Positions 1 through 32,000 of a stretch of 32,000 nucleotides of DNA are shown piece by piece (positions within the stretch are counted from its first letter, which is position 1; each line of letters starts with the position of its first letter). The notes below the pieces were generated by a model, which saw only the letters and a list, made by a program, of their open reading frames with translations, made no database searches and was not told where the DNA came from. The position numbers and the translations under genes are program-made. The DNA comes from Candidatus Nanoclepta minutus (GTDB lineage Archaea; Nanobdellota; Nanobdellia; Nanobdellales; Nanobdellaceae): contig MWMI01000003.1 of NCBI GenBank assembly GCA_003568775.1, positions 60,001 to 92,000 of the forward strand, read 5' to 3'.

Positions 1-2088
1 TTGCAGAGAATGAAGGTTTCACTTAGCCCATCTTCCATAACTGTTTATATAAGTTCCTATAATACCTCAACTCTTTCCTTAACAATTAATGATCCTAATA
101 TAAACTCAGTAAGCTTTAGCTGTTCAGCTCCATCCGGATTAACTTGTTCAATTTCTCCAAGTAGCTTATCTTCTAATGGAACTGCAACAGTAAATGTATC
201 TGCATCTACATCAATTTCTGAGGGAACATATCAGGTTAGTATTACTGCAACATCAAATATAGGTGTAACCCTAACTAAAACTTTAACAGTTAATGTTAAA
301 CAAGTAAAAGTATACTTTACTTCAAACACACCTTCAGATGGAGCAAATCTTACTTATCTATATTTACCAATAGAGTTTTATACATCAACAAATACTGTAA
401 ATATTGAAATAAATGGAATAAACTATACCTTAACTGTAAGTCCAAATAGTATAAATAGAGTAGGACTTTACTATACATACTCAAGTCCATCTGGATTACC
501 TAGTTTACAGAGTTTTATAGGAATCTCTGGAGGATATGTAAGCTTTAGGGTATATGCAATAGGTCCTGTAGTAAACTCAACTGAAATAAGGACGGTATAC
601 CTACCACCATTGCAGTTTTACGTGAATTATCTATCTCCAACACCAAATAATGGTACAACATCAAACCTATGGTTATTACAAGTTGCAGGAGAAGTAGTTG
701 ATAATACCTTATCACAGGATTATTGTTACTTAGAATTGCTAAATCCAAATACTTCTACGTGGGATAATGTATCTTACTTACCAAACTGTAATGGATATAT
801 CTATAATACAAACTTGCAAGCATATGCAAAGGATACTGGAACGAACTATGAAGTCTGGTATAGGATAAGATTAGTTAACTCCCAGGGATTAAGCTATATA
901 GTACCTGCAAGGGTTATTTACTATTCATATAATTCACAAACAGTATCTATAGTAAATCCCTCATTAAGCTATCAGAACTTAACTTATACAATTTATAATG
1001 CAATTGCAAGCGGATCTAACTATATTGTATTTGCTCCAGGTTCTTATAGGCTAAATCTAGTAATAAACACTACGGGTTCTGTTACTTTCTTAGGAACCGG
1101 CGTTACATTACAACCCTTATCCGTGGCATCTCCAATAATAACCGTTCTAAATGGAAACGTTACGATAGATGGTTTAACTATGTATTCAAAGTTATTTGTG
1201 GTAAGAGTTGATAACGGAAATCTTGTAATCAAGAACTCAAACATAAACTCTGATTTATATGCAATTCAAACAACTTCCAATTCAACCGTTTCTATTGAAA
1301 ACTCAAACGTATATGGGAAGGTTGCAGGAATATATGCAGTTAACGGTTTATCAAGCTCTTACATATATAACTCAAAGGTTTCTTCAAACGTATGGGGAAT
1401 ATATCTAAAAGATGCTTATAGTGTTATTGTAAACTATTCCAGTGTGGATGCAAAAGTATTTGGAATAGTAATTGAGGGTAATTCTACAAACAATGTAATT
1501 GAGAATACAAATGTAAGTGCAAAGGTATTTGGAATTTACGTAAAGAGCGGGGAGAACAATATTATAAGGAATTCTTTGATAAATTCTGAAGTATTTGCAG
1601 TAAAGTTTGATTCTGGAAATAACGTAATAGAAAACTCTATAATAAACAATAAGAAAGTATTTGGAATATATTCGTTAGCGAATAACTCGATAAGAAATGT
1701 AACGATTTATGGTGGATTGTTTGGTGCTTATATGACAGGTAATGCACAAAACTTAAGACTATATGGAGCAAAGTTAGGAATAAACATATTCGGAAGCGGA
1801 TATATAGGAAACTTATCATTAGATTCCGGTAATTTCTCAATACAGTATAACGGATCTGTGATAATAAGGTCAACGAACAAGGCACCTTCTGTTGTAGGAT
1901 CGTATGTATTCGTAGGAAATCAGATAGAAATACTTGGTAGTATAAATGCAAATATAACGTTTATAACAGATTTAACAGGTAATTTGTCAGTTATAAAAAT
2001 TGTAGGAAAGTTATCGAATGTTATAAGCAATACCACAACCTTTACTCCACAGGGATATGGAATATATGGACTATATATGACTGGCTAA
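1..2088 (+). CDS. Surface/secreted protein, 5'-truncated by the window edge: Ig-like N-terminal region followed by right-handed parallel beta-helix (PbH1/NosD-like) repeats
   Basis: The ORF is open from position 1 and has no signal peptide, so the true N-terminus is probably upstream. The N-terminal 'GTYQVSITATS...LTVNV' resembles Ig-like/CARDB surface domains. Residues ~400-600 carry periodic N-S-x-I/V-x-N turns and recurring KVFGIY/KVAGIY/NVWGIY/EVFAVK strands typical of PbH1 repeats. N-x-S/T sequons are very dense. Confidence 0.7.
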   Translation: MQRMKVSLSPSSITVYISSYNTSTLSLTINDPNINSVSFSCSAPSGLTCSISPSSLSSNGTATVNVSASTSISEGTYQVSITATSNIGVTLTKTLTVNVKQVKVYFTSNTPSDGANLTYLYLPIEFYTSTNTVNIEINGINYTLTVSPNSINRVGLYYTYSSPSGLPSLQSFIGISGGYVSFRVYAIGPVVNSTEIRTVYLPPLQFYVNYLSPTPNNGTTSNLWLLQVAGEVVDNTLSQDYCYLELLNPNTSTWDNVSYLPNCNGYIYNTNLQAYAKDTGTNYEVWYRIRLVNSQGLSYIVPARVIYYSYNSQTVSIVNPSLSYQNLTYTIYNAIASGSNYIVFAPGSYRLNLVINTTGSVTFLGTGVTLQPLSVASPIITVLNGNVTIDGLTMYSKLFVVRVDNGNLVIKNSNINSDLYAIQTTSNSTVSIENSNVYGKVAGIYAVNGLSSSYIYNSKVSSNVWGIYLKDAYSVIVNYSSVDAKVFGIVIEGNSTNNVIENTNVSAKVFGIYVKSGENNIIRNSLINSEVFAVKFDSGNNVIENSIINNKKVFGIYSLANNSIRNVTIYGGLFGAYMTGNAQNLRLYGAKLGINIFGSGYIGNLSLDSGNFSIQYNGSVIIRSTNKAPSVVGSYVFVGNQIEILGSINANITFITDLTGNLSVIKIVGKLSNVISNTTTFTPQGYGIYGLYMTG
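1201..1800 (+). repeat. Intragenic tandem coding repeats (about 22 aa period) forming the beta-helix coils of the surface protein
   Basis: The nucleotide motif aa(a/g)gtatttggaat recurs, and the protein motif (K/N/E)V(F/A/W)G(I)Y recurs at regular spacing. Confidence 0.6.
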
Positions 2089-2181
2089 AATAATTTTTAA
2101 TATGCGTTCCTTAACTTTTTTGCTATATTTTAAACAGTTTATTTTTAATTAGTTTAAGGATTTCCCTTATAAATTATCTTT

Positions 2182-3279
2182 ATGCTATGTAAGCATTTTG
2201 ATAAGTGTGGTGGATGTCAAATACAAAACCTTTCATATGAAGAGCAATTAAGCTTAAAGGTTAATGAGGTAATTGATATATTTAAGAAAGAGCCGGAAGA
2301 AGTAATTCCTTCTCCAAAGATATTCTATTATAGAAATAGAATGGATTGGGCAGTTGGAAAGAATTATGAGGTTGGATTAAAGGAATTTGGAAAGTGGTGG
2401 GAATATGTTGATATATACGAATGTTTGTTGCAATCCAAGGAAAGCGATTATATAAGAAATGAATTTAGGAATTTTATAAAAGAAAATGGATTAGAACCTT
2501 GGGATAATAAAAATCATGAGGGTTTAGTTAGGTATTTAATAGTTAGAGAAGGTAAGTCTACTAAAGAAAGGATGATAATAATTTTATTATCTAGATTAGA
2601 AAATAAGGAATTGTTTTTAGAGTTTTTGGAAAGAATAAAGGATAAAATAACTTCTGCATATATAGGGATTAATCCAGAGATATCAGATGTCTCGTATTCT
2701 CATGAAAAATATTTAATATACGGTGATAAATATCTAAGGGAAAAGGCTTTAGATAACGTTTATTATATTCTACCGAACTCTTTCTTTCAACCAAACAGTT
2801 ATACTTTACCGATAATGATAAAAAGAGCTATTGAATTCTTAGATCCTAAAGAAAACGAAACAATATACGATCTATATAGTGGTATTGGTACTTTTTCAAT
2901 AGAAATTGCAAAGTATTCTAAGAAAGTTATTGGCATAGATGTAGAAAAAGAGACAGAAGAACTGTTTTATAAAAACTCTTTTGAAAATGGAGTAAGTAAT
3001 ACAGAATTTATCCTCTCAAAAGTTGAGGATTTGAATGAAATTAAAGCAGATAAGATTGTTTTAGATCCGCCTAGAGGCGGTATTCATCCGAAGGTTATAG
3101 GGTTAATCGGTAATTCTGGAGCAAAGAGAGTAGTTTACGTTTCGTGTAATCCTAGAACACAATACAGAGATATAAAAAAATTAAAAAAGTTTGGATATTC
3201 TCTGGAAAAGTATATTTTAATAGATCAATTCCCACACACTTTTCATATAGAATCAATTGCTGTTTTAGAAAAAAGGTAA
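2182..3279 (+). CDS. RumA/TrmA-family RNA (uracil-C5)-methyltransferase (m5U), lacking the N-terminal TRAM domain
   Basis: The N-terminus starts directly at the Fe-S cluster signature CKHFDKCGGC (C-x5-C-x2-C), with a later Cys in YECLL. SAM-binding 'DLYSGIGTFS' and 'VLDPPRGG', and the catalytic 'YVSCNP' motif, are characteristic of the RumA/TrmA family. Confidence 0.85.
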   Translation: MLCKHFDKCGGCQIQNLSYEEQLSLKVNEVIDIFKKEPEEVIPSPKIFYYRNRMDWAVGKNYEVGLKEFGKWWEYVDIYECLLQSKESDYIRNEFRNFIKENGLEPWDNKNHEGLVRYLIVREGKSTKERMIIILLSRLENKELFLEFLERIKDKITSAYIGINPEISDVSYSHEKYLIYGDKYLREKALDNVYYILPNSFFQPNSYTLPIMIKRAIEFLDPKENETIYDLYSGIGTFSIEIAKYSKKVIGIDVEKETEELFYKNSFENGVSNTEFILSKVEDLNEIKADKIVLDPPRGGIHPKVIGLIGNSGAKRVVYVSCNPRTQYRDIKKLKKFGYSLEKYILIDQFPHTFHIESIAVLEKR

Positions 3280-3285
3280 GATATA

Positions 3286-3293
3286 TTTATATA
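3286..3293 (+). promoter_or_regulatory. TATA-box-like element (tttatata) centred about 27 nt upstream of the archaellin ATG, implying a leaderless or short-leader transcript
   Basis: The spacing matches the archaeal TATA position (about -26/-27). The AT-rich background makes this weak evidence. Confidence 0.35.
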
Positions 3294-3315
3294 TGTTAAA
3301 GTATTTTGTTATATA

Positions 3316-4167
3316 ATGGTGAGAACGCAGTTTGGACTAACGACGCTTATAATTTTTATAGCAATGATAGTAACCGCAGCAATAGCAGCTGGAGTAATTA
3401 TATATACAACGCAAACGTTACAGCAAAGAGCATTGCAAGTAGGTGCACAAGCTAGAGAAAGGGTTTCTACAGGTGTTGAGGTAACTAGAGTGTGGGGATA
3501 CCAATACGATCTTCAGGCAAAGAGGTTGGATATTAACGTGCAAGCCATATCCGCAATAATGCCTGTAATGAGGCTAATGTCAGGATCAAAGCCGATAGGA
3601 TTTGAGAGGATATCTTATATATTGACCACTCAGTATGGAGATTTACTAGCATATAAGGTTGGAACGGAAGTACCAACTGCAGTTTATGGAATATTACAGG
3701 GAGGAAACTACTTAATATATGGTTTCTTGTATAATGGAAACGTAAATGTAATCAGTGTAAATTCAAGTGATCAAAAAACATGTAGCGCAATCAATGATTA
3801 TAACGGATCCTATATAATAGCAACAAAAACAGTTGTTAATGGAACGGTTGTAGGATGTTCAATATCCTTGAATGAATCTGCAATTAGTAGTCCACTAAGA
3901 GATGTTGATGTACTAAACTTACTATCGGAAATGAAAGCAGCAGGAATTGATTCACCATTTGCGGTAATAGGATTATTCGCATCCCAAATATCGCCATATA
4001 TCCAAGAAGGAGATGTATATGAAATATTATTGTATATAGGAAAGTACTTAACACCGAATACAAGGTATACGTTACAGATAATACCGCAGGATGGATACAT
4101 ATTTACTATAGACGGAAGGATACCAACGGTCCTTACTAATGTACTAGAAGACGTCTGGGCTGGCTAG
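3316..4167 (+). CDS. arlB: Archaellin (archaeal flagellin, FlaB/ArlB family)
   Basis: The N-terminus 'MVRTQFGLTTLIIFIAMIVTAAIAAGVIIYTTQTLQQRA...TGVEV' matches the conserved class III signal peptide and hydrophobic archaellin core ('GTLIVFIAMVLVAA...LQQKA'). The short 7-aa leader ends in Gly. Confidence 0.75.
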   Translation: MVRTQFGLTTLIIFIAMIVTAAIAAGVIIYTTQTLQQRALQVGAQARERVSTGVEVTRVWGYQYDLQAKRLDINVQAISAIMPVMRLMSGSKPIGFERISYILTTQYGDLLAYKVGTEVPTAVYGILQGGNYLIYGFLYNGNVNVISVNSSDQKTCSAINDYNGSYIIATKTVVNGTVVGCSISLNESAISSPLRDVDVLNLLSEMKAAGIDSPFAVIGLFASQISPYIQEGDVYEILLYIGKYLTPNTRYTLQIIPQDGYIFTIDGRIPTVLTNVLEDVWAG

Positions 4168-4179
4168 ACAAATCTTACA

Positions 4180-4185
4180 TTTTTT
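4180..4185 (+). terminator. Oligo-T tract (T6) just downstream of the archaellin stop; putative archaeal terminator
   Basis: The sequence 'cattttttaa' lies 13 nt after the stop codon. Archaeal RNAP terminates at oligo-T. Confidence 0.4.
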
Positions 4186-4225
4186 AATAATTATTTAGGG
4201 ATAATCTCTAATAATAAGATTATAT

Positions 4226-4297
4226 GCCGCCGTAGCTCAGCGGTAGAGCGGCGGACTTGTAATCCGCAGGTCGCGGGTTCAAATCCCGCCGGCGGCT
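4226..4297 (+). tRNA. tRNA-Thr (anticodon UGU), intronless, no encoded CCA
   Basis: Manual cloverleaf: acceptor GCCGCCG/CGGCGGC, D stem GCTC/GAGC, anticodon stem GCGGA/TCCGC, loop CTTGTAA, T stem GCGGG/CCCGC, T loop TTCAAAT, discriminator U. Confidence 0.95.
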
Positions 4298-4303
4298 TAA
4301 TAG

Positions 4304-4309
4304 TTTTTT
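4304..4309 (+). terminator. Oligo-T tract (T6) 7 nt after tRNA-Thr
   Basis: The sequence 'tagttttttaag' immediately follows the tRNA 3' end. Confidence 0.45.
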
Positions 4310-4395
4310 AAGCAGTATCAAATATTAAAAAACTTATTGTAGAATTAACTAATATTATAGCCCCCGTGGTGTAGCGGCAGCATACGGGACTGTCG

Positions 4396-4881
4396 TCCCG
4401 CTCACCCGCGATCTTTAATATTTTTACCGTTAATCATAATTTAAAATATGGAAAAGGCTTGGGTTTTTATTGCTATTGGTTTACTATTAGGAGAGGGACA
4501 TTTTGGTAAAAAGGAATATAGAAATCAGGGGAGGATTGTATTTTCAAATACGAATCCTGTATATGTAAGGCTTGTCTATAAATTATTTACAGAGTTTTTT
4601 AACGTTCCCAAAAACAAAATTAAAGTATATATCTATTATAACTTAAATTACTATAAATTAGTAGAAGAAATACGAATGTTTTGGTCTAAATCTCTAAAGA
4701 TACCTGATGAATATATCAGAATTTATACATATAAGAGAGATATAAAAAGAATTACTAGGCAATCAGAGAGGTGGGGGATATGTCAACTAAGAATAGACGA
4801 TGTGAACATTAAGGATAGGATAGAAAACTTTTTAAGCTCTCTTTTTCAAAAATATTATATAGAGGGGTGAGCGGGGCAGAG
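4396..4881 (+). mobile_element. Archaeal BHB-type tRNA intron (486 nt) carrying a LAGLIDADG-like ORF; putative mobile (homing) intron
   Basis: Central 4-bp helix 4390-4393 (CUGU) pairs with 4876-4879 (GCAG). The 3-nt bulges are 4394-4396 (CG|U) and 4880-4882 (AG|A). An 11-bp outer helix pairs 4397-4407 (CCCGCUCACCC) with 4865-4875 (GGGUGAGCGGG). The intron interior has genome-like AT content. Confidence 0.85.
4448..4870 (+). CDS. Intron-encoded single-motif LAGLIDADG-type homing endonuclease-like protein (140 aa)
   Basis: The N-terminal 'FIAIGLLLGEGHF' (motif codons 4472-4498) fits LAGLIDADG, with the conserved Gly at positions 3 and 9 and an acidic Glu at position 8. The downstream 'GRIVFSNTNPVYVRLVYKLFTEFF' and 'ICQLRIDDVNIKDRIENFL' resemble the beta-alpha core of the family. 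The ORF lies entirely inside the intron, and its TGA stop (4868-4870) sits in the BHB outer helix. Confidence 0.7.
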   Translation: MEKAWVFIAIGLLLGEGHFGKKEYRNQGRIVFSNTNPVYVRLVYKLFTEFFNVPKNKIKVYIYYNLNYYKLVEEIRMFWSKSLKIPDEYIRIYTYKRDIKRITRQSERWGICQLRIDDVNIKDRIENFLSSLFQKYYIEG

Positions 4882-4916
4882 ATCCCGAGGCCCGGGTTCG
4901 AATCCCGGCGGGGGCG

Positions 4917-5765
4917 TTAGAATTCTTCTAATATATAACTTTTTGCAACTTCATTTGCAAACTTTAACCTTTCTTCATCGTTAAGCCCCTTATAATATCC
5001 ATAAAAGTTCGCTGCATTCCAAGTATCTCCAGCTCCAGTCAGGATCTTAGGTCTTACTTTTTCTATTTTCAAATAAGCCTTTGATGGTAAAGAATATACA
5101 AAATCTGAGGAATGAACGTCTAGATTTTCTACATTTATTTCTCTAAATAACTTATTAGCTATTTCTATATAATTATCTCCCTCAATTCCTAAGTAATTAC
5201 TTAAATAGCTTACCTCATATTCGTTTAAACTTAATACCCATATCCTTTTACTTTTAAGTATCCTTATTAGCTCATTAATGTTTTCTTTATTTATGGATGG
5301 GTCTCCTATATCTAAATATATTTTTGCATTAGAGACTTCTGTAATCCACTTTAATAGATCGTTAGATTTTTTGTTGTTATTCCAATTTCCAAAAAATATA
5401 TATTTAGATCGTTTAATTATCTCTCTATATTCCTCAATTTTATCTACTTGAATTCCCCTTGAATCTGTTAGCATGACCCTATCTTCTTCCTCTAAAGAGA
5501 CCGTGATATTATCTGATGTAAAATAGGGATATAGGGTTACGTTATACCTCTCAATAGAACTCTTGAATAAGTTATAAGATAGTTCTCCTAAGCAGGCTAT
5601 CAAGTTATTTTTTATTCCTAACTTTCCTAAAGCTATAGAAAAATTTGCGGCATTACCCCCAATTTTCATTTTCGCTATAGATCTTATGTTACCAGTCCTT
5701 TTATCCAATTTTTCAATTGGTTTTACAATAATATCTATGAACAGATCGGGCAGACTAGTTATCAT
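4917..5765 (-). CDS. PfkB/ribokinase-family carbohydrate kinase
   Basis: It carries the N-terminal 'GGNAANFSIALGKLG' and the C-terminal 'TGAGDTWNAANFYG' PfkB signatures. It overlaps the upstream flippase gene by 11 nt. Confidence 0.8.
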   Translation of the reverse strand: MITSLPDLFIDIIVKPIEKLDKRTGNIRSIAKMKIGGNAANFSIALGKLGIKNNLIACLGELSYNLFKSSIERYNVTLYPYFTSDNITVSLEEEDRVMLTDSRGIQVDKIEEYREIIKRSKYIFFGNWNNNKKSNDLLKWITEVSNAKIYLDIGDPSINKENINELIRILKSKRIWVLSLNEYEVSYLSNYLGIEGDNYIEIANKLFREINVENLDVHSSDFVYSLPSKAYLKIEKVRPKILTGAGDTWNAANFYGYYKGLNDEERLKFANEVAKSYILEEF

Positions 5766-7506
5766 TAGAATATATAGCTCTATAGAAAATATATGATAGA
5801 GCGTTCCTTACAAATTCAAAGAATATTATAGAAATAACTGCCCCTATTGCAGAGTATTTACTTATTAATACAAGATCCAAAATTATTAGAGATACTAGGC
5901 TAAATAAATTAATGATCGATATTTCTTTTAGTCTTGAGTTTATCCAGAGTATATTATAATATAGCGATAGTGGGGATATAATTAGTAGGGATGTAGATAA
6001 CTTTAGTAAGTTTGAAGAACTAGAGTAAGCTTCTCCAAATAAGAGAACTAGGATATCTCTTGAAAATATAAACATTAGTAGGGATATTGGGAGGTTTATA
6101 AGTAGTTGTAATATCAAGATATAGTTTGCATCCCTCTTTATTCTATTTATTTCCCATCTTGCAATTCTAGGGAACATTATTGGATAAATTGAAACAAAGG
6201 ACATTACTATATAGACTACATTGATTGCATTATAGTATAGTGCTAGTATACCTGCGCCTAATAGGAGGGATATTATGTTGAACCTAACTTGGCTATAGAA
6301 GCTGTTAAAAAGGTTTATATAATTCACTGAAACAGCATTCTTAATCACTTCTTTCGTTATTTCCTTATTAAACTTAAAGTTCAGAGAATTTGGATACTTT
6401 TTTATTAATAGGGCTGTTTCTATTATAGAAAGAACAAAAAAACTCAGAAACAATCCAACTAAAGAACCTCTTGAATAGAAGAAGATAGATAGAAAGATTA
6501 CGAGGATAAATTTTAGAAGACCCTCCAATAGATCAAAATATTTTACTGTCTTAAAATCAAGATTAGATATAAATATGGATGGTATAGTATACCTAACTGA
6601 TATAAAGAAGGAGGTTAAAGTTAGCAAGAAGATAAGTGCAATATTTCTTGTAAAGAAAATACTCTGTATAATATCTTTCAAAAAAAATAAAATGAGGAAA
6701 GAAACTATTGATAGAGAGATATAAATAATTAGAAAAGATGTTAAATATTCAGATAATTTTTCAGGATTTTTTGAAAAAAATTTGAATGCTATATCTGGGA
6801 TTAATAATGAAGTAAAAGAGTATATAGCTAGCGTTAGATTATGAAAATTTACGTATCTTCCATAGAAATCTGGTGAAAAAAATCTAGATAGAAATATCGT
6901 TAGAAAAAATGTAAATATCTTCAGGGAAAAAATTCCGATTTTCTGATTAATAAAATCCTTAATAATCTTTTTCCTTAAAATGTATTTAAGAAAATTTATA
7001 GACCTCCTTATAACTTTTTTTAAGTTATTTATAATATCTGAAAGGACATATTTATCTAAAAAGTATTCTATGTCTATATCAGATTTTATCCTATTTTGGA
7101 TGTTGTATATTAGCTCTTCCATATCCAAGTCCTTTCTGAAGAAAAAGACTCTATTAATTCCGTTTAATCTAAATAGACTTAATATCTTTGATTTGTATCC
7201 AAACCTTACAAAATCTTTATTAAAACCTTCTTTTAGATCCTTTATGCTAAAGTTTATCCTTCCTTCCAGAAATAGTATATCATCGCTAAGTTTTTCCTTC
7301 AGTATTTTAATAGCTCTATACTTGCTTATTTTTGCTTTAGAAACAATAAAAACTACATTATATTTTTCTTTTATTTTTCTTATTTTTTCTATTTTATCTA
7401 TTCCATTCAAGAAAACGTATATCTCCTTTTTCAGGTTCTTTAGTAATAAGATATTGTATATAAGTTCCTTCATATCTTCTTTATCCCAATAAACTACTAT
7501 CTTCAT
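5755..7506 (-). CDS. Polysaccharide/oligosaccharide flippase-like (MOP/Wzx-type) multi-pass membrane protein with an extra ~190-aa N-terminal cytoplasmic domain
   Basis: The C-terminal ~390 aa are a run of hydrophobic helices with Wzx-like organisation. The gene sits between aglH and a sugar kinase. The start was chosen at the ATG at 7506 (MKIVVYW...), because it forms an ATGA overlap with the aglH stop. The ORF-track extension to 7581 would overlap aglH by 79 nt. Confidence 0.6.
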   Translation of the reverse strand: MKIVVYWDKEDMKELIYNILLLKNLKKEIYVFLNGIDKIEKIRKIKEKYNVVFIVSKAKISKYRAIKILKEKLSDDILFLEGRINFSIKDLKEGFNKDFVRFGYKSKILSLFRLNGINRVFFFRKDLDMEELIYNIQNRIKSDIDIEYFLDKYVLSDIINNLKKVIRRSINFLKYILRKKIIKDFINQKIGIFSLKIFTFFLTIFLSRFFSPDFYGRYVNFHNLTLAIYSFTSLLIPDIAFKFFSKNPEKLSEYLTSFLIIYISLSIVSFLILFFLKDIIQSIFFTRNIALIFLLTLTSFFISVRYTIPSIFISNLDFKTVKYFDLLEGLLKFILVIFLSIFFYSRGSLVGLFLSFFVLSIIETALLIKKYPNSLNFKFNKEITKEVIKNAVSVNYINLFNSFYSQVRFNIISLLLGAGILALYYNAINVVYIVMSFVSIYPIMFPRIARWEINRIKRDANYILILQLLINLPISLLMFIFSRDILVLLFGEAYSSSSNLLKLSTSLLIISPLSLYYNILWINSRLKEISIINLFSLVSLIILDLVLISKYSAIGAVISIIFFEFVRNALSYIFYRAIYSNDN

Positions 7507-8513
7507 GTTAGTAAAGAAACTATACATATTAACGCCTGTAGGAGGGATAGGGTAATTACTACCTTTCTCTCTGTAGCGCATCCAAAAATCTTTTTATTAA
7601 TCTTTATCGCTAGGTGGGTCATACTATATATCTTCTCGTATGGTTCTTTTAAACAATTTTTTTCATCAGGTATACCGAAGTTTTCTTTATATATACCATC
7701 CTTAAGCCCCCTTAAGAATAGGATCAGTTCAATGAAATAAAGTGTATAGGTTATTACCCCAAACTTTTCCATGTTCCCTAAAATTATTAGACTTCCATAC
7801 AATGCCCCTATACCATAAGTAAAGGAGTTACCTGGAAAGACTCTTGCAGGGTATTTGTTAAAGATAAAGAAAGCTAGTATAGAGGAAACCGTTATCAAGG
7901 AAGTGTAAGATATATAATATAGGCCAGATAGATAAGATTTTATTGCTAGGGATGTAAAGAGTATTAGGCCCATTGAAGCCTCTAATCCGTTATATCCAGC
8001 GATCATGTTAAATGCGTTTGATGCTCCTATAATACCTATAGGGACTAATACTAGGGGATAGAGCATTCCAACATCTATAGGACCTATGAAGGGTATATTG
8101 ATTACTGAAACACCACTAGAGGTAACCATTAAAGGTAAGGCTAATGTAGAAGTTAGTAATACCCTTTTCCAATGTTTTATTCCTTTTTTCCATCCTAATA
8201 CATCATCTAGAATACCTATTATTAAAGATAAAGAAACAACTGTCTCTATTATAAATATTTGAAGTAAATTAAAGGTCGTTTTTATCAGATAAACCTTCAG
8301 TGCCACATAAAGAAGGATTGATATACAAACGCTTAGGAGTACGAAAAAACCGCCTATCTCTGTAACCTCAGGTTTTTCATATTTGTTTAAATCCCTCCCA
8401 ACAAGACCTAATTCTTTTCCTAAAACGATCCATCTTTTTACTAAGGAATAAGTTAATAAGAATGAGAATAAAAGGATAAAGATAGATAAAAAATATTCTA
8501 TCATACTTCCCAA
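7503..8513 (-). CDS. aglH: Dolichyl-phosphate HexNAc-1-phosphate transferase (GT4, MraY/WecA/Alg7 family; AglH-like)
   Basis: It is a polytopic membrane protein with 'ILDDVLGW' and 'NAFNMIAGYNGLEASMG' motifs typical of polyprenyl-phosphate N-acetylhexosamine-1-P transferases. It lies immediately downstream of aglB with a 13-nt overlap. Confidence 0.85.
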   Translation of the reverse strand: MGSMIEYFLSIFILLFSFLLTYSLVKRWIVLGKELGLVGRDLNKYEKPEVTEIGGFFVLLSVCISILLYVALKVYLIKTTFNLLQIFIIETVVSLSLIIGILDDVLGWKKGIKHWKRVLLTSTLALPLMVTSSGVSVINIPFIGPIDVGMLYPLVLVPIGIIGASNAFNMIAGYNGLEASMGLILFTSLAIKSYLSGLYYISYTSLITVSSILAFFIFNKYPARVFPGNSFTYGIGALYGSLIILGNMEKFGVITYTLYFIELILFLRGLKDGIYKENFGIPDEKNCLKEPYEKIYSMTHLAIKINKKIFGCATERKVVITLSLLQALICIVSLLT

Positions 8514-11500
8514 ATAGATTTATAATTCTTTAGACCATATATTTCAGAGCACTTATTTATCTCTTCCAGATTCGTCGCTAGATAGAGACAATACTTGTAT
8601 TCAGGTACTGTAAAGTTTTCCGGGTAGTATATCTTCCATACTTTAGATGGTTGAGCTTCTTGATATATTTCTAAAGGTATTTTGTATATTGGTGGAATTC
8701 CTGGGTATGTATAGAAGACTAATTCAAAGTACGGATAACTGTCCTCAAAGAAATAGAGCTTTACCCAGGTATAGTTCATGGATTTTTGGGAAATGAAGTA
8801 TGCGGTAGCTAGAGACGATATATTATCGGGGTTCGTTATACTTGGAGTTACATATAAGCATCCATAATAGTCTGGATTTGGAAAATCTAGTCTAGCCCCT
8901 TCTAAGTATAGGCATCCTAATGTTAAGTTATAGTACTTTCCGTTATAATATAATAAGGCAGTTAAGTTTCTTACAAGCCATGGGGATATCTTGCTATAGT
9001 TTATAGATTCCCTTAATTGTTTTAGTTCGACAATTGGTTCTAAAAACTTTATATCGACTCTTACTATTCTTCCACAATTATTTATTCCTAAATCAGGTAT
9101 ACATCTAGGTATTTTCACATTATTTATATATAGATCCTCATCTAATGGGAAATCTCCAAAATAAGATAAAGTATCGTTATTTGCAAATACATAGTAAACT
9201 TTATTTCCAATTACTGTCCTAACACCAAGTTTTACATTATATTCCTCAGGTAAAGCAGAAAAGAAATTGGATATCCAGCTTACTTTATCGTACATTAAAT
9301 CAGAACCTAACCTAGTAAACTGATAGGATTTTCCAATATCGGTTGGATCTATGTATAGATAGGAAGGCATTACGTAATCTATTTCATATATTTTTTTGAT
9401 TAACTGTATCTCTTTCTCACTTAAGCCAAACTCTTCTATAGACTCCTTGCTTCCATTGAACTTAAACAATAGGCTTATCCATCCATCTCCTAACCTCTCT
9501 TTTAAATTAATTATCTTATCTATTTCTTCTTTTGAAAAGTTCAAGTCTTTATACAAATAATCATAAAATACTTTGTTTTTTCCGAATAACTCTAATATCT
9601 TAAAGATATGATAGTTATATGAAGAGTGTACATATAATAATTCTAGAGATTCGTTAAAGGACGTTCCAGCTAATCCATACCTCCCCATTAAATGATTCCA
9701 ATACGGGTATGAATTATCTCCAGACAACCATACTGTTCTGTTACCTAATACCCTCATATAATATCCATAATCCCACCAAAAGTGTATGGCAGAGTTATTT
9801 TCTGTATTAAAGTTTATCCATAAGGCAGAATAAATTATATTATCCTCCGTTCCTCCAGTATATAGTGGGAAGAAGTAGTAAGTTATGTATCCGAATCTAT
9901 TGTAAAATCCATATAAGATAGTAAGCAATAATGAGAACTTTAGGTATGAGGTTAAATTGAGATCTTTATTCCTAAAGTAATATTGGATAATAAAGTAAAC
10001 GTAGAAGAACGCTGGAAAGATTAGTGGAAATATGAACAACCTTGTCCTCTGTAAAATATAAAATACTAGGTAAAATGCTGTAACTGAAGAAATTAAGAAG
10101 AAGATATGTGTTAATATTTCTGATATAGTGTCTTTCTTATATTTATCTAACAAACCTAGCCAGTTAAGAGATATTGGGAATAATAGAGATAAAGAGAATC
10201 CTGCAAAGAACGCTAATCTATATATATACTTTCCTATAATTAATAGAAGGATAGAAGTTATAAGAACGAAGAGTTCCTCATCCGAAATATCTTTATAGGA
10301 CAGAATAATCCATGGGATTATAACGAAAAATACCAGAGACCAGGATAGTATTGTAGCGCCTGTTAGGGATAAAAAGTTATCTAATAAGAAGAGAGATGAT
10401 AGGAACAATGCGGAAAAGGATAAGGCATATAGTAGTTTCCATTTCTCTTTTTTATCCCATAAGAGATAAATTAGGGCAATTGTGGAAAGTATAGCACCAG
10501 CTACCGTATAATTCCTTAAATATTCTAAACCAGAAAACTTTTGAAATTCTGCAACAGATGTAATCATTCTATCACTGTAAGGAGATATTATATTGTTTAT
10601 ATATTTTGAAATGTATGGGATAGATATGATTATTAGCAAGAAGATTAAGAACAATCTGTAGAATGTATTTTTCTCAACTATTTTAAATAATCTTAATCTT
10701 TCATATACCCTATCCGTTTTTTCGTATATCTTAAATTTGCTAAATAAATAATCCAGTAGGTATAGAGCTGGGATTACGAGTATTATAATGTTATGTACTT
10801 CAAATAGAGAGGAGATTAGGATGTCTTCATATTCTAATAAGGAGAAGTATGGAATAAACAAGGCATAATAAGAAATTTCTGGATTATTTCTACCCAATAC
10901 GAACCTCAATACTTCTACAACTCCAATTACTAAAGGTATTATTACCCATCCACCCCATCCTTTTCTAGCTAAGATCGTTGAGAATATTAACAGGGTATAA
11001 AAGTATTCCTTTGATGGTTTGAATAAAGGATATAATATTAGAAGAGCTGTGAAGAGGGAAAGTAGTGTAAATGTCTGTAAGTGATCGCTGTTAGGAAAGT
11101 ATTTTATAAAGTAGTATAGTAAAATTATTCCGGCTACAGTTATACCAATTAGGATGTATCTTTTGATCTTATTTTTTTCAGCATTATTCTTAATTCCTAA
11201 TATATAGAAGTAGAGGGAAAGAACGATGAATAGTATTGCGCCAAGCTCTGTATCGAATGCTATTATCCTACTACCTATTAGAACATTTATGGAATATATA
11301 ATGGAAGAGACGGTTGCTAGTTTCCTATCCTTAAATAGTTCCTTTGCTAATAGGAAAAAGACGACGGATGAAAGTCCAAAGAATAAGGGGACTGTAAAGT
11401 TGGCGGCTAGCCATGTAATTTGGTTTGCTAGTGGATATATCCCTAAAATTGATAGGAAGGAGAGGGATGGGATAGCTTTTAGTATCAATAAGGAAAAAAG

Positions 11501-11752
11501 TCCAAGATACGATACTAAATCCTTATCTGTAAGGTATGTTCCGATGGGATAGTATCTACTTGGATCATAATCCGGTATATAACCCTTTGTATATAGGTCC
11601 ATCATATATGAATAGAACAAATAGGGATCTGGACCAACTAGATTATAATCACCGAGATTGTTTAATAATAAGCCCTTTGAGCCGAAGGATACTGAAAATA
11701 TTAATAGGCAGAGTACAATATCCTTAAGTACGTCCTTATTCCTAAATACCAT
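8501..11752 (-). CDS. aglB: Archaeal oligosaccharyltransferase AglB (STT3 family), 1083 aa
   Basis: The N-terminal half is multi-TM and is followed by the diagnostic WWDYG motif ('IHFWWDYGYY', codons at 9764-9778 on the minus strand). A large soluble C-terminal domain follows. Confidence 0.9.
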   Translation of the reverse strand: MVFRNKDVLKDIVLCLLIFSVSFGSKGLLLNNLGDYNLVGPDPYLFYSYMMDLYTKGYIPDYDPSRYYPIGTYLTDKDLVSYLGLFSLLILKAIPSLSFLSILGIYPLANQITWLAANFTVPLFFGLSSVVFFLLAKELFKDRKLATVSSIIYSINVLIGSRIIAFDTELGAILFIVLSLYFYILGIKNNAEKNKIKRYILIGITVAGIILLYYFIKYFPNSDHLQTFTLLSLFTALLILYPLFKPSKEYFYTLLIFSTILARKGWGGWVIIPLVIGVVEVLRFVLGRNNPEISYYALFIPYFSLLEYEDILISSLFEVHNIIILVIPALYLLDYLFSKFKIYEKTDRVYERLRLFKIVEKNTFYRLFLIFLLIIISIPYISKYINNIISPYSDRMITSVAEFQKFSGLEYLRNYTVAGAILSTIALIYLLWDKKEKWKLLYALSFSALFLSSLFLLDNFLSLTGATILSWSLVFFVIIPWIILSYKDISDEELFVLITSILLLIIGKYIYRLAFFAGFSLSLLFPISLNWLGLLDKYKKDTISEILTHIFFLISSVTAFYLVFYILQRTRLFIFPLIFPAFFYVYFIIQYYFRNKDLNLTSYLKFSLLLTILYGFYNRFGYITYYFFPLYTGGTEDNIIYSALWINFNTENNSAIHFWWDYGYYMRVLGNRTVWLSGDNSYPYWNHLMGRYGLAGTSFNESLELLYVHSSYNYHIFKILELFGKNKVFYDYLYKDLNFSKEEIDKIINLKERLGDGWISLLFKFNGSKESIEEFGLSEKEIQLIKKIYEIDYVMPSYLYIDPTDIGKSYQFTRLGSDLMYDKVSWISNFFSALPEEYNVKLGVRTVIGNKVYYVFANNDTLSYFGDFPLDEDLYINNVKIPRCIPDLGINNCGRIVRVDIKFLEPIVELKQLRESINYSKISPWLVRNLTALLYYNGKYYNLTLGCLYLEGARLDFPNPDYYGCLYVTPSITNPDNISSLATAYFISQKSMNYTWVKLYFFEDSYPYFELVFYTYPGIPPIYKIPLEIYQEAQPSKVWKIYYPENFTVPEYKYCLYLATNLEEINKCSEIYGLKNYKSIWEV

Positions 11753-11802
11753 CCATCATACTTTATAGTAAATGTTTAAATTTTTTCTAGGAATATTTAA
11801 GA

Positions 11803-12096
11803 ATGCCCAAGAAGGTCATGGAAAAGATTGGTGAAGAGGGGATTAAACAATCAGAACAAAATATAACTAAGGAGAATGTAATAATTTGGAGTCCTTCTTA
11901 TAGAGCAGAAGTTTTAGAGATAGTCGGTAGGACTGGAATGAGGGGTGAGGCAACACATACTATAGTTAGAGTTCTAGATGGGCCAAATGCAGGGAAGATA
12001 TTGAGGAGGAACATTGTAGGACCTATAAGAAAGGGGGATATAATAATGCTTAGGGAGACTGAAATATCGGCTATGCCAATAGAAAAGAAAGATTAG
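11803..12096 (+). CDS. rps28e: Ribosomal protein eS28 (S28e), with an ~25-aa N-terminal extension if the first ATG is used
   Basis: '[53 protein letters not shown]' matches the conserved S28e core. Confidence 0.9.
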
Positions 12097-12097
12097 G

Positions 12098-12268
12098 ATG
12101 GAGGAGAGGATATGTTCTTTCTGTGGTAATAAATTGGAACCTGGAACTGGTCTTATTTATGTTCTAAACGATGGTAGGGTATTATATTTCTGTTCTAGAA
12201 AATGTTATAGAAATTGGGAGATGGGAAGAAATCCGAAAAAATATAAGTGGGCATCAGTAAATAGATGA
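12098..12268 (+). CDS. rpl24e: Ribosomal protein eL24 (L24e), 56 aa; absent from the supplied ORF track
   Basis: Manual translation gives [56 protein letters not shown]. It has the C-x2-C...C-x3-C zinc ribbon and the NP(R/K)K..W motif of L24e. It lies 1 nt after rps28e, and its stop overlaps the next ATG (ATGA). Confidence 0.9.
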
Positions 12269-12864
12269 GAAGGCTGATAAAGTTACTTATAATCATATTT
12301 ATTTTTTTCGTTTTAGTCAGCTATTTATACGTAAGCTTATTTGAAACATCTCTGGTTCTTAGGATTCCTTCTCCGAATGGAAGGTTGTATGAAGTGAGTT
12401 TTAATAATTTGGATATAATTAGGATGACATTTAATGGTGTTTTAAAGAAATTAGATATTGAAAATGGTTTAAACAAATCAGAAAGAGTTTCTATATATGT
12501 TAAGGAGATGAACGATATAATAGTTAAATATAAAGATTACTATGACTTCTATTATCTGGAATTTCAAAAGCTCTATCCGGAGAGGTATTTTATACTATGT
12601 ATATCCGATTCCTGTGATTATCTCTTCTTTTCAACCTCTGGTTTGTTGAAGGTTAATGGAAGCGAGGTCAATATAAAGGATCCCTTAATTTTATGGATAG
12701 ACGAAGAATATCTGAGGGGGTTCTTTAGATGTATGGAGGGGGGGTGCGATCTACTATATTATCTGAAGGAAGGTATAATTAAAGGAAATTTCAAGGTAAA
12801 AAACGCTAAAAAAGTAGTAGAGAGGATATTAGAAAAGTATAAGTTTACTCCTCCGATGGGTTGA
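12265..12864 (+). CDS. Hypothetical N-terminally membrane-anchored protein
   Basis: The ORF has one N-terminal hydrophobic helix ([23 protein letters not shown]). No recognisable catalytic motif was seen. It is translationally coupled to rpl24e. Confidence 0.45.
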
Positions 12865-13693
12865 TGGATTTTAGTATAAAGACAAACATTATAGTAGCTA
12901 GTGGGAGTATAACAACTGAGGAAAATATTTGAATAAAGTATATATATTCTGTAGCTGCAGTTATAGCCCCCATTAGAGTTGTTAGAACTATTACGAATAT
13001 AACACCAACAACCACTAACGTTATATATACCTCTAATAAGACCTGCATAGTATTTGAGTATTCTATAAGACCTCTTTTATATTCCTCTGCAAACTGTCTA
13101 GCCTTTCTATATAGAAAATCGTCTAGCGATCCTCCTTCTATAAGAATAGACCTTATCCCCTCTAGTACCTCCCTCCAGTTCCTTGAGGGTGAGTATTGGG
13201 CTTTATAATGTAAGGCTACTGGCAAAGAAACCCCCATAGAAGCTACTAAATTGTATATCTCTTCGGCATCTTTTTGGATCTCTGAAAATTCTTTGTATTT
13301 TGATAGTAGTTCAAATAAGGTTAGGGGATTTGTTCCAGAAGAGGCTAAGGCAGCCATATATGTTACAACGAAGTATATAACGGAATCTATCTTCTTTTTT
13401 CTTTCAGAAGCTTTTATGGATGGTAAAGATCTGAAGAATATTATTCCTATTAGGAATCCTAAAATGGAGAAAAATACAGCAATTGGGATTGGTATGATCA
13501 ATAAGATTGTTTTAAAGAATATTAATGAAATTAAGGTTCCCAGTATAAATCCAGCAAAACCCATAGCAAAGGTAACTAGTAATATATAGATTTCAGCTTT
13601 TTTTGCATATGTAATTATGTCTTCCTTTATATTAGCCTTTCTCATCTCCTCATCCAAGTCACCGAAAAAAGATATTAGAAAGGACTCTATCAT
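12845..13693 (-). CDS. Type IV pilus/archaellum platform protein, single T2SSF domain (FlaJ/TadC-like half)
   Basis: The cytoplasmic helical bundle 'IDSVIYFVVTYMAALASSGTNPLTLFELL...GVSLPVALHYKA...ILIEGGSLDDFL' matches the T2SSF pattern and is flanked by TM helices. Confidence 0.75.
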   Translation of the reverse strand: MIESFLISFFGDLDEEMRKANIKEDIITYAKKAEIYILLVTFAMGFAGFILGTLISLIFFKTILLIIPIPIAVFFSILGFLIGIIFFRSLPSIKASERKKKIDSVIYFVVTYMAALASSGTNPLTLFELLSKYKEFSEIQKDAEEIYNLVASMGVSLPVALHYKAQYSPSRNWREVLEGIRSILIEGGSLDDFLYRKARQFAEEYKRGLIEYSNTMQVLLEVYITLVVVGVIFVIVLTTLMGAITAATEYIYFIQIFSSVVILPLATIMFVFILKSINPSEE

Positions 13694-13731
13694 TATATTT
13701 AAATATATGATTATAGAGAATTATAAATATA

Positions 13732-14922
13732 ATGAGATTGTTTACGAGAAAGAAGGATATAGCCGATGATCCAGAAGTATATGGAAAGATATATATATTT
13801 GGTAAGCCCATAAAGCATGACAGATTTATACTGATAATATCTCTATCCCTTGCAATAATCTTATTTTTCTCAGGTGTATACTTCAAGCTATATATGAGTT
13901 ATATCACTCTATCAGCCCTTTTAATTTCGGTTTATTCTATTGTTTCCTTTCCCTATATATTTTACAAGATCCTTGAAAACAACGAAAGGAGAAGGATAGA
14001 AGACGAATACATATCCTTTTTGAGGGATCTAGCAGAAGCTCTGTCTTCGGGTATGTCTCTTCACCAAGCCTTAAAGCATGTGAGTGAGATAGGATATACT
14101 GCTTTAGGTAAGTTTATAAGAAAATTATACGTATGGGTTAGTTGGGGTATAGATTTTAGAAGGGCCTTTGAGATGTTTAACAAATATTTTGAGGGTTATA
14201 GGGAAATTAGGAGGGCAAATAATGTTATTTTAGAAACTTATATATCTGGAGGAGATTTGGCAAAAATACTGAAAACACTATCGGATGATTTAGAGAATAT
14301 AAGGGATTTAGAAAAGCTTAGAGCCTCTTATATGAGACAGCAGACTTTAGTAATGTATATAATCTATGTAGTCTTTATAGGCATGTTAATAGGTATTTTA
14401 ACAATGCTAAAGCCCATGATGATGCAGTTAGTTCAGACTGGAGAGGGAGGTTTTGGAGTTAGCTTTGGAAAAATAGACTATGGTATGTTAAAGAACGTTC
14501 TTGGAATTTCTATAATAGTAGAGGCATTTTCGATTGCAATAATAAACGGCTATATAGAATCTAATAGGATAAGTGGAAGTTTCAGACATTTAGCGATAAC
14601 TACCTTCATAGCAGTATTGGTCTATATATTCTTCATAATCCCCCCATCCGTAATGATAGATATAACGATGCCGATCGCGCCTTTCTCGGGTATGCCCATT
14701 GAGATGACTATAAAGGTAGGGGTAGACATGAAGCCTATTACTACAACGGCAAGGATAGAGGTCTTAGGTCCTTCAACTTATCTGATAGATTACGTTGATG
14801 TGGTGAGTGGGGCAGGTAGGTATACGTTTACTCCATCTTCTTCCGGAAAATATACTATAAAAGTTACAGTAAACTATGGTGGAAATAGGTATACGGAAGT
14901 AAAAGAAATAACTGTATCATGA
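13732..14922 (+). CDS. Type IV pilus/archaellum platform protein, single T2SSF domain (FlaJ/TadC-like) fused to a C-terminal ~85-aa Ig-like beta-sandwich domain
   Basis: 'ISFLRDLAEALSSGMSLHQALKHVSE...ILETYISGGDLAKILKTLSDDL' matches T2SSF and is followed by TM helices. The C-terminal 'PIEMTIKVGV...RYTFTPSSSGKYTIKVTVNYGGNRYTEVKEITV' is beta-rich and resembles CARDB/PKD domains. Confidence 0.75.
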   Translation: MRLFTRKKDIADDPEVYGKIYIFGKPIKHDRFILIISLSLAIILFFSGVYFKLYMSYITLSALLISVYSIVSFPYIFYKILENNERRRIEDEYISFLRDLAEALSSGMSLHQALKHVSEIGYTALGKFIRKLYVWVSWGIDFRRAFEMFNKYFEGYREIRRANNVILETYISGGDLAKILKTLSDDLENIRDLEKLRASYMRQQTLVMYIIYVVFIGMLIGILTMLKPMMMQLVQTGEGGFGVSFGKIDYGMLKNVLGISIIVEAFSIAIINGYIESNRISGSFRHLAITTFIAVLVYIFFIIPPSVMIDITMPIAPFSGMPIEMTIKVGVDMKPITTTARIEVLGPSTYLIDYVDVVSGAGRYTFTPSSSGKYTIKVTVNYGGNRYTEVKEITVS

Positions 14923-15605
14923 GGGGAATAAGCTGGATAGAGTTCTTGATATCCTTTTTAGTCTTTTTAGCAGTTTTTTCCATGCTTTACAGCAGTTTAT
15001 ATAATTTTCAATTAAAGCTAATCTCTGATAGTTACTATATAGATAGGTTCCAGAAGTTTTTGATCGCTTCTTACTATTATTTAGAAAGCAAGGATCCTAA
15101 TTCAATGGGGAAGATTTTTAGAATGTTTAACACAAGTTTCACTTCTTATACGTTTCCGATAATAGTAATTCCTGATAGTGCTATTAGTAGTTGCTACAAT
15201 TGTATAACCTTATACTATAATTATACCGATGAAAGTATAAACTTTTTACAGAACGTTTCTCTGGAGTATCAGACATATATTATTGCATTTTTTGTTTCAT
15301 CAGTTGAAGACCTTAATGTAAATACAAGCAAATCTGAATTTAATTGTTATAATTACCTTAAGTTAAACAATAGTGTAATAAAAGAATGTTCCTTTAAGCT
15401 TATTGGAAACTCTACAATAAAGTTCTATCCTGTTAGGAGGTATATTTATATAAAGGGCATTAATTCATTTGCTAACTTCTCTATCCATAATTCTACAATA
15501 GAGGTGGCTAGAGTTTTTTCTCCTGGGTCTATATCTGGAGAAACTTTTAATTTTTATGCGGATGAGTTAGGGATGGTAACGAAGAAAATACTTATAATTT
15601 CTTAA
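14919..15605 (+). CDS. Putative type IV pilin-like protein (class III signal peptide), glycosylation-sequon rich
   Basis: The N-terminus is 'MRG|ISWIEFLISFLVFLAVFSML': a short basic leader ending in Gly, Glu at +5, then a hydrophobic helix. An ATGA overlap links it to the upstream T2SSF gene. There are many N-x-S/T sites. Confidence 0.5.
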   Translation: MRGISWIEFLISFLVFLAVFSMLYSSLYNFQLKLISDSYYIDRFQKFLIASYYYLESKDPNSMGKIFRMFNTSFTSYTFPIIVIPDSAISSCYNCITLYYNYTDESINFLQNVSLEYQTYIIAFFVSSVEDLNVNTSKSEFNCYNYLKLNNSVIKECSFKLIGNSTIKFYPVRRYIYIKGINSFANFSIHNSTIEVARVFSPGSISGETFNFYADELGMVTKKILIIS

Positions 15606-15620
15606 AATAAAAAAGGAAGA

Positions 15621-16409
15621 ATGACCTTAGATGCAGTTATATTAGCTGGGGGTTTTGCTAAGAGGTTGAGGCCAATATCAGACGTTATGCCAAAACCTTT
15701 GCTACATATAGATGGAGTACCGTTAATAGAGTATGTATTGAGGTCTGTATTGGAGGTAGACCATAGGAGGATTATAGTTTCTACTAACAAGAAGTTTGAG
15801 AACTCTTTTAGATATTGGCTAAAGAATGTAACAAAGACTTACAATAGCAACATTAAGATATTCCTATCAATAGAACCCTCTACTGCAGAAGAGGAGAAAT
15901 TAGGGGCTATAGGAGGATTATTATATACTATAAGGCTTTATAATATAGATATAGATAATGCAGACGTCTTAGTTGTCTTGGGAGATAACTTATTTGACTT
16001 TGATCTAAAGCCTTTCGTTAGTTATGCTAGAAAGATGGGGAAAGTTGTAATTGGAGCCTATGATGTAGGTAGTAAGGATTTGGCGAAGAGGTATGGGGTA
16101 ATAGAGGTTGACAATAATGGAAGAGTAGTTAGCTTTGAGGAAAAACCAAAGGATCCGAAGTCTTCTCTAATATCCGTTGGCATATATTATATTCCCAACA
16201 GTAAAATAAAGAAAATAGAGGATTTCATAAGCGAATATAAAAATGCGGATGCAATTGGAAAGTTCTTTGAATGGTTGGTAAAAACAGATGATGTTTATGG
16301 TTATGTATTTAAGGGTAATTGGTTTGATATAGGTACACCAGATTCATATATAGAAGCTGATAGGTGGGCATCTGAAAGGAACTTGGGTAGAAGGTGGTTG
16401 TGGCCATAA
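15621..16409 (+). CDS. Sugar-1-phosphate nucleotidylyltransferase (NTP_transferase family, RmlA/GlmU-N-like)
   Basis: It carries the N-terminal 'AVILAGGFAKRLRPISDVMPKPLL' signature (G-x-G-x-R-L), plus 'GDNLFD' and 'EKP' motifs. Confidence 0.85.
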   Translation: MTLDAVILAGGFAKRLRPISDVMPKPLLHIDGVPLIEYVLRSVLEVDHRRIIVSTNKKFENSFRYWLKNVTKTYNSNIKIFLSIEPSTAEEEKLGAIGGLLYTIRLYNIDIDNADVLVVLGDNLFDFDLKPFVSYARKMGKVVIGAYDVGSKDLAKRYGVIEVDNNGRVVSFEEKPKDPKSSLISVGIYYIPNSKIKKIEDFISEYKNADAIGKFFEWLVKTDDVYGYVFKGNWFDIGTPDSYIEADRWASERNLGRRWLWP

Positions 16410-16442
16410 GTTTTTAATTCATTTTTATATTAAATCTTCTAT

Positions 16443-16516
16443 GGGCCCGTAGCTCAGCTTGGTAGAGCGTCGGGCTTTTAACCCGAAGGTCGGGGGTTCA
16501 AATCCCCTCGGGCCCG
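16443..16516 (+). tRNA. tRNA-Lys (anticodon UUU), intronless, no encoded CCA
   Basis: Manual cloverleaf: acceptor GGGCCCG/CGGGCCC, D stem GCTC/GAGC, anticodon stem TCGGG/CCCGA, loop CTTTTAA, T stem GGGGG/CCCCT, T loop TTCAAAT, discriminator G. Confidence 0.95.
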
Positions 16517-16528
16517 CTAAGGGTTATG

Positions 16529-16534
16529 TTTTTT
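16529..16534 (+). terminator. Oligo-T tract (T6) 13 nt after tRNA-Lys
   Basis: The sequence is 'ttatgttttttgtt'. Confidence 0.45.
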
Positions 16535-16644
16535 GTTAAAATCATGAATTGATTGTAGATCAAGAGGCAATATAGCATGATATTATGAAAGATCTGTAGA
16601 CCATTTCTTTTAAAATTTTTTATAATTTTTTTAAAAATAATTTA

Positions 16645-17325
16645 ATGGAGTATCCTCTTTCTTTGTCTGAGCAGATTAAGTTTTTAAAAGAAAATCCAGA
16701 ATTTTTTAAGGGATTTGGAAAATATACAGAGCCTTATAATGGTAAGTTAGTAGATAAAATAGTAGAAAAAGTAAGATCTGATAAAGTTCCTCTGTGGGGA
16801 TTAGAAAACGAGATGAGAAAATATTTTAGAAAAGTGAAAGTCGAAGTATCATATATTCTTCCAGTAAAATATATGGAGGATCACCAAATAGTAGGCGGAT
16901 GTACAGAGTTTGCATTATTAACGGCAGCTATATTAAGAAAATTGGGGTATCCGACAGCAATTTTATATGCAGTAAAAGTAAATAATGTATTTCAAGATCC
17001 AATTAAGGGTGGAGGCCTGGAGGGGCATGCCGTTAACTTAGTATATAAGGATGGTTCATGGTGGCTACTGGATTCTACTAGTACAATAGAAAGTCCAACT
17101 AAATTTATTTTTACAAGATTATTCTATAATGGATACCTACCAGGTTTAATAATGAAGGATCCTGCAGATCTAGGTATAAAGAATAGACAAGACGAATATT
17201 TTTACGCTTTATATAATCTTGAGGATGTATTGCTATTAGCTCTACAGGAGGATATTATAGATCCCAAAAAGTTATTTATACAAGGAGTATACAAAAAAAA
17301 GATTGAAGAGCAAGCTAAACAATAA
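16645..17325 (+). CDS. Transglutaminase-like cysteine protease-fold protein
   Basis: The Cys-His-Asp core pattern is present: 'GGCTEFALLTAAILRKLGYP' ... 'GHAVNLVYKDGSWWLLDST'. Confidence 0.65.
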   Translation: MEYPLSLSEQIKFLKENPEFFKGFGKYTEPYNGKLVDKIVEKVRSDKVPLWGLENEMRKYFRKVKVEVSYILPVKYMEDHQIVGGCTEFALLTAAILRKLGYPTAILYAVKVNNVFQDPIKGGGLEGHAVNLVYKDGSWWLLDSTSTIESPTKFIFTRLFYNGYLPGLIMKDPADLGIKNRQDEYFYALYNLEDVLLLALQEDIIDPKKLFIQGVYKKKIEEQAKQ

Positions 17326-17666
17326 TTTAAATTTTTATAATACTATCCGAGGTTATTAAGGTAAGAAAAAGAATGAAAGTTACTATTTAAGATGGAAGAA
17401 ATATATGATATATTAAAAAAGTTTGGATATGAAAAGGAATTAGAAGAATATTCTAAAATTAAAAATACATTTATATGGCAAATATCTGTTAAACCTGAGG
17501 AAATTGTGGGGATTCAGAAAAACATTAGATAGCCTTTCATACATGGAATGGGTAGCTAAGGAAAACGAAAAATTGTTGAACTCTATATATAGCAAAATTA
17601 CGAAACGTTCAAATGAAGAATATTAGCTAAAGAAAACTTAGTAAAAATATAATCTTCTATATTAAT

Positions 17667-17960
17667 ATAGAGCTAAACAAATATCGAAAAGAAGCTCAAA
17701 AGGCTGCAAGATATCTAAAGAAATTAAACGGCTATTATTATCTGGCTTTGGCATTAGCTGGAGAAGTAGAAGAGTTATTCAATCTTATAAAGAAAATTGC
17801 TAGGGATGATATGTAGTCTGATAGAGGGAAAATATTGAGCGAATTAGGAGATATATCGTGGTATACATCAGAATTGACAAAGCAATTCAGTTTTACTTTA
17901 GAAGAAGTAATAAGATATAATTTAGAAAAGTTAAGAAAAATATATTTAGAAAAAATTTAA
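17667..17960 (+). pseudogene. MazG-like all-alpha NTP pyrophosphohydrolase, disrupted (no ATG start; in-frame TAG at 17814-17816)
   Basis: The frame reads (I)ELNKYRKEAQKAARYLKKLNGYYYLALALAGEVEELFNLIKKIARDDM*SDRGKILSELGDISWYTSELTKQFSFTLEEVIRYNLEKLRKIY. This matches the MazG pattern (L.L.gE.gE....KK..RD / ELGD..WY / N..KL..R). The expected start codon position reads ATA, and an upstream in-frame TAA lies at 17628. Confidence 0.6.
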
Positions 17961-19297
17961 GGATATAGCCATCCTTCCCTTAACCTTGGGAACGGTAACG
18001 TATCTCTAACATGTTCTAACTTACATACCCACATAGTAAACCTTTCTAATCCTAGACCCCATCCAGAATGGGGTACTGAACCATATTTTCTTAAATCTAA
18101 ATACCATTCATATGCGTTTATTTCTTCGTCCCCTATCTTTACCTTTAATTTATCCAATCCCCATTCCTTTATCTTACTCTCCAATACCTCATACCTCCAT
18201 TCCCTCTCGGATCCTCCTATTATTTCTCCATACCCTTCGGGCGCTAATAGATCAAAGTTCTTAACGGTTCCATCACCTGCCTCATACATATAGAAGGCCT
18301 TTACCTTTCTTGGATAGTTGGTTAGGAATATTGGCACATCGAATTCCATTGCTAATTCCCTCTCTTCATCAGCACCCAAATCATCTCCATACTTTATGTT
18401 TAATCCCTTCTTCTGTAAGATCTTTATTCCATCTTCATATTTTACTACCTTCCATGGTTTTTCAACAAAGCCTTTTAATTCTTCTATCTTTCTTCCAGTA
18501 TTCTTTTCTAGTATTTCAAAATCACTTTTTCTTTCCTCAATAGTCTTTTCTATAGAATACTTCAAGGCTTCCTCAGTTACCTTTATTAAATCTTCTAGTC
18601 TCATCCATGCAGCTTCTATTTCAAAATGCCAATACTCATGTAAATGCCTTCTAGTCCTTGATTTTTCTGCTCTAAATGATGGGGTTAATGAAAATACCTT
18701 TTCCAAAGAATATATCAGTGCTTCTAGGTATAGCTGTGCGGATTGTGATAGGTATGCCTTATCCCCAAAGTAGTTTACCTCAAATAGTGTTGTAGTTTCC
18801 TCACAGGCGTTTCCAACCAGTATGGGGGGATGTACTTCATACCATCCATCTTTTATGAACCATTCCCTTAAGTTCTTTAGTAAAGAATGCTTTATCTTTA
18901 ATACAGAAGTAAACCATCTAGTCCTTACCCATAAGTATCTATACCTTTGTATGGTCTCTAGAGATTCTCCTCCCTTCAATGGGAAAGGTTGTCCGTAATC
19001 TACTACTTCCAAATCCGTTACTTCAATTTCATATCCACTTGGTGCTCTCTCATCTTTCCTCAGTATCCCCTTTATCTTTAAGGAACCTTCTATCTGCATC
19101 CTTACTGCGTCATTCCAAACCCTTTCGCTAACCTTATCTTTTCTAATGACAGCCTGTATAATTCCTGTGGAGTCCCTAATAACAAAGAATACCTTATCTT
19201 TCATATCCCTCATCCTATAAATCCATCCTAAGATTTCTACTTCCTTCCCTACAAATTCTTCTTTTAAAAAATCGGCTATATAAGAAACTTTCATCAT
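17957..19297 (-). CDS. asnS: Asparaginyl-tRNA synthetase (class IIb)
   Basis: 'SLTPSFRAEKSRTRRHLHEYWHFEIEAAWM', 'LAPEGYGEIIGGSERE' and the C-terminal 'YGSVPHSGWGLGLERF...FPR...LYP' match archaeal AsnRS (Pyrococcus-like) better than AspRS. An N-terminal OB anticodon-binding domain is present. Confidence 0.85.
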   Translation of the reverse strand: MMKVSYIADFLKEEFVGKEVEILGWIYRMRDMKDKVFFVIRDSTGIIQAVIRKDKVSERVWNDAVRMQIEGSLKIKGILRKDERAPSGYEIEVTDLEVVDYGQPFPLKGGESLETIQRYRYLWVRTRWFTSVLKIKHSLLKNLREWFIKDGWYEVHPPILVGNACEETTTLFEVNYFGDKAYLSQSAQLYLEALIYSLEKVFSLTPSFRAEKSRTRRHLHEYWHFEIEAAWMRLEDLIKVTEEALKYSIEKTIEERKSDFEILEKNTGRKIEELKGFVEKPWKVVKYEDGIKILQKKGLNIKYGDDLGADEERELAMEFDVPIFLTNYPRKVKAFYMYEAGDGTVKNFDLLAPEGYGEIIGGSEREWRYEVLESKIKEWGLDKLKVKIGDEEINAYEWYLDLRKYGSVPHSGWGLGLERFTMWVCKLEHVRDTLPFPRLREGWLYP

Positions 19298-19386
19298 GAA
19301 TCTAGGAGTTCCGACAAGTTATCATAAAATTATATAATTTAAAATAATTTTAAAATCTTTTATTAATTCTGAAGATTAAAGAATTA

Positions 19387-21153
19387 ATGGCAATAAGGTC
19401 TCCGATTGTGGTTGTATTGGGCCATGTTGATTCTGGAAAAACATCATTATTAGATTCAATTAGACAAACATCCTTAACGGAAAAGGAAGCTGGTGGGATC
19501 ACACAACATATTGGTGCTACCGAAGTTCCCATAGAGGTTGTGGAGAAGGTATCTAAACCTCTGATGGGTCTATTCAACTTTAGACTTAATATACCGTCAA
19601 TCCTCTTTATAGATACACCAGGTCATGAGGCTTTTAGTAATCTAAGGAAGAGGGGAGGATCCATTGCGGATTTTGCTATAATAGTTGTGGATGTAATTGA
19701 AGGTATTCAAAAACAAACGATAGAATCAATTGAGATATGTAAACAGTTTAAAGTACCTTTTTTAATTGCCTTAAACAAGATAGACAGGATAGATGGATGG
19801 AAGCCTCAAAACACATATGTATTTTTGGATTCCATTAAGAAACAGGGTCAAAGGACTGCTGAGGAATTAGAAAAGAGGTTATACGATGTTGTATATAAGT
19901 TATATGAGTTGGGTTTTGAATCTGAAAGGTTTGATAGGGTTAAAGACTTTAGGAGAGAGGTTGCGATAATACCTGTCTCTGCAAAGACAAAGGAAGGTTT
20001 AGCAGAACTATTACTAATAATATCTGGTTTAGTTCAGAGGTTTTTGGAAGAGAGATTAAAGATTGATGTAGAGGGTCCTGGGAAGGGTGTTATATTAGAG
20101 AGGAAGGAGGTTAAGGGGTTGGGTGATGTGATAGATGTAATTTTATATGATGGGAAGATAAAGAAAGGTGATAGAATAGCTTTTCTAACAAGAGAAGGTG
20201 TAAAGATAACTAATGTAAAGGCAATATATAAACCAGAAGCATTGAAGGATATTAGGTTTAAGACTAAGTTTTACGAAGTTGAAGAGGCTACTGCAGCATG
20301 TGGTGTTAGGATTTCTGGGGAAGGATTGGAAGAAGCAATACCAGGTTCGCATATATATGTGATTACCTCTGAAGAAGAGTTGAGTAAAATAAAGAGTGAG
20401 ATTGAAAGGGAAGTTTCGGAGATAATATTTAGTACTGATAGAATAGGTGTTGTGGCAAAGGCAGATACCTTGGGAACCTTAGAAGTTTTGATAAAAATAT
20501 TAAAGGAAAATAACATTCCTGTTGCTAGATCTGATATAGGAGATATAACAAAGGAAGATATAATGTTTGCATATTCAGTTAAAGAGAAGAAGCCTGAGTA
20601 TGGAATAATAATTGGGTTTAATGTAAAGGTTGATAAGAATGCTGAAGATTTCTTAAAGAGTTATAATATAAGGGTTATTTTGGGAAACGTTGTCTATAGA
20701 ATGATTGAGGATATTCAGAACTATGTAAATGAGTTAACAAAGAAGAAGTTACCTAGTGATCTACCATCCGTTGCAAAGATAAGGATTTTGCCAGGTAATG
20801 TATTTAGGAGGAGTAGTCCGGCAATCGTTGGTGTTGAGGTTTTAGCAGGTGAGTTGAGAAAAGATGTTTATTTGATGAGGGAAGATGGAAAGGTTATTGG
20901 AAAGGTTTTATCAATACAGTATGAAAAGAAGAACCTAGATAATGCAAGGAAAGGTGATAAAGTTGCTGTAAGCATTGATGATGCAGTAGTTGGAAGGAAT
21001 GTAGAAGAAGGAAATATTTTATACACGTTTTTATTAGAGGATCAGTTTAGGAAATACAAGGAATATAAGGATATGTTGAGTGAGGAGCAGAAGGAAGTTT
21101 TGAGGGAAATAGCTAATATAATGAGAAAGACTAATCCTGCCTGGGGTTTGTAA
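19387..21153 (+). CDS. infB: Translation initiation factor aIF5B (IF-2 homologue)
   Basis: The GTPase motifs are 'VVVLGHVDSGKTSLLD', 'GGITQHIGA', 'DTPGHEAF' and 'ALNKIDR'. Length and domain order are typical of aIF5B, with no intein. Confidence 0.92.
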   Translation: MAIRSPIVVVLGHVDSGKTSLLDSIRQTSLTEKEAGGITQHIGATEVPIEVVEKVSKPLMGLFNFRLNIPSILFIDTPGHEAFSNLRKRGGSIADFAIIVVDVIEGIQKQTIESIEICKQFKVPFLIALNKIDRIDGWKPQNTYVFLDSIKKQGQRTAEELEKRLYDVVYKLYELGFESERFDRVKDFRREVAIIPVSAKTKEGLAELLLIISGLVQRFLEERLKIDVEGPGKGVILERKEVKGLGDVIDVILYDGKIKKGDRIAFLTREGVKITNVKAIYKPEALKDIRFKTKFYEVEEATAACGVRISGEGLEEAIPGSHIYVITSEEELSKIKSEIEREVSEIIFSTDRIGVVAKADTLGTLEVLIKILKENNIPVARSDIGDITKEDIMFAYSVKEKKPEYGIIIGFNVKVDKNAEDFLKSYNIRVILGNVVYRMIEDIQNYVNELTKKKLPSDLPSVAKIRILPGNVFRRSSPAIVGVEVLAGELRKDVYLMREDGKVIGKVLSIQYEKKNLDNARKGDKVAVSIDDAVVGRNVEEGNILYTFLLEDQFRKYKEYKDMLSEEQKEVLREIANIMRKTNPAWGL

Positions 21154-21164
21154 GTTCGTCATTA

Positions 21165-21172
21165 TTTATAAA
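21165..21172 (+). promoter_or_regulatory. TATA-box-like element (tttataaa) centred ~27 nt upstream of the ATG at 21195, flanked by GTTCG/CGAAC repeats
   Basis: The spacing fits a leaderless archaeal transcript. The inverted half-site GTTCG is at 21154-21158, and tandem CGAACTA copies are at 21179-21185 and 21187-21193. Confidence 0.4.
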
Positions 21173-21194
21173 TATTACCGAACTAACGAACTAT

Positions 21195-21755
21195 ATGAAG
21201 AAGGAAAGGATATTGAGAGTATTAGGAATGAAAAGGGTTGTTAGTTTTGGAGATCTAGTTAGAGAGAGTAATGTATCAAAATCCTATTTATCAGAATTTT
21301 TGAAGGTTTTAAGAGAAAGAGGGTTGATATTAATGGGAGAAAGCATTAAAGTTACAGATTTAATAGAATTCTTAAGGTTTTGGGGTGAGAAAAAAAGGAA
21401 AATATTGAAGAGAATTAATTCCTTTTTAACAGATACCCTATTTATTAACGATTTCTTATCTGTTTTATCTAATAAGGATTATGTTTTGTCAGGACAGTTT
21501 GTAGAAAATTTAATTACAAAACAGAGCTCAGGTATATCTCTATGGGTATATGTTTTTGACGAAAATACTTATTTGGAACTAATGAGGGGTTTTAGTAAGA
21601 AGAGGAGTGGAAGGATAAAGGTAATGTTCTATGATGATCATATAAAGTATGGTAGTAGCTTTCTTCAAGGATATAGGATAGTAGCTTTAGAGCAATTAGC
21701 AGCAGATTTAATTGCAGAGGGCATATTTACCGATATAAAGGTATTGTTAAAATGA
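21195..21755 (+). CDS. Winged-HTH protein, AbiEi-like (putative type IV antitoxin/transcriptional regulator)
   Basis: The N-terminal 'VVSFGDLVRESNVSKSYLSEFLKVLRERGLI' is wHTH-like. The ~110-aa C-terminal domain and an ATGA-coupled downstream nucleotidyltransferase reproduce the AbiEi/AbiEii arrangement. Confidence 0.5.
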   Translation: MKKERILRVLGMKRVVSFGDLVRESNVSKSYLSEFLKVLRERGLILMGESIKVTDLIEFLRFWGEKKRKILKRINSFLTDTLFINDFLSVLSNKDYVLSGQFVENLITKQSSGISLWVYVFDENTYLELMRGFSKKRSGRIKVMFYDDHIKYGSSFLQGYRIVALEQLAADLIAEGIFTDIKVLLK

Positions 21756-22417
21756 TTGAGGATTTCTATAAATATTCCAAAATCTCTTGGGAGTATTTGG
21801 ATGAGATATGGAGAAAAATAAGGGGAGAAAAGATGTTAATAGGAGGATGGGCAGTTCATTTATTGGTAAATGATGGATTAAAGATAAATAAAAGAAAGGA
21901 ATATATTGGATCTAAAGATATAGATTTGTTTGTAGAAGATTTAGAAAGAGTTTTTGATATTTTAGTTAGTTTAGGGTTTGAAAAAGAAGATAATAGGTTT
22001 TTTAAAGAAGAAAGAGATTTTAAAATTTTTGTAGATGTTTTTAGCCCAGGAAATACTCCGGATCCTCTAATGGAATACGCCTTTATAAACAATTATAAGT
22101 TAAGGATAAATAATTTTATAGTACCCTACCCAGAATTCTTAATAGTGTCGAAGATAAATACAATATTAGTTAGGGGTATGAAAGAGAAAAGAATAAAGGA
22201 TATTTTAGATTTACTTATGCTAATTTCCTTTTCAAAATACGATATTGATTTGATAAAGGATTTAATTAGAAAACATAACGTTTATATTTCTTCCTTTGTC
22301 ATAAAGGAAATAGAAGAGAACTCATATGTTTTAAAATACTTTAATTTTGATGATAAAGAAATAGAAAGCTTAATTAAAATTTTAGAAAGAGTTCTATTAT
22401 ATGGAAGAAACCCTTAA
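21752..22417 (+). CDS. Pol-beta-superfamily nucleotidyltransferase, AbiEii/DUF1814-like (putative toxin)
   Basis: 'MLIGGWAVHLLV...IGSKDIDLFV' fits the G-G/S...D-x-D NTase signature, with a third acidic 'FVDVF'. A helical C-terminal half follows. Confidence 0.55.
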   Translation: MIEDFYKYSKISWEYLDEIWRKIRGEKMLIGGWAVHLLVNDGLKINKRKEYIGSKDIDLFVEDLERVFDILVSLGFEKEDNRFFKEERDFKIFVDVFSPGNTPDPLMEYAFINNYKLRINNFIVPYPEFLIVSKINTILVRGMKEKRIKDILDLLMLISFSKYDIDLIKDLIRKHNVYISSFVIKEIEENSYVLKYFNFDDKEIESLIKILERVLLYGRNP

Positions 22418-23123
22418 ACTAATTAAAGAAACTATTCTCAACGTTGCAAAGGAATATAATGTTGAAATAGATAAAATAATCCTGTTTGGATCTAGGGCAA
22501 GAGGAGATTTTAGGGAAGATTCCGATTGGGATATATTAATTGTAACTAAGGAGAAAATGGATAGAGAAAAGGAATCAGATTTTAGATTGAAAATTGTTTT
22601 AGAACTTCATAATTTTTTAAATCAAGATATAGAGATAATAATTGTAGATAAAAGGACTTTTGAGGAATATAAAACTCCAGCTTATGTATATTATTATGCG
22701 GAAAAAGAAGGAAAACTTTTATGGTATAGTAGGGTTTATGAGGACGTTAAAAATCTTTTAGAAATGGCTATGGAAAATTTAAAAGTTGTAGATTATCTTA
22801 AATCTAAAGAGTTTTATTATCATATATGTCTTCATTGCTCATGGGCTGTTAGAGATTTATTAAAGGCTTTTTTAATATTTAATCAATTAAACTTTTCAAA
22901 ACCAAATGATATAGTTGAACTAGTAAAGCTATGTATGGAATTTGATAGGGATTTTAGGGAAGAATTCCAAAATTATATGGATGTTTTTGAAAAGTTGAAA
23001 GGGTATGATATTTTATTTAAAAGATCTGAACTCTTTGATGTAAGTAAAGAAGAAGCTCAGAGGATAATTGAAATTACTGAAAGAGTTAAAGAATTTATAT
23101 TAAATAAAATTAAGCTAGAATAA
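22401..23123 (+). CDS. Fused minimal nucleotidyltransferase (MNT) plus HEPN-like helical domain protein
   Basis: The N-terminal 'IILFGSRARGDFREDSDWDILIV' is the classic MNT G-S-x10-D-x-D motif. The C-terminal ~125 aa are helical with a HEPN-like 'AVRDLLKAFLIFN...NDIVELV' pattern. No Rx4-6H RNase motif is visible. Confidence 0.65.
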   Translation: MEETLKLIKETILNVAKEYNVEIDKIILFGSRARGDFREDSDWDILIVTKEKMDREKESDFRLKIVLELHNFLNQDIEIIIVDKRTFEEYKTPAYVYYYAEKEGKLLWYSRVYEDVKNLLEMAMENLKVVDYLKSKEFYYHICLHCSWAVRDLLKAFLIFNQLNFSKPNDIVELVKLCMEFDRDFREEFQNYMDVFEKLKGYDILFKRSELFDVSKEEAQRIIEITERVKEFILNKIKLE

Positions 23124-24769
23124 TGATAACTAGTTTAATAGAAGATCCTAATCTAATAGGTAATAAAGCAGCGAATCTATCCAAATTTAGGGGTCTGTTG
23201 AATATTCCCAAATCCCTTGTAATTACTACAGAAGCTTTTAGAGAATATATTAAAGATAAAAGTTTTTTAGATAAATTAGTTGAATATTTGGATGATAGTT
23301 TAAGTGATTTTAAAAGACCTTTAATATTTAGGAGTTCTTCAACAGTTGAAGATACTCCTGAAAAATCCTATGCAGGTGTATTTAAATCTGTTTTAAATGT
23401 TTATACAAAAGAAGATATGAAAGAGGCCATTAAGGAAATATATGAGGATTTCTTAAGGAAATCTAGAGAAGATATTGCGATATTAGTTCAGGAACAGTTT
23501 ACTAAGGGTAAGTTTGGTGTAATGTTTGGATTTGATGATAAAATAGTCTTAGAAGTTACTTTAAACGATCCGACAGGTATTACTAGTGGAAGGGCAAAAA
23601 TAAAGGATTTATACATTATAGATGGAGAAAATGCTTATGTTTATAATAATAAGAATTGGAAGATATTATTTGATTTAGAAATAGAAAAAATAAAAGAAGC
23701 TGATGGGAAGATAAAAAATGTAATTTATCCATATGATGTAGAATTCGTTGTTTATAAAGGGGATTTCTATTTATTACAGGTAAGACCTTTACATAAAAAA
23801 CCAGAATTTAGAATCGGTACTAGTAATTTGTATGGTGTCGGAGTTTCCAGTGGAAAGGTTATGGGAAGGGTTTCCTTTTCTGAAGATAATAAGGGAGTAG
23901 ATAAGATCCTAGTTATAGATGAGGTTCCTTTTGATGAGATAGAAAAAGTAAAGGAATTTGGGGGCATAATAATAGAGATAGGAAGTTTATTATCCCATAT
24001 AGCAATCCATATGAGAGAGTATGGAATACCAGCAATTGTTGGAGTTCCTATAAAATATTTCAGAGAAGGAGAGTTGATTGAAATGGATGGAAGCACTGGA
24101 GAAATAAAGTTTTTGGATAGAAGAGGTTTTGAGATATCTAGAATTGAAAGAGAAATAGAAATTTATGATCCTAAAATGTTAAGATTGCTTATAGTAGATA
24201 AGTATGCTTTTGTTTTATATCCAAAAGATGGGTATAGCATTCTGTTTTATAGAGATAGTAGAGGGTTAGACTATGTTTTGAGGATTTCTGAGGATCCTTT
24301 AGTAGACGGAGGAGTAGATAGTTGGCATACGTATGTGACTATTTTAGAGTTATCTCTATTGGATTCTGAAGTAAGGGGAGACTTTGAAAGGGTAATTAAA
24401 GCTATAGAAGAAGCCAATATGGAAAAAATAGAGAAATTGTATGGGGAATTAAAGAATAAGATTTCAAGATATTATAGAGAAGCTGAAATGAAAGAAGATT
24501 TATATTTAGTCGAAAAGACATATGCTTATATAAGGTTGGTAAGAAATGTATTACTATTCGAATATGGACAAAAGTTGATGAACAATCCAAAATTTATGGA
24601 ATTAGTAAAAAAGGATGAAGGAGAAAGATTACCCGAACTCTATAAAATATATGAGCTATTCGATAAGTTATATGATAGAATCGAAAAAGAACATGGACTA
24701 AAAAAGATGGATTATACATCTTACTTAGCTTTCCAAATAGATATTCTTAAGAAGGAGAGTAAGGTATAA
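23123..24769 (+). CDS. PEP-synthase/PPDK-like phosphotransferase: N-terminal ATP-grasp (PPDK_N) plus phosphohistidine swivel domain plus ~215-aa unrecognised C-terminal domain, with no PEP/pyruvate TIM barrel
   Basis: 'IGNKAANLSKF...IPKSLVITTEAF', 'FRSSSTVEDTPEKSYAGVFKSVLNV' and 'DVEFVVYKGDFYLLQVRP' match PPDK_N. 'GVGVSSGKVMGRV...ILVIDEVP...GGIIIEIGSLLSHIAIHMREYGIPAIVGV' matches the PEP-utilizer mobile domain, with the catalytic His codon at 23996-23998. Confidence 0.75.
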   Translation: MITSLIEDPNLIGNKAANLSKFRGLLNIPKSLVITTEAFREYIKDKSFLDKLVEYLDDSLSDFKRPLIFRSSSTVEDTPEKSYAGVFKSVLNVYTKEDMKEAIKEIYEDFLRKSREDIAILVQEQFTKGKFGVMFGFDDKIVLEVTLNDPTGITSGRAKIKDLYIIDGENAYVYNNKNWKILFDLEIEKIKEADGKIKNVIYPYDVEFVVYKGDFYLLQVRPLHKKPEFRIGTSNLYGVGVSSGKVMGRVSFSEDNKGVDKILVIDEVPFDEIEKVKEFGGIIIEIGSLLSHIAIHMREYGIPAIVGVPIKYFREGELIEMDGSTGEIKFLDRRGFEISRIEREIEIYDPKMLRLLIVDKYAFVLYPKDGYSILFYRDSRGLDYVLRISEDPLVDGGVDSWHTYVTILELSLLDSEVRGDFERVIKAIEEANMEKIEKLYGELKNKISRYYREAEMKEDLYLVEKTYAYIRLVRNVLLFEYGQKLMNNPKFMELVKKDEGERLPELYKIYELFDKLYDRIEKEHGLKKMDYTSYLAFQIDILKKESKV

Positions 24770-24799
24770 CTTTTTAAATGATATCCCTTTTTATCTATA

Positions 24800-25192
24800 A
24801 TGGCTAAGAAGGAAAGGGGAAGTATATATAAGATAGTCGTATCTGATCCAAAAACTGGAAAAGCTGTTCAAATAGATTATAAAGGAGACTTCTTCTTAGG
24901 TAAGAAAATAGGGGATAAGGTTCCGGGTGATGTTATAGGATTGAGCGGTTATGAATTGGAGATAAGGGGTGGATCTGGATTTGAGGGTGCACCAATGGTT
25001 GATTTTATAGAGGGACAAGTAAAGAAATACGTCTGGTGGAAGGATAAAGAGGGAAGGTATAAAAAGTTAGTTAGGGGTAATGCAGTTTCTCCAGAGGTAG
25101 TTCAGGTAAATACAATAATAGTAAAGTATGGAGATAGACCTTTTGAGGAAATATATAACGAGTTTAAGGCTAGGAAACAGCAGACTTCATAG
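24800..25192 (+). CDS. rps6e: Ribosomal protein eS6 (S6e)
   Basis: 'YKIVVSDPKTGKAVQIDYKGDFFLGKKIGDKVPGDVIGLSGYELEIRGGSGFEGAPM' matches the conserved archaeal S6e N-terminal domain. Confidence 0.9.
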   Translation: MAKKERGSIYKIVVSDPKTGKAVQIDYKGDFFLGKKIGDKVPGDVIGLSGYELEIRGGSGFEGAPMVDFIEGQVKKYVWWKDKEGRYKKLVRGNAVSPEVVQVNTIIVKYGDRPFEEIYNEFKARKQQTS

Positions 25193-26225
25193 TCATATAT
25201 CTTTCTCTTAGTTTTATTATTTGATCTATTTTTGATCTCGATCTATTATATAAGTTTTCTAATTTTTCTTTAGTAATTCCATTAGATATATAGAAGGAAT
25301 CTAAACCTTCTTCTCTTCTCTTTGTTATCTCTGCCGTAAGGGCTAAATATGTAAATATTTGCGGTATTTTTATTTCTTTTTTAGTTGGATCTCTTAATAA
25401 TTGTGAATAAAATATGTTTTGGAATATTGTTATTAATTCAGGAGCAGGTACTATGATTGGGAAACTTGGATAACCTTTTCTAGTTTCTAATAAGTTCATG
25501 GTTAATAATGCTTGATATCCTTGTCTTCCTATAATGTTCGGATAATAATACTTTCCCTTATACTTTATTTTCCTTAATCCATGATATGTATCGAATTCTC
25601 CAGATCCATTGACCTCAAAATCTCCTTGGTTTTGATATCCTTTAAGGATAACTCTATCATATCCTATTCTCTTTGGGAACGAGGGAATCTTTATTTCAAA
25701 TTCGTTTATATATTCCCCATTTTTCATTGGAGGTTCTTTTTGAACTGGTTTGTCTTTATTAATTACTAAATAGAGATATGCTTCTGGTATGTCTATTAAA
25801 GGTATTTCATAGGCTTTGCTATCAGAAGAAATTAGAATAATCGAGTATGGATAATTTATTCTACCGTTTGGATTGTTTAATCTCTTTAAGATATTGTCTA
25901 ACGAATTTGTAAAACCTTCAAAAGTTGGTAGGTTTTGTGATGGTACAATTCTTCTCTTCGCTCTAGAGATCAATATGATTGGATTATAATAATACTTTCT
26001 GTTTTCTTTCTTTCCTCCGCATATCGTTTCATGTATTTCCGTAGGTACTCTTTCCCTTACTTTTTCTTTAAAATCTTCTTCTATTCTTTCTACTAATTCG
26101 TAATGTATATTACCATTTGGTTTTTCTAGAGCAGGTAAAAGGTATTTTATTCTTTTATTTATGGTTTCTTCGATTATTTCATCGAGGAGGGGTTGGGCTT
26201 GCTGAAGTGCTTCTATGTATCTCAT
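25170..26225 (-). CDS. Hypothetical protein (351 aa), no recognisable motif
   Basis: This is a long uninterrupted ORF with balanced, non-low-complexity composition. An upstream AT-rich region is shared with the divergent pilin gene. Its 3' end overlaps rps6e by 23 nt (convergent). Confidence 0.5.
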   Translation of the reverse strand: MRYIEALQQAQPLLDEIIEETINKRIKYLLPALEKPNGNIHYELVERIEEDFKEKVRERVPTEIHETICGGKKENRKYYYNPIILISRAKRRIVPSQNLPTFEGFTNSLDNILKRLNNPNGRINYPYSIILISSDSKAYEIPLIDIPEAYLYLVINKDKPVQKEPPMKNGEYINEFEIKIPSFPKRIGYDRVILKGYQNQGDFEVNGSGEFDTYHGLRKIKYKGKYYYPNIIGRQGYQALLTMNLLETRKGYPSFPIIVPAPELITIFQNIFYSQLLRDPTKKEIKIPQIFTYLALTAEITKRREEGLDSFYISNGITKEKLENLYNRSRSKIDQIIKLRERYMTMKSAVS

Positions 26226-26305
26226 AAATTACTAATTGGTGGTTAAGGATATAAATATTGATATATTTTAAGGTTTATTAAGAGGGAAGGACTTAATTTA
26301 AAATT

Positions 26306-26788
26306 ATGAAGATTAGAGGTGTATCTCCTTTAATTGCAACTATAATACTTATTGCTTTGACCGTGTCAATTGGTGCTATAATAGTTGGATGGGGAAGGAG
26401 TTATATTCAAAAACAGATGATATGTGCTGGAATGAGTGCTTCTTTAAATTATAAAAACTATAGCTATAGTGGTGGGAATAATCCGAAAATTATTTCTTTC
26501 GATATTTTAAATAGCGGGGAATCGGTAATAAACTTACGAAATGCGTATATTAAAATTACCTCTATTGATGAAACGTCTGATATATGTTCGTATGGTACGG
26601 GGGGGTGTAGTTTTGTTGAGACATTGGGAAGCAATAATATAGTGCCTAGTAATTTTACATCGATATCTCTAACGGTAACAAGTATATCTCCTATTTATAA
26701 CAAGCTTTCAGGTGCAACAGTGGAGTTATATGATAAAACATGTAATACACTATTAGCAAGTACTATACTTCCATATTCTATTTCTTAA
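26306..26788 (+). CDS. Archaeal type IV pilin-like protein (class III signal peptide, DUF361-type N-terminus)
   Basis: 'MKIRG|VSPLIATIILIALTVSIGAIIVG' matches the archaeal prepilin consensus (K/R-G followed by V/Q-S-P-L/V-I-A-T). The C-terminal region is small and beta-rich. Confidence 0.7.
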   Translation: MKIRGVSPLIATIILIALTVSIGAIIVGWGRSYIQKQMICAGMSASLNYKNYSYSGGNNPKIISFDILNSGESVINLRNAYIKITSIDETSDICSYGTGGCSFVETLGSNNIVPSNFTSISLTVTSISPIYNKLSGATVELYDKTCNTLLASTILPYSIS

Positions 26789-29323
26789 ATCTAAAACAAT
26801 TGTAATGATAAATAGAAAAGAAAATAAGGAAAATAAATCCAAAACTTTCCAAGGATATCTATATTCCAGTTCAAGTATCCAAGTACCTTTAGAAATCTCA
26901 AGTTCAATAGTACCTGCAAATTCATTTTTCCTTATTGGGATTTCTTTTCCATTTAGTTTTGCCCCCCAGTAAGGATAATCGTTTTCACTTATAGAGATCG
27001 TAGCTGCAGAGTCTGTAGATATTATAACAGTAATCTTTTCGTTTGTAAGTTGAGAAATCCAATATTTGAAGTTAGATTTTAAATGTTGTGCTATAAGATT
27101 CCTCAAAATGCTTTGCTCATATTGATTGTTTTTAACAATAGAGTGATAGAATAGACTTAGACCTATAAAGTATATTCTCCCATTTCCAATTTCTTTGTAT
27201 CCTAGTACCGTATAATTTTCATATTTTATCAGCGGAATTAAGTCTCCAGAATAGGTAGTACTAACCCAGTAGTTTCCATTATCTTCAAATTCGCTGAATT
27301 TCTCCATATCATACATATCTGAGGGCAGATCTAATTTACCTTTTACTTTTATAACGGTAGAATTCACTCCAAGAATGCTATTTTCCATATCTGATGAGAG
27401 AAAAGTATCTACAAAAACTATTCCTCCTTCTCTAATAAACCTCTCTAGTATTTTCCAGACAGAAGAATTTGTATAGTGATAACTATATAGGAAAATTATT
27501 TTATAGTTTTTGATTTCGTTATAAGTTAAGCTATCTAGGTTATTGATTATAGTACAATTCTTAGTTTCTAAGCAATTACTCAAATTTTCTCCTAAGAATG
27601 TTGATCGGATTAATATATCTTTTATAGCGTTTTCGCTTCCGATAAATAAAATTTTAGTGGAGGTATTCTCAATTATTATGAAGGTATTGTTATCTCTATA
27701 GAATAAAGCAAATCTTGGAGATTCACATATTTTTCTAAATCCTATTTTCTCTATTACATTTGAGAAGACACTATATGGTAACATCCAATTGTACTTATCT
27801 AGAATTATGTAATTTACTGAAAAATGAAGTAAATAATTGCTCAAGAGGTTATAGTGAAATTCAGATACATTTGGATATGTTGAAAGGATATCTCTATATA
27901 TGATATGGTATAATTTTGAGCGAGATAATAAATTAATATCTCCTTGCCAGTACCAACCTCTTAGGATTGGGATATTTTTAATAATGGCAGGATAATATGC
28001 TGTTGCGGATCCAATTGCTAATTCTACACTAGGTTGATATAGCCTACTTCCTTCTAGGTTATCTATGCAGTTTAATATGTTAGTATACTCTTTTATCATG
28101 GAATCAAAATATTTTTCATCCTCAACGGATATCGGGTATTTGAGGGAAAAATCTGCTAAAATAATTAAGAGAATTGCTATTATTAACAAAGCTTTTACAT
28201 TTTTTTGAACTTTAATCTCTTCAATAGAAGATATTAATAGAGCAAAACCAATTAAGGAATAAAAGTTTGCTCCGTCAATCCATCTCTCAGGATGAATATT
28301 CGCTATAATTGGCAAATAATATAACTCCCTAATTGGATTATAGTACCCTAATGCTAAAAATACGAAGAAAAATATTATTAATAAGGAATTTATCGAAAAT
28401 ATTTTTAGATCAGTTTTAATATCTTTTCTTAAGAGGAAAAGTATATAACCAAGTAATCCGAGAATAAACAAAATTCCTACGTAGTACTTATTGGAGATAT
28501 CAAATAGGTTTTCTATGTATACACTATGAAATTGAAAAGTCGGTGGTTCTTTATAAAAATAAAAGGTGTTATAGTATTTCATCTGTAATAAGAAGGGAAT
28601 TGTCCAAAATGCTGTTAATGAAATAAAAGAAGCAGAAAATACAAGGATGTTTTTTGCAAAATTCTTTAGTGATAAATTTCTGATATAACTTATGTAGAGA
28701 TATGGGAATAAAATAACAATAGAAAAAGCGAATATTATAAAGATCATTAAGTGGGATAAGAATAAAGCTGATAAAAATATAGAAGAAAGTAAAACTTTTT
28801 TGATATCTTTGTATTTAACTAAATAAATTACCCCTAACATTCCTAATGGTAATAACATATTAGCAAAAAATCTTGTAATCGCTCCACATAATCCAACAAC
28901 ATAATAAAGTATCCAAATAGATAGAGGATATAGTAATGAAGATAAATAAATTGATATTCCTTTAAATCTTAATTCTCTTAATAAAAACCTCATTGAATAC
29001 GCTCCAATTAACATACCAATCAATATAGTCAGCTTATATCCTAATACATCAGAGTTAACTATTTTTCCAATTAATGCCCCAACAAAATAGGATAGGGGGG
29101 AATAAAAAGTAAGAAAAGGATCTCCACCATGCCAGTATCTGGTCCATTTAACATAGCCATCATTCATAAGTTCCCATATTTTAAACAAATGACCATAAGC
29201 ATCTCCACCCCGTCCCGGTAAATATGGACTTTTGAATACGGGATAAAGAATAAAAGAGTAGACTACTAATAAAGTGAGCAAGTAAGCTATTTCAAAGAGC
29301 AGTTTTCTATATTTATACTCCAT
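26753..29323 (-). CDS. Large polytopic membrane protein, GT-C-fold (YfhO/ArnT/PMT-like) glycosyltransferase candidate with a ~450-aa extracytoplasmic C-terminal domain
   Basis: About 12-14 N-terminal TM helices are present, with an early loop 'PGRGGDAYGHLFKIWEL' resembling the acidic first-loop motif of GT-C enzymes. A terminal TM anchor is also present. The family assignment is by resemblance only. Confidence 0.45.
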   Translation of the reverse strand: MEYKYRKLLFEIAYLLTLLVVYSFILYPVFKSPYLPGRGGDAYGHLFKIWELMNDGYVKWTRYWHGGDPFLTFYSPLSYFVGALIGKIVNSDVLGYKLTILIGMLIGAYSMRFLLRELRFKGISIYLSSLLYPLSIWILYYVVGLCGAITRFFANMLLPLGMLGVIYLVKYKDIKKVLLSSIFLSALFLSHLMIFIIFAFSIVILFPYLYISYIRNLSLKNFAKNILVFSASFISLTAFWTIPFLLQMKYYNTFYFYKEPPTFQFHSVYIENLFDISNKYYVGILFILGLLGYILFLLRKDIKTDLKIFSINSLLIIFFFVFLALGYYNPIRELYYLPIIANIHPERWIDGANFYSLIGFALLISSIEEIKVQKNVKALLIIAILLIILADFSLKYPISVEDEKYFDSMIKEYTNILNCIDNLEGSRLYQPSVELAIGSATAYYPAIIKNIPILRGWYWQGDINLLSRSKLYHIIYRDILSTYPNVSEFHYNLLSNYLLHFSVNYIILDKYNWMLPYSVFSNVIEKIGFRKICESPRFALFYRDNNTFIIIENTSTKILFIGSENAIKDILIRSTFLGENLSNCLETKNCTIINNLDSLTYNEIKNYKIIFLYSYHYTNSSVWKILERFIREGGIVFVDTFLSSDMENSILGVNSTVIKVKGKLDLPSDMYDMEKFSEFEDNGNYWVSTTYSGDLIPLIKYENYTVLGYKEIGNGRIYFIGLSLFYHSIVKNNQYEQSILRNLIAQHLKSNFKYWISQLTNEKITVIISTDSAATISISENDYPYWGAKLNGKEIPIRKNEFAGTIELEISKGTWILELEYRYPWKVLDLFSLFSFLFIITIVLDLRNRIWKYSTC

Positions 29324-29358
29324 AGTAGTAATAAATAAATATATACTTATAAATATTT

Positions 29359-30675
29359 TTAATGAGAGATTTTATAAGTTCTTTGACCTCCTTTGGCTTT
29401 CTCTTTTATATATTTTACAGCTCCTAATGAAGTAAAAACTAAAGTATATAGAGGAACATAGAGGGAATAAACAAATAGATCCTTCAGTTCTAATCTTAGA
29501 TTTTCATTATTTATATTGTTTTTATACAAAAGATAAATTGTATATAAGTACCCAGCTAATGCACCAGTAATTTGTAAAATATGAGAAAGAGGATCGTTAT
29601 TTACGAAAAGACTGCTAATGTAAAAAGGTAATGCTATATATATTCCGCCAAAGAGCTTTACTGTGTCTTTAAACTTATCAAACACTTTTTCTCTTAAGTT
29701 TCTTTTAGATATTAAGTATTGAGAAGCTATTAAAGAGGGATAAGATATGGTTAGGGCAGTTCTTAGGGGAGGAATGGGTAATAGAGCGGCATATAACAGA
29801 GGGCCTATTAAGAAGTATGAGGCATGTAGGGGATTATTAAAACAGTTTTTTGGATCTTCTAAACATACCCTATATCCACCATACTGCCAATAAGTCCTTT
29901 GCTTAATAAACTTCTTTGGATCGTTTATTAGCTCGGGATATAATATTAAATCTTCTGAAAATAGAATACCTTTTCCATCTTTTCTTACTAAAAATGTCAT
30001 CTCATAATCGTCTCCAGCATGTTTTCCAGAATGATTTTTCAATACTCTCTTTAAATCTTCCGTTCTCCAAAGAGATGCTGTCCCATTTACATATATTCCC
30101 TCTCCTGCAGCTTTTCTAGCATTACTAGTTACTACAGTGTGCTCCACGTGTTGTATATAATCTAGGAAATTTTTCCTTAATAAGTTATCTAGGTTATCTT
30201 CTTTCCTTTTTGATTCGAAAGATTTATGGAAGCTTTTAATATCTTCTTTTATCTCTTTCAAAACGTTTTCGGGTAAATACCTCTGATTTGCAGTAGGGTA
30301 AACCATTACTGGAAAATCTTCATTTAGCCTTTCACAGTTTTCTTTCAATATTTCATCTAACCCTTTTCCATTATTTGGTACAGGTATTACATCATCATCT
30401 TGAATAAAAACACATTTTGGATTATACTCTTGAATGATATGTTCTAATCCATAATGTAAGGCATCGATTTTTCCCCCGTTTTCTTTTCTCAAAACTTTTG
30501 CATAACCGTTTTTTTCTATTAACTCTAAAACCCCGTTTGTATCTTCTCTCTTCGATCCATCGTTTACAACTATAATAGGATTTCCCGTATGTTTATGGAG
30601 GTAAGATACAGTAGTATAGAGGGTTGTAGGAGATGTATTATATACAGGAATTATAATAGGAATTGCGCTTTTCAT
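29359..30675 (-). CDS. Family-2 glycosyltransferase of the processive synthase type (NodC/IcaA/PgaC/HAS-like) with C-terminal TM helices
   Basis: 'IIIPVYN', 'VVNDGS', 'IQDDDV' (DxD), 'AGDDYEMT' (ED-type catalytic loop) and 'QRTYWQYG' (a Q-x-x-R-W variant) are followed by about 4 TM helices. Confidence 0.7.
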   Translation of the reverse strand: MKSAIPIIIPVYNTSPTTLYTTVSYLHKHTGNPIIVVNDGSKREDTNGVLELIEKNGYAKVLRKENGGKIDALHYGLEHIIQEYNPKCVFIQDDDVIPVPNNGKGLDEILKENCERLNEDFPVMVYPTANQRYLPENVLKEIKEDIKSFHKSFESKRKEDNLDNLLRKNFLDYIQHVEHTVVTSNARKAAGEGIYVNGTASLWRTEDLKRVLKNHSGKHAGDDYEMTFLVRKDGKGILFSEDLILYPELINDPKKFIKQRTYWQYGGYRVCLEDPKNCFNNPLHASYFLIGPLLYAALLPIPPLRTALTISYPSLIASQYLISKRNLREKVFDKFKDTVKLFGGIYIALPFYISSLFVNNDPLSHILQITGALAGYLYTIYLLYKNNINNENLRLELKDLFVYSLYVPLYTLVFTSLGAVKYIKEKAKGGQRTYKISH

Positions 30676-31277
30676 TCTTCGATAAATCTTATAATTTCAA
30701 AGCCTTCTGCATAGTTAACTCCATTTATAAATCCATGGTATTTGTTTATTCCTAGAATAGTTTCTTTCTTTAAGAAATCTTTATGATTTTGAGATCTAAA
30801 TATTTCCAATATCTTTATCTTTTCTTCTATAAACTCTGATATATCAACAAAATAAGAGGGATGGAAGTTATTATATGTTAAAGGAGCCCAAAATGACAAT
30901 ATTTGTTTTACTTTTCTTCCAGCAATTTTTACAGCTTCTGCAGTAGTCCTATGATCTTGGTGAGAGTCTGATAAACTATGAGTATATATTCTGTTTGGTT
31001 TAAATTTGTTTATTAAATCCTCTAAAACATCTTTTATTTCAATAAGCTTTTCGTAAAACCTTGTATCTGGGAAATTAAATAAGAAGTAATCAGATATCCC
31101 TAAATAGTTAATTACTTCTAAAAGTTCTTTTTCTCTTTCTTTTGAATCTCCACCTTTTTCTCCTCTTGATAGAATTATATATATTACCTTATCCCCATTT
31201 CTTAAATGCTTTAGTAAAGTTCCTCCCGCCCCTAACTCTATATCGTCCGGATGAGCACCAATAAACATTACGATCAT
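30672..31277 (-). CDS. PIG-L/LmbE-family N-acetylglucosaminyl deacetylase
   Basis: It carries the N-terminal 'FIGAHPDDIELGAGGTLLK' zinc-binding signature and a later 'HQDH'. ATGA overlaps link it to both neighbours. Confidence 0.85.
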   Translation of the reverse strand: MIVMFIGAHPDDIELGAGGTLLKHLRNGDKVIYIILSRGEKGGDSKEREKELLEVINYLGISDYFLFNFPDTRFYEKLIEIKDVLEDLINKFKPNRIYTHSLSDSHQDHRTTAEAVKIAGRKVKQILSFWAPLTYNNFHPSYFVDISEFIEEKIKILEIFRSQNHKDFLKKETILGINKYHGFINGVNYAEGFEIIRFIEE

Positions 31278-31921
31278 TTCATGCTCTGAAGGACTTTTCT
31301 TAAGCCTTTTAAGTTCCTTATAGTTATCTTTGGCTTATATTCTTCCTTAACACTTTCATTCGGAATTCTTCTATATAAACCTGCTAATACCCTAACTGTT
31401 ATTATTCCCAACTTGTTAGGTATAAGAAAATCTGCAAGAGGATCATCTCCAATGTAGGCTTTTACTTTATATTCCTCAAAATACTTTCTATTATTTTCAT
31501 CTAACTTATCTCTTACTATGATATAATTAAAACGAACTCCATAGTTTTTCATTATATTTTTAATTTTTTCTTCCTGTATTTCTCTGTTTCCTTCCGTATA
31601 AACTGTTAAATTATCGTTGTTTAGTACGTCTAAAGCAGATTTATAAAGCTCAATCTTCTTGTTTTTTAAGAATTCTAAATTAAATTCCCTATATAATTTT
31701 ACTAGTTCTTCAGAAGAAATTTCTAAGTTAAATTTAGATACTAGATCATCAAATATCTTATATCTTAAGGTTTTTTTCTTAACAAGGTTCAACAGATATC
31801 TAAAGGTTTTAGATTTATTTAAATTAAATTCCTTTTTTAGTTCTTCGCTTATTTTACCGAATGCATATCTCAATATTTGTTCTTGGTTGTATAAAGTGTT
31901 ATCTAAATCTATGAAGATCAT
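31274..31921 (-). CDS. HAD-superfamily hydrolase/phosphatase
   Basis: Motif I is 'IFIDLDNTLY' (DxDxT). The C-terminal 'YIGDDPLADF' is motif IV. Confidence 0.75.
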   Translation of the reverse strand: MIFIDLDNTLYNQEQILRYAFGKISEELKKEFNLNKSKTFRYLLNLVKKKTLRYKIFDDLVSKFNLEISSEELVKLYREFNLEFLKNKKIELYKSALDVLNNDNLTVYTEGNREIQEEKIKNIMKNYGVRFNYIIVRDKLDENNRKYFEEYKVKAYIGDDPLADFLIPNKLGIITVRVLAGLYRRIPNESVKEEYKPKITIRNLKGLRKVLQSMK

Positions 31922-32000
31922 TTTAGCTTATATACTTCGGGAACTTTTGCATATATGCCTTCTTTTATTTCAATACCATTGGGAATTTCTTCATATAGCC
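31918..32000 (-). CDS. 3' end of an unidentified gene continuing beyond the window (…LYEEIPNGIEIKEGIYAKVPEVYKLK*)
   Basis: The frame is open to the window edge. Its TGA overlaps the HAD gene ATG (ATGA), consistent with the operon pattern. Confidence 0.4.
   Translation of the reverse strand, partial: LYEEIPNGIEIKEGIYAKVPEVYKLK

Follow-up and report, generated by a model that had tools for sequence, protein, structure and literature searches.

Introns that are spliced at a bulge-helix-bulge (BHB) motif and carry LAGLIDADG genes are known from archaeal rRNA genes, and endonuclease homing has been proposed for those found in small-subunit rRNA (PMC4496867, PMC3082918). Such introns, as in the 23S rRNA gene of Desulfurococcus mobilis (I-DmoI) or the 16S rRNA genes of Thermoproteales, are spliced by the cellular tRNA splicing endonuclease; as a group they are patchily spread, are present in Desulfurococcales and include both intact and decayed ORFs. 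The ordinary introns of archaeal tRNA genes are ORF-free and small, measuring 11-129 nt in 90 archaeal genomes with a median of about 15 nt, and the largest of them carry C/D box sRNAs (PMC3218864). How these tRNA introns were gained, and how split tRNA genes originated, has been in dispute for two decades, and no mechanism at the DNA level has been demonstrated; proposals include "intron transposition" that needs no protein, and a role in guarding against viral integration. In bacteria and phages, mobile group I introns with their own homing endonuclease occupy the anticodon loop of tRNA genes; that of cyanobacterial tRNA-fMet, a self-splicing ribozyme, encodes I-Ssp6803I, a non-LAGLIDADG enzyme.

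In the 32,000-nt stretch of nanoarchaeal DNA analysed here (the window), the gene for tRNA-Asp(GUC) is interrupted by an intron with an ORF (Table 1). The intron shares its position, its hBHBh' motif and presumably its splicing enzymes with the ordinary archaeal tRNA introns of position 37/38, but is protein-coding and, at 486 nt, well outside their size range, as a reading of the sequence alone (the sequence-only reading) had supposed. It resembles the rRNA introns in combining a BHB with a LAGLIDADG-type ORF and in its patchy spread, but its host gene is a tRNA. Unlike the bacterial and phage tRNA introns it has no ribozyme, and its splicing would depend on host proteins. We consider it probable that this is a homing-endonuclease-bearing BHB intron specific for tRNA-Asp(GUC) in a Nanoclepta-like nanoarchaeote, likely exchanged between host and symbiont lineages. 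To call it a new class of mobile element, as had been done from the sequence, is too strong: the comparison points to the known rRNA-type design of intron plus endonuclease, now in a tRNA gene. For that host gene we found no precedent: in full-text literature searches, whose coverage stopped short of the paper on the Nanoclepta genome by St John et al. (2019), no archaeal tRNA intron of the BHB type was described as carrying an endonuclease gene.

The interrupted tRNA-Asp gene and its predicted splice junctions

Table 1. Features of the tRNA-Asp locus and its neighbours, in window coordinates
Feature	Position	Strand	Basis
tRNA-Thr(UGU), upstream neighbour; context and synteny anchor	4226..4297	+	
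tRNA-Asp(GUC) exon 1, tRNA positions 1-37; anticodon GUC at 4392-4394	4360..4395	+	ARAGORN, spliced and unspliced
BHB 5' side: helix strand 4390-4393 and 3-nt bulge 4394-4396; predicted cut 4395/4396	4390..4396	+	kept in 10/10 intron-bearing loci
BHB intron of 486 nt, canonical position 37/38	4396..4881	+	ARAGORN, junction pairing, homologous loci
Outer helix (11 bp, G+C-rich), 5' strand CCCGCUCACCC	4397..4407	+	compensatory changes in Desulfurococcales copies
TATA-like box TTTAATAT, ~30 nt upstream of ORF start	4414..4421	+	sequence reading; conserved in L001 and L002
140-aa ORF, probably a homing endonuclease of LAGLIDADG type; one motif copy (AIGLLLGEG) with Glu16	4448..4870	+	
Outer helix, 3' strand GGGUGAGCGGG; overlaps last codons and stop codon of the ORF	4865..4875	+	
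BHB 3' side: helix strand 4876-4879 and 3-nt bulge 4880-4882; predicted cut 4881/4882	4876..4882	+	
tRNA-Asp exon 2, tRNA positions 38-73; G73 at 4916, CCA not encoded	4882..4916	+	ARAGORN, sequence reading
PfkB-family kinase gene, downstream neighbour; synteny anchor to intron-less orthologous loci	4917..5765	-	

Joined, the two exons (36 nt and 35 nt) give a cloverleaf of 71 nt, identified by ARAGORN as tRNA-Asp(gtc); the GUC anticodon, the G10-U25 pair and G73 are all present, and the unspliced locus is returned as "tRNA-Asp (gtc) i(37,486)" when long introns are permitted. Both calls agree with the tRNA-Asp(GUC) that had been assembled by eye from the two segments. With its default settings ARAGORN does not report the gene in the window, and neither does the tRNA model of Rfam. 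The intron has a G+C content of 30%, against 73% for the exons, and is inserted one base 3' of the anticodon.

The anticodon stem pairs 4385-4389 with 4883-4887 and is continued by a central helix of 4 bp (C-G, U-A, G-C, U-G) between the bulges CG/U and AG/A (the slash marks the predicted cut), beyond which the outer helix consists of 11 perfect pairs. The result is a perfect 3-4-3 BHB of the hBHBh' form, and the minimum free energy fold of all 557 nt reproduces the arrangement of exons, BHB and outer helix. The canonical 3-4-3 motif with its 11-bp outer helix, already claimed from the sequence, was thus recovered when every pair was listed anew and folded. All 10 loci with the intron, presented below, retain the BHB, although L004 and L006 each have one mismatch in the central helix; compensatory changes preserve the outer helix across these loci. 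At the level of sequence comparison, an arrangement beyond chance is confirmed by its recurrence with such changes in nine other loci and by uninterrupted orthologues that match the joined exons.

In the splicing route that we propose from this structure, the pre-tRNA junctions would fold as helix-bulge-helix-bulge-helix, clamped by the G+C-rich outer helix; the tRNA splicing endonuclease EndA would cut both 3-nt bulges, and the RtcB ligase would join the exons into the 71-nt tRNA-Asp while the intron becomes a circle. Whether joined in cis or in trans, the same BHB would meet the same endonuclease and ligase.

A probable divergent LAGLIDADG-type protein in the intron

As had been read from the sequence, the intron holds a 140-aa ORF with a single motif copy: its product begins MEKAWVFIAIGLLLGEGHF, and AIGLLLGEG occurs once. 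This motif aligns with GLYVAEGD of I-DmoI, with the acidic residue followed by glycine as in the LAGLIDADG dodecapeptide that closes helix 1. Glu16, Gly17 and Asn34 are invariant across 38 wider relatives, and the first two of these residues also in the seven intact members of the family. Profile searches support membership in part. The Pfam family PF03161 (LAGLIDADG_2) scores 23.4 bits (E 6.3e-5) and misses its curated cut-off of 25, PF14528 reaches E 0.38 in the Pfam search with the 140-aa ORF, and among the 38 relatives six match LAGLIDADG_3 and two LAGLIDADG_2 (E<0.01). The best solved-structure match of the family profile is I-DmoI: profiles A4 and A5 align with its residues 85-146, the second LAGLIDADG domain (E 5.5e-5 to 3.8e-4), a match that arose only once distant relatives had joined the profile, and hhalign of profile A6 against I-DmoI gives E 1.6e-4. 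These alignments span only the N-terminal half of the domain, and a profile of four family sequences found no match in the PDB. Foldseek with two AlphaFold models (pLDDT 84.8 and 92.9) likewise found no significant match to solved LAGLIDADG structures (top TM ~0.3), and its viral library returned only DOD/intein endonuclease domains at E ~0.3. The domain is atypical in its second half, where an additional helix is predicted between strands. Closer relatives are proteins of ~220-240 aa of which the ORF's domain forms the C-terminal half, and many of those sampled bear an N-terminal helix-turn-helix. The proposed LAGLIDADG identity is supported by the motif together with weak to moderate profile matches (Pfam below its cut-off, I-DmoI at E ~1e-4), but not by the Foldseek comparison, and we regard the protein as a probable divergent single-motif LAGLIDADG-type endonuclease.

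I-DmoI is a two-motif monomer, whereas the proteins of this family, 140-155 aa long, each have a single motif and by implication form homodimers. In this they resemble the I-CreI type, which also has one motif per chain, an acidic catalytic position, a length of ~140-160 aa and an expected pseudo-palindromic target, but the sequence relation to that type is marginal (hhalign E 0.036). The single motif had been thought unusual; one motif is indeed what the ORF has, but single-motif endonucleases have already been reported in archaeal rRNA introns (PMC4496867), so the feature is less unusual than supposed.

The protein is 99% identical to that of NZ13-N, a MAG to which the nanoarchaeote of the window is close, and 86% identical to that of L001. 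Between the window and L001 dN/dS is 0.115 (dS 0.55), and the crenarchaeal copies yield 0.14-0.20 among themselves; by this measure (dN/dS 0.12) the 140-aa ORF is under purifying selection. The 40-nt spacer differs at 6/40 positions (manual count on the alignment), whereas synonymous sites of the ORF differ by 0.39. The TATA-like box upstream of the ORF is a possible internal promoter, from which a near-leaderless mRNA would start.

Filled and empty tRNA-Asp sites

In nine further loci, tRNA-Asp is likewise interrupted at 37/38 by a homologous intron that bears an ORF and measures 441-567 nt. Together with the window, the 10 filled loci comprise the nanoarchaeal L001 and L002, L003 (of higher G+C) and L004-L009 from Desulfurococcales/Acidilobaceae MAGs; with L003 counted in, the Desulfurococcales/Acidilobaceae loci number seven, next to the two nanoarchaeal ones. 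Both tRNA halves and the ORF are contiguous on one strand in all of them. Seven ORFs are intact and three decayed, by deletion of the motif in L002 and by frameshifts in L008 and L009, yet exons and BHB remain intact in these three. In the Desulfurococcales copies, and in this they differ from the rRNA introns, the ORF fills the whole intron, running from its base 2 across the 3' splice site into exon 2. An endless reading frame through the circularised crenarchaeal intron was considered and rejected for L003: its intron of 451 nt is not a multiple of 3, and the frame, continued past the junction, runs into a stop six codons on. ORF identity is 37-45% between nanoarchaeal and crenarchaeal copies, not far from the 45-51% between those of Acidilobaceae and Desulfurococcaceae, the nanoarchaeal copies forming the most divergent branch of the ORF family.

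Uninterrupted tRNA-Asp genes are present in 14 other nanoarchaeal contigs. All have an identical anticodon arm, including the exon 1 stretch CATACGGGACTGTCG, and are near-identical to the spliced product in the remainder (62-63 bits with the Rfam tRNA model). An orthologue of the PfkB kinase (58-65% identity) adjoins tRNA-Asp in 13 of the 14, these being the 13 that cover the region, so by synteny the interrupted gene is the positional orthologue of the uninterrupted ones. The homing site predicted by the sequence-only reading, CGGGACTGTCG/ATCCCG (the slash marks the insertion point), was hence found in intron-less alleles of related nanoarchaeotes beside the syntenic neighbour. The tRNA-Asp of L010 and CATACGGGACTGTCGATCCCGAGGCC are examples of the nanoarchaeal intron-less allele, the crenarchaeal one reads GCGGGCCTGTCGAGCCCGTGACC, and CATACGGGACTGTCGATCCCGAGG is the candidate cleavage target in an intron-less tRNA-Asp. 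The nanoarchaeal empty sites belong to more distant nanoarchaeotes, with neighbour proteins ~47-60% identical, and none was found inside the Nanoclepta-like lineage. Among Desulfurococcales, empty sites occur in Thermogladius calderae, Desulfurococcales ex4484_58 and a Desulfurococcus MAG, and the exons of these three genes are identical to those of the intron-bearing L003 and L007; L026 and L008 have the gene order Nop10 / radical-SAM / tRNA-Asp in common. Orthologous sites that are sporadically filled or empty, and intact endonuclease genes side by side with degenerating ones, are both hallmarks of mobile introns, and the comparison of these sequences contradicts a distribution that merely tracks organismal phylogeny without empty sites in close relatives.

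Alternative readings, mobility and significance

The same junction design is also known in split form. In Thermosphaera and Aeropyrum pernix, likewise Desulfurococcales, the same tRNA-Asp is interrupted at the same 37/38 junction by an hBHBh' followed by a G+C-rich helix of 12-14 bp, but without an ORF; the Thermosphaera halves lie on opposite strands and those of A. pernix are transcribed separately. The locus could thus be a split tRNA with adjacent halves, each with its own promoter and joined in trans via the 11-bp helix and the BHB, with the ORF as an independent gene in between. The A. pernix "121-nt intron" mainly gives two transcripts from an internal promoter, and Nanoarchaeota, including Nanoarchaeum equitans, are the classic carriers of split tRNAs (Chan et al. 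2011); moreover, the intron interior is A+T-rich with TATA-like strings, and the Thermosphaera halves are truly separated and convergent. Against this stand the contiguity in 10/10 loci, the lack, judged by eye, of a TATA box at a suitable distance upstream of the window's 3' helix strand and the Desulfurococcales ORF, whose overrun into exon 2 means that ORF and 3' half are not cleanly separate units. We therefore hold this reading to be unlikely. Slightly less likely still is a fixed, immobile intron, a vertical nanoarchaeal relic whose protein is no longer a homing enzyme and has another role, such as nucleic-acid binding, or has simply not decayed. It would fit the purifying selection that persisted while window and L001 diverged to a dS of 0.55, since the classical homing cycle does not readily account for such selection once an element is fixed. 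The atypical second half of the domain, without structural match, would fit as well, and so would the finding of no empty allele within the Nanoclepta-like lineage. But every intact copy keeps the motif and the Glu at the catalytic position, the decay of L002 removed exactly the LAGLIDADG-like motif, and active homing cycles usually leave just such a patchy pattern of intact and decayed ORFs; the same site being filled in a different phylum, mobility must have been needed at some time.

The locus might instead be a dead tRNA-Asp gene into which a small selfish gene has inserted, the functional tRNA-Asp being encoded elsewhere. The silence of standard tRNA finders on the locus would agree with this, and the scope examined was 32 kb of the genome. 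Such a pseudogene is nevertheless very improbable given the intact exons at 73% G+C, their position orthologous to tRNA-Asp in related nanoarchaeal contigs, a BHB and outer helix kept with compensatory changes in 10 loci even beside decayed ORFs, and a perfect splice motif produced by inserting precisely at 37/38, which random disruption would not be expected to give. Least credible of all is a group I intron that splices itself and carries a homing endonuclease gene. In its favour, the anticodon loop is also where bacterial tRNA genes have their group I introns. Archaeal rRNA genes, too, contain LAGLIDADG-bearing group I introns (PMC6125680). The junctions are textbook BHB, though, only ~60 nt of the intron lie outside the ORF, too little for a ribozyme core, and no group I or group II model of Rfam matched even at E<=10, on which grounds this identity was rejected.

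We thus return to the homing-endonuclease-bearing intron. Its ORF would be translated from the intron-internal promoter or from the excised intron, and the endonuclease would work as a homodimer, which suits a target made partly palindromic by the anticodon stem. It would cut intron-less tRNA-Asp DNA around the predicted site in the anticodon arm, and repair off the intron-bearing copy would spread the intron. Historically, the elements would form a family tied to one tRNA-Asp site in Desulfurococcales/Acidilobaceae and in this nanoarchaeal lineage. The reported host of Nanoclepta belongs to the order Desulfurococcales. As the target is nearly identical in both groups, the element most likely passed horizontally between host and symbiont lineages.

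The family may, more tentatively, correspond to the "agent specific for tRNA-Asp" of Chan et al. (2011). A BHB intron would then repeatedly invade tRNA-Asp(GUC) and cross between Desulfurococcales hosts and nanoarchaeal ectosymbionts, the anticodon-arm target being nearly the same in both; loss of the ORF would leave ORF-less long introns (A. pernix), and loss with rearrangement would produce split tRNA genes (Thermosphaera). The junction flanks of Thermosphaera, CACGCCCTTCTCC / GGAGAAGGGCGTG, resemble the CATGCCCCTCCCCC / GGGGGAGGGGCATG-type termini of the ORF-bearing introns, a likeness that suggests, for Thermosphaera, descent of the split tRNA-Asp from an ORF-bearing intron. Between and around the T. 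aggregans tRNA-Asp halves, tblastn found no ORF remnants, only matches to the C-terminal peptide encoded by helix and exon, and the Thermosphaera MAGs, all in the split state, include no ORF-bearing intermediate.

For annotation, these loci imply that affected genomes will seem to be without tRNA-Asp, since default tRNA finders miss such genes, while the ORF is labelled "hypothetical protein". If its predicted activity holds, a thermostable homodimeric enzyme for a tRNA anticodon arm would extend the homing-endonuclease repertoire. Occurring in a nanoarchaeote and in Desulfurococcales, the family is a candidate marker of gene flow between ectosymbiont and host lineages. An endonuclease-bearing BHB intron at the canonical site would supply a DNA-level mechanism for tRNA intron gain, one open to direct test with one protein and one 24-bp target; and if the correspondence with the agent of Chan and colleagues is true, this mechanism would concretely account for both the gain of canonical-position introns and the origin of split tRNAs in archaea.

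The interrupted tRNA-Asp gene and its relatives

The two exons of the window gene (4360-4395 and 4882-4916) have a G+C content of 73%, versus 30% for the stretch between them. Once joined, they form a 71-nt cloverleaf that ARAGORN identifies as tRNA-Asp(gtc), with the G10-U25 pair and the G73 discriminator, and the genomic sequence is reported as 'tRNA-Asp (gtc) i(37,486)' when long introns are allowed. The tRNA-Asp(GUC) split by a 486-nt intron, as proposed in the sequence-only reading, is thus borne out on spliced and genomic sequence alike. All junction pairs that it had claimed were exactly reproduced in a pair check (see the table), and the same bulge-helix-bulge (BHB) arrangement was recovered by unconstrained folding of all 557 nt; its observation is confirmed, and its interpretation of the locus supported. 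Since neither default ARAGORN nor the Rfam tRNA model detects this gene (4360-4916), it is easily overlooked; the Rfam model likewise fails on the tRNA-Asp copies of three related loci (L003, L005, L007). Genomes with such an intron would seem to lack tRNA-Asp, and the database entry for the ORF reads 'hypothetical protein'.

Coordinates of features at the tRNA-Asp locus of the window and at related intron-bearing loci
Feature	Locus	Position (strand)	Remarks
Anticodon stem	window	4385-4389 with 4883-4887	
Central helix	window	4390-4393 with 4876-4879	4 bp
Bulges	window	4394-4396 and 4880-4882	3 nt each
Outer helix	window	4397-4407 with 4865-4875	11 bp, perfect
Intron ORF	window	4448-4870	140 aa, N-terminus MEKAWVFIAIGLLLGEGHF; stop codon within outer-helix 3' strand
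Two-motif LAGLIDADG gene	L004	1659-2546 (-)	
Two-motif LAGLIDADG gene	L007	857-1750 (-)	
Two-motif LAGLIDADG gene	L006	2840-3379 (-)	cut by locus end
tRNA-His(GTG)	L003	353-469 (-)	42-nt intron at position 39 (ARAGORN); Rfam tRNA also reported
TaqI-like restriction endonuclease	L001	2014-2823 (-)	Pfam RE_TaqI

A single hot-spring sample yielded two metagenome contigs (L001 and L002) with the same layout of a tRNA-Thr followed by a tRNA-Asp with intron. Six loci, every one in a Desulfurococcales or Acidilobaceae MAG, came out of a protein-guided scan that covered one genome per species, and L003 came from one additional assembly of higher G+C. In all related loci tRNA-Asp(GUC) is split at position 37/38 by an insert of 441-567 nt with the same junction design, and the outer helix spans 11-20 bp, its sequence being lineage-specific through compensatory changes. 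The ATG of the crenarchaeal copies occupies intron bases 2-4, and in L003 (3000-3459), L005, L006 and L007 the reading frame runs to an exon 2 TGA within the variable loop, while the ORF of L004 stops sooner, within the intron. The outer-helix sequence is therefore both coding and structural, its two complementary strands encoding the N-terminal MSLPH and the C-terminal VGEGH. Other copies are decaying: L002 (1190-1567) has lost the LAGLIDADG motif by an in-frame deletion and carries further indels with exons, BHB and helix intact, and the ORFs of the crenarchaeal loci L008 (1456-1925) and L009 (1463-1916) are frameshifted with BHB and exons untouched.

In three Desulfurococcales loci the intron-bearing tRNA-Asp is directly followed, on the opposite strand, by another LAGLIDADG gene, a free-standing one of ~295 aa with two motifs; the L004 and L007 copies match Pfam LAGLIDADG_1/_3 above threshold. 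No LAGLIDADG family occurs among the gene calls beside the empty-site genes of L025, L026 and L029, and the two-motif gene may belong to a composite mobile region at tRNA-Asp. The contig of L003 also carries an intron-containing tRNA-His.

The intron-encoded protein

The window ORF matches 'hypothetical protein BA065_01165' of Nanoarchaeota archaeon NZ13-N with 99% identity. When 1.84 billion representatives were searched exhaustively with HMMER, only four clusters scored E<1e-10, and ~95 distant relatives (P0007-P0101) were retrieved as well. These are mostly 220-240 aa long and contain the intron-ORF domain as their C-terminal half, many of those sampled having an N-terminal helix-turn-helix (HTH_23 in 11/38). 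Profiles including the distant relatives matched the second LAGLIDADG domain of I-DmoI, the enzyme of a Desulfurococcus 23S rRNA intron, with E 5e-5 to 4e-4, and aligned the invariant Glu16 of the intron-ORF family with the GLYVAEGD motif of I-DmoI. An hhalign run of the seven intact family members yielded E 1.6e-4 against I-DmoI and 0.036 against I-CreI. The two AlphaFold models, both confident (pLDDT 84.8 and 92.9), display a helix-strand-strand-helix-strand order followed by an extra helix, two strands and a long helix. The LAGLIDADG-type assignment made earlier stands in part: the I-DmoI profile match and the Pfam LAGLIDADG_2 match (E 6.3e-5) speak for it, but the latter, at 23.4 bits, falls under the 25-bit cut-off. 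Taken together, the Pfam, I-DmoI profile and hhalign results make the product a probable divergent single-motif LAGLIDADG-type enzyme. Low dN/dS values, 0.115 between the window ORF and the L001 copy (86% identical) and 0.14-0.20 among crenarchaeal copies, indicate that the ORF is a real gene.

Filled and empty sites

Intron-less alleles in related genomes, sought as a check, were found: a search with the anticodon-arm pattern returned 14 nanoarchaeal contigs (21-26% G+C) whose tRNA-Asp is uninterrupted and whose insertion-point sequence CATACGGGACTGTCG|ATCCCG is identical, as predicted. An orthologue of the window PfkB kinase (4917-5765) adjoins tRNA-Asp in 13/13 contigs covering that region (58-65% identity), with archaellin and tRNA-Thr upstream where the contig extends far enough. 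The window tRNA-Asp has these same neighbours, whose orthologues sit in very A+T-rich hot-spring nanoarchaeal contigs. The distance from tRNA-Thr to tRNA-Asp is ~2.9 kb in five intron-less contigs (L010, L011, L014, L017, L023) and 36-62 nt in the window (4297-4360), L001 and L002. Downstream of tRNA-Asp, L001 has a restriction endonuclease gene at the position of the PfkB kinase in the window and the intron-less nanoarchaeotes.

Uninterrupted tRNA-Asp genes also occur in Thermogladius calderae, Desulfurococcales ex4484_58 and a Desulfurococcus MAG, all three equal in sequence to the joined exons of L003 and L007, and the gene order Nop10/radical-SAM/tRNA-Asp is common to L026 (empty) and L008 (filled). 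The gene is uninterrupted in 6/8 sequenced Desulfurococcales (Chan et al., 2011, PMC3218864). As read from these sequences, patchy presence combined with identical empty targets and a mix of intact and decaying ORFs is the pattern by which homing elements are usually recognised.

Relation to known introns and a putative homing cycle

LAGLIDADG genes are well documented in the BHB introns of archaeal rRNA genes, and single-motif forms are among them (PMC4496867), so that the single motif is less unusual than had been thought. By comparison, tRNA introns across 90 archaeal genomes measure 11-129 nt and are without ORFs (PMC3218864), and their mobility is treated as protein-free transposition in reviews and a 2023 meeting report. 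In a full-text literature search that did not cover the Nanoclepta genome paper, no archaeal tRNA BHB intron was described as carrying an endonuclease gene. The element is the rRNA-type combination of BHB intron and probable LAGLIDADG gene, here located in a tRNA at the canonical position for tRNA introns.

Chan et al. (2011, PMC3218864) described the tRNA-Asp of both Thermosphaera and A. pernix as interrupted at 37/38 with an hBHBh' motif, the latter with a 14-bp G+C-rich stem, and suggested a tRNA-Asp-specific agent. In T. aggregans (CP001939, L030 4065-4225) the split halves are convergent and ~85 nt apart, as in four Thermosphaera MAG loci (L032-L035). Their flanks, CACGCCCTTCTCC and GGAGAAGGGCGTG, form the same BHB with a 12-bp helix and are similar to the ends of the ORF-bearing introns, with ACG in the place of the intron's ATG. 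This resemblance suggests that the split gene may descend from an endonuclease-bearing intron; no ORF remnant is left at the T. aggregans locus.

With the anatomy, conservation, ORF selection, and filled and empty sites established, a cycle can be proposed in which EndA would cut both bulges and RtcB would then join the exons and circularise the intron. The message for the protein would be either a transcript from a promoter inside the intron or the excised intron itself. Some 30 nt 5' of the window ORF ATG there is a conserved TATA-like box (4414-4421), and the 40-nt spacer is more conserved (hand count on the alignment) than the synonymous sites of the ORF (dS analysis). In crenarchaeal copies the excised RNA would begin one base before the AUG, as a leaderless message. 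A homodimer would cleave intron-less tRNA-Asp DNA, a target that is partly palindromic because of the anticodon stem and so fits a one-motif enzyme.

Between the two phyla the target changes at few positions (ACGGGACTGTCG|ATCCCG against GCGGGCCTGTCG|AGCCCG), which makes homing across phyla plausible. Nanoarchaeal and crenarchaeal ORFs share 37-45% identity, close to the 45-51% between Acidilobaceae and Desulfurococcaceae, which would fit a horizontal transfer, not recent, between host and symbiont lineages. The element family is common to a nanoarchaeote and the order including its reported host.

Follow-up and report, generated by a model that had tools for sequence, protein, structure and literature searches.

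In the genome of Candidatus Nanoclepta minutus (Nanoarchaeota), four co-oriented genes, ORF1 to ORF4, lie between infB and rps6e and overlap one another end to start, which raises the question of whether they form one functional system or several. A preliminary description of the 32,000-nt stretch of DNA analysed here (the window) read them as a single translationally coupled composite module. The features of the locus are reported in Table 1; the ORF4 product is 100% identical to BXU00_02330.

Table 1. Features of the infB-rps6e region (window coordinates; ORF4 domains in residues)
Feature	Position	Strand	Description
infB (aIF5B)	19387..21153	+	upstream flank; Pfam families on 90%-identical L006 homologue
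Putative ORF1-ORF2 promoter/operator	21146..21191	+	TATA-like box and inverted repeat
ORF1	21195..21755	+	186 aa; wHTH and C-terminal domain
ORF2	21752..22417	+	221 aa; pol-beta nucleotidyltransferase, putative AbiEii/MenT type
ORF3	22401..23123	+	240 aa; single-polypeptide MNT-HEPN fusion
TATA-like box TTTATATT	23093..23100	+	within ORF3 3' end; 29 nt 5' of ORF4 ATG
ORF4	23123..24769	+	548 aa; PPDK-superfamily enzyme
ORF4 shortened ATP-grasp	about residues 1-228
ORF4 phospho-His swivel	about residues 235-330		H292
ORF4 orphan C-terminal domain	about residues 335-548		DGGxDxW[HY]xY motif
rps6e	24800..25192	+	downstream flank

Position 21154, from which the preliminary description counted the block, is the first base after the infB stop codon; ORF1 itself starts at 21195. 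All three gene overlaps are real: 4 nt between ORF1 and ORF2 (ATGA at 21752), 17 nt between ORF2 and ORF3 (22401-22417) and 1 nt between ORF3 and ORF4 (TAATG at 23123). Such overlaps are, however, the norm in this genome and not special to the four-gene block, as half of the same-strand junctions in the window (9 of 18) are overlapping, three convergent pairs are so as well, and coding density reaches ~95%. It is probably because the genome is so extremely compact that the genes look like a single operon. Since infB and rps6e are directly adjacent in 15 other archaeal loci, with spacings of -4 to +351 nt, the four genes count as an insertion, as the preliminary description had it, and the evidence supports an ancestral archaeal infB-rps6e junction inside which the block is lodged.

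Three close strains showed three different arrangements at this site. In the window the order is ORF1-ORF2-ORF3-ORF4. L006 is collinear with the window over positions 17659-22570 at 86% nucleotide identity and carries ORF1-ORF2 and, after them, two split MNT/HEPN pairs; homology restarts beyond these pairs, at 24738, and ORF4 is absent from the site. L012, which is 98% identical to the window from 22614 onward, presents unrelated DNA, then a 5'-truncated ORF3 copy without the NTase motif, then an ORF4 that is 99% identical; the 135 nt at the edge of its contig could be an assembly chimera. ORF3 and ORF4 are thus neighbours in both Nanoclepta strains that have ORF4 at the site, and both are missing from L006.

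In the other loci examined, relatives of ORF1-ORF2, of ORF3 and of ORF4 were found apart from one another. By tblastn, no ORF1-3 relatives were detected near the ORF4 homologues of Nanobdella (L001/L002) and of three metagenomic contigs (L003, L004 and L005), which cover four of the five non-self homologue clusters, and the neighbours of ORF4 differ among these loci. Fused ORF3 relatives stand as solitary genes in L013-L015, beside resolvase, TnpB-like and AAA_14 genes. The ORF1+ORF2 pair recurs without ORF3 or ORF4 in L006/L007, L008 and L009-L011, where in the last three loci it adjoins MazE-PIN or metabolic genes; the ORF1-then-ORF2 order is kept in L006, L007, L009, L010 and L011, and the pair is divergent in L008. 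These comparisons draw on a small sample, of four loci outside the species for ORF4, three for ORF3 and five for ORF2, all from tiny families and mostly on short contigs.

Promoter-like elements were called as consensus matches in DNA of 70% A+T. A strict TATA pattern at -36..-24 occurs in 7 of 27 genes, against a background of 2%. Boxes of this kind precede ORF1 and ORF4, the TATA pattern scan found none upstream of ORF2, and the 'TATA' pattern of ORF3 is a post hoc addition. Specifically, the TATA-like box TTTATAAA begins 30 nt 5' of the ORF1 ATG and is flanked on both sides by the inverted repeat AGTTCGT/ACGAACT. With 7-nt arms, this palindrome has a background P of about 0.085 and alone is not significant. 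Palindromic arms also surround the TATA box 5' of the ORF1 homologues of L008 (perfect, 15 nt, P <=0.002) and L011 (8 nt, P 0.028), and only 2 bases of the segment from the infB stop to the ORF1 ATG differ in L006/L007. The box upstream of ORF4 is a possible candidate for a separate promoter of this gene.

These observations bear on how many systems the block contains. A composite nucleotide- or RNA-modifying system of all four genes, serving defence, toxin-antitoxin or small-molecule inactivation functions, would account for their common orientation, for the three overlaps and for the presence of two NTases beside one phosphotransferase, and it would be an undescribed system because ORF4 matches no PADLOC model. 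Against it stand the genomic frequency of overlaps, the TATA-like box upstream of ORF4, and the lack of ORF4 at the L006 site and of the ORF2-ORF3 junction in L012. Moreover, four-gene co-occurrence, whose absence from other genomes the preliminary description had itself named as evidence against its hypothesis, was not found outside this strain in the loci examined. The single coupled module is therefore not supported, and we consider the composite reading extremely unlikely. A narrower proposal links only ORF3 and ORF4, as a functional pair specific to Nanoclepta, and keeps ORF1-ORF2 separate. It draws on the 1-nt overlap of ORF3 and ORF4, on their adjacency in the window and L012, and on their joint replacement in L006; the target of the dikinase, for phosphorylation or regulation, could for example be the MNT-HEPN protein or its product. 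This pair is nonetheless very unlikely, given the solitary ORF3 relatives of L013-L015, the lack of MNT/HEPN genes beside the ORF4 relatives in L001 and L003-L005, and the possible promoter 5' of ORF4. In addition, L012 argues against functional dependence: the NTase motif is gone from its ORF3, yet its ORF4 is preserved almost unchanged.

The first two genes had been described as reproducing the layout of AbiE, which acts as a type IV toxin-antitoxin and in abortive infection (Dy et al. 2014, PMC3985639); the gene order and the NTase motifs bear this out, and an AbiEi match for ORF1 was not obtained. As in AbiE, the pol-beta NTase gene follows directly, with an overlap, on a gene coding for a wHTH and a C-terminal domain. 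AbiE systems are further characterised by an antitoxin that represses its own promoter by way of inverted repeats and rescues cells from the growth arrest imposed by a GTP-binding toxin. The N-terminus of ORF1 gave weak matches to MarR/ArsR-type wHTH domains and its C-terminal domain is conserved. No AbiEi/COG5340 model was matched in Pfam, NCBIfam, PADLOC or PDB, also when a 5-sequence profile was used, so that only the two-domain architecture is analogous to AbiEi. The ORF1 family has 26 invariant columns and accompanies ORF2 homologues in L006, L007, L008, L009 and L011.

AbiE NTases are defined by motifs I/II (hG[GS]x15DhD), III (K..R) and IV (Asp) (PMC3985639). Across 25 sequences, ORF2 shows the invariant motifs GGWAV, GSxDIDL, K134-x6-R141 and KRIKD150xxD153, with G31-G32 and D56-I-D58 also invariant, and thus has equivalents of motifs I/II (GG...DxD), III (K-x6-R) and IV (D150/D153). 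It differs from AbiEii in its shorter length and in a motif I-II spacer of 23 rather than 15 residues, and it scores below the cut-offs: 20.2 bits against 22.5 for Pfam AbiEii (PF08843), an E value of 4e-4, under the trusted threshold, for the PADLOC AbiEii models, and a score under the Pfam cut-off for NTP_transf_5. Weak Pfam AbiEii matches are nevertheless spread through the family (16 of 25 members, best 1.2e-5). The AlphaFold model of ORF2 (pLDDT 91.9) places its predicted fold nearest to MenT1 (8an4), JHP933 (4o8s) and LnuA (4fo1) by Foldseek, with TMq of 0.4-0.54. MenAT/MenT NTase toxins are related to AbiE (PMC10435456). The family-wide weak matches, taken together with the conserved motifs and the fold, are the grounds on which we assign ORF2, by analogy, as a putative toxin of the AbiEii/MenT-type pol-beta NTases, with ORF1 as its putative antitoxin/autorepressor partner. 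ORF1-ORF2 is, in short, probably a remote wHTH plus pol-beta NTase pair of the AbiE/MenT type. Like AbiE it recurs in unrelated genomic contexts, and the palindrome at its putative promoter may be a further likeness; it differs in the divergent transcription seen in L008. The block fits an enrichment of AbiE and of NTase/HEPN candidate systems that has been reported for DPANN archaea (PMC12988326).

ORF3 had been read as an unusual fusion of MNT and HEPN. The fusion itself was confirmed by Pfam matches to Polbeta (6e-13), NTP_transf_2 (3e-10) and HEPN (PF05168, 1.1e-12), but it is of an already described kind (PMC3710099, PMC13000451), FhepTA being the fused form of the HepT/MntA type VII toxin-antitoxin system (PMC13000451). 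Like these systems, ORF3 combines a minimal NTase at the N-terminus, whose GSx10DxD motif is intact (G30-S31...D42-x-D44, invariant in the fused family), with a C-terminal HEPN domain; like FhepTA, it does so in one polypeptide, the two domains being joined by a short linker. Further shared traits are that the genes occur alone, in surroundings that look mobile, and that split and fused forms alternate between close strains. In HepT/MntA pairs the toxicity of HEPN is neutralised by (oligo)AMPylation. The differences concern the HEPN half, from which the Rx4-6H (RφxxxH) RNase motif is absent in ORF3 and in all nine full-length fused relatives (62-69% identity). Compared with the neighbouring split HEPNs of L006, KTH/RTH is changed to PND and RY to GY, so that the Arg and His positions are lost and only the conserved Tyr (Y202) is kept. 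In addition, ORF3 misses the equivalog threshold of the NCBIfam MntA model NF047752 (44.2 bits, cut-off 60). These features agree with the published generalisation that HEPN domains are typically inactive when they are joined to an MNT domain (PMC3710099), and ORF3 resembles the inactive/domesticated class, of which kanamycin nucleotidyltransferase is an example (PMC3710099), more than FhepTA.

The description of ORF4 as an ATP-grasp plus phosphohistidine-swivel enzyme without a barrel proved sound. Pfam PPDK_N (PF01326) matches at 9.9e-21 in three stretches, shortened, and PEP-utilizers (PF00391) at 8.4e-14 over residues 261-326 of 548. The ATP-grasp residues R70-S71-S72, E76-D77, Q123-E124 and Q219/R221 (RSS..ED, QE, LQxRP) are invariant, as is H292 in the LLSH motif, and Foldseek pairs the swivel with the phosphocarrier domains of PPDK and Enzyme I. 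PEP-utilizers_C gave no Pfam match even at E<=1, and the C-terminal 215 residues are predicted to form a beta-hairpin region and a helical bundle (pLDDT about 85-94, the whole ORF4 model being of low confidence with pLDDT 66 and pTM 0.39); the barrel-less reading holds on these two grounds. A profile of the C-terminal domain matched nothing in PDB or Pfam, and an exhaustive phmmer search recovered it in only 3 representative clusters of 1.84 billion.

The homologues of ORF4 in Nanobdella and UniRef are annotated as 'phosphoenolpyruvate synthase' or 'Pyruvate, water dikinase', and ORF4 might accordingly be the PEP synthase of the organism, its C-terminal domain having diverged. In NCBIfam, PDB and Foldseek its first two domains indeed match PEPS, PPDK and RPH best, and it shares with PEP synthase and PPDK the ATP-grasp nucleotide domain, the central swivelling domain with its conserved His and the N-to-C domain order. 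On the other hand, where these enzymes carry a C-terminal PEP/pyruvate TIM barrel, ORF4 has a mostly helical, not alpha/beta-barrel, domain in its predicted structure, its ATP-grasp falls ~100 residues short of the Pfam model, and it attains about a tenth of the equivalog cut-offs (TIGR01418, 61.8 bits against 739.75; TIGR01828, 34.5 against 843). Considering also the missing PEP-utilizers_C match and the orphan C-terminal profile, we regard this identity as very unlikely, and the PEP synthase label as a mis-annotation. The best PDB sequence match of ORF4 is RPH (1e-14). RPH and other PPDK-superfamily enzymes such as PigC/RedH likewise combine ATP-grasp and swivel-His machinery with a substrate domain that is not a TIM barrel. 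Rifampin phosphotransferase (RPH) was rejected as an identity for ORF4 because of its domain order, in which the substrate domain follows the ATP-grasp and the swivel comes last, whereas ORF4 has its swivel in the middle and the extra domain at the C-terminus, and because the NF041857 score of 56.7 is far below the cut-off of 999; the extra domain is also without sequence similarity to that of RPH. The apparent replacement of the TIM barrel by an orphan, predicted helical domain makes ORF4 the sole, mildly novel element of the block.

In conclusion, our data indicate that the 3.6-kb block is most probably a strain-variable accessory islet, made up of three functionally independent modules, in the ancestral infB-rps6e junction. 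The first, ORF1-ORF2, would be a bicistronic AbiE/MenT-type toxin-antitoxin or abortive-infection pair, probably autoregulated. By analogy with AbiEii/MenT, ORF2 may add nucleotides to cellular RNA, for instance to tRNA 3' ends, and so cause growth arrest, while ORF1, a wHTH protein, would act on the palindrome that surrounds the TATA box to repress the promoter, and would neutralise ORF2 by means of its conserved C-terminal domain. The second, the stand-alone fused MNT-HEPN protein ORF3, most likely is not an active RNase toxin but an NTase that has been 'domesticated' or that modifies itself. The third, ORF4, would be a dikinase of the nanoarchaeal lineage, in which ATP held in the ATP-grasp domain phosphorylates H292 on the swivel domain, and the swivel then hands the phosphate to a substrate, other than pyruvate in the proposed scheme, bound by the orphan C-terminal domain.

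Four co-oriented ORFs joined by ATGA, 17-nt and TAATG overlaps had been described in the block, and the mechanical ORF list recovered exactly this arrangement. The placement of the block as an insert between infB and rps6e was likewise borne out by comparison with other archaea. Specifically, 15 other archaeal aIF5B loci have rps6e directly after infB on the same strand, with spacings of -4 to +351 nt, while in two further archaeal loci the classical ndk-rps28e-rpl7ae cluster fills an infB-rps6e gap of about 2 kb. Because rps6e directly follows infB elsewhere in archaea, we read the 3.6-kb block as an insertion into an ancestral junction. A scan of metagenome contigs with infB did not find close nanoarchaeal relatives (top identity 57%). 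Around the block we detected no convincing flanking direct or inverted repeats and no integrase, and therefore no classical mobile-element boundary; scans of viral contigs gave no real relatives of any of the three modules (ORF1-ORF2, ORF3 and ORF4).

Features of the block, its flanks and other parts of the window (ORF1 to ORF4 as given by the mechanical ORF list)
Feature	Position	Strand	Length
tRNA-Thr	4226-4297		
ORF with sub-threshold LAGLIDADG_2 match	4448-4870	+	140 aa
ORF overlapping a GT4 glycosyltransferase gene	8501-11752	-	1083 aa
ORF	12265-12864	+	199 aa
MazG-like pseudogene	17667-17951	+	
infB/aIF5B, upstream flank	19387-21153		
ORF1 (wHTH protein)	21195-21755	+	186 aa
ORF2 (pol-beta NTase)	21752-22417	+	221 aa
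ORF3 (fused MNT-HEPN)	22401-23123	+	240 aa
ORF4 (ATP-grasp plus swivel enzyme)	23123-24769	+	548 aa
rps6e, downstream flank	24800-25192		
ORF	25170-26225	-	351 aa

The preliminary description had proposed that the four genes form a single composite system. Across the loci examined, ORF1 to ORF4 do not travel together. The co-occurrence check by tblastn gave no relative of ORF1, ORF2 or ORF3 at the loci with ORF4 homologues (Nanobdella L001/L002, L003, L004 and L005). ORF4 itself is 100% identical to the hypothetical protein BXU00_02330 of Candidatus Nanoclepta minutus, which assigns the window to this nanoarchaeote of hot springs. It has only eight full-length relatives, all nanoarchaeote-like, in a word-indexed search of 5.8 billion proteins, the one from Nanobdella aerobiophila being 54% identical. 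A contig scan of genomes with the ORF4 alignment recovered, among the matches listed, Nanobdella and one remote bacterial PPS-like gene. The neighbours of the homologues are a GT2 glycosyltransferase and AAA_14/DUF4143 ATPases in Nanobdella (L001/L002), BpsA_C, radical SAM and Peptidase_C39-like genes in L003, an AAA_14 ATPase and spermidine-synthase fragments in L004, and two unannotated genes in L005, where a visual reading of the upstream neighbour as radical-SAM/SPASM was dropped when Pfam gave no confirmation.

The fused ORF3 has nine full-length relatives (62-69% identity, 231-259 aa), and the MNT-HEPN fusion is therefore a real lineage; in L013 to L015 these genes are solitary, with small unknown genes, a resolvase, a TnpB-like gene and AAA_14 ATPases nearby. 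An ORF1-like neighbour stands beside every ORF2 relative (L006 to L011). The two proteins are 90-91% identical to those of the window in L006/L007; identities are 67% (ORF1) and 54% (ORF2) in the divergently transcribed L008, and 24-31% for the ORF1 partners and 26-28% for ORF2 in L009/L010 and L011. Among these pair loci MNT/HEPN genes adjoin the pair in L006 alone, ORF4 is found at none, and the distant pairs adjoin MazE-PIN or metabolic genes. In conclusion, a four-gene composite system is not supported.

Some recurrent neighbours were also recorded. AAA_14/DUF4143 ATPase genes lie a few kb from both ORF4 homologues (L001, L004) and fused MNT-HEPN genes (L013 to L015), which probably reflects genes that are abundant and mobile-ish in such genomes. 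In two loci the ORF4 homologue faces a convergent gene of polyamine aminopropyltransferase type (BpsA_C, within L003 4775-7828; a split Spermine_synth, within L004 3143-3954), a weak association. In addition, the L003 contig bears a second paralogue of the ORF4 family (8237-8628), located 3.5 kb downstream of the full-length one; it is partial, matching residues 8-124, and runs off the contig end.

The comparison of close strains dissolves the apparent operon further. The sister strain L006 is collinear with the window over 17659-22570 at 86% nucleotide identity, a stretch spanning AsnRS, infB, ORF1, ORF2 and the 5'-most 170 nt of ORF3. It then carries two split pairs of MNT (108 and 104 aa) and HEPN (135 and 125 aa) genes and rejoins the window at 24738, in the last 32 nt of ORF4 just 5' of rps6e, so that ORF4 is absent from its infB-rps6e site. 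The second strain, L012 (JGI 3300005801 Ga0079640_1001915), is 98% identical to window 22614-26425 and carries ORF4 and rps6e. Its ORF3 copy (within L012 1-645) is 5'-truncated to 175 aa, begins MRNIRL and lacks the GS...DxD NTase motif; the L012 ORF4 is 99% identical to that of the window. The 135 nt preceding this ORF3 copy have no counterpart in the window and, being located at a contig edge, could be a chimera. Taken with the window, these loci represent three arrangements in three close strains.

The strain breakpoints cluster at 22570-22614, within the MNT coding region. When the MNT-HEPN units of the window (ends at 22401-22520 and ~23060-23123) and of L006 (6214-7638) are compared, their ends are nearly identical and their cores diverged: the first 120 nt are 88-97% identical, also between the two L006 paralogues, the last ~60 nt 68-82%, and the cores 35-58%. 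At the sequence level, the units look like a mosaic of cassettes, which suggests that their conserved ends undergo gene conversion or recombination. The Nanoclepta infB-rps6e junction is a hotspot where MNT/HEPN cassettes are exchanged, fused and truncated, a small natural example of cassette turnover.

Gene overlaps are uninformative on operon status in this genome. The window (G+C ~30%) is ~95% coding, and overlaps occur at 9 of its 18 same-strand junctions, or 6 of 15 outside the block; even three convergent pairs share 20-36 nt at their 3' ends (12845-12864, 25170-25192, 26753-26788), illustrating the extreme compaction of the genome. In such ultra-compact DPANN genomes, start/stop overlap and co-orientation are no proof of functional coupling. 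Of 27 genes, 7 have the strict archaeal TATA motif TTTAWAWW between -36 and -24 relative to their ATG; the background frequency is 2%. It is present before ORF1 (at -30) and ORF4 (at -29) and absent from that interval before ORF2; ORF3 has a looser TTAATTAAAA at -31, a pattern added post hoc. At the level of consensus matches, these positions are consistent with ORF1-ORF2 as a single unit and with ORF4 having its own predicted promoter.

Elsewhere in the window, an apparently gene-free 631-nt gap is mostly filled by a MazG-like pseudogene. Its intact counterpart in L006 encodes 97 aa (77% aa identity); the window copy has lost its ATG (IELN for MELN) and contains an in-frame stop. The Rfam scan returned two tRNAs only; 150 nt downstream of tRNA-Thr lies a free-standing ORF with a sub-threshold match to the LAGLIDADG_2 homing endonucleases (E 6e-5, 23.4 bits; cut-off 25). 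No Pfam family matches the ORFs of 1083, 351 and 199 aa at E<=1e-4; the 1083-aa one is located inside a glycosylation/surface gene cluster.

ORF1 and ORF2 had been likened to the AbiE layout, and this holds in part: the wHTH-NTase pair recurs and ORF2 has AbiEii-like motifs, but ORF1 has no AbiEi match. ORF2 scores 20.2 bits with AbiEii and 20.0 bits with NTP_transf_5, both slightly below the Pfam cut-offs, and 16 of the 25 family members match AbiEii weakly. Its invariant residues in a 25-sequence alignment (GGWAV, GSxDIDL, K134, R141, K146-R147, K149-D150 and D153) are counterparts of AbiEii motifs I/II, III (KLxAaxxR-like) and IV in the definition of Dy et al. 2014 (PMC3985639), whereas the spacer between motifs I and II is 15 residues in AbiEii and 23 in ORF2. 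The AlphaFold model of ORF2 (pLDDT 91.9, pTM 0.89) has NTases as its nearest solved folds: 5uvd, the MenT1 toxin 8an4, JHP933 4o8s (TMq 0.54) and LnuA. ORF1 gave weak ArsR/MarR-type wHTH matches confined to its N-terminus and no AbiEi model in Pfam, NCBIfam, PADLOC or PDB, profile searches included; its partners across lineages have 26 invariant columns in common.

Palindromes straddle a TATA-like box 5' of the ORF1-like genes in the window (AGTTCGT/ACGAACT, P ~0.085), in L008 (15-nt perfect arms, P 0.002 or less) and in L011 (8-nt arms, P ~0.03). The window palindrome is virtually unchanged in L006/L007, where the whole interval from the infB stop to the ATG differs by 2 substitutions. In L008 (ERZ1669402 NODE_19, 5397-6654) the two genes diverge from a 52-nt spacer, an unusual arrangement for a TA pair, and the palindrome, TTACTAGTTTACTAA-N12-TTAGTAAACTAGTAA, is centred on the TATA box and likely represents a putative shared operator. 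ORF1-ORF2 is best read as a remote TA or Abi pair of the AbiE/MenT type, with a putative autorepressing wHTH antitoxin; we infer the activity, target and toxicity of ORF2 from its likeness to AbiE/MenT.

ORF3 contains Polbeta/NTP_transf_2 (6e-13) and HEPN PF05168 (1e-12) domains, as had been proposed, and matches the PADLOC candidate PDC-S09 at 9e-19; the fusion, presented as unusual, is of a known kind. An origin by recent frameshift from a pair of the L006 type was considered and rejected, given the nine fused relatives and the low identity (30-33%) of the HEPN half to the L006 HEPNs. The family conserves the NTase motif G30-S31...D42-x-D44, and the Rx4-6H motif is absent from the HEPN half of every fused relative. 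Relative to the split L006 HEPNs, the conserved His (KTH/RTH) is replaced by PND and the RY Arg by G/E/K/N, a comparison tempered by L006 HEPN1, which likewise lacks a strict Rx4-6H; Tyr Y202 is invariant among the fused relatives. The loss agrees with a generalisation in the literature by which a HEPN domain joined to an MNT is as a rule inactive (PMC3710099). ORF3 differs from FhepTA of Shewanella, an active fused form (PMC13000451). Judging from these residues, a domesticated or self-modifying NTase is a likelier identity for ORF3 than a toxin.

The assignment of ORF4 as a barrel-less PPDK-type protein proved correct: it has PPDK_N (1e-20) and the PEP-utilizers swivel domain (8e-14), PEP-utilizers_C was not found, and the C-terminus is helical in the model. 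The family retains the ATP-grasp residues R70-S71-S72, E76-D77, Q123-E124 and Q219/R221 and the swivel H292 within LLSH, all invariant, and family alignments show a C-terminal motif, DGGxDxW[HY]xY, at D395-Y404. The NCBIfam PEP synthase and PPDK equivalogs score at about one tenth of their cut-offs, and PADLOC gave no match. PDB sequence and Foldseek matches (PEPS, PPDK, RPH) are confined to the first two domains, Foldseek with the full model leaving the C-terminal domain unmatched. Overall confidence in the AlphaFold model is low (pLDDT 66); residues 400-548 are confidently modelled (~85-94) as a helical bundle after beta-hairpins rather than an alpha/beta barrel. When residues 335-548 were searched exhaustively with phmmer against 1.84 billion representatives, only three protein clusters emerged (P0005, P0008 and P0082), P0082 being a 636-aa protein with the same three-part architecture; the domain profile against PDB and Pfam returned noise only (designed helical bundles, haemagglutinin HA2).

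By dikinase-type phosphotransfer, ATP would phosphorylate H292, and the phosphate would then be passed to a substrate bound by the orphan domain; pyruvate is an unlikely substrate. We give an even chance to the family being a new class of PPDK-superfamily dikinase with a novel, nanoarchaeote-specific substrate domain, now mis-annotated as PEP synthase. This is more probable, and more modest, than a partnership in which ORF4, recruited beside the fused MNT-HEPN gene in the Nanoclepta lineage, acts with ORF3, for instance by transferring phosphate to the conserved Tyr of the HEPN domain or to a nucleotidylated product. Such a partnership seems highly improbable; if true, it would add a previously unknown phosphotransfer layer to an NTase/HEPN conflict module.

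DPANN archaea are reported to be enriched in AbiE and NTase/HEPN candidate systems (PMC12988326), and ORF1 to ORF3 therefore fit a known trend. The value of the analysis is chiefly corrective: nothing in the findings points to a new defence mechanism, and the sole element of modest novelty is ORF4, a narrowly distributed, mis-annotated PPDK-superfamily enzyme, in what is otherwise an ordinary, strain-variable TA islet. Nanobdella and UniRef label the ORF4 family 'PEP synthase', and since the pyruvate/PEP domain is missing this label could wrongly assign a gluconeogenic step to nanoarchaeotes. If the substrate of ORF4 were identified, a symbiont-specific phosphorylation reaction could emerge.
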